64,000 bases of DNA from Bacillota bacterium. Its GTDB lineage: Bacteria; Bacillota; Dethiobacteria; DTU022. The notes beneath the pieces were generated by a model. The model made no database searches. It was not told the DNA's origin and saw nothing but the letters and a program-made list of their open reading frames with translations. This document shows positions 1-64,000 of this stretch, piece by piece. Numbering within the stretch: the stretch's first letter is position 1; each line of letters opens with the position of its first letter. The position numbers and the translations under genes are program-made. Location: contig JAABTH010000009.1 in the NCBI GenBank assembly GCA_011389985.1, forward strand, positions 32,837 to 96,836, given 5' to 3'.

Positions 1-603
1 ACTATTGACGATCTTGCCTCTATGCGAACCCATGAAGAAAAGGGGCTTGTAGAAATTGATTTAAAAGGCGAAAGTGTATCTCTGGAAAAGTTTTACGGCA
101 AAAGGACTATAACTTCCGGTTGTGGTAAAGGTACAGTATTTTTCAATGTAATTGATTCTTTACGCAGTAAGCCTTTAACCGGCAAAATGGAGGTTGACAG
201 TGGAAAAATACAAAATATGATGAATGAAATGCAGCAGCGTGCTGAACTATTTAAATTAACAGGCGGCGTACACAGTGCCGCATTGGCTGACAATGAAAAA
301 ATAATCTTATTCTGTGAAGATATCGGGCGTCATAATGCTGTAGATAAAATAATAGGCGAGTGCCTTATCGGTGGAATATCCACTGCCGCTAAATGTTTCA
401 TTTTAAGCGGGCGGATCAGCTCGGAGATATTATTAAAAGCGGCCAAGTTAAAAATAGAATTAATTGTTTCAAGGGCTGCCCCAACCTCGCTGAGCATAGA
501 TTTGGCTCAGAAGTTAAACATTACCCTGGTCGGTTTTGTCCGGGGGCAGAGAATGAATATATATACTCACCACTGGCGTGTTAAAATTTCCAATGGAAAT
601 TAA
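1..603 (+). CDS. fdhD: Formate dehydrogenase accessory sulfurtransferase FdhD, 5'-truncated by the window edge
   Basis: Motifs RTITSGCGKG, TGGVHSAAL, EDIGRHNAVDKIIG, SGRISSEI; frame is open from base 1. Confidence 0.92.
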   Translation, partial: TIDDLASMRTHEEKGLVEIDLKGESVSLEKFYGKRTITSGCGKGTVFFNVIDSLRSKPLTGKMEVDSGKIQNMMNEMQQRAELFKLTGGVHSAALADNEKIILFCEDIGRHNAVDKIIGECLIGGISTAAKCFILSGRISSEILLKAAKLKIELIVSRAAPTSLSIDLAQKLNITLVGFVRGQRMNIYTHHWRVKISNGN

Positions 604-1482
604 CTATGAGGTAATCATTTTGCGAAGCGCATCTTTATCTTTGAGCATATCTTCATTAAGATGCAGTTTTCTGGCATAGACGTTGACCTGATCCAGGTAG
701 AACCCGGTTTGGTATTCTATCATCTCTTTTACAGAAGTCTGCACTTCTTTTAGGAGCGAATCAATTTTTTTATCTTTAATTTTAAAAATATCTACGACAA
801 GATCCAGGTGCAAACAAACTTTGCTATTACCGTTTTTAACTTCTAGATGCAATATTTTTTGCACTCCCGGAGTGCCGGATACAATATATTCTACTAGATC
901 GGTTATGACATGCTCGGCGATATAAAAACTACCCAAAGTGCTGAAAACGGGTCTGACTACAGAGCGTTCAACTGAAATATTCGGTGATTGAGCTGCGGGA
1001 AGGCTGAAAAAGGTGCGCAGTGGCTTTATTATGTAACCGGGAAAATCTTTTTTTATTGCAAACGTGGGCAGGGGTATTACATGTCTGTTAGTTTTTGCCC
1101 TGACTGTCAATGCTGTTTGAATAGATTCAGGGTTAGATATTTCCTCAATATTAAAGTAATAGGTGGGGTGAGCGAGACCAAGGTTTTCAGCAATTACATC
1201 GGTCATGCGGCGTGATGTGCCGATGATCATCAGTTTGCCCGGTTTGATTTCGGCAATTTTATTCCTAACCTGAAGGGCATGCGTTTCATCCTTGAATAGA
1301 GCTCGTTTTATTGCTCCATAACGAGTGTTTTCACGCTTGGCTGAGCGGCCGGCCAAAGCGTGGTTACCTTTGATTAAAAGACCGTCATCAATAAGATATT
1401 CAATATCATATTTTCTGGCCATGATCGGAGCCTGGTGACTTTTACCAGTACCGCTGTGACCTATAAGAGCATATATTTCCAT
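604..1482 (-). CDS. Uncharacterised P-loop protein with a C-terminal Asp23/Gls24-like domain
   Basis: N-terminal Walker A GHSGTGKS; C-terminal ...VKEMIEYQTGFYLDQVNVY resembles Asp23 domains. Confidence 0.7.
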   Translation of the reverse strand: MEIYALIGHSGTGKSHQAPIMARKYDIEYLIDDGLLIKGNHALAGRSAKRENTRYGAIKRALFKDETHALQVRNKIAEIKPGKLMIIGTSRRMTDVIAENLGLAHPTYYFNIEEISNPESIQTALTVRAKTNRHVIPLPTFAIKKDFPGYIIKPLRTFFSLPAAQSPNISVERSVVRPVFSTLGSFYIAEHVITDLVEYIVSGTPGVQKILHLEVKNGNSKVCLHLDLVVDIFKIKDKKIDSLLKEVQTSVKEMIEYQTGFYLDQVNVYARKLHLNEDMLKDKDALRKMITS

Positions 1483-1584
1483 AGAACCACTTCCAGTATT
1501 CTTAATTTAAAAAGCTTGCCGTAAAGGGCAAAACTGTTTTATTATTATACCACAGTTTCATAATTGATAGATCGGGAGCACAAA

Positions 1585-2871
1585 ATGATCATAATTACGA
1601 ATAAACCTAAAAAACTAAGTGGTGAACTTCTGGTGCCGGGTGATAAATCAATAACTCACCGTGCCCTTATTTTTGGTGCACTGGCAAAAGGAACAACCGA
1701 GATAAAAGGGTTTCTTGACTCTGAAGATTGTCGTTCAACCATTAGCTGCCTGAGGGCTCTTGGCGTAATCATCTCTGAAAAACCTGGCAGGCTTGTAGTA
1801 GAAGGGCGTAATAAGATCATGGAGGAGCCTGCCAAAGTGCTTGATGCAGGTAATTCCGGAACAACGGCCAGGCTTATGCTTGGCATTCTGGCCGGGCAGC
1901 ATTTTTCTGCTACCATTACCGGAGATCAATCATTGCAAAAGCGGCCGATGAAAAGAGTGGTCGAACCTCTTAGTCAAATGGGTGTAAATTTCGGAGAAAA
2001 AGTAGAGCATCTCCCTCTTACCGTCAGGGGTGGTGCCCTAAAGAGTATAGATTATAATTCACCCAGGGCCAGTGCTCAGGTTAAATCAGCAGTGCTCATC
2101 GCCGCTCTTTTTGCAGAAGGAAAAACTATTTTTAATGAACCTCATCTCAGCCGCAACCATACCGAATTAATGTTGTCTGCTTTTGGTGCGGAAATTAAGA
2201 GAAGTAAAAACCAGGTACTCTTTGAAGGTGGTCAAAGCTTAAAAGGCCGGCAGATTCATGTTCCAGGAGATATTTCTACTGCTGCATTTTTCATGGTTGC
2301 TGCGGCAATAGTACCCGGCGCTGAAGTGTTTCTTAAGAATGTTGGTATAAACCAAACGCGCACTGGTATTATTGATGTGTTGAAAGAAATGGGAGCAGAT
2401 TTAAAAATTGATAATGAGCGTTTGTGGGGTAGCGAACCGGTAGCCGATATTACTGTAAGGGGGGGCGCCAAGTTACAGGGTATCAAGATTGGTGGAAAAA
2501 TTATTCCGCGTCTGATTGATGAGATTCCCGTGATTGCAGTGGCAGCTGCTGTTGCAGAAGGTAAAACCGTAATAAATGATGCCGGTGAACTCCGCGTAAA
2601 AGAATCAGATCGTATTTCCGCTGTTGTCACACAGTTCACCTCTATGGGTATGGCCATTACTGAAACTGAGGATGGTCTCATTATTGAAGGAGGCAGCAGC
2701 TTAACCGGCGCTGAGGTTGAAAGTAGGGGCGATCATCGTATCGCCATGGCCCTGGCAGTAGCCGGGCTGGCAGCCGAAGGTGAAACCACTATTCATAATG
2801 CGGAGGTTATAAATATCTCTTTTCCCGGTTTTATCCCGGCCTTGCGATCACTTGTCACCGAAAAACAATGA
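1585..2871 (+). CDS. aroA: EPSP synthase
   Basis: VPGDKSITHR, GNSGTTAR, SAQVKSA, RNHTE, LRVKESDRI, DHRIAM; ATG 1585 follows GGGAG. Confidence 0.97.
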   Translation: MIIITNKPKKLSGELLVPGDKSITHRALIFGALAKGTTEIKGFLDSEDCRSTISCLRALGVIISEKPGRLVVEGRNKIMEEPAKVLDAGNSGTTARLMLGILAGQHFSATITGDQSLQKRPMKRVVEPLSQMGVNFGEKVEHLPLTVRGGALKSIDYNSPRASAQVKSAVLIAALFAEGKTIFNEPHLSRNHTELMLSAFGAEIKRSKNQVLFEGGQSLKGRQIHVPGDISTAAFFMVAAAIVPGAEVFLKNVGINQTRTGIIDVLKEMGADLKIDNERLWGSEPVADITVRGGAKLQGIKIGGKIIPRLIDEIPVIAVAAAVAEGKTVINDAGELRVKESDRISAVVTQFTSMGMAITETEDGLIIEGGSSLTGAEVESRGDHRIAMALAVAGLAAEGETTIHNAEVINISFPGFIPALRSLVTEKQ

Positions 2872-2874
2872 AAA

Positions 2875-2903
2875 TTGACGCTCTACTCTGAGCATGTTAA
2901 AAT
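2875..2903 (+). promoter_or_regulatory. sigma-A promoter for the his/aro cluster
   Basis: TTGACG-17 bp-TAAAAT with TGn extension. Confidence 0.7.
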
Positions 2904-2966
2904 ATGGTTGTTCTTTCCAGCTATCCTGCCTGTAATTTATTAGCGCTGCTGAACAGGAGAAGGCCT

Positions 2967-4256
2967 ATGCTCATTTCACTAACATCATACGAACAGTATA
3001 AAAAAAGAGAAGAAACAGTTTCTTTTTCCGATTTCATTAAAGAGAGCAAACAGGTGCGTGAAATTATAGATAGCGTCCGGCATAGAGGCGATAAAGCCCT
3101 TTACGAGTATACACTTAAGTTTGACCAAGCTAACCTTGATTCTCTTATAGTCAGCGAAGAGGAAATGAAAAAGGCGCTTGATGGGGTGTCTCCTGATCTT
3201 TATGATGCTTTAGGCGGAGCTAAGGAAAATATAGAGCGATATCACCGCCATCAAATTAAGGAAGATTGGTGGGATACTGGTTCCGGCTGGCTGACCGGTC
3301 AGCGCATTATACCGCTTCAGGCGGTAGGAGCTTATGTTCCAGGTGGTACCGCAGCTTACCCGTCATCAGTGCTGATGACCGTTCTACCAGCCCGTGTCGC
3401 CGGAGTAAAGAATATTTATATCTGCACGCCGCCGGATAAAAACGGTAATGTTAATGCGGCCACCCTGGCTGCAGCACATTTAGCCGGGGTTTCGGCAATA
3501 TTTAAAATTGGCGGTGCTCAGGCTGTAGCCGCTCTTGCATATGGGACCGAAACTGTTCCAAAAGTACAAAAGATCGTCGGGCCGGGTAATATATATGTTA
3601 CCCTGGCAAAGAAAGAGGTCTTTGGTCAGGTTGGTATCGATATGCTGGCCGGTCCGAGTGAAATAGTTGTAGTTGCCGATGATGGAGCAAACGCTGATTT
3701 TATTGCAGCCGATATGTTGTCACAGGCTGAACATGATCCTCTTTCCCGCTCAATCCTGGTTACTCCATCAGAAAATCTGGCCCACCAGGTTTCAGACAGA
3801 CTTGAAGAGCAGCTCTTAACCCTGCCGCGCCGGGAAATCGCCCGCAAGTCGCTTCAGGAAAGAGGCGCTGTTATACTCGTTTCCAGACTTAAAGAGGCCT
3901 GGTCTGTGGTTAATGAAATAGCGCCGGAACACCTGGAGCTTCATTTGGATGAAGCCTGGCGCCACCTAGGGCATATTACCTGCGCCGGCGCAATCTTTGT
4001 CGGCTCCTATTCACCCGAGCCACTGGGCGACTATTGGGCCGGTTCGAATCACGTTCTTCCCACAGGTGCGGCTGCACGATATGCATCACCGCTCGGTGTA
4101 GAAGATTTTATCAAAAAATCAAGTGTTATATATTACAGCGAAAAAGCGATGAGCAGCGCGGCCGGGTCTATAGCTACCCTGGCCAGGGCTGAAGGGTTGG
4201 AAGCGCATGCCAGGGCAGCGCTGATAAGGAGGAATAAAGATGAATCGCCAGGCTAA
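2967..4256 (+). CDS. hisD: Histidinol dehydrogenase
   Basis: GAYVPGGTAAYPSSVLM, GPGNIYV, IDMLAGPSE, DMLSQAEHD, APEHLEL, GSNHVLPT; ATG 2967 after AGGAG. Confidence 0.97.
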   Translation: MLISLTSYEQYKKREETVSFSDFIKESKQVREIIDSVRHRGDKALYEYTLKFDQANLDSLIVSEEEMKKALDGVSPDLYDALGGAKENIERYHRHQIKEDWWDTGSGWLTGQRIIPLQAVGAYVPGGTAAYPSSVLMTVLPARVAGVKNIYICTPPDKNGNVNAATLAAAHLAGVSAIFKIGGAQAVAALAYGTETVPKVQKIVGPGNIYVTLAKKEVFGQVGIDMLAGPSEIVVVADDGANADFIAADMLSQAEHDPLSRSILVTPSENLAHQVSDRLEEQLLTLPRREIARKSLQERGAVILVSRLKEAWSVVNEIAPEHLELHLDEAWRHLGHITCAGAIFVGSYSPEPLGDYWAGSNHVLPTGAAARYASPLGVEDFIKKSSVIYYSEKAMSSAAGSIATLARAEGLEAHARAALIRRNKDESPG

Positions 4257-4830
4257 AATTGAACGTAAAACTGCGGAAACAGCAATATTATTGGAGTTAA
4301 ATCTGGATGGCAGCGGGGAGGCATCCCTTGATACAAAACTTCCCTTTTTTGAACATATGCTTGAACTGTGGAGTCGCCATGGTTTTTTTGATCTTCACAT
4401 TGATGCTAAAGGTGATCTTGAGGTTGATCCTCATCATCTGGTAGAAGATATTGGTATCTGCCTGGGGCGGGCCTGGAAAGAAGCCCTTGGCGGTAAAGAA
4501 GGGATCAGGCGTTACGGTTACAGCGCGGTACCGATGGATGAAGCCCTGGTTACTGCTGTCATTGATCTTTCCGGGCGGCCCTGGCTTCATTACCAATTTA
4601 CTTTACCGCCCGGTCCTGTTGGATCCCTGGATAGCGAGATTTTCCGTGAATTCTGGCAAGCCTTCGTAAATGAAGGTGGTTTTAACCTGCACCTTTCTTT
4701 GAATCATGGCAGCAATAAGCATCATATTATTGAAGCGTCCTTCAAGGCGGCAGCAAGAGCGCTTAATGAAGCATCGTCGCTGCTCGAAGGTTTCAACGGT
4801 GTTCTTTCTACCAAGGGAAAATTAGAGTGA
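4240..4830 (+). CDS. hisB: Imidazoleglycerol-phosphate dehydratase
   Basis: RKTAET, DPHHLVEDIG, PMDEAL, NKHHIIEASFKA. Confidence 0.97.
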   Translation: MNRQAKIERKTAETAILLELNLDGSGEASLDTKLPFFEHMLELWSRHGFFDLHIDAKGDLEVDPHHLVEDIGICLGRAWKEALGGKEGIRRYGYSAVPMDEALVTAVIDLSGRPWLHYQFTLPPGPVGSLDSEIFREFWQAFVNEGGFNLHLSLNHGSNKHHIIEASFKAAARALNEASSLLEGFNGVLSTKGKLE

Positions 4831-4840
4831 GGTGAGCGTT

Positions 4841-5560
4841 TTGCTGGTTATACCTGCAATTGATATGCGTCGTGGGCGCTGTGTTCGTCTTTACCAGGGC
4901 GATCCCGGCAGAGAAACTGTTTACGGAGATAATCCGGTAGAAGTTGCCCGGCAGTGGGAGCAGTTGGGAGCTAAAATGCTGCACCTTGTCGATCTCGACG
5001 GCGCTTTCACCGGGCTTACCCAAAACTCTAAAATAATAGCGTCAATTGGCGAAGAGGTGCACGTCCCTTTACAGCTTGGCGGTGGAATCCGTTCAAGAGA
5101 AGCTGTAGAAAAGGCCTATTCTGCCGGAATTAGCAGGGTAATCCTGGGTACGCTGGCAATCGAACAGCCTGACCTGGCCCAGGAACTGGCCCGTGATTAT
5201 GGCGACGGCATTCTTGTTGGCATTGATGCCCGCGAAGGTATGGCTGCTGTAAAAGGGTGGACCGAATCTTCCCGGACAGGAATTGTAGAGTTGGCTTCCC
5301 GGATTGAACAGTGGGGCGTTAAGGAAATTATTTACACCGATATCCAAAGAGACGGCACGCTCAAGGGACCTAATCTGGCAGGTCTGGAAATATTACTTGA
5401 CAATACCGGTTTACAGATAATTATGTCCGGGGGTATATCTTCTTTGGATGATCTAGCGTCATTGAAGCCTTACACAGGCAGAGTCAAGGGAGTGATTATC
5501 GGAAAAGCGCTTTACACTAATCAGTTAACCCTACCCGATGCAATGTCGGTTTTTAATTAA
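4841..5560 (+). CDS. hisA: ProFAR isomerase
   Basis: IPAID, HLVDLDGA, GGGIRS, YTDIQRDGT; TTG 4841 lies 6 nt after GAGGTG. Confidence 0.95.
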   Translation: MLVIPAIDMRRGRCVRLYQGDPGRETVYGDNPVEVARQWEQLGAKMLHLVDLDGAFTGLTQNSKIIASIGEEVHVPLQLGGGIRSREAVEKAYSAGISRVILGTLAIEQPDLAQELARDYGDGILVGIDAREGMAAVKGWTESSRTGIVELASRIEQWGVKEIIYTDIQRDGTLKGPNLAGLEILLDNTGLQIIMSGGISSLDDLASLKPYTGRVKGVIIGKALYTNQLTLPDAMSVFN

Positions 5561-5586
5561 TATATTATTTTGACGGAGGTTTCGTT

Positions 5587-5967
5587 GTGACTGAAATTAC
5601 CAGAGATGAAGAGTTAAAACCCTTGCAAACAGGAGAACTTAAATATGATCGAAACGGTCTGATCCCTGCTGTTATTCAGGATCATAAAACCGGTGCTGTT
5701 CTGATGGTTGGTTACATGAACGAGGAAGCGCTTAAGCGGACCCTGGCAAACAGGCGGGTCTGTTTCTGGAGCCGCAGCAGGCAGGAATACTGGGTTAAGG
5801 GGGAAACTTCCGGTAATATATTTGATATGCAATCTATTCATGCCGACTGTGATGCTGATGCACTTTTGGTAAAAGTTATACCTCAGGGTCCTGGTCTGGC
5901 CTGCCATACCGGACGTTATTCATGTTTCTTTAACAGTATTAATAACCCGTACCGGCAGGAGGGTTGA
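5587..5967 (+). CDS. hisI: Phosphoribosyl-AMP cyclohydrolase (monofunctional, no HisE domain)
   Basis: WSRSRQEYWVKGETSG, DCDADALL, ACHTGRYSCF. Confidence 0.93.
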   Translation: MTEITRDEELKPLQTGELKYDRNGLIPAVIQDHKTGAVLMVGYMNEEALKRTLANRRVCFWSRSRQEYWVKGETSGNIFDMQSIHADCDADALLVKVIPQGPGLACHTGRYSCFFNSINNPYRQEG

Positions 5968-5968
5968 A

Positions 5969-6766
5969 ATGATCGATTATCATATCCATACTTCCCGCTG
6001 CTGCCATGCTGTTGGAACCCTGGAACAATACCTTGCGGAAGCAGAAAATAAAAATTTGAAAGAGGCAGGTTTTGCAGATCACTTTCCCCTGGGTCTGCTT
6101 GACTATATACCGCGGACCCAGGTTACAATGAACCCGGAAGAGTTAGAGCAATATATTGAACAGGTTGAAGCTCTTAAGAGTAATTTCCCTGCCGTGCGGG
6201 TAAAACTGGGCATAGAAGTTGATTACCTGCCCGGAACAGAAAAGAAACTGGAACATCTCTTAAAGCAGTACCCCTTTGATTTTGTAATAGGTTCTATTCA
6301 TTTTATGCAGAACTGGGATTTTACCCATCCCGTTTACGCCAATACATATAAAGAGAGAAATATTGGAGAACTCTATCGTAGTTATTTTGATCTTGTTAAA
6401 AATTTATGTGAAAGCGGTCTCTTCGATATCATCGGGCACCTGGATGTAATTAAAAAATTCGGGTATCGCCCGGAAAATGATCTGGAACCACTTTGGTGTG
6501 AAATTGCAGAGATAATGAAAAGAAACGGTATCTGCTTTGAGCTAAATACCGCCGGTCGTGATGCTCCTGTAGGTGATTTCTATCCTGACAGAGGTCTGCT
6601 CAAAATTTGCCATCAAAAAAATGTTCCCGTTACCCTGGGTTCTGATGCGCACAGTCCCGATCAGGTCGGCCGCTATTTTCCCGAAGCTTTGGAACTGCTT
6701 AAATCAGTAGGCTACCAAAAGTTAGCAGCATTCAACCGGCGAACTATTAGTGCTGTGCATTTATAG
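5969..6766 (+). CDS. hisK: PHP-family histidinol-phosphatase (HisK/HisJ family)
   Basis: DYHIHT, DHFP, GHLDVIKK, GSDAHSP; located in the his cluster. Confidence 0.85.
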   Translation: MIDYHIHTSRCCHAVGTLEQYLAEAENKNLKEAGFADHFPLGLLDYIPRTQVTMNPEELEQYIEQVEALKSNFPAVRVKLGIEVDYLPGTEKKLEHLLKQYPFDFVIGSIHFMQNWDFTHPVYANTYKERNIGELYRSYFDLVKNLCESGLFDIIGHLDVIKKFGYRPENDLEPLWCEIAEIMKRNGICFELNTAGRDAPVGDFYPDRGLLKICHQKNVPVTLGSDAHSPDQVGRYFPEALELLKSVGYQKLAAFNRRTISAVHL

Positions 6767-6803
6767 CTTTTATGAATTCAGATAAGATATTGGAGGAGTT
6801 GGC

Positions 6804-7283
6804 ATGTCTGACTTATACTCAAACCGGATTGATACGCCAAAAGGCGTATTTTTATTCCTTTTCAGCGATGCCGGAATTTATGAAATATATTTTCCCGGTT
6901 CAGAACCGGAAAAAGAATACCCGCATCGGTCCCTGCCCTGGCCTGAACTGGGCCGGGATTTTGTTCGTTATCTTCAGGGTGAAATTATAGAATGGAGCAG
7001 ATATCCACTCGATTGCAGCGGGTATCCGCCTTTTATTGCAGCAGTCCTTGAGGAAGTGCGCCGTATCCCGTATGGTGAAGTTATTACCTATCGTCAGGCG
7101 GCTGAGAAAGCCGGTTCACCCCTTGCATGGCGGGCGGCCGGCCAGGCTTTAAAAACTAACCGTCATCCTGTAATAGTCCCCTGCCACCGTGTCGTAGGCA
7201 GCAGCGGTAAACTTGGCGGCTTCAGCGGCCCGCCCGGTTGGAAAAAAATGCTTCTCGATCTGGAGGGAGTAACTGAGATATAA
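6804..7283 (+). CDS. ogt: Methylated-DNA--protein-cysteine methyltransferase
   Basis: IPYGEVITY, RAAGQA, active-site PCHRVV. Confidence 0.92.
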   Translation: MSDLYSNRIDTPKGVFLFLFSDAGIYEIYFPGSEPEKEYPHRSLPWPELGRDFVRYLQGEIIEWSRYPLDCSGYPPFIAAVLEEVRRIPYGEVITYRQAAEKAGSPLAWRAAGQALKTNRHPVIVPCHRVVGSSGKLGGFSGPPGWKKMLLDLEGVTEI

Positions 7284-7393
7284 GGTATCCTTAATGAGCT
7301 GATGTCTGAATACGGGCATAAATAACATTTCTGGTCTGGTTTTAATTTACAAGACCTGTTAAAACATAATTTTGAAAGTGGGAGTTGATTTCA

Positions 7394-8560
7394 ATGCGCT
7401 ACCTTTCCGGAGGAGAATCGCATGGTCCCTGTCTTACAGCAATCATTGAAGGATTACCGGCCGGCCTGGTGCTTTATGCAAACGATATAAATTACCAGCT
7501 AAAACGTCGCCAGCAGGGTTACGGACGCGGGGCAAGAATGGCTATCGAAAAAGACCGGGTAGAATTTATCTCCGGCTTGCGTTTTAATAAAACTCTTGGC
7601 AGCCCCCTGTCCATCCTGATTAAAAACAGGGATTGGGATAACTGGAAAGAGACAATGGCGCCGGAAGGTAAAATTCCCGCTGATCTGGAAAAACTGACCC
7701 GCCCCCGTCCCGGCCATGCTGATTTGGCCGGCGGATTGAAATATAACCATGATGATCTGAGAGATATACTTGAACGTTCCAGTGCCCGTGAAACTGCCAT
7801 GAGAGTGGCGGTTGGAACAGTTGGTCGCCTTTTACTGGAGAAGTTTGGTATCGCCCTATTCAGTCATGTCACCCGCATTGGTTCTGCTGTGTCTGAAATT
7901 AGCGCAGATAAACTGCCGGATTTGGTCGAGCTGACCGAAAACTCGTCTGTGCGATCTGCTGACAGCGAAGCAGAAAAGAAAATGATTGAGGAAATTGATA
8001 AAGCCCGTAAAGATGGTGACACCCTGGGGGGAGTAATCGAACTATATATTACCGGCTTGCCACCAGGGCTTGGCAGCCATGTTCACCCCGATCGTCGCAT
8101 CGATGGTCGCCTTGCAGGTGCTTTAATGAGCATACAGGCGATTAAAGGTGTTGAAATTGGCGCCGGTTTTAAAGCCTCGGCAGGGCGTGGTTCTGAAATT
8201 CACGATCCTATAGTAAAAGATAAAAAAGGCAGAATAAGCCGATCTCAAAACAGGGCAGGAGGCATAGAGGGAGGTATTAGCAACGGCCAGCCACTAATGA
8301 TCAGGTTGGCCATGAAGCCAATTCCGACCTTAACCAGCCCTTTGCCCAGTGTCGACTGGTTAACAGGTCTTGATGCTCCCGGAGCGGCCGAAAGGTCTGA
8401 TGTTTGTGCCGTTCCAGCCGCTGCAGTGGTGGCCGAAGCAGTCGCCGGCTGGGAAATCGCCTGTGCATTTCGTGAAAAATTCGCCGGTGATTTCATTGAA
8501 GAAGTTGAATCTGCTTACCATTTCTACATGGATAAAGTAAGCTTCAGGTTAAACAGATAG
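7394..8560 (+). CDS. aroC: Chorismate synthase
   Basis: GESHGP, RPGHADLAG, ERSSARETA, GGIEGGISNG, RSDVCAVPAA. Confidence 0.97.
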   Translation: MRYLSGGESHGPCLTAIIEGLPAGLVLYANDINYQLKRRQQGYGRGARMAIEKDRVEFISGLRFNKTLGSPLSILIKNRDWDNWKETMAPEGKIPADLEKLTRPRPGHADLAGGLKYNHDDLRDILERSSARETAMRVAVGTVGRLLLEKFGIALFSHVTRIGSAVSEISADKLPDLVELTENSSVRSADSEAEKKMIEEIDKARKDGDTLGGVIELYITGLPPGLGSHVHPDRRIDGRLAGALMSIQAIKGVEIGAGFKASAGRGSEIHDPIVKDKKGRISRSQNRAGGIEGGISNGQPLMIRLAMKPIPTLTSPLPSVDWLTGLDAPGAAERSDVCAVPAAAVVAEAVAGWEIACAFREKFAGDFIEEVESAYHFYMDKVSFRLNR

Positions 8561-8630
8561 AGAAATAAATTTATTTATGGCATCTGGAATAAATATTATA
8601 AATTGGATCAATAGATCAGGGGAGAGATAA

Positions 8631-9725
8631 ATGAAGGGCAGGGAGATTAAAGTAAAAACAGCGGGTTTTACCTATCCTGTGTTAATCGAAACAGGTTCCC
8701 TTAATGATACAGGCAAAAAATTGAACATGCTATTTCCTTCATCCAGGGCTCTTTTAGTCAGCGACACTAAGGTTTATTCTCTTTTCGGTGAAAAAGTTAT
8801 AAAAGCGCTCAATTCTGAAAACTGGCAGGTGTCGACAATTATAATCCGGCCCGGTGAGCGATCGAAAACATTAGCCGGAGCTTCCCGAATATATGATGCT
8901 GCCCTGGCAGCTGAGCTGGATCGCAATTCACCTGTCATTGCTTTAGGTGGTGGGGTAGTAGGTGATTTGGCCGGTTTTGCCGCTTCAACTTTTTTACGCG
9001 GTGTGCCGCTTATTATGCTGCCTACTACACTGCTGGCCCAGGTAGACAGCAGTGTGGGAGGTAAAGTCGCTGTAAATCACCCCTCGGGTAAAAACATAAT
9101 AGGTTCAATCTATCCTCCACGAATTGTCATTATTGATCCTGATACATTAGAAACTCTCGATGTCCGCCAGAGAAAAGCCGGTCTGGCTGAAATTATTAAA
9201 TATGGTATTATAGTAAACGATGATTTTTTCAAATGGCTGGAAAGCAGAATTTCTGACTTACTTCTCGGGAAAAGTAATTTACTGGCTGAAGCAGTTTATC
9301 TATCGCTTAAAGCCAAGGCAATGGTTGTAGAAAAAGACGAGCATGAAACAGATTACAGGAGAATATTGAACTTTGGACATACAGTAGGCCATGCTCTTGA
9401 AGCCGCAACTTCTTACCGCTATTATCTGCACGGAGAAGCTGTATTAATCGGCATGATTGTTGCTTCGCAGATTGCCAATGAGCTTAATCTACTCGGAGAT
9501 GATGAAACTGCGCGAATCAGGCATTTAATTGAGAAAGTAGGGATGAAAAAACCTCCGGCTGGCTTGACTGCCGCTGCAGTAATCGATAAACTAAGGCAAG
9601 ATAAAAAGAGACGGGGCAACGATTTAATCTTTGTACTACCCACACAAATCGGCAGAGTTGAGATTATCCCCGTTAACGATCATAAGCTGATTGAAAGAGC
9701 TGTCCGAAGATACCTGGGCCAATAA
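8631..9725 (+). CDS. aroB: 3-dehydroquinate synthase
   Basis: GGGVVGDLAGF, PTTLLAQVDSSVGGK, LNFGHTVGHALE, LHGEAV. Confidence 0.97.
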   Translation: MKGREIKVKTAGFTYPVLIETGSLNDTGKKLNMLFPSSRALLVSDTKVYSLFGEKVIKALNSENWQVSTIIIRPGERSKTLAGASRIYDAALAAELDRNSPVIALGGGVVGDLAGFAASTFLRGVPLIMLPTTLLAQVDSSVGGKVAVNHPSGKNIIGSIYPPRIVIIDPDTLETLDVRQRKAGLAEIIKYGIIVNDDFFKWLESRISDLLLGKSNLLAEAVYLSLKAKAMVVEKDEHETDYRRILNFGHTVGHALEAATSYRYYLHGEAVLIGMIVASQIANELNLLGDDETARIRHLIEKVGMKKPPAGLTAAAVIDKLRQDKKRRGNDLIFVLPTQIGRVEIIPVNDHKLIERAVRRYLGQ

Positions 9726-9740
9726 AGGGGAAGAAAATTT

Positions 9741-10406
9741 ATGGATGTAATCACTCTGGCAGAAGTTCAGAATAACATACAGGTAAAAACTTTAATAAAG
9801 AAAGCTGACGAAAACTTAGGCGCACTGGGCTATACCGAACATGGCTTTCGGCATTGCCGCCTTACGGCAAAAGCTGCCTGCAGGGTAATATCTGAATTAA
9901 AAGGAGATGCCCGGGAAGCCGAACTTGCCGGCATAGCCGGTTTTATACATGACATAGGTAACGTGATGGGCCGTCGCGAGCATGATGTCGCAGGAGCAAT
10001 CATGGCTTTAAGAATACTGCAGGATATGGGTATGCCGCTTGAAGAAGCGGCCGATGTGGCAGCGGCAATCGGGAATCATGATGAAGAAGAAGGTCGCGTT
10101 GTGAACAGGATTACAGCTGCGCTCATTCTGGCCGACAAATCTGATGTGCATCGCAGCAGGGTCCGTAACCGGGATATTTCAACTTTTGATATTCATGACC
10201 GGGTTAATTATGCTGTTGAGGAATCGCGTCTGAATATTGATCCTGATAAGAAAATAGTTACTCTGTTTTTACGTATCGATACCAGCATGAGCCAGGTCAT
10301 GGAATATTTTGAGATATTTTTATCACGCATGGTGATGTGTCGCAGAGCGGCATCTTTTCTCGATGCCCGCTTTGCATTGATCATAAATGAAGTAGATTTA
10401 CTATAA
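9741..10406 (+). CDS. HD-domain phosphohydrolase
   Basis: EHGFRH...HDIGN...HD...LADKSD. Confidence 0.85.
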   Translation: MDVITLAEVQNNIQVKTLIKKADENLGALGYTEHGFRHCRLTAKAACRVISELKGDAREAELAGIAGFIHDIGNVMGRREHDVAGAIMALRILQDMGMPLEEAADVAAAIGNHDEEEGRVVNRITAALILADKSDVHRSRVRNRDISTFDIHDRVNYAVEESRLNIDPDKKIVTLFLRIDTSMSQVMEYFEIFLSRMVMCRRAASFLDARFALIINEVDLL

Positions 10407-10449
10407 ATTCCAATAGGAATCGTAGAAATGAATGGAGAGTGGTGTGAAG

Positions 10450-11688
10450 ATGAAACCGGCAATTAAGCCGGGCCGCCTGATGATTTTGATTCTGGTCAGC
10501 CTTTTAATTATAGCCTCCGGCTATTTTGCATTCACCAATGCTGCTGACAGGGAAGATGGCATCAAGCGCGGCCTTGATATTGCAGGAGGGCTTTACGTGC
10601 TGCTGGAAGCTGTGGAAACGGGTGACCAGGAGCTCGATGAAGATGCTATTGAGCGTGCGATAACCGTTATCCAGATGCGCGTGGATGAGCTGGGTGTGGC
10701 TGAACCTATTATAGCTGCCCAGGGAGATAACAGAATTCGGATAGAACTGCCTGACATCGAAGATGTTGAACAGGCCCGGGATATTATCGGGCGAACAGCT
10801 ATGCTTAAATTTGTCGGGCCAGACGGAGTCGAAATTTTAACCGGCGCCAACCTGGTCAGGGCCCGTGCGGAAAGAGCTCCAGAGGTTACTCCCTATCCTT
10901 TTATCAGCTTGGAATTTGACCAGGAAGGATCTCAGCTCTTTGCTGAAGCTACTGCTAAATTTTTAAACCAGCCGATTGCCATTATACTTGATGACGAGGT
11001 TATATCGGCCCCCAATGTAGCGGCGGTAATTACCGATGGGAAAGCTGTAATTGAAGGCAATTTTGGCTTTGAAGAGGCGGCAAACCTGGCATTGCTTCTG
11101 CGCAGCGGCTCTTTGCCCGTTGAACTTCGCGAGCTTGAATCGCGGATGATTGGCCCCACCCTTGGTCAGCGGACTGAAGAGATTGCCGTTTATGCTGCGG
11201 CGATAGGTCTGCTGCTGGTTTTACTTTACATGATAATTTACTACCGGATTGCCGGTATTATTGCCGGAGTAGCCCTGGTTTTTTATCTTTCCCTGGTATT
11301 ATGGGCGCTTAACTACCTGCCGACAACGCTTACACTGCCGGGTATAGCCGGCTTGATTCTTTCAATCGGTATGGCTGTCGATGCCAATGTAATTATTTTT
11401 GAGAGGATCAAAGATGAGCTTCGTTCAGGAAGAACTCCCCGCAGCGCTATGGAAGGTGGATTTCAAAGAGCATTCAGGGCGATCCTCGATGCGAATGTTA
11501 CTACCCTTATTGTTACTGTAGTCCTCTTTAGCCTTGCCAGTGGTCCGGTCAGAGGTTTTGCCGTAACTTTATTTATTGGCATTATTTGCAGTATGTTCAC
11601 AGCTATAGTTTTAACCCGTATCCTGATGCGCCTTGCTTTTCAGGCCGGACTCATCCGCAGCGGGGCCTATGTGGGGGTGAAAATATAA
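10450..11688 (+). CDS. secD: Protein translocase subunit SecD
   Basis: GLDIAGG, RVDELGVAEP, IGMAVDANVIIFERIKDE. Confidence 0.96.
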   Translation: MKPAIKPGRLMILILVSLLIIASGYFAFTNAADREDGIKRGLDIAGGLYVLLEAVETGDQELDEDAIERAITVIQMRVDELGVAEPIIAAQGDNRIRIELPDIEDVEQARDIIGRTAMLKFVGPDGVEILTGANLVRARAERAPEVTPYPFISLEFDQEGSQLFAEATAKFLNQPIAIILDDEVISAPNVAAVITDGKAVIEGNFGFEEAANLALLLRSGSLPVELRELESRMIGPTLGQRTEEIAVYAAAIGLLLVLLYMIIYYRIAGIIAGVALVFYLSLVLWALNYLPTTLTLPGIAGLILSIGMAVDANVIIFERIKDELRSGRTPRSAMEGGFQRAFRAILDANVTTLIVTVVLFSLASGPVRGFAVTLFIGIICSMFTAIVLTRILMRLAFQAGLIRSGAYVGVKI

Positions 11689-12608
11689 TGTTCAATTTTA
11701 TTGGTAATCGTCGTAAAGCTTATTTATTGTCAGCCGTAATGGTAATAGCAAGCATTCTGTCACTGGCCATATTTGGCCTTAACCTGGGCATTGATTTTAC
11801 CGGAGGAACCGTTTTGCATTTAAATCTCGGTGAAGATTTTTCAATGGAAGAAGTAGAAGCAGTTATGGCTCCTTTTGAAGAGTTGAGCGGAGCCTCAGTT
11901 CAGATTGTCCAGGCCAGGGATATCACCGGTGAGTTAGCGGAAGAAGGGGTGGTAATTAAAGCGCCGTACATAGAGGAGAGCAGGCGTGATACCCTGATGG
12001 ATGCCTTCAGGGCTAAGTGGCCAAATCTTGATCGAGGCGATCTCAGGATCGAAAGTGTAGGTGCTGTTATCGGCAGTGAACTTGGCCGGCAGGCTTTTAT
12101 ATCTCTTGTTGTTGCTGTTTTTCTGATGGTAATCTATATTACCTTCAGATTTGAGTTTAAATTTGCCGTTGCCACTATTGCTGCACTGCTGCACAATATA
12201 GTAGTTGTAGTAGGTATATTTTCCATTTTGCAGATGGAGATTAATGTTCCTTTTGTTGCAGCCATCCTAACTGTTTTCGGATATTCTGTAAACGATACGA
12301 TAGTTATCTTCGATCGGATTCGTGAGAATATTGTACGCAGGCGCAAGAGCGACTATGCTGTAGTAGTTAACGAGAGTATCAACCAGAACCTGATGCGTTC
12401 AGTTAATACATCTCTTACAACCTTATTTGTATTAGTGGCCCTGCTTTTTGGGTTTCACTATTATATCGGCAGTTTAGATCTAATCGTATTTGTCGTTGCC
12501 TTGATCCTGGGTGTTTTCATCGGTACATATTCGTCGATTTTTATCGCCAGCCCGCTTTGGCTAAACCTTCATGATCTTAAATTAAAAGGTTCTCGCAAAG
12601 CTGCCTGA
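11688..12608 (+). CDS. secF: Protein translocase subunit SecF
   Basis: GIDFTGG, RFEFKF, GYSVNDTIVIFDRIREN; TAATG stop-start overlap with secD. Confidence 0.96.
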   Translation: MFNFIGNRRKAYLLSAVMVIASILSLAIFGLNLGIDFTGGTVLHLNLGEDFSMEEVEAVMAPFEELSGASVQIVQARDITGELAEEGVVIKAPYIEESRRDTLMDAFRAKWPNLDRGDLRIESVGAVIGSELGRQAFISLVVAVFLMVIYITFRFEFKFAVATIAALLHNIVVVVGIFSILQMEINVPFVAAILTVFGYSVNDTIVIFDRIRENIVRRRKSDYAVVVNESINQNLMRSVNTSLTTLFVLVALLFGFHYYIGSLDLIVFVVALILGVFIGTYSSIFIASPLWLNLHDLKLKGSRKAA

Positions 12609-12628
12609 TAAAAATAGGAGGAATTAAG

Positions 12629-13069
12629 ATGAGCTCCTTTTACCTGATTTTAGCTTTGATTTTTAGTCTGCTTATTGCGATTATCGCCTTGGCTAATAAT
12701 GATACCGTTACTGTAAGCTATCTATTCGGCCGCTGTGATGTTTCACTGATTCTGCTTATCCTTGGTTCAGCCTTTGCCGGCGCTCTGGTCGTTGGGCTAT
12801 TCAGCCTCTTTCGCACAATCCGTTCGGCTTTTGCTTTCAGGGAAATGCGACAACGGCAGGAAGCTCTTCAGAAACAGGTTAAGAGCCTTGAAGAAGAAAA
12901 GCTATTCCTCGAAGCCAAGTTAAGCAGGCATTCCTCTGTTCCGGAAGACGAAGAACCGCTAAAAACCGAAGGAACTGAAACAGAAACAGGGCAAGATCAT
13001 AAAAATAATCAAAGTGAAAGTGATTCGGATCATAACGGAAATGAAGGGGTGGAAAATAACCCTTCATGA
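12629..13069 (+). CDS. LapA/DUF1049-family membrane protein with an acidic tail
   Basis: Two N-terminal hydrophobic segments (..ANNDTVTVSYLFG..LSLLILGSAFAG), coiled coil, acidic C-terminus. Confidence 0.7.
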   Translation: MSSFYLILALIFSLLIAIIALANNDTVTVSYLFGRCDVSLILLILGSAFAGALVVGLFSLFRTIRSAFAFREMRQRQEALQKQVKSLEEEKLFLEAKLSRHSSVPEDEEPLKTEGTETETGQDHKNNQSESDSDHNGNEGVENNPS

Positions 13070-15498
13070 GTTTTCGCGGTAGACGGTGGATCTGGCCTGA
13101 AACAGAAGATAATGGCTTTATAAACAAGTTGGCTGAGCAGCTTGATCTGACCCCGGCTCTTGCCCGGCTCTTACACAACCGGGGGATATCTGATCCCCGG
13201 AAGGCCCGGGCATTTTTGGATCCAACGCTGGAACAGCTTTACAGCCCATGGAAGATGCTGGGCATGGATGCCGCTGTCAAGAGAATTGTCAAAGCAATTG
13301 AATCGGGCGAAAAAATAATTGTTCATGGTGATTATGATGCTGACGGTATAACCGCCACGGTTATACTGGTCGAAACACTGCGGGCTCTTGGCGGTAATCC
13401 AGATTTCTTTTTGCCGAGCCGTTTTGATGAAGGATACGGTCTTCACGTTGAACCTCTCAGGCAGTTCAGGGAGGCCGGTGCCGGCCTGGTGATAACTGTT
13501 GACTGTGGCATAAATGCGGTTGAAGAGGCTGCATATGCTTCCGCTATCGGTCTTGATATGATTATTACCGACCATCATCAGCCCCTTTTTCCGCTGCAGG
13601 GCCCTCTTGCCATTATCAACCCGCTTCAGAAAAACTGTTCTTACCCCTTCAAAGAACTTTCAGGGGCCGGCATTGCTTTTAAACTGGCAACCGCTCTTTA
13701 TGAAAAATCGGGCAAATCTTTTCCCGGGCATCTTCTCGATTTGGCTGCACTGGGAACTGCGGCTGACGTAGTTTCTTTGTTAAATGAAAACAGGGTGTTA
13801 GTCTCTTCAGGGCTTGAAGTATTGCGCCGTCTGGATCGGGTTGGTTTCAAAGCGCTCATTGATACTGTCAGTCTTGCCCCTGAGCGGATTAACAGCAAAA
13901 CATTGTCATTTATTCTTGCCCCTGCAGTTAATGCGGCCGGGCGTATGGGCGAAGCTCTTCCCGCTGCCGAACTGCTGCTTGAAACTGATATGTCTCGTGC
14001 AATCGGGTTGGCTGCTAAACTTGACCGTGCCAACCAAAAGCGCCGTTCAACAGAGCAGGTAATTCTCCGTGATGCTACAGCCGCGGCTTTGGAACAGATG
14101 GCCGCTGCCGATCAAATGGTTATCACTCTTGCTGCAGACAACTGGCATCATGGAGTAATCGGTATAGTTGCTTCACGTTTGGTCGAAAAGTTTAATCGAC
14201 CGGTTGCTCTAGTTGCCCTTGACGGTGATGAGGGACGCGGTTCGGCGCGCAGTATTCCCGGTTTTGACATTACCGAGGCACTGGCCAGTTCTTCAGATTT
14301 CCTTTTAAGGTTTGGCGGGCATGAGCAGGCCGCCGGTTTTACCGTATCCCGGGAAAAGATAAATGAATTAAGGGAAAGTCTAAACCGTTATGGATCAGCC
14401 AATATAAAAGAAAGCGATCTTACGCCGCAATTGTATTTGGAAGCGGAACTGCAGGAAGATGATATCAGTCTGGATTTTGCCTCCAGTCTTAGCATAATGG
14501 AACCTTATGGTACTGCTAATTCCCTTCCTCTTTTTGGGAGCCGCTCCTGGGAACTCTTGTCGTGGCGGTCTGTAGGCGCCGATAAAAGCCATTTGAAGCT
14601 TAAGATGAGAAAAAAATTAAGAACAATTGAACCCATCTTTTTTTCTGCAGCCAACCTTGAAGAGAAGCTTGAAAAGGGCCGCAGACTGGATTTGGCCTTC
14701 AGGTTAAAAAAAGGTTACTTCCGGCAGCAGGAGACTCTGGAAGTTGAAATAAAAGATTTAAACTATAGCGATGAAGCAGGTTATCTTGGGTTAAAGATAA
14801 TCGATAAACGTTTCGGTCGCGACCGTTTAAAATGCCTGGGGACAATACTGGCAGACGATAACATCCGGGCGGTAGTATTTACTGCAACAAATTCGCGACT
14901 ACACCAGGTAAAAAGTAAATGTTCGCCGGCAAATTCCGCTAGCTATATCAGCAGCGGCTCGGGCAGCGATTTTCAGGATTATCCTGATCATATCAATACA
15001 GTTATTCTTTTCGACCTGCCTTTATCACCGGAAATCATTAAACCGCTTCTGAACAGGCGGGATAACTCTGGCCAACTCACGATTTACCTTCTCTATAGTG
15101 AAACAGATCTCCAGGTGAACCGCACTATAATTGACCACACCCTGCCGGATGCGGAAAATCTCGCAGCCATCATCAATGAGTTGGAGCATAATAATGTCGT
15201 TAAAATTTTCGATGATTTATCATTGGCAGCAGGTAGCGCAGTTGCCTATCAGCCGGCGGCGGCCTTTTGGGAGAGAGCAGCTAAAATACTTTCTGAAACC
15301 CAAATAATTTCTGCTGATAGTACTCTCTCGGGCGAGAGAGATAAGATCCTCAATGCCTGGGTTGATGCGCTTAATAGTTCCCCCACATATAAAGCTTCAG
15401 TTAAACTGAGAGAAGAATGTGAGCTCTTTCAGAAAGTGCTTCTTGAGAGCAATCCTGCCGAACTGGCAAAATATCTTTACAATTATATATCCGGTTGA
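13066..15498 (+). CDS. recJ: ssDNA-specific exonuclease RecJ with a Firmicute-type C-terminal extension
   Basis: GDYDADG, TVDCG, TDHH, LGTAAD, NAAGR, GSARS, GGHEQAAG. Confidence 0.96.
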   Translation: MSFRGRRWIWPETEDNGFINKLAEQLDLTPALARLLHNRGISDPRKARAFLDPTLEQLYSPWKMLGMDAAVKRIVKAIESGEKIIVHGDYDADGITATVILVETLRALGGNPDFFLPSRFDEGYGLHVEPLRQFREAGAGLVITVDCGINAVEEAAYASAIGLDMIITDHHQPLFPLQGPLAIINPLQKNCSYPFKELSGAGIAFKLATALYEKSGKSFPGHLLDLAALGTAADVVSLLNENRVLVSSGLEVLRRLDRVGFKALIDTVSLAPERINSKTLSFILAPAVNAAGRMGEALPAAELLLETDMSRAIGLAAKLDRANQKRRSTEQVILRDATAAALEQMAAADQMVITLAADNWHHGVIGIVASRLVEKFNRPVALVALDGDEGRGSARSIPGFDITEALASSSDFLLRFGGHEQAAGFTVSREKINELRESLNRYGSANIKESDLTPQLYLEAELQEDDISLDFASSLSIMEPYGTANSLPLFGSRSWELLSWRSVGADKSHLKLKMRKKLRTIEPIFFSAANLEEKLEKGRRLDLAFRLKKGYFRQQETLEVEIKDLNYSDEAGYLGLKIIDKRFGRDRLKCLGTILADDNIRAVVFTATNSRLHQVKSKCSPANSASYISSGSGSDFQDYPDHINTVILFDLPLSPEIIKPLLNRRDNSGQLTIYLLYSETDLQVNRTIIDHTLPDAENLAAIINELEHNNVVKIFDDLSLAAGSAVAYQPAAAFWERAAKILSETQIISADSTLSGERDKILNAWVDALNSSPTYKASVKLREECELFQKVLLESNPAELAKYLYNYISG

Positions 15499-15679
15499 TT
15501 TTTCTCGCATCAGCTCACTTTTCTACAAACAACGGTAAAAGCAAGTCTGCAGTAAAGCTCAGAGATTAATTTGCCCTGCAGCTTATCAAAACAGGCTGGC
15601 GATGGGGCTATAGTATTTATAGTTATTTTTTAGTATTATATAGTTCAAGTAAATAACGATAAGCAGGGTAGTGGAATGT

Positions 15680-17872
15680 ATGCCAGTAAGAGAAAAAAAA
15701 CTGATTGAACTCAAGAAAAATATCCAGCGCTACTATCCCAATCTGGAAGATTGGGCCATGGTAGAAAAAGCTTACGAGTTTTCGCTAAAAGCGCATTCGG
15801 GACAGCTGCGTGAATCAGGGGAATCATATATTATTCACCCACTTGGTGTTGTCCTTATTTTAGCTGAGTTGGAACTTGATCTTGTTACGATTATTGCCGG
15901 TCTCTTGCATGATGTTGTTGAGGATACTGAGGTTACCCTCGATGATATCCGCCATGAATTTGGCGATGAAGTGGCTGCGCTGGTTGATGGGGTTACCAAG
16001 CTGAGCCGTCTGGATTTTACATCGAAGGAAGAACAGCAGGCGGAAACCCTGAGAAAAATGTTTATTGCCATGGCCCAGGATATTCGTGTGGTATTAATAA
16101 AGCTGGCTGACAGAACCCATAACCTCAGGACACTGCGTTATCTGAACACCCACAAGCAAAAAGAGATTGCCCGTGAAACCATAGAAATTTATGCTCCACT
16201 AGCACACCGCCTGGGGATCTATATGATCAAATGGGAGCTCGAAGATTTAGCCTTCCGCTATATGCAGCCAAACGAATATTTTCAACTGGTGGAAAAATTG
16301 GCTAAGAAAAGGCGTGAAAGAGAACATTTTATCAATCGCATTATCTGGATCCTGCAGGATCACCTCTCGGAGTCTTCGATACAAGCTGAGATACAGGGGC
16401 GCCCCAAGCACCTTTATAGTATTTATAATAAGATGAAAAGTCAGGGTAAGGATTTAAACGAAATCTACGATCTCACCGCGATACGGATTATAGTTGATTC
16501 AGTTAAAGATTGCTACCATACCTTAGGAATTGTTCATACCATATGGAAACCGATTCCCGGACGTTTTAAGGACTTTATTGCCATGCCAAAACCGAACATG
16601 TATCAATCACTGCACACCACTGTATTTGCTGCAGAAAATGAGCTTGCCGAAATCCAGATCAGAACCTGGGATATGCACCGTACTGCTGAATATGGTATTG
16701 CTGCTCACTGGCGCTACAAGGAGAAAGTAAAAAACTCCGGCGAGCTTGATGAAAAACTAACCTGGCTGCGCCAGCTGTTGGAATGGCAGCACGACTACCG
16801 GGATGCCCGGGATTTTATCAAAGACCTTAAAGGAGATCTCTTTACTGATGAAGTCTTTGTATTTACTCCCAAAGGTGATGTAGTCGATCTGCCCGCGGGC
16901 TCTGTAACTCTGGATTTTGCCTATAAAATTCATACCGATATCGGTAATCGCTGTACCGGGGCAAAAGTAAATGGCAGGTTGGTTCCCCTCGATTACCAGC
17001 TTAAGACAGGTGATATGGTCGAGGTCGTTACATCCAAGCAGGGTTCACCCAGCCGTGACTGGCTTAACCTGATTAAAACCCCTCACGCAAAAAATAAAAT
17101 ACGCAGTTGGTTTAAAAAAGAACGACGTGAAGAGAATATAGAAAAAGGACGTGAAATGATTGAAAAAGAGATCAGACGGGTAACCGTGGAACAGAGAATC
17201 TCTTTTAAAAACGATATTCTTGAAGATGTCGGGCGTTCATTCAATCTTCTCTCTGTTGACGATCTTTATGCTGCCGTTGGTTATGGCGGCGTCTCAGTCC
17301 ATCAGGTGATCAGCCGGCTTCGCGAAGAATATAAAAAAAGGCAGAGTGACAAAGGCAAGGAAGAAAGCCTGCCTGAACTAAAACCGATGAAGCATTTGAA
17401 ACAGGGATCACCCGGTGTTTCAATAGAGGGTATGGATGGTCTTTTAATGAGAATAGCCCGCTGTTGCAACCCTGTGCCCGGTGATGACATCGTCGGATTT
17501 ATTACCAGGGGCCGTGGTGTTACGGTTCATCGTCGTGATTGTCCCAACCTTGTGCATTATAGCAAAGAAAACGGACGTCTTCTCGATGCAGAGTGGGGCA
17601 GTGCTGATGGTGCTTCATACCCTGTTGAGATCGAAATTAATGCTAACGACCGGAAAAACTTATTAGCTGATATTATGTCGGCTGTAAATGAAAGCAAAGT
17701 CGATATGACTGCTGTTTCTGCGAAAGCTGATAAAAACAGAACTGCTACAATTCATATGACAATGATAATTCGTGATCAGGTTCATCTCGATCAGATCATG
17801 AGCAAGATTCGCAAAATAAAAGATGTTTATTCTGTCCGACGCTATGTTTATGGATCGGGTAGTGAAAAATAG
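15680..17872 (+). CDS. relA: Bifunctional (p)ppGpp synthetase/hydrolase Rel
   Basis: HDVVED hydrolase motif, GRPKHLYSIY, YQSLHT, TGS and ACT domains; alternative GTG at 15671. Confidence 0.97.
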   Translation: MPVREKKLIELKKNIQRYYPNLEDWAMVEKAYEFSLKAHSGQLRESGESYIIHPLGVVLILAELELDLVTIIAGLLHDVVEDTEVTLDDIRHEFGDEVAALVDGVTKLSRLDFTSKEEQQAETLRKMFIAMAQDIRVVLIKLADRTHNLRTLRYLNTHKQKEIARETIEIYAPLAHRLGIYMIKWELEDLAFRYMQPNEYFQLVEKLAKKRREREHFINRIIWILQDHLSESSIQAEIQGRPKHLYSIYNKMKSQGKDLNEIYDLTAIRIIVDSVKDCYHTLGIVHTIWKPIPGRFKDFIAMPKPNMYQSLHTTVFAAENELAEIQIRTWDMHRTAEYGIAAHWRYKEKVKNSGELDEKLTWLRQLLEWQHDYRDARDFIKDLKGDLFTDEVFVFTPKGDVVDLPAGSVTLDFAYKIHTDIGNRCTGAKVNGRLVPLDYQLKTGDMVEVVTSKQGSPSRDWLNLIKTPHAKNKIRSWFKKERREENIEKGREMIEKEIRRVTVEQRISFKNDILEDVGRSFNLLSVDDLYAAVGYGGVSVHQVISRLREEYKKRQSDKGKEESLPELKPMKHLKQGSPGVSIEGMDGLLMRIARCCNPVPGDDIVGFITRGRGVTVHRRDCPNLVHYSKENGRLLDAEWGSADGASYPVEIEINANDRKNLLADIMSAVNESKVDMTAVSAKADKNRTATIHMTMIIRDQVHLDQIMSKIRKIKDVYSVRRYVYGSGSEK

Positions 17873-17882
17873 AAAGGAACTC

Positions 17883-17911
17883 TTGCAGTAACTTATTTTA
17901 TTATATATAAT
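17883..17911 (+). promoter_or_regulatory. sigma-A promoter for dtd-hisS/aspS
   Basis: TTGCAG-17 bp-TATAAT. Confidence 0.65.
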
Positions 17912-17956
17912 TTTATTTTAGCTGTTTATGGTTAAGCTTTAAAAGCGGAGGCTTTA

Positions 17957-18406
17957 ATGAGAGCAGTAGTGCAGCGAGTTCACAGGGCCAATGTAACAGT
18001 AAAAAATGAAATGATTGGAGAGATCGGTCCCGGCCTGGTAGTATTTTTAGGTGTGGGACATGAAGATGAAAACAAAGATGCCGATTACCTGGCATCAAAA
18101 ATAGCAGCACTGCGTATATTTGAAGATGATGCCGGCCTGATGAATCTTTCGGTGCAGGAAAGTGGCGGTTCAATTCTTTCTGTATCACAATTTACCCTCT
18201 TCGGAGACTGCCGTAAAGGGCGTCGACCTGGTTTCTCGTCCGCTGCACCGCCTGATAGAGCTAAAGAACTTTACGATTATTTCTGTGAGCGTCTGCGTTT
18301 AAGCAATCTCAATGTGGCGACCGGTCAGTTTCAGGCCGAAATGCGAATTCTGGTTGATAATGACGGACCGGTGACAATGCTGCTTGACAGTAAAAGATTA
18401 TTTTAA
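17957..18406 (+). CDS. dtd: D-aminoacyl-tRNA deacylase
   Basis: MRAVVQRV, VSQFTL, GRRPGF, NDGPVT. Confidence 0.97.
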   Translation: MRAVVQRVHRANVTVKNEMIGEIGPGLVVFLGVGHEDENKDADYLASKIAALRIFEDDAGLMNLSVQESGGSILSVSQFTLFGDCRKGRRPGFSSAAPPDRAKELYDYFCERLRLSNLNVATGQFQAEMRILVDNDGPVTMLLDSKRLF

Positions 18407-18431
18407 GAAGTTATCGGAGAGGAGCACAAAG

Positions 18432-21400
18432 ATGGATTATAAGGCCCCACGCGGCACCCGCGACATACTACCGGACGAAGCTTTAAAATGGCAATATCTC
18501 GAGACAAAATACAGGAATTATTGTGAACTCTACGGTTTTGGTGAAATCCGCACTCCCATATTCGAACAGACCGAGCTGTTTGCCCGCAGTGTTGGCGAAG
18601 AGAGCGATATTGTTTCGAAAGAAATGTATTCTTTTAAAGATCGAAGCGGGCGTGAACTTACACTGCGCCCGGAGCTTACTGCTGCTGTAGCACGAGCCTA
18701 CCTTGAGAATAATATGGGAGAAAAATCCCAACCGGTAAAGCTCTACTACAGTGGACCCATGTTTCGCTATGATCGACCCCAGGCCGGCCGTTACCGCCAG
18801 TTTCATCAGTTTGGCCTGGAGATTATCGGAGCAGAGAATGCAGCCGCTGATACGGAGATCATCTCATTTTGCTATCACTTCTTTAAATATCTGCAGATTG
18901 AAAACCTGGCAATTGAACTTAACAGTGTGGGCTGCCCGGTCTGCCGCCCGGGCTATCGGGATGTTTTGATGCCTTATCTTGAGAACATTCAGGATGGCCT
19001 CTGCGGTGATTGTCACAGGCGTTACAAAACCAATCCCATGCGTGTCCTTGACTGCAAGGAAGAAAGCTGCAAAAGCTTAATAGCCGGCGCACCGCGTATG
19101 ACCGAGCATCTCTGTAGCGACTGCGAAAAACATTTTAACGATCTTCAGTCATATCTACACAAACTGCAGATACCTTATAATCTCAACAGCAGCCTGGTTA
19201 GGGGCCTTGATTACTATACCCGTACTGCTTTTGAGATAACAGCCGGCAGTTTGGGTTCACAGTCGTCAATCTGTGGCGGCGGTCGCTATGATCATCTCGT
19301 TGAACACATTGGCGGCCCTTATACTCCGGCAGTGGGTGTTGCATTCGGCAAAGAAAGAGTTATGCTGGCCATGGACTGGTCAAAGGCCTCTTTTGAGACA
19401 GCTCCTCCTGTTTTTATTGCAACCGCCGGAGTCAACCTTGAGGGTGAAGCCCTTCTTTTAGCCGATCAACTAAGAAGCCGCGAAGTAGCAGCTGAGACTG
19501 ATCTTATTGGTAGAAGTCTTAAAGCCCAGATGAAGTATGCCGGACGTCAAAAATATGAAAAAGTAGTGATTATTGGTGAAGATGAAATAGAAAAAGGCCT
19601 TGTCACTATGCGTGATATGGATGGCGGCAACCAGGAAGAGATAACCCGCGAAGCATTATTCTCAGCTCTGCAACAGGAATCAAGTGAGGCCGGAGAAACC
19701 GAAAAAGTAATCAAGGCAGAACTTACCCTGCCCGATCCGGATGCAGATGTCGATAAAACACATTATTGCGGCCTGCTTGATCGATCCCATGCCGGAAAAC
19801 GGATCAAACTGGCCGGTTGGGTTGGCCGTCGCCGCGACCACGGTGGCTTAATCTTTATAGATCTGCGCGATCGCAGCGGCATTATGCAGCTTGTATTCGA
19901 TCAACGCCTTGGCCTGGAATTGTTTAACCAGTCTGAAAGCCTGCGCAGTGAGTATGTTATTGCGGTAGAAGGTGAAGTAGTTAAAAGAACCGATGAAAAT
20001 ATAAACCCCTCACTGCCAACCGGTGAAATTGAGTTATATGTTGACGGGATGAAGATCTTAAACAAATCTAAAACTCCGCCATTCTACATTGAAGATGATC
20101 TAAATGTTGATGAAAACCTTCGCCTGCGTTACCGCTATCTTGACTTAAGAAGACCGGAAATGTTAAAACGTTTGCAGCTTCGTCACCGGGCGGTTAAGGT
20201 AGTTCGGGATTACATGGACAAGTATGATTTTCTGGAAGTTGAAACCCCCCTGTTAACGCGGAGCACCCCGGAAGGGGCCAGAGATTTTCTGGTTCCCAGC
20301 CGTATGCATAATAGTTCATTTTATGCCCTGCCGCAATCGCCTCAGCTTTTTAAGCAGCTCTTAATGGTAAGTGGAATAGAGCGATATTTTCAGATCGCCC
20401 GCTGTTTCCGGGATGAAGATTTGCGAGCTGACCGCCAGCCTGAATTTACTCAGATTGATATAGAAACCTCATTTTTCGGCAGCGAAAATCTTTACGCTTT
20501 GCTCGAAGGTTTGATGGCCAAACTATGGCATGATCTGCATGGGGTAAAGTTAGAACTGCCATTTATGCGAATGCCCTACAAAGAAGCGATGAATCGCTTT
20601 GGCTCCGACAAACCGGATTTGCGCTTTGGCATGGAGCTGATCGATATCGGCGATCTCGCTTCAAAGAGCAATTTCAAAGTATTTAAAACTGCCCTGGAGA
20701 CAGGCGGCTCTGTAAAAGGTTTACGGGTAGCAGGCGGCAGCACTATGAGTCGCAAAGATCTTGATGATCTTACCCTCTTTGCAAGGCAGCTTGGCGCAAA
20801 AGGCCTGGCCTGGACCTTTATCGAAGCAGAGGGTTGGCGTTCGCCAATCAGTAAGTTCTTTGACCAGGACTTGATGCTGGAAATTACTTCGCGCATGGAA
20901 GCTGAAGCAGGAGATGTCTTGCTTTTTGTTGCCGACAGTTGGGAAACAACGTGCCAGGTGCTTGGGCACCTGAGGATTAGGCTGGCTCCTGAAGATATTA
21001 CTGATGAGCCTCATTTCCTTTGGGTCATAGATTTTCCCCTCTTTCATTATGATGCAGAAGAAAAACGTTATGATTCAGACCATCATCCTTTTACAGCTCC
21101 AAGAATTGAAGATTTACCCATACTCGAAAATGATCCTCTCGCTGTCCGGGCTCAGGCTTACGACCTGGTCCTTAACGGGGTTGAGTTGGGTGGTGGCAGT
21201 ATCCGTATTCATGATAGCGATACTCAGGCCAGAATATTTAAATTGCTTGGCTTAACAGAAGAAGAAACTAAGGAAAAATTCGGTTTCCTGCTTGAAGCAC
21301 TCTCCTATGGCGCTCCACCGCATGGAGGACTTGCGCTTGGCCTCGATCGGTTGATAGCCCTGCTAAGTGGCGACGAATCTATCCGTCAGGTGATGTCTTT

Positions 21401-21506
21401 TCCGAAAACAGCGGCGGCCAGCTGCCTGATGACCGGTGCCCCGGCTTTTGTTGATGAAAAGCAGCTTAATGAACTAAAAATACAAATAAAACCTTTAGAG
21501 GAATAA
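18432..21506 (+). CDS. hisS-aspS: Fused histidine--tRNA ligase / aspartate--tRNA ligase (1024 aa)
   Basis: HisRS part: APRGTRD, LRPELTA, FRYDRPQAGRYRQFHQ, VRGLDYY, GGGRYD and the anticodon domain. Then a 28-aa linker. AspRS part: THYCG, RRDHGGLIFIDLRD, LPQSPQLFKQ, RCFRDEDLRADRQPEFTQID, HHPFT, PPHGGLALGLDR. No stop between them. ATG 18432 follows GGAGAGGAG. Confidence 0.93.
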   Translation: MDYKAPRGTRDILPDEALKWQYLETKYRNYCELYGFGEIRTPIFEQTELFARSVGEESDIVSKEMYSFKDRSGRELTLRPELTAAVARAYLENNMGEKSQPVKLYYSGPMFRYDRPQAGRYRQFHQFGLEIIGAENAAADTEIISFCYHFFKYLQIENLAIELNSVGCPVCRPGYRDVLMPYLENIQDGLCGDCHRRYKTNPMRVLDCKEESCKSLIAGAPRMTEHLCSDCEKHFNDLQSYLHKLQIPYNLNSSLVRGLDYYTRTAFEITAGSLGSQSSICGGGRYDHLVEHIGGPYTPAVGVAFGKERVMLAMDWSKASFETAPPVFIATAGVNLEGEALLLADQLRSREVAAETDLIGRSLKAQMKYAGRQKYEKVVIIGEDEIEKGLVTMRDMDGGNQEEITREALFSALQQESSEAGETEKVIKAELTLPDPDADVDKTHYCGLLDRSHAGKRIKLAGWVGRRRDHGGLIFIDLRDRSGIMQLVFDQRLGLELFNQSESLRSEYVIAVEGEVVKRTDENINPSLPTGEIELYVDGMKILNKSKTPPFYIEDDLNVDENLRLRYRYLDLRRPEMLKRLQLRHRAVKVVRDYMDKYDFLEVETPLLTRSTPEGARDFLVPSRMHNSSFYALPQSPQLFKQLLMVSGIERYFQIARCFRDEDLRADRQPEFTQIDIETSFFGSENLYALLEGLMAKLWHDLHGVKLELPFMRMPYKEAMNRFGSDKPDLRFGMELIDIGDLASKSNFKVFKTALETGGSVKGLRVAGGSTMSRKDLDDLTLFARQLGAKGLAWTFIEAEGWRSPISKFFDQDLMLEITSRMEAEAGDVLLFVADSWETTCQVLGHLRIRLAPEDITDEPHFLWVIDFPLFHYDAEEKRYDSDHHPFTAPRIEDLPILENDPLAVRAQAYDLVLNGVELGGGSIRIHDSDTQARIFKLLGLTEEETKEKFGFLLEALSYGAPPHGGLALGLDRLIALLSGDESIRQVMSFPKTAAASCLMTGAPAFVDEKQLNELKIQIKPLEE

Positions 21507-21531
21507 TAATGCAGATATCTATAAGTATATC

Positions 21532-21560
21532 TTGCGATTGAGCTGTTTTTGTGCTATGAT
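21532..21560 (+). promoter_or_regulatory. sigma-A promoter for 6S RNA
   Basis: TTGCGA-17 bp-TATGAT with TGn extension. Confidence 0.7.
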
Positions 21561-21588
21561 TTTATTGGAAAAACTTAGTTAAAAATTG

Positions 21589-21767
21589 AAAACCCTGCTG
21601 TGTTCGTGACAACCGATAAAGTTTTGAGCTAACACTTATTATACGGGAACCCGGACTTCAGCTGCAGCGCAGCAGCCTTTGCAAAGAGGACCTGTAAACC
21701 AGTTGAGTAGGTACCCACCTTTCGGGGGAACAGTTCAAAACAACGGCCCACGGCATGGCGGGGTTTT
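21589..21767 (+). ncRNA. ssrS: 6S RNA
   Basis: About 180 nt with complementary ends (AAAACCCTGCTGTGTTCGTG ... CACGGCATGGCGGGGTTT) and Firmicute 6S-like motifs (GGTACCCACCT..CAGTTCAAAAC); the position after aspS is the known Firmicute locus. Confidence 0.88.
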
Positions 21768-21783
21768 TTATTGTCTTTTAGCG

Positions 21784-21792
21784 TGCTATAAT
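21784..21792 (+). promoter_or_regulatory. Extended -10 promoter for mgtE
   Basis: TGCTATAAT just downstream of the 6S 3' end. Confidence 0.5.
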
Positions 21793-21847
21793 CTAAGAAG
21801 TTTGGCATAAAATATCTATTTTATTCTTGGCCAGGGAGGTGGGAAAG

Positions 21848-23170
21848 TTGTCAGTTGAGCATGTTTATCTTCTAATCAGCCGTGAACTTAAAGCAGGCGT
21901 CCACCCGGGAGATCTTGTTGATTTATTTGAAGAGCTGAACATAGAGCAAAAAGTAGAATTAGTGCAGAAGCTTTCTGATGACGATGCCGCCCTTATATTC
22001 CAGGAGATGGAGGATTTTGAACAGGCTGAAATCCTTCGTCTGCTCGAGCAAAGTAAGGCAAAAACAATCCTTGGCAATATGGCGTCCGATGATGCAGCCG
22101 ACCTGATCGGTGAGCTCTCGCCTGAGGAAGCCGATCAGATGATGCAGCTGATTGGTGAGGAAGAGCCGATGGATTTCGGCGATCTGCTTAAATACCCGGA
22201 AGAAAGTGCCGGCGGGATTATGACCACCGAGTATATTTCTCTTCCGGCCGATATTCCCGTTGAAGAGGCGATTGCCCGGCTCAGGGAAATAGCGCCAAAA
22301 GCAGAAACAATATATTACGTTTACGTTGTTGATGAAGAAGGACGCTTAATCGGTGTCCTTTCACTTCGCGATCTTGTCGCTTCATCTGACGGCATAATGC
22401 TAAAAGATATCATGCGCAGAAATGTAATAAATGTAAATGCTGAGCTTGACCAGGAGGAAGTCGCCCGGGTTGTTTCCAAATATGATCTTCTTGCTGTTCC
22501 TGTTGTTGATGATCAGGAGCGCCTGCTTGGAATTATTACTGTCGATGACATTATTGATGTTTTGGAACAGGAAGCCACCGAGGATATCTATCGTTTAGCC
22601 GGTGCCGGTGAAGTTGAAGGTGTTGAATTAACTAAAGCCCCTGTTTCTAAAGTTGTACGCCTGAGATTACCCTGGCTTTTGGTTACAATGGTAGGCGGAG
22701 TTTTTTCAGGTAGCGTAATCAGGGTATATGCAAGCACCCTTGAGGCGATAGTTATGCTCGCTGCCTTTATTCCTGTCATTATGGGCATGGGTGGTAATGT
22801 AGGAACCCAGTCCTCAACTATTTTCGTTCGTGGATTGGCTACAGGAGAAATTGATAAGAACGAGGTTTGGGTTTATTTCTTCAGGGAAATAAGGGTTGGT
22901 CTGGCCATGGGCGCGTTTTGCGGTTTTTTTATGTCTGTAATAGCTCTCATATGGCAGAGCAATGTATACCTTGGATTAGTTGTAGGTATCTCAATGCTGA
23001 TTACTGTCAGTTTTGCAACTTTAATCGGCACTCTTGTTCCCCTGATTCTTAATATGTTCAATATTGACCCGGCTATTACAGCAGGACCTTTTGTTACAAC
23101 TATTAAGGACTTCACCGGCCTTCTGATTTATTTCCTGGTTGCTTCGGCTTTTCTGGAATATCTGAGATAA
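21848..23170 (+). CDS. mgtE: Magnesium transporter MgtE
   Basis: MgtE_N, CBS pair (YPEESAGGIMT, GIITVDD), TM motifs MGMGGNVGTQ and DPAITAGPFVTTIKD; TTG 21848 after GGAGGT. Confidence 0.96.
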   Translation: MSVEHVYLLISRELKAGVHPGDLVDLFEELNIEQKVELVQKLSDDDAALIFQEMEDFEQAEILRLLEQSKAKTILGNMASDDAADLIGELSPEEADQMMQLIGEEEPMDFGDLLKYPEESAGGIMTTEYISLPADIPVEEAIARLREIAPKAETIYYVYVVDEEGRLIGVLSLRDLVASSDGIMLKDIMRRNVINVNAELDQEEVARVVSKYDLLAVPVVDDQERLLGIITVDDIIDVLEQEATEDIYRLAGAGEVEGVELTKAPVSKVVRLRLPWLLVTMVGGVFSGSVIRVYASTLEAIVMLAAFIPVIMGMGGNVGTQSSTIFVRGLATGEIDKNEVWVYFFREIRVGLAMGAFCGFFMSVIALIWQSNVYLGLVVGISMLITVSFATLIGTLVPLILNMFNIDPAITAGPFVTTIKDFTGLLIYFLVASAFLEYLR

Positions 23171-23244
23171 GCCAAAAAGTGGAAAATTGCGGGAAGAGAA
23201 GAAAATAAAGAGATTAAATAGAAAAATAAGTAAATAATTGGAAT

Positions 23245-23285
23245 AAAAGAGGAATTGTATGGTAAATTTCCTCTTTTTTTTATAT
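23245..23285 (+). terminator. Intrinsic terminator after mgtE
   Basis: AAAAGAGGAA...TTCCTCTTTT followed by a T tract. Confidence 0.7.
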
Positions 23286-23300
23286 TTTTTTAAAAAAATT

Positions 23301-23327
23301 GCAGGATAATGGTAAAAAGGGTTGAAA
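23301..23327 (+). promoter_or_regulatory. sigma-H-like promoter upstream of mraZ
   Basis: GCAGGATAA-11 bp-GTTGAAA; overlaps a possible sigma-A TTGAAA-17-TAAAGT. Confidence 0.45.
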
Positions 23328-23335
23328 TATAGAGT

Positions 23336-23365
23336 AAAGTGGTGTAAAGTGGTGGAAAGTGGTTG
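23336..23365 (+). promoter_or_regulatory. MraZ operator: three direct repeats with 10-bp period
   Basis: AAAGTGGTGT AAAGTGGTGG AAAGTGGTTG directly upstream of mraZ; matches the known GTGG-repeat MraZ boxes. Confidence 0.85.
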
Positions 23366-23391
23366 TAAATGCCCCGTATGGAGGCGAACGT

Positions 23392-23823
23392 ATGTTCACT
23401 GGCGAATTTCAGCATAGTTTGGATGCAAAGGGCAGGGTCATCATGCCGTCGCGGTTACGTGAAGGTTTAGGTGAGAAATTTGTTGTCACCCGGGGCCTCG
23501 ATCATTGCCTTTTTGTCTATCCCGGTAATCAGTGGACGCGCTTGGAGCAGAAGCTCAGTCAGCAACCTTTTACGAAGAAAGATTCAAGGGCTTTTAACCG
23601 CTTTTTCTTTTCGGGAGCGATGGAGGTAGAGGCCGATAAGCAAGGCAGGGTTCTTATACCACAGTACCTGAGAGATTATGCCGGTATAGAAAAAGAGGTA
23701 ATGATTATCGGTGTGGCCGACAGGGTTGAAATATGGGATGAAGCTTCCTTGAAGGAATATTTTGGTAATGCTGATGATAACTTCGAAGAGCTTGCTGAAA
23801 AACTGGTTGATTTTGATCTCTAA
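23392..23823 (+). CDS. mraZ: Division/cell-wall cluster transcriptional repressor MraZ
   Basis: [34 protein letters not shown]. Confidence 0.97.
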
Positions 23824-23837
23824 AGTGGTGAAGCATT

Positions 23838-24800
23838 ATGGTTGAGCTGCACCTGCCGGTAATGGAAAAAGAGGTTTTGCACTACCTGGTCGGCAGCATT
23901 GAAGGAACCTATGTCGATGCCACTCTGGGTGATGGCGGACATGCTGAAGCAATTTGCCGCCAACTGAACGGTAAGGGAAGATTAATTGGCCTTGATTGGG
24001 ATGTAGATGCTCTTCAGCGGGCAAAAGAGAGGCTTGCACCATATAAAGACAGGGTCACTTTTATACATGAAAGCTATACACAGCTTGAGAAAGTGCTTAA
24101 GCAGCTGGATTTACCATTAGTAGATGGCATACTGATCGATCTGGGCGCTTCCACATTACAGCTAATGGATCCTGCTCGGGGGTTTTCATTCCATCACCAG
24201 GGCGATTTGGATATGCGTATGGATCGTCGTCAGTCCTTGACGGCTAAAGAGATAGTAAATGAATACAGTTACGATCAGCTGTCAGATATATTCTTTCGCT
24301 ACGGAGAAGAGAGATGGTCGAAGCGTATAGCGGCAAGAATTGTCCGGTTTCGTGAACAGGAAGGGTTATTTACCGATAGCAAAAAGCTGGCAGAGGTAGT
24401 TAAAGAAGCCGTTCCCGCCAGATATCGCAGACATGGCGGTCACCCGTCACGTAAAGTATTTCAGGCTTTGCGCCTTGCAGTAAACGGGGAATTAGAAAAC
24501 ATTTCGATAGTTTTGCCCCAAACAGTCAGTTCACTGGCACCTGGTGGAAGAATATGCGTCATAGCTTATCATTCTCTGGAAGATCGACTAATTAAATTGT
24601 TTTTTCGCGAAAAGGCAAAACCTTGTGATTGTCCGCCATACAGGCCCTGCATATGTGAAGAAGAGCCTGAATTAAAAATATTAACCGGTAAAGCGGTAAA
24701 AGCATCTGATGAAGAGATTAACTGTAACCCCCGGGCTCGCAGTGCCCGGTTGAGAGCGGCGGAACGAAGGGGTACAGCTTATAAGAAAGCAGGTATATGA
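23838..24800 (+). CDS. rsmH: 16S rRNA m4C1402 methyltransferase
   Basis: HLPVM, DATLGDGGH, DLGAS, LDMRMD, YHSLEDR, NPRARSARLR. Confidence 0.97.
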   Translation: MVELHLPVMEKEVLHYLVGSIEGTYVDATLGDGGHAEAICRQLNGKGRLIGLDWDVDALQRAKERLAPYKDRVTFIHESYTQLEKVLKQLDLPLVDGILIDLGASTLQLMDPARGFSFHHQGDLDMRMDRRQSLTAKEIVNEYSYDQLSDIFFRYGEERWSKRIAARIVRFREQEGLFTDSKKLAEVVKEAVPARYRRHGGHPSRKVFQALRLAVNGELENISIVLPQTVSSLAPGGRICVIAYHSLEDRLIKLFFREKAKPCDCPPYRPCICEEEPELKILTGKAVKASDEEINCNPRARSARLRAAERRGTAYKKAGI

Positions 24801-24801
24801 T

Positions 24802-25191
24802 ATGCAGCAGGCGAGACAGCTATCTACAGTCGGCAGGATAATATCTCCGGTGCATCCAGCGAAGAGCCCCCAGACCAGGCCTGAGCCGGGTCGCAGGGTT
24901 AAAAAGCTTAAATTGTTAGTTATAATATCTCTCTGTTTTTTACTCAGTCTGGTAGTTGTGGCTCAGTATTCATCACTGGTAATCCTAAATTACAGGGTGA
25001 GCTCAGCCAGAGCTGAGTTAGCAGTAATACAGGAGGCTTCAAGGGTGCTTGAACTTGAAATAGCCCAGTTAAGCTCCATCGGTAGAATAGATCAAATTGC
25101 CCGGGAAGAACTGGGCATGATTGATCCGGAAATAGACCAGCTAAGGGTGCTTGCGGTTGGCCGAAACGGTAGCAGCCGTTTGGGAGAGTGA
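24802..25191 (+). CDS. ftsL: Cell division protein FtsL
   Basis: Single TM, coiled coil, IDQIAREELGM; follows rsmH. Confidence 0.8.
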   Translation: MQQARQLSTVGRIISPVHPAKSPQTRPEPGRRVKKLKLLVIISLCFLLSLVVVAQYSSLVILNYRVSSARAELAVIQEASRVLELEIAQLSSIGRIDQIAREELGMIDPEIDQLRVLAVGRNGSSRLGE

Positions 25192-25197
25192 AGATAA

Positions 25198-26925
25198 ATG
25201 GCTGAATTCTCGGTGAGCCGGGCAATGGTCAGGAAAAGATTAATCTTTGGGTTTATTATAACTCTCATTATTGTCTTTCTCTTGATCAGCAGGTTAGCCT
25301 GGATTCAGATAGCGCGTGCAGACGAACTCTACGATCAGGCCTGGGAACAGTGGAACCATGCAATAACTGTCAGCACAGACAGAGGTTCAATCTATGATCG
25401 GCACGGTAGGCTGCTGGCAGGCACAAGACAGGCGCAAACAATTGCGGCAATACCGCCCCAGGTAGAAGATCCCCGGGCGGCAGCCGAGGCGCTGGCCCCG
25501 GTTCTGAATATGGATATTGAGAATATTATTGAACTGATTACCCTGGAACGCAGCGCAGTATATATCAAGCGAAAGGTTGAGCCTGAAATTACTGAGGCAG
25601 TGCGTGAAATGAATATACCGGGAATAGTATTTTTTAACGAAGAAAAACGAGATTACCCCGGAGGGAACCTGGCCTCTCAGTTGCTTGGCTTCGTCGGTAT
25701 GGATCAGGGCTGGTCCGGTATCGAAGTTTATTACGAAGACTATCTAAGCGGTAGTGAAGGAAGATTGCTTTTCCCCGCTGATGCCTGGGGTCGTCAGGTT
25801 CCCCATGATTTTAACCGGTTCGTGGAACCAAAGCAGGGTTTTGATCTTTACCTGGCAATTGACGAGACTATACAGCACATAGTAGAAAAGGAGCTTAACC
25901 GTATTATGGAAGAAGCAGCGCCGGTAAAGGCTATGGCAGTTGCAGTAGACCCGAATAGCGGGGCTGTGCTTGCAGTATCGTCCAAGCCCGATTTTGAACC
26001 TGCGAATTATGAAAATTATAATCCTGATAGCTGGACCCTGGCCCCTTTTACTTCGTCATTTGAACCGGGTTCGACTTTTAAAATGGTTACACTGGCAGCT
26101 GTTTTGGAAGAGGGCATTTTTAACGGTGATGAATATTTCCACTGCCAGGGACATGTAACAATCAGTGGTAGAAGAATTAACTGCTGGACAGTAGATCGTG
26201 GTGGACATGGTGATATAACCTTTCGTGAAGCTGTCGGCGGTTCCTGTAACCTGGCCTTTATCGAACTTGGAAGCAGGTTGGGAAAAGAAAAGCTATTTGA
26301 ATATATTGAAGCCTTTGGTTTTGGAACATTAACAGGTATTGATTATCCTGGTGAAAGCCCCGGTCTGGTTTTTCAACCGGACTCTCAGGGGACCTTGGAA
26401 CTGGCAACAACTTCTTTTGGACAGGGCATATCGGTTACGCCTATACAGCAGGTAATGGCAGTAGCGGCAATGGCTAATGGAGGTTATTTATATAAACCGT
26501 ACATTTTAGATAAAATATTGAACTTGGATGGTGAAACAGTATATCAAAAGAAACCGGAAATGGTCCGGCAGGTTATTTCTGCCGAAACATCAAGTGAGCT
26601 GGTTGAATTAATGGAGAGCGTTATCCTCGAAGGAACAGGTTCTACTGCAAACCTTGAGGGATACAGGGCCGCCGGTAAGACCGGAACGGCTGAAAAGCTT
26701 GACGCGGATGGAACCTATAGCAGCACTGACTTTGTCTACTCTTTTGTGGGTTTTGCCCCGCTAGAAGATCCACGGCTGGTGCTTTATGTTGCCGTTGACA
26801 GTGTAAGCAGGGGCCCCAGGTTTGGTTCACATACAAGCGCTCCCTTATTTAAGAGAATTATGGAAGATTCATTAAATTATCTGCTTGTGAGCCCTACCGA
26901 GCTTTCGGCTCAGGAAGGTGAATAA
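25198..26925 (+). CDS. Class B penicillin-binding protein (FtsI/SpoVD-like), no PASTA domain
   Basis: RGSIYDR, EPGSTFK (SxxK), SCN (SxN), GKTGTA (KTG). Confidence 0.9.
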   Translation: MAEFSVSRAMVRKRLIFGFIITLIIVFLLISRLAWIQIARADELYDQAWEQWNHAITVSTDRGSIYDRHGRLLAGTRQAQTIAAIPPQVEDPRAAAEALAPVLNMDIENIIELITLERSAVYIKRKVEPEITEAVREMNIPGIVFFNEEKRDYPGGNLASQLLGFVGMDQGWSGIEVYYEDYLSGSEGRLLFPADAWGRQVPHDFNRFVEPKQGFDLYLAIDETIQHIVEKELNRIMEEAAPVKAMAVAVDPNSGAVLAVSSKPDFEPANYENYNPDSWTLAPFTSSFEPGSTFKMVTLAAVLEEGIFNGDEYFHCQGHVTISGRRINCWTVDRGGHGDITFREAVGGSCNLAFIELGSRLGKEKLFEYIEAFGFGTLTGIDYPGESPGLVFQPDSQGTLELATTSFGQGISVTPIQQVMAVAAMANGGYLYKPYILDKILNLDGETVYQKKPEMVRQVISAETSSELVELMESVILEGTGSTANLEGYRAAGKTGTAEKLDADGTYSSTDFVYSFVGFAPLEDPRLVLYVAVDSVSRGPRFGSHTSAPLFKRIMEDSLNYLLVSPTELSAQEGE

Positions 26926-26940
26926 AAGGAGAAAAGATTA

Positions 26941-28332
26941 ATGAAGTTAAAAGGCAGCGAAATAATTGAGGCTACCGGAGGTAGTCTGTTACAGGGAGAC
27001 CCTGAGCAGTATATTTCCGGCTATGCAATAGATTCGCGCCAGGTGAAAAGAGGCGATCTCTTTATACCATTTAGAGGCGAGCAAACCGACGGGCACTTAT
27101 ATCTAGACAAGGCTGCCAAAAAAGGTGCCGTAGCGGCTTTTCATGAGCTGGCAGTTATAAGAAAAGACTCAGTTCCCGACAATATACTTCTAATCGGTGT
27201 GGAAAATTCACTGCTGGCCCTGCAGAAACTTGCTTCTGCTTATCGAAAGAGATTTAAACTGCCCGTGATCGGCATTACAGGCAGCAGCGGAAAAACAACA
27301 ACCAAGGATTTTACCGCCGGAGTGCTTTCGGCAAAGTATAATTTACTGAAAACAACAGGCAATCTGAACAATGAAATTGGGTTGCCGCTCACTATACTGC
27401 AGTTAGAAAGTAATCACCAGGCAGCAGTGCTTGAAATGGGTATGAGTGCGCCGGGTGAGATAACAACACTCTGTGAAATTGCCGAACCTTCTATTGGTGT
27501 TATCACTAATATAGGCGAAGCGCATATTGAATTGCTGGGCTCAATGGAAGCTATAGCAAATGCGAAAGGAGAACTACTTGATTACCTCGGCTCAGGCGGG
27601 GTAGCTGTCTTAAACGGCGATGATCCCCGCCTCCTAAAGATTGGGAGACGCTTCCCGGGAAAAGCGTTCTACTACGGCTTCAACCAGGGCGATATAGAAG
27701 GCTTCAGCTTGTCTCAACGGGGAGAAAAATGCTTTTTCCGGGTGCGTTTTCCAGATAAAAGTGAGGGGTTGTTTGAATCACCCCTTCCTGGACGGGAGTC
27801 GGCCAGCAATGCCCTGGCGGCTCTTACCGTCGGCTATATCCTGGGTTTAAGTTTGCAGCAGATGAAAGAGGGACTCCAAAAAAGTGAAACTACTGCAGGC
27901 AGGCTCCAGGTTTTATATAACAGAGATGAAGTAGGTATAATCGATGACACCTATAATGCCAATCCAGACTCTGTAAAGGCTGCGCTAAAAGTACTTACTG
28001 AACTGGGTGGGTCCAATACCGTAGCGGTGCTCGGCGATATGCTCGAGCTCGGTTTCGCCGCCAGCGAAGCACATTGTTCAATCGGCCGCTTCGCGGCCGA
28101 TTGCTCTATCAGGCACCTTGTTACAGTTGGTGAAATGGCAGCCCTGTCAGCAGAAGAGGCGGCGAAGGCAGGTCTGTCGGTGTCAAAATGCAGGGATCAC
28201 GATCAAGCTCTGCTCGCTTTGAGTAAACTGCCATTAACTAAAGGCTGGTACGTGCTGGTCAAAGGTTCCCGTGGCATGCAAATGGAAAAGATTGTAAATA
28301 AATTAGTAGAAGAAAAGGAGGCTGGTCAATAA
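26941..28332 (+). CDS. murF: UDP-MurNAc-tripeptide--D-Ala-D-Ala ligase
   Basis: ITGSSGKTTTK, NNEIGLP, LEMGM, DDTYNANPDS, LVKGSRG. Confidence 0.96.
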   Translation: MKLKGSEIIEATGGSLLQGDPEQYISGYAIDSRQVKRGDLFIPFRGEQTDGHLYLDKAAKKGAVAAFHELAVIRKDSVPDNILLIGVENSLLALQKLASAYRKRFKLPVIGITGSSGKTTTKDFTAGVLSAKYNLLKTTGNLNNEIGLPLTILQLESNHQAAVLEMGMSAPGEITTLCEIAEPSIGVITNIGEAHIELLGSMEAIANAKGELLDYLGSGGVAVLNGDDPRLLKIGRRFPGKAFYYGFNQGDIEGFSLSQRGEKCFFRVRFPDKSEGLFESPLPGRESASNALAALTVGYILGLSLQQMKEGLQKSETTAGRLQVLYNRDEVGIIDDTYNANPDSVKAALKVLTELGGSNTVAVLGDMLELGFAASEAHCSIGRFAADCSIRHLVTVGEMAALSAEEAAKAGLSVSKCRDHDQALLALSKLPLTKGWYVLVKGSRGMQMEKIVNKLVEEKEAGQ

Positions 28333-29285
28333 TGATGCTGATCATTTCTGCATCTTTGCTAGTTGCCTTTATATTGGCTTTTATTGCCTTCCCCCTTTTT
28401 ATTAATATGATGAAAAAGTTGCAATATGGACAGCAAATACGTGAAGACGGCCCTTTAAAGCATGCTTCCAAAGCAGGCACACCGACTATGGGTGGTGTTT
28501 TGATCCTTATTATTGCATCAGTTACTGCAATTATGTTTGCCGGATCTTCACCGCTAACCTATATGGTACTGCTGGTTATGCTTGGATGCGGATTGATCGG
28601 TTTTTTTGACGATTATCTGAAGATTGCAAAAAACCGTTCCCTGGGACTTAAAGCGCGTTCCAAGTTAGTCGGTGAAGTTTTAATTGCAGCCCTTTTCACC
28701 CTGGCCATATACCTTGCCGGGTACTATATTCCTGCAGTTGAACTGCCTTTCACTGATACGTCAATAAATCTCGGGTTTCTTTATCCCTTTTTTGTATTTT
28801 TGGTAGTCACTTCCGCTACCAACACGGTCAATCTTACAGATGGCATTGATGGCCTTGCTGCAGGAACAACAGTTATTGCTCTTTTCGCTTTTATGTATAT
28901 AGCTCTTCAAGCAGATCTGTCCGCTTTGGCGGTAACATGTGCAGCTTTGATTGGATCCTGTCTCGGATTCCTGGTGTATAATCGTCATCCTGCCCGCTTA
29001 TTCATGGGTGATGTGGGTTCTCTCGGGCTCGGTGGCGCTTTTGCGGCCATAGCAATACTGACAAAAAGCGAGCTCCTGCTTATTGTAGTTGGAGGCATCT
29101 TTGTAATTGAAGCTCTGGCGGTAATTGCCCAGGTAATAAGCTTTCGGCTTACCGGTAAACGGATATTTTTAATGGCTCCGCTGCACCATCACTTTGAGCT
29201 GAAAGGCTGGTCAGAATGGCGTGTTGTTGGCACTTTCTGGGCTGTTGCAATTATATTTGCATTTATAGGGATATTATCGTATTGA
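28332..29285 (+). CDS. mraY: Phospho-MurNAc-pentapeptide transferase
   Basis: KAGTPTMGG, NTVNLTDGIDGLA, FMGDVGS, MAPLHHHFE. Confidence 0.97.
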   Translation: MMLIISASLLVAFILAFIAFPLFINMMKKLQYGQQIREDGPLKHASKAGTPTMGGVLILIIASVTAIMFAGSSPLTYMVLLVMLGCGLIGFFDDYLKIAKNRSLGLKARSKLVGEVLIAALFTLAIYLAGYYIPAVELPFTDTSINLGFLYPFFVFLVVTSATNTVNLTDGIDGLAAGTTVIALFAFMYIALQADLSALAVTCAALIGSCLGFLVYNRHPARLFMGDVGSLGLGGAFAAIAILTKSELLLIVVGGIFVIEALAVIAQVISFRLTGKRIFLMAPLHHHFELKGWSEWRVVGTFWAVAIIFAFIGILSY

Positions 29286-29350
29286 AAAAATAGAATTCAT
29301 TGTTATTAGCCTGAAATGTTGATGAGTACCTTAAATCCGGAGGCACTGAA

Positions 29351-30766
29351 ATGATTGATTTAATCAAAGGAAAAGAGATTATTGTCGTTGGCATGGCTCG
29401 CAGTGGTGTGGCTGCAGCCGAACTTTTGTCTGTCTTGGGCGCGGCTAAAATTACAGTAACCGATCAGAAAAAGCCTTCGGAGCTGGAAACTGAAATAAGA
29501 AAAATAGAACGTTTGAACGGAGTTACTGCAGTAGTCGGAAGTGACCCACTCTATTTGGTTAACGAAAAAATTTCAATGATCGTAAAGAGTCCCGGCGTGC
29601 CGCCGGCAAACGAGCTTTTCTTAAAAGCGGATAAACTTAAAATACCGGTTATATCAGAAATTGAGTTGGCCTATGCTTTCCTGAAAACACCGCTAATTGG
29701 AATAACCGGCACAAACGGTAAGACTACAACAACCGCAATGATTACGGCGATGATCAAAGAGGCAGGAATCGAGCCGGTTACGTCAGCCGGTAATATCGGT
29801 AACCCTCTTTGTGGTTTGGTTGGTAAATTTAGCGCACAAGGGTTTATTGTAGCAGAACTGAGCAGTTTTCAGCTGGATAAGATCGATAAATTTCGCCCTC
29901 TCGTTTCAGTTTTTCTTAACTTTGCCGAAGATCATCTCGACTATCATGGCAGTCTGGAAGCATATTTCCAGGCTAAAGCACGAATTGTTGAGAATCAGAG
30001 AACCGGTGATTTTGCCATACTTAATGCCGGCGATCCGGCCGTGGTTTCACTTCAGGAAGCATGCCGGGCAAAAGTGCTCTGGTTTGACAGGGCTCCTGTT
30101 TCATGCGGAGTTGGTCTTCAGGATCAGTGGGTTACAATCTATAATTCCGGTTGCAGCCCGCAAAAAGTTTGCCTGAGATCTGAGCTGGCCCTGCCGGGAG
30201 AACATAATCTTGAGAACTCGCTTGCAGCTGCTGCGGCGGCATGGGCGGCAGGCGTCGATCTTGAATCAATCGGCCGGGTACTGCGCAACTTTCAGGGTAT
30301 CGAACATCGCCTGGAACATGTCATTAATATCGATGAAGTTGATTATATAAACGACTCGAAAGGAACAAATCCGGGAGCTACTATAAAAGCGCTATCGTCA
30401 TTTCCCGGCCGTCCCATAGTTCTTATTGCCGGGGGCAAAGATAAAGGAGCCGATTTTACTGCTCTGGCAGAGGTTATTCGTAATAGTGTAAAAGAGCTGG
30501 TTTTGTTCGGAGAAACCAGGGATAAACTGGCCAATGCTGTAAAAAAAGCCGGCTTTGAAAGCTACAGAATAGTAGATACCCTTGATGAAGCTGTTGCTGC
30601 TGCTAAAAAGTTGTCTGTCCATGGTGATCTGGTTTTGCTTTCTCCGGCTTGTGCCAGTTGGGATATGTTTAAAGATTATGAAGAAAGAGGCAGGTACTTT
30701 AAACAGTTGGTAAGTACAGGAAATGGGTTTAATAAACTGGCGGGAGAGCTTAAAGATGGCAGCTAA
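29351..30766 (+). CDS. murD: UDP-MurNAc-L-Ala--D-Glu ligase
   Basis: GMARSG, ITGTNGKTTT, ELSSFQL, NDSKGTN, LLSPACASWD. Confidence 0.97.
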   Translation: MIDLIKGKEIIVVGMARSGVAAAELLSVLGAAKITVTDQKKPSELETEIRKIERLNGVTAVVGSDPLYLVNEKISMIVKSPGVPPANELFLKADKLKIPVISEIELAYAFLKTPLIGITGTNGKTTTTAMITAMIKEAGIEPVTSAGNIGNPLCGLVGKFSAQGFIVAELSSFQLDKIDKFRPLVSVFLNFAEDHLDYHGSLEAYFQAKARIVENQRTGDFAILNAGDPAVVSLQEACRAKVLWFDRAPVSCGVGLQDQWVTIYNSGCSPQKVCLRSELALPGEHNLENSLAAAAAAWAAGVDLESIGRVLRNFQGIEHRLEHVINIDEVDYINDSKGTNPGATIKALSSFPGRPIVLIAGGKDKGADFTALAEVIRNSVKELVLFGETRDKLANAVKKAGFESYRIVDTLDEAVAAAKKLSVHGDLVLLSPACASWDMFKDYEERGRYFKQLVSTGNGFNKLAGELKDGS

Positions 30767-31874
30767 GAGTACAAAACGTGATTGTGATCGCATTTTGTTA
30801 CTGACAACAATCCTGTTGCTCGGTATAGGTCTGATTATGGTTTTTAGCGCCAGTTTTGTTATTGCCGGAGAGCAGAGCGGTGATTCCTACTATTTTATTA
30901 AACGACAGTCCCTCTGGGTAGCTATCGGTTTGCTGGGACTTTACATTTTTTCCAGGATCCATTATCTGAAGCTGAAAAAAATGTCGTTAATTATACTTGT
31001 GTTTAATTTTATCTTGTTAGGACTAATATTTACTGGGCTGGGCACCGATTTGGGCACAGAAGCAAAGCGCTGGCTGGCAGTAGGCCCGGTTGTTGTTCAG
31101 CCGTCAGAGTTCAGTAAGTTGGCTTTTGTTATATTTACTTCAGCCTATATGAGCAGCCGGCGTATCGATCTCCGGAATATGTGGACAGCAACTGTATTAC
31201 CTCTGGGGATAGCCGCTGCCGCTCTCTTTATGATTTCGCTTCAGCCTGATTTTGGCACCTCGCTGATTGTTCTGGCGGGGGCAGTTCTCGTTGTTTTTTT
31301 TGCCGGGGTTCCCATCGCGAGGGCGGCGAGCCTTACCCTGATTGGGTTACCACCGTTGGGCTACCTTATGGTTAATGAAGATTACCGTCTCCAGAGAATC
31401 TTTACCTATATCGATCCCTGGGCTGATGCAAGTGATTCGGGTTACCAGATTATTCAGTCTTTATATGCGTTCGGGAGCGGGCATCTTTTTGGCAGCGGCC
31501 TTGGCCGGGGCAGACAAAAATTATTTTACCTGCCTGAGCCGCAAAACGATTTTATTTTTGCTGTTATCGGTGAAGAACTTGGTTTTATCGGGGCGGTAGC
31601 TATTTTATTGCTTTACCTGATATTTATCTGGCGGGGCTTTCAGATTGCCCTCAAAGCACCTGATCTTTTCGGCAGCCTGCTGGCAGCCGGGATAACCTTT
31701 CTTTTGGCTCTTCAGGTATTGGTAAATGTAGCGGTGGTCACCGGTATTTTACCGGTTACCGGTATAAACCTGCCTTTGATCAGTGCCGGAGGCAGTTCCG
31801 TATTTTTTACCCTGGTATCTATTGGTATACTTTTAAATATATCTAAACATGCGAAGGAAACAAAAACTGCTTAA
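30756..31874 (+). CDS. ftsW: SEDS protein FtsW/SpoVE
   Basis: QPSEFSK, QPDFG, YLPEPQNDFIFAVIGEELG, GINLPLISAGGSS. Confidence 0.93.
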   Translation: MAAKSTKRDCDRILLLTTILLLGIGLIMVFSASFVIAGEQSGDSYYFIKRQSLWVAIGLLGLYIFSRIHYLKLKKMSLIILVFNFILLGLIFTGLGTDLGTEAKRWLAVGPVVVQPSEFSKLAFVIFTSAYMSSRRIDLRNMWTATVLPLGIAAAALFMISLQPDFGTSLIVLAGAVLVVFFAGVPIARAASLTLIGLPPLGYLMVNEDYRLQRIFTYIDPWADASDSGYQIIQSLYAFGSGHLFGSGLGRGRQKLFYLPEPQNDFIFAVIGEELGFIGAVAILLLYLIFIWRGFQIALKAPDLFGSLLAAGITFLLALQVLVNVAVVTGILPVTGINLPLISAGGSSVFFTLVSIGILLNISKHAKETKTA

Positions 31875-31887
31875 GGGAGAAGTTAAG

Positions 31888-32973
31888 ATGAAGATATTAA
31901 TCGGAGGAGGAGGAACAGGAGGTCATATTTATCCGGCCTTGGCTCTGGCACGTTATGCCTGTAATACAGATGAGCAGGGCGACGTTCTGTTTGTCGGCAG
32001 CGCTAATGGCCTGGAAAGTAAAATTGTTCCTTCAGCCGGTTTTATACTGCGAACAATTCCTGCGAGCGGTTTCAAACGCAGTTTTAAAGGCCTTGGCCGC
32101 ACTCTAAAAGATTTGCTGGGCGGAATAAAGGAAGCTCAGAAAATAATAAAAGAATTTAGGCCAAATGTAATTCTGGGTACAGGCGGTTATGTTGCTGCTC
32201 CGCTTGTTATCGCGGGGGTTTTAAAGCGTTACCCTGTAGTTATTCATGAGCAAAATGCTTTGCCCGGAATGACAAACCGCTGGATGGCGCCATTTGTAAA
32301 GAAAATTTGCCTCTCTTTTGCCGAAACGGCAAAAACAATGCCCGGTGGTAAAACAGTTTTTACCGGCAATCCCCGGGCCAGTGAGGTTACTTATATTGAT
32401 AGAACAGAGGTTAGCATAAGGTTCAATCTTGATCCAGCCCTGCAAACTATACTGGTATACGGTGGAAGTAGGGGAGCTTTGAAGCTTAACAAAGTAGTGG
32501 CAGACTATCTTCACGAAGGGCTGTTACCTGAAAAAATTAACATGATTTATATTACCGGTGATATTTACCATGATGAAGTTAATAAGAAACTGTATAATCT
32601 GCCCGACAGGGTTAAATTATATCCATACCTTGAAGATATGCCTTTGGCCCTGGCAATTGCCGATCTGGCCGTAACCCGAAGTGGTGCGACAACTCTTGCT
32701 GAAATTACCGCTCTTGGAGTACCGGCAATTCTTGTCCCTTCGCCAAATGTTATAAACAATCACCAGTATTATAATGCAAAAATTTTAGCTGACAGGGGCG
32801 CGGCTATTCTGATTGAAGAAAAAGATTTTGATCACATTCGTCTGGCAGCAGAGATTGACAGGTTGACGCTGTCGCAGGGTGAGCTGCAGAAAATGGCGGT
32901 AAAAAGCAGAAATATGGGTCTTCCCGATGCAGCTAAAAATGTATACCGGGTTCTTCAGGAGGTGGCTTTATGA
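31888..32973 (+). CDS. murG: Lipid II GlcNAc transferase
   Basis: GGGTGGHIYP, GTGGY, HEQN, GGSRGA, RSGATT. Confidence 0.97.
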   Translation: MKILIGGGGTGGHIYPALALARYACNTDEQGDVLFVGSANGLESKIVPSAGFILRTIPASGFKRSFKGLGRTLKDLLGGIKEAQKIIKEFRPNVILGTGGYVAAPLVIAGVLKRYPVVIHEQNALPGMTNRWMAPFVKKICLSFAETAKTMPGGKTVFTGNPRASEVTYIDRTEVSIRFNLDPALQTILVYGGSRGALKLNKVVADYLHEGLLPEKINMIYITGDIYHDEVNKKLYNLPDRVKLYPYLEDMPLALAIADLAVTRSGATTLAEITALGVPAILVPSPNVINNHQYYNAKILADRGAAILIEEKDFDHIRLAAEIDRLTLSQGELQKMAVKSRNMGLPDAAKNVYRVLQEVAL

Positions 32974-33869
32974 GCTTTGAAGAGGAACTAAAAAAGAAGA
33001 TTAAATCTGAAGTTAAGGCTGATGAACCCATGTCACTTCATACCTCATGGCAGGTGGGCGGGCCTGTGGATTATTATGTTTGCCCAAACGATAAAAAGGA
33101 GATCAAAGAAATTGTCAGGCTGTGTAATAAATATGGTATGCCTACCTATGTTATCGGTAACGGCAGCAATCTACTTGTTTTAGATGGCGGTATAAGGGGG
33201 CTGGTTATAAATATAGGGCAGCCATTTTGTTACATTAACCGTGTTGACAATGGTCTTGTTGCCGGTGCCGGAACCCCGATGACAATGCTTGCGAAAACTG
33301 CAGTTGAGTATGGCCTAACCGGTTTAGAATTTACTGCAGGCATTCCCGGTTCGTTAGGCGGTGCTGTAATCATGAATGCCGGAGCATTTGGCGGATATAT
33401 AGGAGAATATGTTAGATCAGTAACATTGATAGCGACAGAGGGTGAAGAAAAACAATTAAGTTCTGAAGAAATTGTCTTCGGGTATCGCACGAGCAGTCTG
33501 ATCGGTAAGGGCATAGTTGTCGAATTAGAACTCAAGCTCTATGAAGGCGATCTGGAACGGTCACGCAGTAAGATAGAACATTTTTTAAGTGAGCGCAGGC
33601 GTCGCCACCCTGATTTGCCAAGCTGTGGCAGTGTGTTTCGTAATCTACCGGGAGCTCCTGCCGGCCAGTTGATTGAAAATGCAGGTGGTAAAGGGCTGCG
33701 CGTAGGAGGAGCGGAAGTATCAACTCAACATGCTAACTTTATAGTTAATAAAGGTACAGCTACTGCTGCCGATATACTAACAACAATAACCACCGTTCAA
33801 AAACTTGTTAAAGAAAAGTATGATGTAGAACTTCAACCCGAAGTAAAGATTGTAGGAGAGGAGGGCTAA
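32970..33869 (+). CDS. murB: UDP-N-acetylenolpyruvoylglucosamine reductase
   Basis: GNGSNLL, GIPGSLGGAVIMNAGA, SCGSVFRN, HANFIVN. Confidence 0.97.
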   Translation: MSFEEELKKKIKSEVKADEPMSLHTSWQVGGPVDYYVCPNDKKEIKEIVRLCNKYGMPTYVIGNGSNLLVLDGGIRGLVINIGQPFCYINRVDNGLVAGAGTPMTMLAKTAVEYGLTGLEFTAGIPGSLGGAVIMNAGAFGGYIGEYVRSVTLIATEGEEKQLSSEEIVFGYRTSSLIGKGIVVELELKLYEGDLERSRSKIEHFLSERRRRHPDLPSCGSVFRNLPGAPAGQLIENAGGKGLRVGGAEVSTQHANFIVNKGTATAADILTTITTVQKLVKEKYDVELQPEVKIVGEEG

Positions 33870-33872
33870 CCT

Positions 33873-34664
33873 GTGGCAAAGAAAAATGATCGCTTAAAAC
33901 TGGTTAGGCATAACAAAAAAATGCCGCGCTGGAAAAAAGCATTTCGTTTTTTGTTCAGACTTATCCTGCTATTAGGTTTAGTTCTGCTCTTAAAACATGG
34001 AGAAGCATACTTCAGAGTTAATGAAATTACTGTCGAAGGTGTTGAGAGTATCCAACCCGGGGCAATCCTGTCGTCAGGCAATCTAAAGCCTGGTATGAGC
34101 ATATTATTTCTGAAAGAGAACAGTATAGCTGACGCCATAATCAGTGATCATCCGCAAATAAAGAGTGTTGAGATAACGAGGAATCTGCCTGACTCGCTTG
34201 TCGTTGCCGTCACAGAAAGATCGCTTGCTGCTTATGTGATCACTCCCGATGGCTACTGGCTGATCGATAGCGAAACTTTCTGCTTTGGCTATACAACTGA
34301 GCCTGCTGTCGGTTATCCGGTTATATCCGGGATAGACGGATCTTTGGTTACACCGGGTGCTCCGCTTGGTTGTTCTGCAAAGCGGGAAACTCTTCATAGT
34401 TTTTTCCAGAAGTGGAGTTTAGAAGATTTGCCGGAAATAGAAACAATTAACTATGCAGACAGTTACAATTTAATTGTCGGATTAGCCGGCGGATGGGAAT
34501 TATGGCTGGGCGATGCAAAAGAGATGGGCCATAAAATCTTGCTGGTAAAAGAGAGTATGCCATACATTGCAGAAGGGTCGCAGGCCAGATTAGATGTCCG
34601 TTCCGGCAAACGTCTTGTAGTTTCAAGCAGTTCAATAATTAATGAAAGGGAGGTGGATCCATAA
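33873..34664 (+). CDS. ftsQ: Cell division protein FtsQ/DivIB
   Basis: TM followed by POTRA (IKSVEITRNLPDSLVVAVTER); position in the dcw cluster. Confidence 0.88.
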   Translation: MAKKNDRLKLVRHNKKMPRWKKAFRFLFRLILLLGLVLLLKHGEAYFRVNEITVEGVESIQPGAILSSGNLKPGMSILFLKENSIADAIISDHPQIKSVEITRNLPDSLVVAVTERSLAAYVITPDGYWLIDSETFCFGYTTEPAVGYPVISGIDGSLVTPGAPLGCSAKRETLHSFFQKWSLEDLPEIETINYADSYNLIVGLAGGWELWLGDAKEMGHKILLVKESMPYIAEGSQARLDVRSGKRLVVSSSSIINEREVDP

Positions 34665-34665
34665 A

Positions 34666-34692
34666 AAAGGAAATAGTTGAAATGTGTTGAAT
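34666..34692 (+). promoter_or_regulatory. sigma-H promoter for ftsAZ
   Basis: AAAGGAAAT-11 bp-GTTGAAT; ftsA has a sigma-H promoter in B. subtilis. Confidence 0.7.
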
Positions 34693-34747
34693 AATTTAGT
34701 AATAAGTAACAGTTGCACCAGGTTTGGAAGGGTAAGGGGGTAAATAA

Positions 34748-35980
34748 GTGAGTAAAAAGAACTATATTGTCGGTATAGATGTAGGCACAGCTGAGGTAAG
34801 GGTTGGGCTCGGCGAATCCCGTCCCGACGGCACTGTGAACATTATCGGTTTAGGTCTGAGCCCTTCCGATGGTGTAAGAAAAGGTGTTATTGTCGACCTT
34901 GAGAAAACTGTTGAATCGATATTAGCAGCCGTAGAAGAAGCGGAGCGAATGGCGGGTTTTAAAATAGATTCTGCTTATGTCGGGTTGAAAGGATTAAATA
35001 TCGATTTAATAACAAATCGAGGTGTTGTTGCCGTTACTTCGGAGGATCGCGAGATCCGGGAAGAAGACCTTGAAAGGGTTATTCAGGCGGCTAAGGTTGT
35101 GGCTCTGCCCATGGATCGCGAAATTGTAGACATCATCCCCCGTGAATACATTGTCGATGGTTTTGACGGGATCAGAGATCCGGTGGGAATGCTGGGAGTA
35201 CGCCTGGAGGTTGACGCCATGGTTGTTACCAGCTTGATTACTTCCCTGCACAACCTGTTACGCTGCATCAACAAGGCCGGCATCAATATCAAGGGGCTCG
35301 TCCTGCAGGCGTTAGCCAATGCCGAGGTGTCACTAACGCCCGACGAGCGCGACCTTGGAGTATTTTTAATTGATATCGGCAGTGGCACAACTGAAATAGC
35401 TCTTTTCCATCACGGTAAATTGCAGAAATTGGTCGTAATACCGGTTGGCGGAGATCACATCACCATAGATCTCGCCGCCGGCCTGAGGATTAATTACAAT
35501 ATTGCTGAAGAACTTAAAAAAGAACATGCTTCAGCCTTGCAGGCGCTGGCTGACAGCGAACCAAAAATAGAAATTAAGCCTGTAGGCAGCAATGAGCTCA
35601 GGCTGGTGTCGGAAAGAGAGCTCACATCATTTATCGAGCCGAGGATACAGGAAATTTTTCAAATCGCCAAAGAAGAAATAATCAAAATGGGTTGGACACA
35701 CCTGCCACCTGCAGGTGTAGTTTTACGCGGAGGAGTTTCCTCGATGAAAGGTATTGTTGAAGTGGCCGGCGACTTTTTTGAAAGCGATCAGATCAGGTTG
35801 GCTGATTTTGAGGTTTCTGGAATTCAGAGCCCCACTTATTCAACAGTCATCGGGCTGCTGTACTATATTCAACGCTATCAACCCCGCATGTTTGTCAATG
35901 AAAGAAGCAAACCGGTAAAAAAACGCGGCCCCGCTTTATGGCAGCGGATTAAAGACTGGATGACAGATATTATAGATTGA
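34748..35980 (+). CDS. ftsA: Cell division protein FtsA
   Basis: GIDVGT, DIGSGTT, VGGDHIT, VLRGGVS. Confidence 0.96.
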   Translation: MSKKNYIVGIDVGTAEVRVGLGESRPDGTVNIIGLGLSPSDGVRKGVIVDLEKTVESILAAVEEAERMAGFKIDSAYVGLKGLNIDLITNRGVVAVTSEDREIREEDLERVIQAAKVVALPMDREIVDIIPREYIVDGFDGIRDPVGMLGVRLEVDAMVVTSLITSLHNLLRCINKAGINIKGLVLQALANAEVSLTPDERDLGVFLIDIGSGTTEIALFHHGKLQKLVVIPVGGDHITIDLAAGLRINYNIAEELKKEHASALQALADSEPKIEIKPVGSNELRLVSERELTSFIEPRIQEIFQIAKEEIIKMGWTHLPPAGVVLRGGVSSMKGIVEVAGDFFESDQIRLADFEVSGIQSPTYSTVIGLLYYIQRYQPRMFVNERSKPVKKRGPALWQRIKDWMTDIID

Positions 35981-36010
35981 AGAGCATACCATTATCAGGA
36001 GGTGCTTTTA

Positions 36011-37084
36011 ATGATTGAGTTCGATATTGAGATGGAACAATTTGCATCGATAAAAGTAGTTGGCGTAGGCGGAGGAGGCAGCAATGCCGTGAACCGGATG
36101 ATTGCTTCCGGTTTACAGGGTGTTGACTTCTGTGCAGTTAATACAGATGGCCAGGCTCTTTACCTGGCTAACGCTCCAAATAAGTTGCAGATCGGTGAAC
36201 AACTTACCAAGGGACTCGGGGCCGGAGCAGATCCGGAAATCGGGCGCAAAGCTGCTGAAGAAAGCCGTGATGCCATAGAGGTTATGTTAAAAGGAGCCGA
36301 TATGGTATTTATAACCGCAGGTATGGGTGGCGGAACAGGAACAGGCGCTGCTCCGATTATAGCTGAAGTGGCTCATAAAATGGGTGCCCTTACTGTAGGT
36401 GTGGTAACCCGGCCTTTTGCCTTCGAAGGCAGAAAACGTAAACAGCAGTCGGAAGAAGGAATATCGTGCCTGAAAGAAAAAGTTGATACCCTCATCACGA
36501 TACCTAATGATCGACTGCTTCAGATAGTTGAAAAGAAAACGCCTATCCTTGAAGCTTTCAGAGTTGCCGATGATGTGCTCAGACAGGGAGTTCAGGGGAT
36601 TTCCGACCTGATTGCCGTGCCTGGCCTGATTAATCTCGATTTTGCCGATGTCCGCACAATTATGTCCGAAACCGGACCTGCCCTGATGGGTGTAGGCCAG
36701 GGCAGCGGAGAAAATCGTACGGTGGAGGCAGCAAAAGCGGCTACTAACAGTCCACTACTTGAAACCTCGATCGAAGGGGCAAGGGGAGTTCTTATCAACG
36801 TAACCGGTGGCAGCGATTTAGGCCTTTATGAAGTTAATGAAGCAGCTGAAATTGTTTCAAATTATGCTGACCCCGATGCTAATATAATCTTCGGAGCAGT
36901 AATCGATGAAAACTGCCAGGATCAGGTAAGAGTCACCGTTATAGCGACAGGATTCAAGGTGGTTCAGGAGGAAAAGAAGCCCCATCTTGCAGCTGTCGGC
37001 AGCAGCGCGTACGCCCGGGGAGAGAACCTCGATTCGCCTGCATGGTCCCGCTGGCAGAAGCAAGAAAAAATCGTTAACGAGTAA
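36011..37084 (+). CDS. ftsZ: Cell division protein FtsZ
   Basis: [25 protein letters not shown]; ATG 36011 after AGGAGGT. Confidence 0.98.
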
Positions 37085-37122
37085 AGAAAAGAACCTGGTT
37101 TTACTTTAAACTTACTAAAATC

Positions 37123-37160
37123 TACCTGGCGGAAACTGAAAAACCGCCGGGTATTTTTAT
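37123..37160 (+). terminator. Intrinsic terminator after ftsZ
   Basis: TACCTGGCGG-loop-CCGCCGGGTA followed by TTTTT. Confidence 0.85.
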
Positions 37161-37184
37161 TTGTGATAAAATGATAAAAAAGCC

Positions 37185-37236
37185 TTTACACACAATATAT
37201 TGTGGTTTATAATGAAACAACTGCAATATATTGGGG
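37185..37236 (+). promoter_or_regulatory. sigma-A promoter overlapped by tandem NrdR boxes
   Basis: TTTACA(37185)-17-TATAAT(37208); boxes ACACAATATATTGTGG (37190-37205) and CTGCAATATATTGGGG (37221-37236), 31 bp apart. Confidence 0.88.
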
Positions 37237-37247
37237 TGAAGCTGGGT

Positions 37248-37715
37248 ATGAAATGTCCTTATTGTGGTGAGCCTGATACTCGTGTCCTTGATTCAAGAGC
37301 CACCCAGGATTCTTCGGCAATCAGAAGAAGACGTCAATGTGTGAGCTGTTCGAATCGTTTTACAACCATGGAAAAGATTGAAGAAGAGCCGCTCGTGGTG
37401 ATCAAGCGTGATGGCAGGCGTGAGCTGTTTGATTCCGGTAAGATATTAAAGGGACTACTGCTGGCCGGTCAAAAAAGGAATATTCCTCTTTCACGGTGGG
37501 AAGAACTGGTAGATGAACTTGAACTTGATCTGCGCAGCAGCTTTGTAAAAGAAGTTCCCGCAGACAGTATCGGAGATATTATCCTTAAGAAGCTCCGTAA
37601 AATTGATGAAGTGGCTTATGTTCGCTTCGCCTCGGTATTCCGGCAATTCCCCGATGTAGAAGCCTTTAAAGCAGAACTCGATCAAATCCTGAAAGAAACG
37701 GGAGACGAGGGTTAG
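37248..37715 (+). CDS. nrdR: Transcriptional repressor NrdR
   Basis: MKCPYC, IRRRRQC..C..RFTT, ATP cone, VAYVRFASV. Confidence 0.97.
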   Translation: MKCPYCGEPDTRVLDSRATQDSSAIRRRRQCVSCSNRFTTMEKIEEEPLVVIKRDGRRELFDSGKILKGLLLAGQKRNIPLSRWEELVDELELDLRSSFVKEVPADSIGDIILKKLRKIDEVAYVRFASVFRQFPDVEAFKAELDQILKETGDEG

Positions 37716-37851
37716 CAGTCAGGAGAAATTTACAAGATGATCAACGAAAAATATTATTTGGCTGAAGAAACTAGTAGCTTGTCTTAACAACGTGAATTAT
37801 TAGTGGTACGCTGAACATACGATTCGGGTAATCGAAACGGGAGGAATAACC

Positions 37852-39948
37852 ATGATCAGTAACAATACAACATCGAAAGACCGGAAAGCAGCAAATTACG
37901 ATAATCCCTTCAGAGAAATCCGCAAACGCGACGGGCGGGTTGTTCCTTTCGATCCTGATAAGATTACCGACGCAATATTTAAAGCTGCCCGGGCAGTTGG
38001 AGGAAGCGATCGCGGTATTGCTGAAAACCTGACCCGTCAGGTGATAAAAAGCCTTCAGGAAAAAGCCCATAATGGGATAATTCCTTCCGTTGAAGAAGTG
38101 CAGGATGAAGTTGAAATAATGTTAATTGAAAATGGTCATGCCCGCACTGCCAAAGCCTATATTCTTTACCGCGATCGCCGTACGCGTATTCGTGATGGCA
38201 AGTCGGAACTTATGGATGTAGTTAAAGATATTCTGGTTGAAACAAGCCGGGAAAATGCGAATGTCAATAACTCTCCATCAGCTAAGATGCTTCAAATCGC
38301 CATGGCTGCCAGCAAACAGTATTACCTGAGCAATCTCTTGCCGGAAGAATATGCCCGTGCCCATGAAGAAGGGGCCCTGCATATACATGATCTTGATTAT
38401 TACAGCAAGACTCTGAACTGCCTGCAGATTGATCTCTCAAAGTTGTTAAAAGAAGGCTTTAACACCGGTTACGGGTATATCCGTCCCCCGAAAAGAATTG
38501 CATCAGCAGTTGCCCAGGCAGCGATTATTTTGCAGAGCAATCAGAACGACATGTTCGGAGGGCAAAGTTTTCCTCATTTCGACCGCAGTATGGGAGACTT
38601 AATCCGCCGCCTGGAAAAACAGCCTGATTACAATGAAATTTACCAGGCCATGGAAGGCCTGATCTACAACCTAAATAATATGTCAAGTCGGGCTGGGGCT
38701 CAGGTGCCCTTCTCTTCTTTGAACTTTGGTACAGATACAACAGATGAAGGACGTCTGGTAACAAAGGCAGTGCTTGAAGCATTCAGGCGCGGGCTGGGTC
38801 ATGGAGAGACACCGATCTTTCCCAACCTGGTTTTCAGAATTAAGAAAGGCGTCAACTTTAATGCTGAAGATCCGAACTATGATCTCTACAAACTTGCTCT
38901 GCAGGTTGCCTCGCGCCGAATGAACCCCACCTTCAGCTTTATGGACAGCTCGTTTAACCGTAAATATGGTGATGAAGTCTCTTACATGGGCTGCCGCACC
39001 CGCGTTATCGCCAACCGGCACGGAGCCGAGGTTTCAGCCGGACGCGGTAATATTGCGCCCGTCACTCTGAATCTGCCGCGGCTTGCTCTTGAGAGCAAAG
39101 GTCAGCAGGAGCTCTTTTTCGTTCAGCTTGACCGACTGATGCGTCTGGCTTCACGTCAGCTTTTGCATCGTTTTGAAGTGCTTTCCAGGTTAAGGGCAAG
39201 GGATTTGCCTTTCCTAATGGGACAGCAGCTCTACCTTGATTCAGAAAAACTTGGGCCCGGTGACACCATTCATGAAGTTATCAAACATGGCACCTTGGCC
39301 GTCGGTTTTATCGGCCTTGCTGAAACCCTTAATATGCTAATTGGCAAGCACCACGGGGAAGATTCCGAAGCGCTTGAGCTGGGCCTTAAAATAGTTGAAC
39401 ATATGCGCAGACGCACCGACAGTTATGCCGATGAATATGACCTGAATTTTGTTCTTGTTGCCACCCCGGCCGAGGGATTGGCCGGCCGTTTCGTGGCTAT
39501 GGATCGGGAGCGTTTCGGAACAATACCCGGTGTAACCGATAAAGAATACTACAGTAACTCTTTCCACATTCCCGTCTATTATGCCATCTCCACCTTTGAA
39601 AAAATCAGGACTGAAGGGTATTTTCACAAGTTTTGTAATGCGGGCCATATCAGTTATACTGAGCTTGAGGCACCGCCGGTCCATAATCCTGAAGCGGTTG
39701 ACAGGATAATCCGGAATATGGCTGAATCCGACTTTGGTTACGGAGGTATAAATTATCCTCTTGATGAATGCCGGGCTTGTTCACAAAGCGGTGTATTCAA
39801 TCTCGAATGTCCTCACTGCGGCAGCACAGAGATAAGGCGTATACGCCGCATAACAGGATATCTCTCCACAGACGAACGCTTTAACCCGGCCAAGTTGAGT
39901 GAACTAAAAGACAGGCGGGTTCATTTCGCACCCGGTGATACCAAGTGA
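37852..39948 (+). CDS. nrdD: Class III anaerobic ribonucleoside-triphosphate reductase
   Basis: N-terminal ATP cone, HIHDLD, MGCRT, ATPAEG, CxxC..CxxC, glycyl-radical loop RRITGYL. Confidence 0.96.
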
Positions 39949-40466
39949 TTTTGCGTCTTGCCGGCATTCAATATGACAGTATCGTAGACGGCCCTGGTAT
40001 TCGTCTTGCTCTTTTCGTTCAGGGCTGCTCACACCGTTGCCCGGGGTGCCATAACCCTGAAACTCATGACCCTCAGGGCGGCAAACCGGTAGAACTCAGT
40101 CAGCTAGTGGAAATAATTTATGGTTGTGAAAATATTGACGGAGTGACTATTTCCGGTGGGGAACCTTTTGAGCAAGCCGAGCCCGTCGCTGCCCTTGCTA
40201 GCGCAATTACTGAACATGGGCTCGATCTAATTTTATACAGTGGTTACAATTTTGAAAAATTGCAAGAGAAGGCTTTAGCAGATAAAAACATTTACCGTAT
40301 TCTCTCGCTGGGGAGGCTGCTAATCGATGGTCCTTTTATTCAGAGCGAATGCGATCTTACCCTGCCTTTCCGTGGCTCCCGCAACCAGCGAATTATTGAT
40401 CTGCCTCTCTCCCTGCGGGCCGGGCGCCCAGTTCAATGGGCAGATCTGTTACGGAGTGAATTATAA
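39945..40466 (+). CDS. nrdG: Anaerobic RNR activating radical-SAM enzyme
   Basis: SIVDGPGIR, CxxxCxxC ([10 protein letters not shown]), [14 protein letters not shown]. Confidence 0.95.
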
Positions 40467-41302
40467 TCAGGCTTTTTCGTAATGGCAAATTAGCTTATTT
40501 CCAATCGCCCTTACTCTCAAACAGCGGTTTGACCGACCATGCTTTTTCAACCCGTATTGGAGGCTGCAGCACAGGTCCTGTCGCATCGTTAAATATGGCT
40601 TTCCATACTGAAGACAAAGAAGAAAATGTCCTGGAAAACCGCCGCCGTTTTTTTAAGATTTTCGACCAGAATGTTATGGAGATAATATCTGCAATCCAGA
40701 TCCACGGAGCTGACCTTGCTGTAATCGGTTACGACAACCTTGGGCAGGGAGCCATACCCGGAAGCGCTGTTTGCCATTGTGATGCCCTGCTTACGACAGA
40801 ACCCGAACTGGCTCTTACTGCTTACTCAGCCGATTGTCTACTGATCTATTTTGCTGCGATTGATACCCCTTTGATAGCCATTGCCCATGCTGGTCGCCGG
40901 GGAACACTGCAGGGGATAGCAGGAAAAGTAATCAAAGCGATAAATAAAGAATACAATCTTTCGCCGGATAGAATTCAAGCAGTTTTAAGCCCGGCGATTT
41001 GTAAAAACTGTTATACTATAAACAGTGAAATAGCGGTTGATTTTGAAGCTGCAGGATGGGCAGACCGCAACTATCTTGAACAGTTATCTTCTGGAAAATG
41101 GAAGCTTGATTTGGCGGCAATTAATAAAACTCAGCTGCTGGAAGCGGGAGTTAAAGGTGAAAATCTTGAAATCAGCCCTTTGTGCACATCCTGCCGAAAC
41201 GATCTGTTCTACTCCTATCGTCGGGATCAAGGAAGAACGGGTAGGATGATCGGGTTTATTAGAATAAGAAGTAGCCGGGGGGAAAAGAGGTTTGAAAGAT
41301 AA
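40460..41302 (+). CDS. pgeF: PgeF/YfiH-family purine nucleoside phosphorylase (peptidoglycan editing factor)
   Basis: FSTRIGG, QIHG, SADC, HAG, LCTSC, FYSYRRD. Start uncertain: ATT 40460 or ATA 40463 proposed; first canonical start is TTG 40529. Confidence 0.88.
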
Positions 41303-42509
41303 AAAAAGGAAAGCCGCCCAAAAAGGGTTTCAGGTTTTGCCGGGAGAAGGAAAAAGATTTAGCTTAAAAAACTTCAAGCAGGCGGCTATTTTTTATGTTT
41401 TGCTTCTTTTAGCCCTTGTCGTTATTGTTCAGATCGGTTACCACTGGCTGGGAGAACAGTTTCTTGTCTGGAGGCTTCAGTTAGTTGAAGCAGAAATGGG
41501 AGAAATGCGGCAGGAAATCACAGTTGATGGCGTTATTACCCGTCATGAGAAAGTCATTTATGCACCTGCCAACGCTGTTGTTCTCTACCTTGCTCCCGAT
41601 GGTGAACGAATATCTACAGGTGAAGAACTGGCCAGGCTCGGCCTGGTTTCTGCCGCGGATCTGCAGGCTCTTAACGGATCAGAAGAAAATGAACGCGATG
41701 AAGATCTCTGGCGGCAGCTTGAAGAATACTGGGATAACCTCTTCAGCAGTGCCGATGATCAAGTTGAAGAAAGCCTGGATACAGATTATGCAGAAGAGCA
41801 AACAGATCAGTCATTAAAGACCGGTTTACATGAAGATATAATGATATTATATAATGAAGAACCCGGACTAATTTCTTATTATACTGATGGTCTGGAGACT
41901 CTTAACGGACCTTATTTCCCTGAGATAAGTGCAACGGATAGCGGGAATAAAGATACAGAAGATAAAGATATAGAAGATAAAGAAACTGGTCTCATAAATA
42001 GTGGCCGTCAGGTTTCTGAAGGGAATTTGATCGGAGCAGGAGATCCGCTTTTAAAAATTGTTGACAACTGGCAGTGGTATTTCAGTGCAACAGTACCTCT
42101 GCATCCCGGGCGAACCCTGGCTGAAATGCAGTCAGTTACTCTTGAATTTAAATTTGCAGAGGGAGAAACTGTTCGGGCGGCTCTTATACACAGTGAGATA
42201 GATGAAGCAGCACAAAAAGTGAGGCTTGCCTATAAAATTGAAAAACAACTGCCTGGTTTTGAAAAGGTTCGTCTGGCAGGCGCTTCTTTACTCTATAGAC
42301 AGCAAAGCGGTATAATTGTTCCTGAAGATTCGGTATTTGAAAAAGATGGCGAAATGGGCCTTTACATTAACCAGGGAGGCAGAGTGGTATTCAGGCCTGT
42401 GTCAGTTATAGAAAGACAGAATGAAATGGTTATGATTGAAGGGTTGGAGCCTTTCAGTCTGGTGATAACCCGTCCGGCCCTGGTCGAAGAGGGTCAGCGT
42501 TTCAGATGA
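41292..42509 (+). CDS. Membrane-anchored HlyD-like/barrel-sandwich hybrid protein
   Basis: One N-terminal TM, IYAPANAVV..GERI motif, IVPEDSV..RPVSV C-terminus; this family commonly precedes yggS in clostridia. Confidence 0.65.
   Translation: MKDKKRKAAQKGFQVLPGEGKRFSLKNFKQAAIFYVLLLLALVVIVQIGYHWLGEQFLVWRLQLVEAEMGEMRQEITVDGVITRHEKVIYAPANAVVLYLAPDGERISTGEELARLGLVSAADLQALNGSEENERDEDLWRQLEEYWDNLFSSADDQVEESLDTDYAEEQTDQSLKTGLHEDIMILYNEEPGLISYYTDGLETLNGPYFPEISATDSGNKDTEDKDIEDKETGLINSGRQVSEGNLIGAGDPLLKIVDNWQWYFSATVPLHPGRTLAEMQSVTLEFKFAEGETVRAALIHSEIDEAAQKVRLAYKIEKQLPGFEKVRLAGASLLYRQQSGIIVPEDSVFEKDGEMGLYINQGGRVVFRPVSVIERQNEMVMIEGLEPFSLVITRPALVEEGQRFR
41947..41984 (+). repeat. In-frame 15-bp tandem repeat (about 2.5 copies)
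   Basis: ATAAAGATACAGAAG ATAAAGATATAGAAG ATAAAGAA, encoding KDTED-KDIED-KET. Confidence 0.75.
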
Positions 42510-42571
42510 TTCGGCTAAAACCGGATCATCAGTTGACAGCACATCTTTATCTAAAGGGGTGAGAGAAGCAA

Positions 42572-43234
42572 ATGCTGGTCGATAATTATAAAAAGGTGAT
42601 AAGCGATATAACCTCTGCAGCTCGAAAAGTGGGCCGCAACCCTGATAATGTCAAACTGATAGCAGTAACAAAGACAGTTGGTGCTGTCGAGGTTCAACAC
42701 GCTATAACCCTTGGTATAAAAGATTTTGGAGAAAACAGGGTTCAGGATGCGGCTGAGAAAGTTGAACAGTTCCCAACAGTAAACTGGCACTTTATCGGCC
42801 ATCTGCAGTCAAACAAGGTTAAAAATGTTCTTCCCGTTTATTCGCTTATCCATTCACTCGATCGCCTTTCTTTGGCTGATGCCCTGCAGAGCCGCGCCGA
42901 AAGCCTTGATCAAGATGTCAATGTCTTTGTCCAGGTAAACGTATCCGGTGAGCTCAGCAAATTTGGACTTCCCCCTGCCAAGCTGCCGGCATTCCTGATG
43001 AAATTATACTCATATAACAGGATAAAAGTCAGTGGTTTGATGACTATGGCTCCTTTCGTAGACGATCCGGAAGATGCCAGGCCTTATTTCAGATATTTAA
43101 GGCAGTTGAAAGACAAGCATTCGAAACCAGGCATGGAACTGCCTGAGCTGTCAATGGGAATGACTAATGATTTTATGATTGCTGTCGAAGAAGGAGCTAC
43201 AATGGTCCGTATTGGCAGCGCTTTATTTGGTTGA
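42572..43234 (+). CDS. yggS: PLP homeostasis protein
   Basis: LIAVTKT, FGENRVQ, WHFIGHLQSNK, GLMTM, LSMGMTND, VRIGSALFG. Confidence 0.97.
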   Translation: MLVDNYKKVISDITSAARKVGRNPDNVKLIAVTKTVGAVEVQHAITLGIKDFGENRVQDAAEKVEQFPTVNWHFIGHLQSNKVKNVLPVYSLIHSLDRLSLADALQSRAESLDQDVNVFVQVNVSGELSKFGLPPAKLPAFLMKLYSYNRIKVSGLMTMAPFVDDPEDARPYFRYLRQLKDKHSKPGMELPELSMGMTNDFMIAVEEGATMVRIGSALFG

Positions 43235-43250
43235 AAGGAAGGTGGTTGCA

Positions 43251-43538
43251 ATTAATCGTTTTGTAGCTGAAGGATTACTCTTATTTATTCAAATTTATTA
43301 CATTATAGTATTTGCCAGGATTATCCTTTCATGGTTTATGATGGGTGCAGGAGGAAATGATGCCCTTTCATCGATTTACCAGGTCGTTTATGGCTTAACC
43401 GAACCGCTCCTAGCCCCATTGCGCAAGGTTTTACCCATGATCCGGATCGGTATGGGCTATCTTGATCTTGCTCCGCTAGTCCTCTTGATCCTGCTCAGTC
43501 TTTTACGTCGGTTGATTTATCAGTATGTAATATTCTAA
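43251..43538 (+). CDS. yggT: YggT/YlmG family membrane protein
   Basis: RIILSW, LTEPLLAPLRK, DLAPLV; start uncertain (ATT 43251 or GTG 43242). Confidence 0.88.
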   Translation: MNRFVAEGLLLFIQIYYIIVFARIILSWFMMGAGGNDALSSIYQVVYGLTEPLLAPLRKVLPMIRIGMGYLDLAPLVLLILLSLLRRLIYQYVIF

Positions 43539-43552
43539 GGGGAGCGAAAAAA

Positions 43553-44323
43553 GTGACAAACAGATCACCCCTGTCAGATGCAGAGAAACAGTGGCTGCAG
43601 AATTTTGAAAGAAAACTGAAGGAACTGGAACATAGAGACAGAGACACCGATGTTACTTCTTTTTTGGATCCCCGTCAGCTTGAACTGGCTGAAACTGCTT
43701 TGCGCACGAATCCGGCCTTTTCGTACCTTGTTTACGGCGGATATCCTGCTGCCGAGCGAAATGTACTCAATATATTTCCTGCCCAGCATCAGGGCACACT
43801 CCCGGCGCTTGAAGCCGTGCTTGTAAGATGGCATGAAAAAGATGTAATTGGACATCGCGATTTACTCGGTGCAGTTATGGCTCTGGGTCTGAGACGTGAC
43901 CAGATCGGTGATATTGTCATGCTGCAGGATAACGAGGCAGCTGTTATAGTCAGTGAAACGAAAGCTGAGTACATTCTTGCTAATCTGACCCAGGCTGGGC
44001 GTGTTGCCTTGAGCAGCGAAATTGTTAAGCCGGAAAAACTGCCCCTGCCAAGAGATGATGGCAGAATCATAAAAGGAACAGTCGCCAGTCTTCGTGTTGA
44101 TGCCCTGTTGTCGCTCGGGTTTGGCATATCCAGATCAAGAGTAGTCTTACTGATTAAAAGTGGTCTGGTCAGGGTCAACTGGAGACCAATTAGTGCACCA
44201 TCAGACCAGTTAAGCGAAGGCGATCAGGTTTCTCTTAAAGGCAGAGGTCGTATTTTGGTGGAGTCTGTGGAAGGTGAGACCCGCAAAGGAAGAATACGTC
44301 TAAAATTGAAGAAATATGGCTAA
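43553..44323 (+). CDS. ylmH: YlmH-family S4 RNA-binding protein
   Basis: TSFLDP, GGYPAAER, HRDLLGA, VASLRVDA, RGRI. Confidence 0.92.
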   Translation: MTNRSPLSDAEKQWLQNFERKLKELEHRDRDTDVTSFLDPRQLELAETALRTNPAFSYLVYGGYPAAERNVLNIFPAQHQGTLPALEAVLVRWHEKDVIGHRDLLGAVMALGLRRDQIGDIVMLQDNEAAVIVSETKAEYILANLTQAGRVALSSEIVKPEKLPLPRDDGRIIKGTVASLRVDALLSLGFGISRSRVVLLIKSGLVRVNWRPISAPSDQLSEGDQVSLKGRGRILVESVEGETRKGRIRLKLKKYG

Positions 44324-44327
44324 ACAG

Positions 44328-44354
44328 GCAGGAATAATAGTCGTTTTGTAGAAC
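44328..44354 (+). promoter_or_regulatory. sigma-H-like promoter for divIVA
   Basis: GCAGGAATA-11 bp-GTAGAAC. Confidence 0.55.
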
Positions 44355-44392
44355 TTTGCCAATAACCTAAGTGTCTACAGGGAGGTCATATA

Positions 44393-45043
44393 ATGGGTAT
44401 TACTCCGCTCGATATACAAGATAAGGAATTTGAACGCGCATTTCGTGGTTACGAAATGGAGGATGTTGATGAATTTTTAGACCAGATCGCTAAAGATCTG
44501 GAAGAACTACTTAAAGAAAATGCAGAACTGAAAGAAAAGGTTACTTTAATGCAGGATAAAAACAAGGACTACGTGCAGATGGAAGATACCATGCGTAATG
44601 CAATTGTAGTTGCCCAAAAAGCAGCGGATGAGGTTAAGCAGACAGCAGTAAAAGAAGCAGAATCGGTAAAAAATGATGCGCTTCGGGAAGCCAGACAAAT
44701 TACTGAAGATGCTCGCAATCGTTCCGGGAAGATTGTAGTTGAGCATGAATCGTTGGTTAAGCATGCCCAGGATTTCAAACTGCGATTTCGTTCATTTGTA
44801 GAAGCTCAGTTGGAAGCAATTGATAATGAAGAGTGGTTGGACGAAAGGTCAAAAACAGAAAGTTTTAAAGAACTAACAAGAGAATTTGAACCGATCCTGA
44901 ACTCTGAGCCAGAAGAAGCGCAAGCTGCTGAAGGCCCTGAACTGAAGCCTGAAAACGAGGAAGAACCGGAGCCGCCCTTCGAATCAGATCTGGATCTCGA
45001 CTATGGTCTTGAGCGTGATCTTGATTCCGACCCGGAGTTTTAA
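44393..45043 (+). CDS. divIVA: Cell division protein DivIVA
   Basis: ITPLDIQDKEFERAFRGYEMEDVDEFLD, long coiled coil. Confidence 0.95.
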   Translation: MGITPLDIQDKEFERAFRGYEMEDVDEFLDQIAKDLEELLKENAELKEKVTLMQDKNKDYVQMEDTMRNAIVVAQKAADEVKQTAVKEAESVKNDALREARQITEDARNRSGKIVVEHESLVKHAQDFKLRFRSFVEAQLEAIDNEEWLDERSKTESFKELTREFEPILNSEPEEAQAAEGPELKPENEEEPEPPFESDLDLDYGLERDLDSDPEF

Positions 45044-45078
45044 AATATAGGGAAGAATCATTAATTATAGATTACCGT

Positions 45079-45115
45079 AACTTCCCCGTCCATTTGCGGA
45101 GGAAGTTTTTCTTTT
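45079..45115 (+). terminator. Intrinsic terminator after divIVA
   Basis: AACTTCCCCG...CGGAGGAAGTT followed by a T tract. Confidence 0.7.
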
Positions 45116-45122
45116 GCTATTG

Positions 45123-45151
45123 TTGATTTTAAGTTTTTAACATGCTACAAT
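45123..45151 (+). promoter_or_regulatory. sigma-A promoter for T-box/ileS
   Basis: TTGATT-17 bp-TACAAT with TGn extension. Confidence 0.7.
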
Positions 45152-45162
45152 TTAGCTCAAGT

Positions 45163-45410
45163 ACAATGAACGGGACATGAAAGTGGTAAAACTGCTAATC
45201 CAGAGAGTCGGTATAAGGTGAGAGTCCGGCACGGCTGTTTCGCTTAAAATCACCCGGGAGTTTCCGCTCGAACTTTCCAACAGGAAATTGTAGAAGTGGA
45301 CGGCAGCCGCCGTTACCGGTTTTGATCAGAGTGGCTGTAATATCGGCACAGCTATTAGGGTGGTACCGCGGGAGATAATCTCGCCCCTTACGGGGCGAGA
45401 TGTTTATGTA
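45163..45410 (+). ncRNA. Ile T-box riboswitch
   Basis: AG and GNTG boxes (CAGAGAG..GGTGAGAG), ATC specifier at 45249-45251, T-box AGGGTGGTACCGCG at 45357-45370, terminator ATCTCGCCCC-TTAC-GGGGCGAGAT. Confidence 0.93.
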
Positions 45411-45431
45411 AATGAAAAAAGGAGATTGATT

Positions 45432-48212
45432 ATGGACTACAGAGATACACTTAATCTGCCTCAAACAGGGTTTCCAATGCGCGCAAACCTGCCGAACCGG
45501 GAGCCGGAAATGCTTGATTTCTGGGCTGAACTCGATATTAATAAAAAGGCGCTTGAAAACCGTCTTGAAGCTCCTCTTTATATTCTTCATGATGGACCGC
45601 CTTATGCAAATGGCGATATTCACATGGGAACAGCTTTAAACAAGGTTTTAAAAGATATCATAAACAAATATAAAACGATGAAGGGCTTTAAATGTCCCTA
45701 CGTTCCCGGCTGGGACACTCACGGTCTGCCGATTGAACATCAAATCATCAAAACAAAGAAGGTTAACCGCAAAGAGATATCCGATCTTCAATTTCGGCAA
45801 ATGTGCCACGAATATGCTTTGCAGTATGTTGATATTCAAAGAAACCAGTTTAAGCGGCTTGGTGTGCGCGGTGATTGGGATAACCCCTATCTCACCCTTG
45901 TCCCTGAATTTGAGGGACGACAGATTAAAGTTTTCGGTAAAATGGCTGAAAAAGGTTATATTTACAAGGGCATGCGCCCAGTGTACTGGTGCGCAAACTG
46001 TGAAACTGCCCTGGCCGAAGCAGAGATTGAATATGGAAATAAAGTTTCCGAATCAATATATGTTAAATTTCCTCTGGCAGATGATAAAGGGATCTTAGGC
46101 GGGGTGGAGAATACCTACTGTCTCATTTGGACAACAACGGCCTGGACCATCCCAGCCAACCTGGCTATAGCCGTACATGCTGATTTTGACTATGTCCTTG
46201 TTGATGCCGGCACCGAAAAATACCTGCTGGCTGAAGAGCTGGTTGAAGAAGTTTCCAAAGCAGCCGGTGCTGAAAAACCCTGGACAGTGCTCAAACATTT
46301 CAAGGGCAGTGACCTCGTTGGAATACGCTGCCGTCATCCACTCTACGATCGAGATTCGGTTTTGCTGATCGGTGATCATGTTACTCTTGAGCAGGGCACA
46401 GGCTGCGTGCACATTGCGCCCGGTCATGGTCATGAAGACTTTGAAATCGGCCGGGAAAATGGCCTGCCTGTTTTAAGTCCCCTTGACGACAGGGGCTATT
46501 ACACCGAAGAAGCCGGTCAGTATGCTGGCATGCGCTATGACGAAGGCGGCAAGGCTGTTATAAATGATCTTCGTGAAGAAGGAGCACTGCTTAAGTCAGC
46601 CAAATTTGAACATCAGTACCCAAATTGCTGGCGCTGCAAACAGCCCGTTCTTTACCGGGCAACAGAGCAGTGGTTTGCTTCAATTGACGGTTTCCGCAGG
46701 GAAGCGCTCGAAGCGATTAAAAAAGTTCACTGGACCCCGTCATGGGGAGAAGAGCGTATTTCAAACATGATTGCCGAACGCCAGGATTGGTGCATTTCAC
46801 GGCAGAGAGTATGGGGCGTTCCCATTCCCATCTTCTATTGTGATCAGTGCAATGAGCCAATTATAAATGAAGAGACCATTAATATCGTAAGCGATCTTTT
46901 TACCCGTGAAGGTTCCGATGCCTGGTATGCCTACGAGGCTTCAGAAATCTTACCCGAAAGCTATACCTGCCCATCCTGCGGAAACGGTGAGTTTCGCAAG
47001 GAGAAAGATACAATGGATGTCTGGTTCGATTCCGGTTCCAGTCATGCTGCCGTGCTTGAAACACGTCCTGAACTGCGTTGGCCGGCTGATCTTTATTTGG
47101 AAGGCAGCGATCAATACCGTGGTTGGTTCCACTCTTCTCTTTTAACAGCCGTAGCTACCAAAGGAGAACCGCCTTATAAGGCGGTCCTTAGTCATGGCTG
47201 GGTCGTTGACGGCGAAGGTAAGAAGATGTCTAAATCGTTGGGCAACGTTATTGCTCCGGAAAAAATAATCAAGCAGTATGGCGCCGATATCCTCAGATTG
47301 TGGGTCTCTTCGGCCGATTTCACCAGTGACATCCATCTGTCGCAGGATATTCTGAGCCAACTGATCGAAGTTTACCGCAAAATCCGTAACACGATCCGGT
47401 TCATGCTCGGCAGCTGTTCAGATTTTGATCCGGACACCCAGTCTGTAGAATATAGTTCCATGGAAGAACTCGATCGCTGGGCGCTTTACCGTCTGAACCT
47501 TTTGGGTGACAGGGTGACCAGGGCTTATGAAAAATATGAATATCACCAGTTTTTCCATGCCTTGCACAATTTCTGTGTGGTTGATATGAGCAACCTTTAC
47601 CTGGACATCATCAAAGACAGGCTTTATTGCTCACTACCCGGTGATCAAGCTCGCAGATCTGCTCAGACCGCTTTAACGATCATCATGGAACATCTGGTTC
47701 TGCTGATGGCGCCCATCCTCACCTTTACAGCAGATGAGATCTGGCAGCATCTGCCCGGCAGACATAAAGAAAGTGTTCAGCTTGCCGACTGGCCTGAGCA
47801 GGTACCGGCCTGGGACAACGCTGAACTGAGTAAACAATGGAAAGTGCTGCTGGAAGCCAGGGAAGAAGTAACCTGGGTTCTGGAGCAGGCTCGCAAGGAT
47901 AAAGTTATCGGCGGTTCACTTGAAGCTGCAGTGACCGTTTGGGCTGATGGTGAGGCTTACGATCTGCTGAAAGACTACAGTGAAATGCTGCCAACCCTGT
48001 TCATAGTTTCTACTGCCCGGGTTGTTCAAGGCCGGGCAAATGCGCCTGCCGCTGCCCTGCAGGGGCAGCGCTGGCCTGTTACTATTCTCGTTGAGAAATC
48101 AGCGGGTCACAAGTGCCCCCGCTGCTGGATCTTTACCGATTCAGATGATGAACTCTGCCCCCGCTGCAGCGCAGTTGTTACCGCTCTTGATAGCGAAGAG
48201 TCAGACATCTAA
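45432..48212 (+). CDS. ileS: Isoleucine--tRNA ligase, type 1
   Basis: HDGPPYANG, GWDTHGLPIE, WCISRQR, KMSKS, C-terminal Zn finger CPRCW..CPRC; ATG 45432 after AGGAG. Confidence 0.98.
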   Translation: MDYRDTLNLPQTGFPMRANLPNREPEMLDFWAELDINKKALENRLEAPLYILHDGPPYANGDIHMGTALNKVLKDIINKYKTMKGFKCPYVPGWDTHGLPIEHQIIKTKKVNRKEISDLQFRQMCHEYALQYVDIQRNQFKRLGVRGDWDNPYLTLVPEFEGRQIKVFGKMAEKGYIYKGMRPVYWCANCETALAEAEIEYGNKVSESIYVKFPLADDKGILGGVENTYCLIWTTTAWTIPANLAIAVHADFDYVLVDAGTEKYLLAEELVEEVSKAAGAEKPWTVLKHFKGSDLVGIRCRHPLYDRDSVLLIGDHVTLEQGTGCVHIAPGHGHEDFEIGRENGLPVLSPLDDRGYYTEEAGQYAGMRYDEGGKAVINDLREEGALLKSAKFEHQYPNCWRCKQPVLYRATEQWFASIDGFRREALEAIKKVHWTPSWGEERISNMIAERQDWCISRQRVWGVPIPIFYCDQCNEPIINEETINIVSDLFTREGSDAWYAYEASEILPESYTCPSCGNGEFRKEKDTMDVWFDSGSSHAAVLETRPELRWPADLYLEGSDQYRGWFHSSLLTAVATKGEPPYKAVLSHGWVVDGEGKKMSKSLGNVIAPEKIIKQYGADILRLWVSSADFTSDIHLSQDILSQLIEVYRKIRNTIRFMLGSCSDFDPDTQSVEYSSMEELDRWALYRLNLLGDRVTRAYEKYEYHQFFHALHNFCVVDMSNLYLDIIKDRLYCSLPGDQARRSAQTALTIIMEHLVLLMAPILTFTADEIWQHLPGRHKESVQLADWPEQVPAWDNAELSKQWKVLLEAREEVTWVLEQARKDKVIGGSLEAAVTVWADGEAYDLLKDYSEMLPTLFIVSTARVVQGRANAPAAALQGQRWPVTILVEKSAGHKCPRCWIFTDSDDELCPRCSAVVTALDSEESDI

Positions 48213-48218
48213 AACTAC

Positions 48219-48253
48219 TTGGACAGGGGAAAGATGTCTCGCCTCCTGTCCAA
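48219..48253. terminator. Hairpin between convergent ileS and rluD
   Basis: TTGGACAGG...CCTGTCCAA inverted repeat filling the 45-bp gap. Confidence 0.65.
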
Positions 48254-48257
48254 ACAG

Positions 48258-49214
48258 TTATTTTTCAATATTTTTTTTAAGCCAGTGTAGTGTATTTATG
48301 AAAACAGGGGGAAGAGGAGCCGTGAACTCCATATTATTGCCGGTTCGCGGATGAATAAAAGATATTCTTTGGGCATGCAGAGCCTGAGGTTTTGTATACT
48401 GATCTGGCAAATCACCATAACTGCCCGGCCCGTAGGTAGGATCACCAACTACAGGAAAGCCCAGGCTAGCCATGTGTACTCTAATCTGGTGAGTGCGTCC
48501 TGTTTCAAGCTTTATTCTTACCAGGCTGTAATGGCCATAATACCTGATTACCCGGTAGCGGGTGACTGCTTCTCTTCCCCCGCTCAACACTGCCATTTTT
48601 TTTCTGTGCCTGGGGTGCCGGCCAATCGGGGCTTCAATTTTTCCCTTTACCGGTTTAACCCTGCCGCAAAGAAGGGCCAGATATTCCCGGTGAAGAGACC
48701 TCTCTTTAAGTTGAGCTGACAGAGAATTGTGTGCGGCATCGTTTTTTGCGGCTATCAGCAAGCCTGATGTATCTTTATCCAGGCGGTGAACTATTCCCGG
48801 CCTGATCACACCGCCGATACCTGATAAGTCATCGCAGTGGCTGAGCAGCGCGTTAACAAGGGTCCCGCCGGAATGGCCGGGTGCCGGGTGAACCACCATC
48901 CCGCGTTCCTTATTGATAACCAACAGATCTTTATCTTCATAAATGATGTGAAGCTTTATATCTTCAGGTAGCGCTACCGCTTCTACCGGAAAGGGCAGAA
49001 CGAAACTAATCCTGTCACCGGCCTGCAGCCTGTAATTTTTATCCCGGCAGGTATCATCGTTTACCTTAACCAGTTCTTCTTCGATCAGTTTTTGGGCTCG
49101 GCTGCGCGAAAGTTCATCTACGTTATCAGCCAAAAAAAGATCAATCCTCTTGCCTGCCCACCGGTTATCGGCAGAAAGGCTTTGCACTACAGGAGACATA
49201 TCTTCAGGCTTCAT
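48258..49214 (-). CDS. rluD: RluA/RluD-family pseudouridine synthase
   Basis: S4 domain, RPGIVHRLDKDTSG, TGRTHQIRVH, QALHA. Confidence 0.95.
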   Translation of the reverse strand: MKPEDMSPVVQSLSADNRWAGKRIDLFLADNVDELSRSRAQKLIEEELVKVNDDTCRDKNYRLQAGDRISFVLPFPVEAVALPEDIKLHIIYEDKDLLVINKERGMVVHPAPGHSGGTLVNALLSHCDDLSGIGGVIRPGIVHRLDKDTSGLLIAAKNDAAHNSLSAQLKERSLHREYLALLCGRVKPVKGKIEAPIGRHPRHRKKMAVLSGGREAVTRYRVIRYYGHYSLVRIKLETGRTHQIRVHMASLGFPVVGDPTYGPGSYGDLPDQYTKPQALHAQRISFIHPRTGNNMEFTAPLPPVFINTLHWLKKNIEK

Positions 49215-50017
49215 CTTTTTCTGCGCCTTTTCCCCGGTCTGCCTGTTTTGGCTGCCTCTGGAGTATGAATTTTTTCACTGTCGGGTAAATTATAAAAATA
49301 AATTGAAATAACGACCAGGGAAATAAAAACAAGGCTGAGGCTGAAGAGTTGGGCGGTTGTCAGACCGAGCCAAACAGCGTGGCCAAAGCGGAAAAATTCT
49401 ACAATAAAGCGCAGGGTTCCGTAAAGAGCAAATAAGGCTATCAGCAGAAACCCTACAAATGGTCTGTGCGTCCTGGTGACTTTCAGAATGAAGAATATAA
49501 TAATGGCGCCAATTGCAGCGTAAAGCTGAACAGGATGTCGAAGCACAGGATCACCTAAATGGATCGGTAATGCCCAGGGCACCGTCGCTTCTTTTCCGTA
49601 GCAGCAGCCGTTCAGGAAACAGCCAACCCTTCCGAAAGCATAACCAAGGGCAAGATAGGGAGCAAAGAGATCAGCTAGTTTTAAAAAACCGATATTTCTT
49701 TTCAGGCTCCAGAGATACAGGGCGATAACTCCACCGAAAAGTGCACCGTAAAATGTTAAACCTTCAAATTGCGTAAAGAAAGACAAAAAAGGGCGTCCGC
49801 TGTAATATTGCCAGTTGAGGATAATGTAGAGAATACGGGAGCCGAGCAGCCCAAAAAAAGCTGCGACTACAATAGCTTCAAGGACGTGGTCTGGATTAAT
49901 CTTCTCACGGGGCGCTTCACGGTAAAGCATAATTGATGAAACCAATATTGCCAGGGAAATCATCAGACCGTAAGAATGTACTGTCAGGTTGCCAATACGC
50001 AGCAGTTCCGGGTACAT
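49211..50017 (-). CDS. lgt: Prolipoprotein diacylglyceryl transferase
   Basis: SYG, GSRILY, FYGALFGG, GRVGCFLNGCCYG, HPVQLY, RFIVEFFR. Confidence 0.95.
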   Translation of the reverse strand: MYPELLRIGNLTVHSYGLMISLAILVSSIMLYREAPREKINPDHVLEAIVVAAFFGLLGSRILYIILNWQYYSGRPFLSFFTQFEGLTFYGALFGGVIALYLWSLKRNIGFLKLADLFAPYLALGYAFGRVGCFLNGCCYGKEATVPWALPIHLGDPVLRHPVQLYAAIGAIIIFFILKVTRTHRPFVGFLLIALFALYGTLRFIVEFFRFGHAVWLGLTTAQLFSLSLVFISLVVISIYFYNLPDSEKIHTPEAAKTGRPGKRRRKR

Positions 50018-50021
50018 AATA

Positions 50022-50480
50022 TCAATTCCTTTCGCTTCTAAGGCCGGGATCCTGCCAGAAGGCAATCAGAAAAATTCCAATGCCAATCACAAGTGCCGAA
50101 TCGGCAAGGTTAAAAACAGGCGGCCATATGGTAAAGTTTATGAAATCTATAACGTAGCCGTTTCGGGCAACCCTGTCGATCAGGTTGCCTGATGCTCCGC
50201 CCAACTGTAGGGCCAGGGCAATACGAAGCCACTTGTGATCATCAGTCAGCATGCGGTAATAATAAATAATAAAAAAGATAACTAGAGCGGTTATAACAAC
50301 AAAAAAAATCGTCTGGTAAGGCAGCATGCCAAAAGCTGCCCCGGGATTTTGAACATAGGTGATATAAAGGAAATTATTGATAATAACAATGGATTGGTTC
50401 ATCTCCATCATGGTGGTGATCAGGTACTTGGTAAATTGATCAACAGCGACAATTAAAATAGCAATAATAAATAAGCGCAA
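50022..50480 (-). CDS. lspA: Lipoprotein signal peptidase
   Basis: DQFTK, NPGAAFG, GASGNLIDR, VIDF, PVFNLADS; TTG after GGAGGT. Confidence 0.96.
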   Translation of the reverse strand: MRLFIIAILIVAVDQFTKYLITTMMEMNQSIVIINNFLYITYVQNPGAAFGMLPYQTIFFVVITALVIFFIIYYYRMLTDDHKWLRIALALQLGGASGNLIDRVARNGYVIDFINFTIWPPVFNLADSALVIGIGIFLIAFWQDPGLRSERN

Positions 50481-50554
50481 ATCACTACCTCCGATTTATT
50501 AATGATCCGGTGTAAGCTATTTTATCACAGAGTGGTGAAATTATCTTGATAAGT

Positions 50555-52291
50555 TTACCCCTGTAGTTTAAACCGACTAAGCTTTGTTTCATCACGTGGG
50601 TTTACCATTATTGTTTCGTAATTTTCATAAAAAACAAAGCCCGGTTTCCCCCCCGGCCTGCGTCGGACATGACGCACCTCGGTATAGTCTACGTCAACTA
50701 CACTGCTTTCCCGCCCCTTGCTAAAATATGCAGCCAGGAAGGCCGCTTCTTCACAATCTTCAGAGGGTGGTGGGTAAGGAGCTTCTTTAAGCACCACATG
50801 ACTGCCTGGTATCTGCCGCACATGAAACCAGGTATCGCGACGTACTGCTGCTTTGAAAGTTATATAATCGTTTTGACGGTTATTTCTGCCCACCAAAATA
50901 GTCCTGCCCGATGAGGCTTTAAAAATAAGAGGCTGGGGCAAAACGTTTTCCCTGCGTTTACCTTTTTTACGATCGCGCAGGTAGCCGGATTCGATCAGTT
51001 CCTGCCTGATTTCCTGAAGAGAATTTTCAGACCCGCTTTCAATTGTATAGAGCAGTCCCCGGCAGTATTCAATCTCTGCTGCAGTTTTAGCAAGCTGTTT
51101 TTTTACTTTATCGCGGCCGTTTTTAGCTTTACGGTAGCGGTTAAAATAATATTTGGCATTTGCTGCCGTATTTTTTGAAGGGTTCAGGGGAACAATAACT
51201 TTCTCGCCGGGGTTGTATAAGTCCGGCAGAGCTGCACTCTCGGCGCCTTTTTGAACCTGGTTGCCGTAAGTTAAAAGTATTTCTCCGTAAAGTCGGTATT
51301 GTGGGGCTTTTTCCGAGGCTTCCAGCTCTTTTTTCTGTTCCCTGCGTTTTCTTTCAAGTCCGATCAGGCGTCGTTCCACTGCACTTATCAATTGTTCACG
51401 AAGTAACTTTTCTCTTTCTGCACTGATAATAATGCTGTAAAAGCGGTCCAGCATTTCATTGGCCTTTTTAACCTCAACCTGTTCTTCAGCGGGCAGGTGA
51501 GTTAGCGGCATGGCTGCGTAAATCTTGCGTGAAGGCAGCATTACCGGCTGCAGGTCTCCGCTTTCAGCTGCATTGAAAAGTTTAACTACCTCTTCGTAAA
51601 GGCGTAAGTTGCTGACCTGAGCTTCGTTTTTAACCCAGCCCGCCCTGTAAAGCAGCTCGCGGGCGGTCAGGGGGCTAATGCCGTTTACAGCTTTGAATAA
51701 AGCCTGCTCAGGTTTTTCCCCTTCAGTAATTAACTTATTAAACTTTAAAGTAAATTGATCTAAACTTAAAATTTTAGGATCAAGTTTATTCTGTTGCGGG
51801 ACAGGTTGGTATTTTTCTCCGGGCAGAATAGCCCGAACAGGATTTTTTTCCCATGAAACCGTCCTTGCTGCACCCAGAATAATATTATTTTCATCAACAA
51901 GGATCAAATTACTGCGCCTGCTCATTATTTCAGCGATCAATTTTACCGGCGGCAGCCCCTCGGGCGGATCGAAATTAATCTCCAGGATTCTTTCCAGGGG
52001 CGGATTGCTGAAAGATACAGCCCGGCCACCGGTAAGGTATTTTCTGAGCAGCATGCAGAAAGGAGAGGGTGGTGAACTGTTCGGACTTTTTTTCAGTTTT
52101 TTTTCAGTACGGTGAACACGGGCATACTTTGATTCAATCGAAAAAAGCAGGTTATGCTGTCTGCCCTGCCAGTAAAAATCAATTACAATCTCACTATGCC
52201 CGGGTTCTGATATCCTTTGTGCAGCAGCGCCGGCCAGCTCAGTCTCCAGCTCTGTTGTAATTTTCTTCATAATTAAAGTATCGAATGACAT
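50555..52291 (-). CDS. rqcH: Ribosome quality control protein RqcH (FbpA/NFACT)
   Basis: MSFD start, SPFCMLLRKYL, AEIM, GRNNRQND, WFHVRQIPGSHV, VDYT. Confidence 0.94.
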   Translation of the reverse strand: MSFDTLIMKKITTELETELAGAAAQRISEPGHSEIVIDFYWQGRQHNLLFSIESKYARVHRTEKKLKKSPNSSPPSPFCMLLRKYLTGGRAVSFSNPPLERILEINFDPPEGLPPVKLIAEIMSRRSNLILVDENNIILGAARTVSWEKNPVRAILPGEKYQPVPQQNKLDPKILSLDQFTLKFNKLITEGEKPEQALFKAVNGISPLTARELLYRAGWVKNEAQVSNLRLYEEVVKLFNAAESGDLQPVMLPSRKIYAAMPLTHLPAEEQVEVKKANEMLDRFYSIIISAEREKLLREQLISAVERRLIGLERKRREQKKELEASEKAPQYRLYGEILLTYGNQVQKGAESAALPDLYNPGEKVIVPLNPSKNTAANAKYYFNRYRKAKNGRDKVKKQLAKTAAEIEYCRGLLYTIESGSENSLQEIRQELIESGYLRDRKKGKRRENVLPQPLIFKASSGRTILVGRNNRQNDYITFKAAVRRDTWFHVRQIPGSHVVLKEAPYPPPSEDCEEAAFLAAYFSKGRESSVVDVDYTEVRHVRRRPGGKPGFVFYENYETIMVNPRDETKLSRFKLQG

Positions 52292-52388
52292 TAAAACAAA
52301 ACCTCCGTGATCTTTCTTCCGCAATTCAGTATAATTGCTACAAAGCAAGTTGGCAACCTGAGCAAACACAATAGAGTATAATTGTTTC

Positions 52389-52417
52389 TTGAGATTAAAT
52401 GGGTTTGATGTTAATAT
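52389..52417 (+). promoter_or_regulatory. sigma-A promoter for the yicC-remA-gmk operon
   Basis: TTGAGA-17 bp-TAATAT with TGn extension. Confidence 0.6.
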
Positions 52418-52452
52418 TAACGCAGTACACTAACTAAAAAAGGAATAATAAT

Positions 52453-53328
52453 ATGATTAAAAGTATGACCGGTTATGGTCGTGGCAGCAGTTCTCAGGAT
52501 GGTTTCACATTTTCAGCAGAATTACGTTCAGTTAATCATCGTTATGCTGATTTTTCAATCCGTTTGCCGCGTGAACTCTATTCACTTGAAGATCGTGTGC
52601 GCCGCCTTTTGCAAGATCAGATCAACAGGGGCCGTGTTGAGGTTAACCTGGTTTTAGATGATCTTCCGGCAGGCCTGCGCCAGGTTAAAGTAAATTACGA
52701 CCTGGCTGAAGATTATTACTTGTCGCTGCAGAAACTCGCCACGAGACTAAAACTCACCGAAGAAATTAAGTTGAAGCATATTCTTCAGATGCCTGAGTTA
52801 TTTAAGCCCGCTGGTATTACTTTGACTGAAGATGAAGTCTGGCCCGCTGCCGGCGGCGCTCTTCAGGAAGCGCTGGAACATTTGCTTGAACAACGTCGGA
52901 TCGAAGGTGAAAATCTCTGCCGGGATTTAACTGAGCGTTGCGGTAACCTTGACGAACTGATTATGACAGCTGCGGTAAGGGCCGAAGAAGCCAAGGATGA
53001 TTGCCGGAAAAGAATGGAACAAAAGTTTTCAGAACTCCTGGCCGGTCAGTTTGAAGAGACAAGGTTACTAATGGAGTCTGCCATATTAGTAGATCGTATG
53101 GGCGTTGATGAAGAACTGGTCCGCCTGAAAAGCCATTTAGAAGCATTTAACAAAAACTTAAGTGGCAGCGATCCCGCCGGGCGTAAACTCGATTTTATCG
53201 CCCAGGAAATGTTCAGGGAAGTTAACACGATCGGTTCAAAGGCAGGAGACTATCGTTTAACCAATATTGTGGTTGACATGAAGGCTGAACTTGAGAAAAT
53301 TCGCGAACAGATCCAGAACCTGGAGTAA
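52453..53328 (+). CDS. yicC: YicC/YloC family endoribonuclease
   Basis: [48 protein letters not shown]. Confidence 0.95.
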
Positions 53329-53345
53329 GAGAAAGGGGATTTACC

Positions 53346-53618
53346 ATGAATGCAAAACTTATTAATATCGGATTCGGTAATATCGTATCGGCCAGCCGGA
53401 TTATCGCTATTGTCAGTCCTGAATCAGCACCGATAAAGAGGGTAATAAGTGAAGCCCGTGATCGCGCCATGCTTATTGATGCTACCTACGGGCGCCGTAC
53501 CAGGGCAGTAATTTTTGCAGACAGCGGTCATATAATTCTTTCGGCAGTACAACCTGAAACAGTTAAACACCGACTTCAGGCATGTGATCCAGTAACAGAA
53601 AACGAGAACCACGAATGA
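53346..53618 (+). CDS. remA: RemA/DUF370 regulator
   Basis: [36 protein letters not shown]. Confidence 0.93.
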
Positions 53619-53636
53619 TAAAATGGGAGGTTGTTC

Positions 53637-54245
53637 ATGGCTGAAGGAATTCTATTAATTATTTCAGGGCCCTCAGGTGTTGGAAAGGGGACTGTTTGCC
53701 GTCGTCTGATCGAAGTCAGAAGTAATCTAAAGCTTTCAGTTTCCACGACAACACGACCACCCCGATCCGGTGAGAAAGAAGACCGGGATTACAACTTTAC
53801 TGATTTGGACCGCTTTAAAGAAATGATCAAAGAAGGCTCCTTCCTTGAGTGGGCTAAAGTACACAGCCATTATTACGGAACCCGTGTCGCAGCAGTTCGT
53901 CAGATATTAAGCAGGGGTGAAGATTTAATCCTTGAAATCGATGTGCAGGGTGCCGCTCAGATTCGCAGAAATACCCCCGGTGCAGTGTCAATATTTCTTG
54001 CTCCGCCATCACTCGAGGCGCTTGAAGAGCGCATTAAAGGGCGTGGAACAGAAGACACTCTTCGTATCAGACAGCGTCTTATTGCTGCCCGTGAGGAGAT
54101 GCAGGCATACAACCTTTACGACTATGTGGTTGTTAATGATACAGTTGAACAGGCGGCCGGTCTGATCGGCGCTATACTAGATGCCGAAAAATGCCGTGTA
54201 AGCCGTGGAGCCCGCCCACCGGGCTGGGGAGGTGAAAGATTATGA
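53637..54245 (+). CDS. gmk: Guanylate kinase
   Basis: SGPSGVGKGT, TTRPPR, YYGT, LEIDVQG, YDYVVVND. Confidence 0.97.
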   Translation: MAEGILLIISGPSGVGKGTVCRRLIEVRSNLKLSVSTTTRPPRSGEKEDRDYNFTDLDRFKEMIKEGSFLEWAKVHSHYYGTRVAAVRQILSRGEDLILEIDVQGAAQIRRNTPGAVSIFLAPPSLEALEERIKGRGTEDTLRIRQRLIAAREEMQAYNLYDYVVVNDTVEQAAGLIGAILDAEKCRVSRGARPPGWGGERL

Positions 54246-54448
54246 TTTACCCATCAATCGACGTTCTTCTGGAAAAAGTTGATAGCAAGTATACTTTAGT
54301 AATTGCAGCTGCAAAAAGAGGACGGCAGCTGCGCAGCGGCAGTAAAAAAACTATCGACCAAAATTACAGTAAAGAGGTGACAACTGCTCTTTACGAAATT
54401 GAAAATGGTAATGTAGTGTACGAACGTATTCGTGACGGAATCAAATAG
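54242..54448 (+). CDS. rpoZ: RNA polymerase omega subunit
   Basis: MIYPSID, SKYTLV..AAKRGRQL, ALYEI. Confidence 0.94.
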   Translation: MIYPSIDVLLEKVDSKYTLVIAAAKRGRQLRSGSKKTIDQNYSKEVTTALYEIENGNVVYERIRDGIK

Positions 54449-54459
54449 GAGAGTTAACT

Positions 54460-55641
54460 ATGAAGAAAGTTATCCTGGGAGTTACCGGGGGCATCGCTGC
54501 CTATAAAGCGGCCGAGTTGGCCAGGATCTTTATTCGCAGCGGCTCAAATGTTCAGGTAGTTATGACAGAGGCGGCGACTGAGTTTATCGCCCCGCTAACC
54601 TTTCAAACTCTGACCACAAGGCCTGTTTATATCAAAATGTATGCTGAGCGCAGCGATGCAGAAATCCGTCACATAGATCTTGTTGCGGATGCAGATCTGC
54701 TGGTAATCGCTCCTGCAACAGCCAATACTATCGCCAAAATGGCTTGCGGCCTGGCCGATAATCTATTAACAACACTCTATCTTGCCGCTACCTGCCCGGT
54801 GGTAGTCGTCCCCTCGATGAATGTTAATATGTTTGAAAACCGCGCTGTCCAGGACAATCTGGAAAAACTTGAGGAGCGGGGTTGTCACATCATGGATCCC
54901 GATTCAGGAGAACTTGCCTGTGGAGTATACGGTAGAGGCCGTATGCCCGAGCCTTCTGACATATATGCCTATTGCCGATCAGTTTTTCTACCCGATGATT
55001 TTAAGGGTATCAAATCAATCGTTACCGCCGGACCCACCCGGGAGCCGCTTGACCCTGTCCGCTTTTTAAGCAATCCTTCAACAGGTCTAATGGGTTATGC
55101 CCTGGCAAGAGCTTTAAGTGAACGCGGCGCTGATGTTATCCTGATTAGCGGGCCAACCCATTTAAACCCTCCGGCAGGTGTGAAAATTATTAATGTGACA
55201 ACAGCTGAAGAAATGTATGAATCAGTTGTCAGTAATTATTCTAGAGCAAACCTTGTTATAAAGGCGGCTGCTGTATCCGACTTTCGTCCCCTTGAACCTG
55301 TGGATCATAAAGTGAAAAAAAATGAAGCCGGCCTCTTGCTTAAACTTACTCATAACCGCGATATTTTGGATGAACTTGGTCGGAGCAAAAACAATAAAAT
55401 CCTGGTCGGTTTTGCAGCCGAAACCGGGGATACCCTTAAGAATGCCCATAAAAAGCTCTTGAATAAAAATCTTGATTTAATGGTAGCAAACGACATAAGC
55501 GATCCCGGAGCAGGTTTTGCGGTAAAAACAAACCGGGTATCGATAATTAGCCGCGATGGTGAAGTTGAACAGCTTCCGCTGATGGATAAAGAAGAGCTTG
55601 CCCATGAAATTCTAAATCGGATTGTAAAACTCTTGCAATAA
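54460..55641 (+). CDS. coaBC: Bifunctional PPC decarboxylase / PPC synthetase
   Basis: GVTGGIAAYKA, APATAN, TAGPTREPLDPVRFLSN, GFAAET. Confidence 0.97.
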   Translation: MKKVILGVTGGIAAYKAAELARIFIRSGSNVQVVMTEAATEFIAPLTFQTLTTRPVYIKMYAERSDAEIRHIDLVADADLLVIAPATANTIAKMACGLADNLLTTLYLAATCPVVVVPSMNVNMFENRAVQDNLEKLEERGCHIMDPDSGELACGVYGRGRMPEPSDIYAYCRSVFLPDDFKGIKSIVTAGPTREPLDPVRFLSNPSTGLMGYALARALSERGADVILISGPTHLNPPAGVKIINVTTAEEMYESVVSNYSRANLVIKAAAVSDFRPLEPVDHKVKKNEAGLLLKLTHNRDILDELGRSKNNKILVGFAAETGDTLKNAHKKLLNKNLDLMVANDISDPGAGFAVKTNRVSIISRDGEVEQLPLMDKEELAHEILNRIVKLLQ

Positions 55642-55670
55642 TATTTTTTGAAAAATCTCGGTGATTATCT

Positions 55671-56285
55671 TTAGAGAATCGGATTGATCAAATGAGGGGT
55701 TACAAGCATTTCTATGAAGGCCGCCGCCAGAAGAAGGATCACAACCAGGGGAATAACAGAAATAGCCTCTTTCCAGATATAGCGAAAACTCTGCATCCGG
55801 TTTCTGCCAGGCAGCGGAGAGGCAATACAGTGATAACCGAATTTCAGGCCGATTGCTCCGCATAAAAAGAAAGCAAAAAGCTCGAATATGCCGTGCGGAA
55901 GTATGCCAAGTACTACTATAGGCAAAAGCGGCACACCTTCCTGAACTGAAATTGACAGAATTACTCCAATCAGGGCACCGTTTACTCCAAGAGTAAAGAG
56001 CGGTGAAATGCCTGCAATTACTCCCAGAATTAGCATTTGGGCCATGGAAAGAAAGTTATTCATAAATATTAGCAGGGCGCTGACAAGGGAATTAGCCTCC
56101 AAAAGCATTGAAAAGATTCCTAACATTTCTTCCAACTGGGGATCTTCAGTTAATTCGACCCCGGCAGGAGAGATAGTTGTGGTCATATAAAAAGCAACTG
56201 TAGAGGCCATAAAAATTATAAACGCCATTAATATCCAGCTGAGATTATCTCTGAGCACTTGTTTTACCGGAAAAAATATCATCAT
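55671..56285 (-). CDS. SpoIIM/DUF95-family membrane protein
   Basis: IFMNN, NG..IG, LGILPHGIFEL, LLAAFIE motifs. Confidence 0.82.
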   Translation of the reverse strand: MMIFFPVKQVLRDNLSWILMAFIIFMASTVAFYMTTTISPAGVELTEDPQLEEMLGIFSMLLEANSLVSALLIFMNNFLSMAQMLILGVIAGISPLFTLGVNGALIGVILSISVQEGVPLLPIVVLGILPHGIFELFAFFLCGAIGLKFGYHCIASPLPGRNRMQSFRYIWKEAISVIPLVVILLLAAAFIEMLVTPHLINPIL

Positions 56286-56330
56286 AATCCTGCTTTCAGG
56301 AAGATTTTTTCAAAAGAATCTTTGACACTA

Positions 56331-56359
56331 ATCATACCAGAAGTAGGTTGAGGGGTAAA
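56331..56359 (-). promoter_or_regulatory. sigma-A-like promoter for the SpoIIM-family gene
   Basis: On the minus strand, TTTACC-17 bp-TATGAT with TGn extension. Confidence 0.5.
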
Positions 56360-56362
56360 CAG

Positions 56363-58564
56363 ATGCACCAATATGCAGAAATTATCATAGATCTGGTCAG
56401 CAATGCTGTCGATCAGCCATTTCATTACCGTATTCCCCCTGAATTGAGAGCAAAAATTGTTCCCGGTATCAAAGTAAAGGTTCCCCTGGGTAACCGGCAA
56501 ACAGAAGGTTATGTTTTACGTCTTCTTAAAAAAACTTCAATAGAGCCCCTGCGTGACATAATTGCAATCAGCGACCCCGAGCCGCTTCTTACCGTGGAGC
56601 AGTTATCACTTTTAAGCTGGCTTTCAAATCGATACTACTGCCGCAAAATTGATGCTCTTAATGCTATGGTGCCTGCATCGTTCAGGCAGGGCAAAAGACC
56701 AAAAAAGCCGCAATTGATCAAAGTATCAGATCTCGGGGCAAAATTTGATTTAAGTCGCGCTCCGGCTCAGAAAGAAGCGATTGATCTTCTGCTTTCAAAA
56801 GGCCCTTATTCCCGCAAAAAACTTGAAGAGGCGGGTGTGAGCGCATCAACAATTCGCACTCTTGAGAAGCGGGGATTAATCGAATATATTTCCTCTACCT
56901 ACACCCAGGTTAATAATAAGGAGCAAAAATCTCAGACACTTCCTCATGAACTCCACGAAGAACAGGCTAATTGCTTTAATCATATTGGTGAGGCTATGAG
57001 ACAGAAGAGGCCGAGGCGTATTCTTTTACACGGTATCACCGCCAGCGGAAAAACTGAAGTATATATGCAAAGTATTGCTGCCTGCCTGGAAAAAAAAGAA
57101 ACAGCACTGGTTCTTGTTCCGGAAATAGCTCTCACTCCCCAGATGATTGATCACTTTGAGGGGCGTTTCCCCGGAAAGGTCTCTGTTTTGCACAGCCGTC
57201 TTACACCGGCTGAAAAAGCCCGTCACTGGGAGATGATTAAAAGTGGTGAAGCAAAAGTTGTTCTCGGCGCCCGCTCGGCAGTCTTTGCGCCCCTTAAGCA
57301 TATTGGCCTTATTGTCATTGACGAAGAACATGAAACTACCTACAAGCAGGAAGAGGCGCCCCGCTACCATGCCCGGGATGTAGCCTGGTGGCGGGCAAGG
57401 TACCACCGTGCGGTGCTGCTTCTCGGCAGCGCCACACCCTCGCTTGAAAGTTATTACCGGGCGACTGAAAGAGAAGACCTTCTCTTAAGCATGTCGGCGA
57501 GAGTAACACCGATTCAACTGCCACCTGTGCAGATTGTTGACATGCGCCGGGAACTGAAAGAAAATCACCGGAAAATTTTTAGCCGTATGCTTTTAGAAGA
57601 GCTGGAAGGAGTTATAGAACGCGATGAGCAGGCACTGCTCTTCATAAACCGCCGCGGATTTGCCGGTTTTGTCCTCTGCCGTGAATGTGGTTATGTTGTG
57701 CGCTGTCCGTCATGTGATGTATCACTGACCTTGCATCTCGACCGTCAGCTCATGTGCTGTCATTACTGCGGGCACGAATCGGCTGTTCCTCAAACCTGCC
57801 CCGATTGCGGTGGTATAAAAATTCGCTATTTTAGCGCCGGCACTCAGCGCGTGGAAGATGAAATAAAAAAACTCTATCCCCAGGTTTCACTGATTCGGAT
57901 GGACAGTGATACAACCACCAGCAGGCAGGCTCACAGCCGCTACTATCGCCAGTTTAGGGAACGCAAAGCCAGTATTTTGATCGGCACCCAGATGATTGCG
58001 AAGGGGTTTGATTTTCCCGATGTAACACTGGTTGGAGTTGTTGCTGCCGATACTGCTCTCAATCTTCCCGATTTCAGAGCTCCTGAGCGCACTTTTCAAC
58101 TTCTGACCCAGGTAGCGGGGCGCACAGCTCGCGGCGAACAGGGAGGTAAAGTGATTGTGCAGACTTATCATCCATCACATTACAGCATACTTGCTGCAGC
58201 CGCGCATGATTATCACTCTTTTTTCGAAGAGGAAATTGAAAAACGCCGGCAGTTGTCTTACCCGCCTTTTACAGATCTTATCCGCTTTCTTTTCAGCGGC
58301 AGTGACGAAAAGCTGGTTTTTGAAGCGGCATCATGGATGACTGCAATGCTGGAACCGGCAGTTGGCGCAGCTGAAATGCTGGGTCCTGCTCCTGCCTCAT
58401 TGTACAGAATCAAAGATATGTACCGCGTGCAAACTGTTTTAAAAGGCGAAGGCCTGACCAGGATCACCCCGAAAGTAAAGAAGGTAATCCGCGAATATCA
58501 CAGTCACAAGCCGTCGTGGCCTGTTCGCATGACAGTAGATTTTAACCCTTTGGTAGTGTTATAA
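56363..58564 (+). CDS. priA: Primosomal protein N'
   Basis: GITASGKTE, DEEH, YKQEEAPRYHAR, GSATPS, CxxC clusters, GTQMIAKG. Confidence 0.97.
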   Translation: MHQYAEIIIDLVSNAVDQPFHYRIPPELRAKIVPGIKVKVPLGNRQTEGYVLRLLKKTSIEPLRDIIAISDPEPLLTVEQLSLLSWLSNRYYCRKIDALNAMVPASFRQGKRPKKPQLIKVSDLGAKFDLSRAPAQKEAIDLLLSKGPYSRKKLEEAGVSASTIRTLEKRGLIEYISSTYTQVNNKEQKSQTLPHELHEEQANCFNHIGEAMRQKRPRRILLHGITASGKTEVYMQSIAACLEKKETALVLVPEIALTPQMIDHFEGRFPGKVSVLHSRLTPAEKARHWEMIKSGEAKVVLGARSAVFAPLKHIGLIVIDEEHETTYKQEEAPRYHARDVAWWRARYHRAVLLLGSATPSLESYYRATEREDLLLSMSARVTPIQLPPVQIVDMRRELKENHRKIFSRMLLEELEGVIERDEQALLFINRRGFAGFVLCRECGYVVRCPSCDVSLTLHLDRQLMCCHYCGHESAVPQTCPDCGGIKIRYFSAGTQRVEDEIKKLYPQVSLIRMDSDTTTSRQAHSRYYRQFRERKASILIGTQMIAKGFDFPDVTLVGVVAADTALNLPDFRAPERTFQLLTQVAGRTARGEQGGKVIVQTYHPSHYSILAAAAHDYHSFFEEEIEKRRQLSYPPFTDLIRFLFSGSDEKLVFEAASWMTAMLEPAVGAAEMLGPAPASLYRIKDMYRVQTVLKGEGLTRITPKVKKVIREYHSHKPSWPVRMTVDFNPLVVL

Positions 58565-58585
58565 TTTAAGCAAGAGGTGATACTA

Positions 58586-59068
58586 TTGGCTTTGCGAAAC
58601 ATACTGCACGATAACCATCCTGTTTTACGTAAGAAGACAGATAAAGTAAAGAACCTTAGCAGTGGTGTTTTACGCCTGCTTGATGATATGCGCGAAACTA
58701 TGAAAGATGCCAACGGAGTTGGTCTTGCTGCAAACCAGGTCGGAGTATCGAAGCGTATCCTCATCGCCGCTGACGGTGATGAGGTAATATATGAGTTGAT
58801 CAACCCACACTGCGAGAAGCGTGAAGGTGAAGGGATGGGCATTGAAGGCTGCCTTAGCGTTCCGCAGACCTATGGGGAGGTACCACGAGCGACAAAAGTA
58901 GTAGTAACCGCTATTGACCGCGAAGGCAAACCTTTTCGAATTACCGCCGAGGGGCTGCTGGCCAGGATCCTTCAGCACGAAATGGATCACCTTGAGGGCG
59001 TGCTTTTTACCGACAAGGCAGTGCGCTTTATTGATCCCGCTGAAATGCAGGAAGGGGAAGAGTCTTGA
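58586..59068 (+). CDS. def: Peptide deformylase
   Basis: GVGLAANQ, EGCLS, QHEMDHL; TTG 58586 after GAGGTG. Confidence 0.96.
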   Translation: MALRNILHDNHPVLRKKTDKVKNLSSGVLRLLDDMRETMKDANGVGLAANQVGVSKRILIAADGDEVIYELINPHCEKREGEGMGIEGCLSVPQTYGEVPRATKVVVTAIDREGKPFRITAEGLLARILQHEMDHLEGVLFTDKAVRFIDPAEMQEGEES

Positions 59069-60021
59069 CAGAACTCAAGCTTGTTTTTATGGGTACCCCA
59101 GCTTTTGCTCTGCCCTCCCTGGATCTCCTGCAGTTGTCTGAACACCGTATTGCCGGTCTGGTAACCCAACCGGATCGCCCCCGTGGGCGGGGCCGGCAGC
59201 TTAATCAGTCGCCAACTAAAAAGTGGGCTACAAAACAGGGAATTCAAATCTTCCAACCCGAAAATATAACAATGCCTGAATTTATAAAGTGGTTAAATGA
59301 AATAAAACCCGATCTTATCGTGACTGTTGCATATGGAAGGCTGCTCTCGAAAACATTACTTGATCTTCCTCCCCTCGGTTGTATTAATCTGCATGCTTCT
59401 TATCTGCCGGCCTATCGTGGCGCAGCGCCAATACACAGGGCTGTAATTGACGGCGCTGAGTCAAGTGGAGTTTCTGTCATTCAATTGACACAGGAGTTGG
59501 ATGGCGGAGATATTATCATGCAGGAAAAAGAAGAAATTTCATTTTATGACACAGCCGGTATGCTTCACGATCGTCTGGCAGTTCGCGGTGCCTCGCTGCT
59601 TGTGAATGCTGTCAATGCTCTTGCTGAAGAAATTGTGCAAAAAGTGCCTCAGGATCCTTTTCTGGTTACCTATGCTCCACCCCTGAAACCTTCTGATGAA
59701 AAACTAGGCTGGAACAATAGCGCTCTTGAAATTTATAACCGTATTCGTGGCTTAAACCCCTGGCCGGGAGCTTATACTACCCTGAGGGGTAAGAGAATAA
59801 AAGTATGGCAGTCTGTTCTGCCCGATATTGCTGAAAATGAAGCGGGCAAATCAGCTCCGGGAACTATCCTTGCCGCTGGTGAAGGCTCTCTTACGGTTTC
59901 TACAGGTAAAGGCGCAATAACTTTACTAAACCTTCAACCGGCCGGCAAAAAGGCAATGGATGCCGACGCATTTTGCTGCGGTTACCATATCGAACCGGGC
60001 GAACGCCTGGATGGAGAATAA
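59065..60021 (+). CDS. fmt: Methionyl-tRNA formyltransferase
   Basis: FMGTP, TQPDRPRGRG, INLHAS, GAAPI, IRGLNPWP. Confidence 0.97.
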   Translation: MTELKLVFMGTPAFALPSLDLLQLSEHRIAGLVTQPDRPRGRGRQLNQSPTKKWATKQGIQIFQPENITMPEFIKWLNEIKPDLIVTVAYGRLLSKTLLDLPPLGCINLHASYLPAYRGAAPIHRAVIDGAESSGVSVIQLTQELDGGDIIMQEKEEISFYDTAGMLHDRLAVRGASLLVNAVNALAEEIVQKVPQDPFLVTYAPPLKPSDEKLGWNNSALEIYNRIRGLNPWPGAYTTLRGKRIKVWQSVLPDIAENEAGKSAPGTILAAGEGSLTVSTGKGAITLLNLQPAGKKAMDADAFCCGYHIEPGERLDGE

Positions 60022-60024
60022 GTC

Positions 60025-61389
60025 GTGCCGGCGCGAAGCACCAGAACCGGGCAGGCCCGTGAAGCAGCCCTGAAAGCGCTGGTCCGTTTCGAAGAAGACA
60101 GGGCTTACTTAAACCTGATCCTGCCTTCAATAATTCGCAGTCTCTCTACTGACGAGAGATCTCTTGCAGTCCAGCTTGCTTCGGGAACTATCCAACGGCT
60201 GAACACTCTCGACTGGGTTATTAACCTTTATTCCAACCGAAAAATTGAAACAATGACCCCATGGATTCGTAACCTGCTTCGTCTCGGCGCGTACCAGTTA
60301 ATTTATCTTGATCGAGTGCCCGCATATGCCGCAATTAACGAATCGGTGCACCTGGCCGGGCGATACGGTCATAAAGGTGTTGCGCGTCTTACTAACGCAG
60401 TTCTGCGTAAAATTAGCCGCGAAGCCCGTAGCCTGCCCTGGCCGGATCCCACGCTTGATCAAACCGCATACCTTTCACTTCGCTACAGTATTCCTTTATG
60501 GCTTCTAAAAAAAATGCTTCGCCGTTTTGATTATGAAGAAGTCGGCAGATGGTGCCGGGCAGTTAATATCAAACCGGCCCTCTCAATTCGTCCGAACCTG
60601 CTTCGCATTAAAGCAGATGAGCTGATCATCAGGTTGGCAAACGAAGGGGTCGGTGCTGTTCACAGCCCTGTCGTGCCGGGTATGCTCAGGCTGCCGGAAG
60701 GCAGAATTTCACCGGCGGCAACAGCAGCATTTCGCAACGGTCTTTATACTGTGCAGGGTGAAAGTTCAGCCCTGGTTGCACCACTGCTTGATCCCAACCC
60801 TGGTGATATAGTAGTAGATCTGTGCAGCGCTCCGGGAGGTAAAACTACTCACCTGGCTGAATTAATGCATAATGAAGGTCTCGTCTATGCAGTTGAACTG
60901 CACCGGGCCCGTCTTGAACTGGTTAAAAAAGCAGCCGACCGTCTCGGAATAACTAATCTAGCGGCTCTAAACCTTGATGGCAGGACTCTTTCCAGCCGGG
61001 ATATTAAAACTCCCGGGGCGATTCTTGTTGATGCACCCTGTTCAGGCCTGGGAGTAATTGCACGCCTGCCCGAGATAAAGTGGCGCCGTTCGGAGGAAGA
61101 TATTCTTAAACTCCAAAAGCTGCAGCTTGAACTGCTTGAAGCCGCTGCAGGGATTTTGCCCGCCGGTGGGAAGCTGCTCTACTCTGTTTGTAGCACAGAA
61201 CCGGAAGAAACAAGCGCAGTTGTTGATACTTTTAATCGAACCTATAGTGGCTTTACAGCTGAACCAGTTGATTCCTTACTTCCGCCGGCCTTGCAGCAGG
61301 ATCAAGATCAAAGGCTTACAGCCACAACCTGGCCTCACCGGCACAACCTTGACGGCTTTTTTATCGCCCTCTGGAGAAAGGGGCATTAA
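60025..61389 (+). CDS. rsmB: 16S rRNA m5C967 methyltransferase
   Basis: NusB-like N-terminus, DLCSAPGGKT, VDAPCSGLG, YSVCS, DGFFIA. Confidence 0.96.
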   Translation: MPARSTRTGQAREAALKALVRFEEDRAYLNLILPSIIRSLSTDERSLAVQLASGTIQRLNTLDWVINLYSNRKIETMTPWIRNLLRLGAYQLIYLDRVPAYAAINESVHLAGRYGHKGVARLTNAVLRKISREARSLPWPDPTLDQTAYLSLRYSIPLWLLKKMLRRFDYEEVGRWCRAVNIKPALSIRPNLLRIKADELIIRLANEGVGAVHSPVVPGMLRLPEGRISPAATAAFRNGLYTVQGESSALVAPLLDPNPGDIVVDLCSAPGGKTTHLAELMHNEGLVYAVELHRARLELVKKAADRLGITNLAALNLDGRTLSSRDIKTPGAILVDAPCSGLGVIARLPEIKWRRSEEDILKLQKLQLELLEAAAGILPAGGKLLYSVCSTEPEETSAVVDTFNRTYSGFTAEPVDSLLPPALQQDQDQRLTATTWPHRHNLDGFFIALWRKGH

Positions 61390-61391
61390 TC

Positions 61392-61420
61392 TTGCCGTTA
61401 AGCATTTGCTTTGCTATACT
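61392..61420 (+). promoter_or_regulatory. sigma-A promoter for prpC-prkC-rsgA
   Basis: TTGCCG-17 bp-TATACT with TGn extension. Confidence 0.7.
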
Positions 61421-61463
61421 TAAGTAGATTAATTGCGTCTTACACAAATAGGAGGTTCTATCT

Positions 61464-62213
61464 TTGCAGGTAGCCGGAATAACCAACCAGGGTCTGGAAC
61501 GGACCCGCAATGAAGACAGCTGCTTTGCTGTTGCAGAGGCTGACTATGCTTTGCTGGTAGTTGCTGACGGAATGGGTGGCCACAGGGCCGGTAATGTTGC
61601 CAGTAAGCTTGCTGTTGAGACAGCAGAACAACTATGGCTTGAACTCGACCGGTCTACCCTGGTCAGCGTCGAAAAAGCCCGTAAGCTGATCGAAACTTTA
61701 CTGCTTAAAGCAAATAAAAAAATACTTGACGAATCAGAAAGCGTTTCCGACAGGCGGGGTATGGGTACAACCCTCACTGCAGGGCTGCTTTGTGGAAACT
61801 GTCTTACTATCGGCCATGTTGGTGATAGCAGGGCTTACATGGTTAATAAAGGCCAGATTTCTGTGCTTACGAAGGATCACTCTCTTCTCGAAAAGTTAAT
61901 TGAGACAGGACAGGTTAAGCCCGAAGAAGCTGATAATCACCCCCAGCGACATGTGCTCACCCGGGCTCTTGGTGTTTCTTCGGATTTGGAGATAGATATA
62001 ACTGAACTGGAAATAGAAGCGGGTTCTGTCTTAATTTTTTGCACCGACGGCCTTACAAACATGGTCAGCGACAATGAGATATTGGCATTATACAAAGAAA
62101 ACCGGGATCCGGAAACACTGGCTCAGGCGCTAATTGAACTGGCAAACTCCAGGGGCGGTATTGATAACATTACGGTGGCAATTGCATCTGATATTGGGGG
62201 TCCACAGGATTGA
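61464..62213 (+). CDS. prpC: PP2C-type Ser/Thr phosphatase (PrpC/Stp1)
   Basis: RNED, VADGMGGH, GMGTT, HVGDSRAY, CTDGL, GGIDNIT. Confidence 0.95.
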   Translation: MQVAGITNQGLERTRNEDSCFAVAEADYALLVVADGMGGHRAGNVASKLAVETAEQLWLELDRSTLVSVEKARKLIETLLLKANKKILDESESVSDRRGMGTTLTAGLLCGNCLTIGHVGDSRAYMVNKGQISVLTKDHSLLEKLIETGQVKPEEADNHPQRHVLTRALGVSSDLEIDITELEIEAGSVLIFCTDGLTNMVSDNEILALYKENRDPETLAQALIELANSRGGIDNITVAIASDIGGPQD

Positions 62214-63850
62214 TGGTCGGTAAAATATTGGCTGAACGCTACGAAATAATAGAAATAATTGCCGAGGGAGGGATGGCCCGTGTATACCGTGGTCTCGATC
62301 TCCTTCTCAAACGTACAGTTGCTGTAAAAGTATTAAAAGATCAAATGACAGGCGACGCTTCCTTTATTCGTCGCTTTGAACGCGAAGCCCAGTCGGCTGC
62401 GGCGCTTTCTCACCCGCATATAGTTAACATTTATGATGTTGGCGAAGAAGATGGTACCTATTTTATGGTTATGGAATACGTTGATGGCAAGAATCTGAAG
62501 GAGTATATCCGGGAGAAGGAAAAATTATCTGCTTCTGAAGCGATAAAAATTACCCGACAGATTGCTGAAGCGCTTGAACAGGCCCACGCGGCAGGAGTTA
62601 TTCACCGTGATATAAAGCCCCAAAATATCCTCTTTTCGAGAGAAGGTAAGGTTAAAGTAACCGATTTTGGCATTGCCATAGCCGGCGATGGGGTTACAGT
62701 AACTGTCGGAAACTCAATAATCGGTTCGGTTCAGTACATTTCACCGGAACAGGCCAGGGGCGAATTAGCGGGAAAACAGTCCGATCTTTACTCACTGGGT
62801 ATTGTCTTCTATGAAATGGTTACCGGTAAAGTGCCCTTTGATGCCGAAAGCCCCGTTGCTCTGGCAATGAAGCATATCCAGGAACAAATTGTTCCCCCGC
62901 GCAGACACGTTGAAAGCATTCCCGAAGCAGTTGAGCAAATTATTTTAAAGGCTGTTCAAAAGGATTCTGCGGAGAGGTACGGTACTGCAGGTGAAATGCT
63001 TGAAGATCTCAGTTTTGCTGAGAATAAAAACAGATCCGGAGTTACCCCTCCGCACTCCAGGTATAAAAAGGACAGCGATAACGATGATGGTGTGATTCTT
63101 AAACCGCCTGTGCCTGAACAAGAAAATTCTTCCGGTATCTTTTCTCCGCGGGTAAGAAGAAAATGGCTTAAACCACTCTTGTTTATTCTGCTGCTGGCAG
63201 TATTGCTTGGTGTTGCAGCTATGATCATCAGCGATTACCTTTACGTGCCGGAAATCGCCGTGCCCGAAGTGCGCGGTCTAAGCCAGAGCGATGCGGTACA
63301 GATGCTGCGTGATTTAGAACTTATCCCAAATGATGAAGTATTTTATATCCATGACAATGAAATTCAGGTTGGCAATGTTGTAAAAACCGATCCTCCGGAA
63401 GGACGTATTGTCCGAAAAGACAGGGTCATTGATCTTTATGTCAGTAAAGGACCCGAATTTATCATTACCCCTGATCTTACCGGCCGGACCGAAATGGAGG
63501 CCAGGGCTATTTTGGCTGATCTGGGCCTGATTATGGCTCCGGTCAGGGAATACAACGATGATATTCCTGAAGGTGAGATCTACCGACAGGTGCCCGGCGA
63601 ATCATTCCAGAGTTCACCCGGCGATGAAGTAGTGGTCTATGTCAGCCAGGGGCGCGGTCCTTTTCCAATAGCTAACTTAATCGGTTATTCCGAATCAGGT
63701 GCCATTGAGTACTTAAGAGAAAATGATCTGGTTCCTGTAGTGCGTTACCGCTTTTCGGTTGGTTCTGCCGGTCATGTAATGGAGCAGGTGCCTGCGCCGG
63801 GCGAAGAGGTTCTGCCGGGACAATTTGTCGACCTGCTTGTTGGTGAATAG
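62213..63850 (+). CDS. prkC: PASTA-domain Ser/Thr kinase (PrkC/PknB)
   Basis: VAVK, HRDIKPQN, DFG, SPEQ, one TM, three PASTA repeats; TGATG overlap with prpC. Confidence 0.96.
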   Translation: MVGKILAERYEIIEIIAEGGMARVYRGLDLLLKRTVAVKVLKDQMTGDASFIRRFEREAQSAAALSHPHIVNIYDVGEEDGTYFMVMEYVDGKNLKEYIREKEKLSASEAIKITRQIAEALEQAHAAGVIHRDIKPQNILFSREGKVKVTDFGIAIAGDGVTVTVGNSIIGSVQYISPEQARGELAGKQSDLYSLGIVFYEMVTGKVPFDAESPVALAMKHIQEQIVPPRRHVESIPEAVEQIILKAVQKDSAERYGTAGEMLEDLSFAENKNRSGVTPPHSRYKKDSDNDDGVILKPPVPEQENSSGIFSPRVRRKWLKPLLFILLLAVLLGVAAMIISDYLYVPEIAVPEVRGLSQSDAVQMLRDLELIPNDEVFYIHDNEIQVGNVVKTDPPEGRIVRKDRVIDLYVSKGPEFIITPDLTGRTEMEARAILADLGLIMAPVREYNDDIPEGEIYRQVPGESFQSSPGDEVVVYVSQGRGPFPIANLIGYSESGAIEYLRENDLVPVVRYRFSVGSAGHVMEQVPAPGEEVLPGQFVDLLVGE

Positions 63851-63864
63851 GGAGGTTATAATCG

Positions 63865-64000
63865 CTGGAAGGCAAAGTGGTCAAAGCGGCTGGAGGTTTT
63901 TTTACAGTCCGGACCGGTTCGGGAGAAGAATACCACTGCAAAGCCAGGGGATTACTTAAACGCGGCAATTCGGCTCTTATGGTGGGAGACCGGGTTATTT
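63865..64000 (+). CDS. rsgA: Ribosome small-subunit-dependent GTPase RsgA/CpgA, N-terminus only (truncated by the window edge)
   Basis: (M)EGKVVKAAGGFFTV...CKARG...VGDRV OB-fold start; canonical neighbour of prkC; only usable start is CTG. Confidence 0.85.
   Translation, partial: MEGKVVKAAGGFFTVRTGSGEEYHCKARGLLKRGNSALMVGDRVI

Follow-up and report, generated by a model that had tools for sequence, protein, structure and literature searches.

EPRS is presented in reviews as the bifunctional aminoacyl-tRNA synthetase (PMC4394549, PMC11580382), and among human enzymes it has been called "the only bifunctional tRNA synthetase" (PMC10618286). Textbooks and reviews alike give this place to the animal enzyme and treat multi-synthetase organization as essentially eukaryotic or archaeal. 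Other fusions that involve a synthetase, taken here from reviews (PMC11580382) or from sub-threshold matches, are AspRS-GatC (PRK12820), LysX (MprF-LysRS; PRK02983), the fused alpha-beta GlyRS, and the double-length TyrRS of trypanosomatids. Like the gene described here, each of these joins a synthetase to a translation-related or synthetase-derived module, but none of them joins synthetases of different amino acid specificity. In the stretch of Bacillota DNA that we analyzed (64,000 nucleotides, referred to below as the window), a single ORF holds, at the level of sequence, two complete synthetases of different specificity, HisRS and AspRS.

The resemblance to EPRS lies in the presence of two complete, different synthetases in one polypeptide, in the non-catalytic linker between them, and in the origin by gene fusion. 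In contrast, EPRS is eukaryotic and combines a class I monomeric GluRS with a class II dimeric ProRS, whereas the fusion described here combines two bacterial class II homodimeric enzymes. The linker of EPRS is built from WHEP repeats, which are structured, bind RNA, and have regulatory functions, whereas the linker in the window is short and disordered and contains no domain recognizable by Pfam. EPRS also sits in a multi-synthetase complex, and, unlike those of EPRS, the parent genes of the HisRS-AspRS fusion are operon neighbors. Because Pfam shows only HisRS and AspRS domains, we consider the fusion an analogue of EPRS in organization and not a member of its family. A search of the literature, reviews included, gave no description of a bacterial His-Asp fusion, in agreement with the earlier note on this DNA, according to which no characterized example is known. 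The protein is seemingly a bacterial counterpart of EPRS that has so far gone undescribed.

The features of the locus are listed in Table 1. The ORF could begin upstream at TTG 18384 or at ATG 18432, in both cases on the + strand and ending at 21506; from the ATG it encodes 1024 aa. Because GGAGAGGAG is located 7 nt upstream of ATG 18432 and the dtd stop codon (18404-18406) lies 25 nt before it, we take 18432 to be the real start. The 25-nt gap between dtd and the fused gene has no terminator-like site on the + strand, and relA, dtd, and the fused gene are probably co-transcribed. Syntenic dtd genes at four other loci (L013, L014, L018, and L021) match Pfam Tyr_Deacylase. In an Rfam scan, the single T-box of the window is ahead of ileS, and the fused gene has none in front of it. 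No T-box was found in the 500-nt gap 5' of the split hisS gene of a sister lineage (L014) either, even at E values up to 0.1. The absence of a T-box at both the fused gene and the L014 hisS gene indicates that T-box control plays no role in this lineage. The window contains no tRNA genes. Histidine biosynthesis genes are also present in it, namely, hisD and a histidinol phosphatase gene.

Table 1. Positions of the fused gene, its parts, and its upstream neighbors in the window
Feature	Position	Strand	Description
relA	15671-17872		upstream of dtd
dtd (D-aminoacyl-tRNA deacylase)	17957..18406	+	from ORF list; directly upstream of fused gene
Ribosome-binding site GGAGAGGAG	18416..18424	+	read from sequence; strong; 7 nt 5' of ATG 18432
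Fused hisS-aspS gene	18432..21506	+	1024 codons plus stop; from ORF list, Pfam and NCBIfam matches, homologues
HisRS module, aa 1-413	18432..19670	+	class IIa core with Cys-rich insertion domain; HGTP anticodon-binding domain
Linker, aa 414-441 (28 aa)	19671..19754	+	variable; A/G/E/P/S-rich; predicted disordered
Bacterial-type AspRS module, aa 442-1024	19755..21503	+	OB-fold anticodon-binding domain; class IIb core; GAD insertion

The HisRS half matches Pfam tRNA-synt_His at aa 8 to 308 and HGTP_anticodon (PF03129) at aa 327 to 415. The NCBIfam hisS equivalog TIGR00442 aligns almost from end to end, with model positions 1 to 405 of 406 on aa 4 to 405 and a score of 523 bits (cut-off, 286.75). 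Class II motifs 1 to 3 can be recognized in this half, as can the RPE and GGGRYD boxes specific to HisRS, and all of them are conserved. Across 51 fused sequences, the invariant motif residues are P42, R79-P80-E81, F111-R112-Y113..R122-Q123-F124, G283-G284-R285-Y286, G306, and E308-R309. The best solved relative of this half is 1qe0, over aa 4 to 410, and the AF2 model places a C-terminal helix at aa 406 to 419. The Cys-rich insertion was considered as a trait specific to the fusion and rejected, since split relatives and Clostridium have it too.

The AspRS half matches the Pfam OB-fold family tRNA_anti-codon (PF01336) at aa 459 to 543, tRNA-synt_2 (PF00152) at aa 560 to 993, and GAD (PF02938) at aa 751 to 844. 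NCBIfam aspS PRK00476 aligns model positions 4 to 587 of 590 with aa 441 to 1020 at 839 bits (cut-off, 443), and TIGR00459 scores 772 bits (cut-off, 374). The half opens with KTHYCG, the counterpart of the usual M-R-T-H-Y-C-G N terminus without the initiator Met. The residues invariant among the 51 fused sequences are Q635-S636-P637-Q638; F659-R660-D661-E662-D663..R668-Q669-P670-E671-F672-T673-Q674; H884-H885-P886-F887-T888; and G966..G970-D972-R973. The QSPQ box and motifs 2 and 3 are among them. The best solved relatives, over aa 442 to 1020, are 6hhv, 1efw, 4wj3, and 1c0a, and the D-type (6hhv and 1c0a) and ND-type (4wj3) structures match about equally. The models for two known fusions score well below their cut-offs: the bifunctional AspRS/GatC model PRK12820 reaches 645.7 bits (cut-off, 1379) with a match that stops at position 615 of 723, and the LysX model PRK02983 reaches 141 bits (cut-off, 742). 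Based on the ORF list, the Pfam domains, and the end-to-end NCBIfam matches, we agree with the claim of the earlier note that two class II synthetases, both complete, are contained in one polypeptide, and its figures (1024 aa in all, ~413 aa of HisRS, a 28-aa linker at 19671-19754, and ~583 aa of AspRS) are all correct.

HisRS has known paralogues, HisZ among them, and hisD and the histidinol phosphatase gene share the window with the fused gene. One half might accordingly be a non-catalytic paralogue, either a HisZ-like regulator or a repurposed AspRS-like domain, which would leave the protein without two activities. We regard this as highly improbable. The HisZ model TIGR00443 scores 177.7 bits, below its cut-off of 271.65, whereas the hisS model is far above its own (523 versus 287), and the protein does have the anticodon-binding domain. 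In addition, the catalytic residues of both halves are all invariant, and the locus occupies the orthologous hisS-aspS position.

The linker is the part of the protein that varies. Among 86 proteins, mean pairwise identity is 70% for HisRS, 73% for AspRS, and 17% for the linker, which ranges from 24 to 46 aa and is always open and in frame. Identity to the closest relative falls to 36% in the linker, versus 84% and 90% in the flanking domains. No column conserved at ≥90% occurs between Q401 and C446 in the 51 fused sequences. In the AF2 monomer model, the modules are well folded, pLDDT is below 50-57 at aa 417 to 435, no docking or contact is seen between modules, and pTM is 0.45. The linker directly bridges two anticodon-binding domains, the C-terminal domain of HisRS and the N-terminal OB fold of AspRS. 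It does contain a semi-conserved A-E-V-x-L-P motif in the main clade (AELTLP at aa 429 to 434 in the window), whose proline, P434, is kept in 66 of 67 main-clade sequences. The motif is missing from a second fused clade and from the fusions found in Acidobacteriota. Conservation of this kind would not be expected of a purely passive spacer.

An exposed, disordered linker with a short conserved motif that could serve as a processing site raises the possibility that the long polypeptide is a precursor cleaved in the linker, or that AspRS is made by non-canonical internal initiation, with separate enzymes as the result. In one public annotation AspRS does begin at an ATT inside the A-E-V-x-L-P motif. 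However, we find this explanation very unlikely. The window protein has no in-frame ATG, GTG, or TTG between aa 397 and 484, and in five fused loci the linker and its surroundings contain no in-frame start preceded by an SD; a canonical start codon with an SD is absent there from all fused loci examined. The ATT start, at L013, was chosen in annotation and has no SD ahead of it, and the second fused clade and the Acidobacteriota fusions do not have the motif. In bacteria, housekeeping enzymes are not usually matured by specific cleavage.

The search for co-linear fused homologues proposed in the earlier note showed that the closest relatives are fused, not split, which is the opposite of an outcome that the note named as refuting. 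Approximately 86 full-length clusters from NCBI, JGI, ENA, and Logan share the architecture, with lengths of 1022 to 1051 aa and identities of 59 to 80%, and the fused ORF was also read in the DNA of four MAG contigs (L001, L002, L013, and L021). The fused loci share the synteny recJ-relA-dtd-[fusion]-6S-mgtE-mraZ, and the named relatives are Dethiobacter-related "Syntrophomonadaceae" MAGs from soda lakes. By comparison of these sequences, an entire group of uncultured Bacillota, made up of soda-lake and anaerobe members, retains the HisRS-AspRS fusion.

Lost stops and frameshifts do generate false fusions of this type. Six high-GC candidates (P0096, P0097, P0101, P0102, P0105, and P0117) were rejected as frameshift or read-through artefacts without a HisRS anticodon domain; in L020 the coding sequence is interrupted by a stop, the frame breaks at about nt 4041, and a split gene lies alongside. 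For the window, however, a sequencing or assembly artefact or a pseudogene confined to this one assembly is so improbable that we set it aside. The junction is open and the domains on both sides are complete, the ~86 clusters come from independent projects, and their linkers differ by whole codons. The same open junction in ~86 clusters from four data sources, and in MAG DNA, excludes a local assembly or frameshift error.

The architecture is rare, with one fused representative among the best 150 of 1.84 billion, although adjacent hisS and aspS genes are common. Two fusions from Acidobacteriota (P0094 and P0095) share 71% identity, lie in a synteny that differs from that of Bacillota, and have unrelated, P/A-rich linkers of ~16 and ~30 aa. 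The Acidobacteriota fusion evidently arose independently. P0093, which had appeared to be a close split relative, was rejected as such: its entry is a truncated annotation beginning at ATT, and its contig holds an intact 1032-aa fused ORF. Apart from this mis-annotated entry, the protein database contains no stand-alone AspRS with more than 70% identity.

Separate, adjacent hisS and aspS genes, described in the earlier note as the normal state in Firmicutes, were indeed seen in Clostridium ganghwense (L006), in two MAGs (L005 and L009), and in two sister lineages (L014 and L018). These split relatives are 53 to 69% identical to the fused protein. The enzymes are orthologous, the order is the same, relA and dtd lie upstream, and 6S RNA lies downstream. 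In contrast to the split pairs, which have two ORFs, a stop codon, a 2- to 57-nt spacer, and a separate aspS start, the window keeps neither the stop nor the signals of the spacer nor a start for aspS. In L014 the gap is 10 nt and the genes are in different frames. In L018 the genes are in the same frame, separated by a 57-nt spacer in which just two stops occur; if it were read through, a linker ~30 aa long would result. In neighbor-joining trees of fused and split sequences (200 bootstraps), the split lineages have no firm placement, and a clade that unites every fused sequence and leaves out the split ones receives a bootstrap value of 30%; the fusion may have originated once or twice in Bacillota.

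Based on these comparisons, we think it likely that the gene is a genuine, evolutionarily maintained fusion of adjacent, co-transcribed hisS and aspS genes that arose by read-through and has a bifunctional product. The fusion would be explained by two co-transcribed genes having a short in-frame spacer that was open to read-through. Loss of the hisS stop codon or codons would have allowed the intergenic spacer to be read through, joining the C-terminal anticodon domain of HisRS to the OB fold of AspRS via a disordered tether of ~25 to 45 residues whose sequence would be free to vary. After decay of the aspS start signals, purifying selection against stops and frameshifts in the tether could then have locked the fusion in. 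Both halves have kept every catalytic and motif 1 (dimer interface) residue, under constraint as strong as that on stand-alone enzymes, and AspRS no longer has a start codon or a ribosome-binding site to itself. Because the residues of both halves are conserved and the AspRS start signals are lost, the product is most probably a single bifunctional polypeptide of ~115 kDa that charges tRNA-His and tRNA-Asp; a non-discriminating AspRS would charge tRNA-Asn as well. There is no sign of a new catalytic function, and the fusion may just link two ordinary enzymes.

In the 51 fused sequences the motif 1 proline never varies in either half, and therefore both dimer interfaces are probably retained. 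The earlier note held that two such interfaces must give a doubly tethered dimer or higher-order chains, a minimal bacterial multi-synthetase assembly; this is a sensible proposal, but "must" goes too far, since the monomer model has a disordered tether and no docked modules. The modules would fold independently, as beads on a string. Most likely, the same two chains would pair twice, HisRS with HisRS and AspRS with AspRS, in a closed homodimer with four active sites, and synthesis of the two enzymes would be obligatorily 1:1 without translational re-initiation. A stable bacterial fusion of this kind is a natural experiment in which two independent dimer interfaces lie in one chain, and it offers a simple model in which to ask if synthetase tethering has any kinetic or regulatory value.

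A bolder reading, which we hold only tentatively and consider doubtful, is that this is the first natural bacterial synthetase polypeptide with two specificities, that it forms a closed four-site particle or higher-order chains by way of two independent class II dimer interfaces, that it was selected for tethering of the two anticodon-binding domains, and that it evolved at least twice, in Bacillota and in Acidobacteriota. As part of this reading, the selective advantage would lie in coordinated charging of the G/Q34-U35 tRNAs for His, Asp, and perhaps Asn, or in stabilization of the enzymes. If it is correct, the protein would be a true minimal bacterial multi-synthetase complex.

Set directly against a neutral event that became locked in, an adaptive fusion in which a tethered HisRS2-AspRS2 serves as a minimal multi-synthetase complex seems unlikely to us. 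The gains might include channeled or coordinated charging of tRNAs with G/Q34-U35 anticodons (His GUG and Asp GUC), enzyme stability in haloalkaline, energy-limited cells, or docking of a partner by A-E-V-x-L-P. Retention of the fusion over deep divergence, down to 59% identity, is consistent with adaptation, although loss of the aspS start signals explains retention equally well. The tether joins the anticodon-binding domains directly and carries a semi-conserved motif in the main clade, but the rest of it is unconstrained at 17% identity, and the AF2 model (pTM, 0.45) has no inter-module contact. The independent origin and persistence in Acidobacteriota, together with the rarity of fusion (one among the best 150) despite common hisS-aspS adjacency, also favor adaptation; on the other side, the sister lineages with split genes do well. 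Should the read-through fusion prove to be a neutral event that became locked in, it would remain a clean and datable fusion of operon neighbors, and the intermediate state, in-frame genes with two stops between them, is preserved in a sister lineage.

These proteins are already in public databases, though mislabeled. In public records the fused proteins appear simply as "aspartate--tRNA ligase," and one entry has lost its HisRS part altogether. Because of this labeling and truncation, genomes of an abundant soda-lake clade can seem to be without HisRS in automated surveys.

A single open frame on the plus strand of the window runs from a TTG at 18384 to 21506. The ATG at 18432, which lies just 25 nt after the dtd stop codon and has an GGAGAGGAG site 7 nt upstream, is the functional start, and the product is 1,024 aa long. 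The ORF listing (18432 to 21506) agrees with the single 1,024-aa ORF described in an earlier note on this DNA, and Pfam and NCBIfam matches show that the anatomy proposed there was correct (~413 aa of histidyl-tRNA synthetase [HisRS], a 28-aa linker, and ~583 aa of aspartyl-tRNA synthetase [AspRS]). The hisS equivalog TIGR00442 is covered at model positions 1 to 405 of 406 (523 bits) and the aspS equivalog PRK00476 at positions 4 to 587 of 590 (839 bits), both far over the cutoff; the NCBIfam models for HisZ, AspRS-GatC, LysX, and archaeal-type AspRS all score under their cutoffs against the fusion.

A protein search found ~86 clusters (at 90% identity) of full-length, co-linear fused homologs, which are 1,022 to 1,051 aa long, are 59 to 80% identical to the fusion with 100% query coverage, have the same seven Pfam domains, and come from NCBI, JGI, ENA, and Logan assemblies. 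The fused ORF was also read in the DNA of two soda-lake MAG contigs (L001 and L002), of contig L013, and of L021, a member of a second fused clade. The fused contigs and the window share the gene order recJ-relA-dtd-fusion-6S RNA-mgtE-mraZ-rsmH. The recurrence of the fusion across these four sources and contigs answers the concern, raised in the earlier note, that the junction was an assembly error. The fusion in the window is no artifact, and an artifactual origin of the fusion is scarcely conceivable.

P0093, a 596-aa database protein, was considered as a split close relative and rejected, since its contig (L013) holds an intact fused ORF of 1,032 aa. As deposited, the gene begins with an ATT codon within the linker, and the HisRS part is left unannotated. 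Every named public match to the fusion is labeled only "aspartate--tRNA ligase," and owing to such mishandled annotation, genomes with the fusion would appear to lack HisRS in automated surveys. The named carriers are MAGs, recorded as "Syntrophomonadaceae bacterium CSSed..." or "Bacillota bacterium," and no cultured carrier was found among the named matches. The CSSed MAGs originate from Cock Soda Lake sediment, where more than 50 such MAGs, akin to uncultured Dethiobacter relatives, make up 5 to 20% of the community (PMC6146748).

Across 51 aligned fused proteins, the catalytic signatures of both enzymes are all invariant, and it is very improbable that one half of the fusion is noncatalytic. 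The same alignment has no column that is ≥90% conserved between Q401 and C446. The 86 full-length proteins from both fused Bacillota clades have mean pairwise identities of 70% in HisRS, 73% in AspRS, and 17% in the linker, a segment of 24 to 46 residues that is rich in A, G, E, P, and S and uninterrupted in every protein. The pattern also holds for the closest relative (MAG KA22), whose flanking modules are 84% and 90% identical but whose linker is only 36% identical. Free drift of the linker sequence, with selection keeping the reading frame open, is the mark of a functional fusion. Based on these sequence comparisons, the fusion is likely a real, maintained, bifunctional polypeptide.

The AspRS module begins with K-T-H-Y-C-G, the counterpart of the usual M-R-T-H-Y-C-G with the initiator codon lost. 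No ATG, GTG, or TTG preceded by a Shine-Dalgarno sequence is present in or near the linker of any fused locus examined, and the window has no such codon whatsoever between residues 397 and 484. With no usable internal start codon, AspRS would be made solely within the long chain; release of AspRS by posttranslational cleavage, or its synthesis by noncanonical internal initiation, is improbable.

No PDB chain spanning both halves was found; the best structures are 1qe0 and 1kmm for HisRS (aa 4 to 411 of the fusion) and 6hhv, 1efw, 4wj3, and 1c0a for AspRS (aa 442 to 1020). In an AlphaFold2 monomer model computed from the 51-sequence alignment, the modules are well folded and the HisRS C-terminal helix spans aa 406 to 419, but the pTM is just 0.45 and the pLDDT of aa 417 to 435 is <50 to 57. 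As modeled, this means two rigid bodies and a disordered tether, without confident docking. The tether directly links the two anticodon-binding domains. Motif-1 conservation and the length of the tether suggest, as the likeliest assembly, a closed homodimer that would have four active sites and in which the same two chains would form both class II interfaces. The fusion poses an attractive structural question.

In related Clostridia, hisS (~417 aa) and aspS (~594 aa) are separate and 2 to 30 nt apart, as the earlier note had stated for Firmicutes. Two truly split, fully syntenic lineages (L014 to L017, and L018) fall within the same 100%-supported clade that holds the fused proteins. Read-through of the L018 spacer would yield a linker of ~30 residues, the length observed in the fusions. 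The L018 arrangement looks like either the direct forerunner of the fusion or a recent return to split genes, and it is plausibly a snapshot of the prefusion state. In a bootstrapped neighbor-joining tree of concatenated HisRS and AspRS cores, support is 100% for the fused clades plus L014 and L018, 90% for the main fused clade, and 30% for monophyly of all fused sequences without the split ones, values by which one fusion, two fusions, and fusion followed by fission are indistinguishable.

A simple neutral route to the fusion is available. Loss of the hisS stop codon and read-through of the spacer probably created it, and loss by aspS of its own start signals probably fixed it; the product is likely two independent, active class II synthetases on a flexible tether. 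Compulsory 1:1 synthesis of HisRS and AspRS would be the consequence. The earlier note's interpretation is supported in part: the fusion is real and conserved (~86 clusters), and the multisynthetase assembly proposed there is hypothetical. An adaptive role as a minimal multisynthetase complex is unlikely: deep retention, independent recurrence, the rarity of the architecture, and an A-E-V-x-L-P linker motif in the main clade (P434 in 66/67, L433 in 55/67, and V431 in 51/67) speak for it, but the linker drifts freely and sister lineages with split genes are healthy. The motif is absent from the second fused clade and from Acidobacteriota fusions. Sequence analysis gave no hint of new chemistry.

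The Acidobacteriota HisRS-AspRS fusion is a well-supported separate, independent case by sequence and synteny. Its two proteins (P0094 and P0095) are 71% identical to each other, and their linkers (~16 and ~30 aa) are P/A-rich and unrelated. The synteny is rpsF-rpsR-rplI...fusion-phoH-ybeY, with the fusion flanked by a PQQ beta-propeller gene and phoH-ybeY. The singletons P0092 and P0104 are possible additional examples. Six high-GC (71%) "fusions" without the HisRS anticodon domain (P0096, P0097, P0101, P0102, P0105, and P0117) were rejected as artifacts, read-through of frameshifted assemblies. In one such locus, L020, similarity and frame break at ~nt 4041, a stop lies within a conserved N-terminal motif, the AspRS part retains its own Met, and a neighboring lactamase-fold gene is also split in two. 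In an exhaustive search of 1.84 billion representatives at 50% identity, one of the best 150 matches is fused (P0074) and the others are ordinary ~590-aa AspRS; the architecture is therefore rare, though hisS-aspS adjacency is common.

Reviews and a database paper name EPRS as the fused or bifunctional synthetase, and the other fusions they list each combine modules of the same specificity (alpha-beta GlyRS, double TyrRS, and AlaRS, PheRS, and PylRS isoforms) (PMC4394549, PMC11580382, PMC10618286). The His-Asp fusion resembles EPRS in carrying two synthetases of different specificity per chain. It is not an EPRS family member: it joins other enzymes, lacks a WHEP domain, comes from bacteria, and pairs two synthetases that are both dimeric and of class II. 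The earlier note named no characterized bacterial His-Asp fusion, and our literature search, whose coverage is incomplete, likewise found no description. This is apparently an undescribed, clean, conserved bacterial bifunctional synthetase, whose proteins are already public under the AspRS label.

Features of the fusion, its relatives, and the window
Feature	Locus	Position	Strand	Remarks
tRNA-synt_His	fusion	aa 8-308		Pfam
HGTP_anticodon	fusion	aa 327-415		Pfam
OB-fold tRNA_anti-codon	fusion	aa 459-543		Pfam
tRNA-synt_2	fusion	aa 560-993		Pfam
GAD insertion	fusion	aa 751-844		Pfam
HisRS invariant signatures	51 fused proteins			motif-1 P42, RPE, FRY..RQF, GGRY, G..ER
AspRS invariant signatures	51 fused proteins			motif-1 P606, QSPQ, FRDED..RQPEFTQ, HHPFT, G..GxDR
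HisRS insertion cysteines	fusion	C168, C171, C191, C194, C208, C213, C228, C231		CxxC...CxxC...CxxxxC...CxxC
Linker motif AELTLP	window	19716-19733 (aa 429-434)	+	eight residues ahead of AspRS core
6S (SsrS) RNA gene	window	21589-21768	+	95 bits; directly 3' of fused gene
6S RNA	L013	6881-7060		
6S RNA	L002	9157-9332		
6S RNA	L014	7365-7541		
6S RNA	L006 (Clostridium ganghwense)	9130-9313		
Misannotated fused gene	L013 (GCA_051748445.1, JBNJHL010000003.1)	3693-6791		intact HisRS coding sequence (1.3 kb) left without annotation
Split hisS, aspS	L014-L017			10-nt gap; different frames
Split hisS, aspS	L018 (GCA_964585925.1)	3854-4060		57-nt spacer, same frame, two stops only (TGA, TAA); aspS start TTG
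Acidobacteriota fusion	L019	4001-7051		
Acidobacteriota fusion	L022 (GCA_044345325.1)	4001-7096		
Artifact	L020 (ERZ25039550 contig_4949)	2926-5898		high GC
T-box leader	window	45157-45391	+	sole T-box in window; 5' of ileS

Eight cysteines of the HisRS insertion domain, spread over 18933 to 19126 (aa 168 to 231), are each ≥90% conserved, a pattern that suggests one or two metal sites. HisRS of the split relatives and of Clostridium has the set too, and P0104 lacks it, so it has no tie to the fusion. A promoter-like site (TTGCGA-17-TATGAT, TG; extended -10 element) lies at 21532 to 21560, between the fused gene and the 6S RNA gene, whose position after aspS is kept in fused and split relatives, including Clostridium.

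No T-box was found 5' of the fused gene or of the split hisS in L014. The listed GTG start (45360) of the ileS ORF (45360 to 48212, plus strand) overlaps the T-box; the true start is therefore farther downstream (TIGR00392 aligns only from residue 38 on). Upstream of the fused gene, positions 1564 to 15498 hold a mixture of genes for aromatic and histidine biosynthesis (aroA, hisD, histidinol phosphatase, aroC, and aroB), followed by secD, secF, and recJ. The secD (10432 to 11688) and secF (11586 to 12608, TTG) ORFs, as listed, overlap by ~100 nt, which probably places the true secF start farther downstream.
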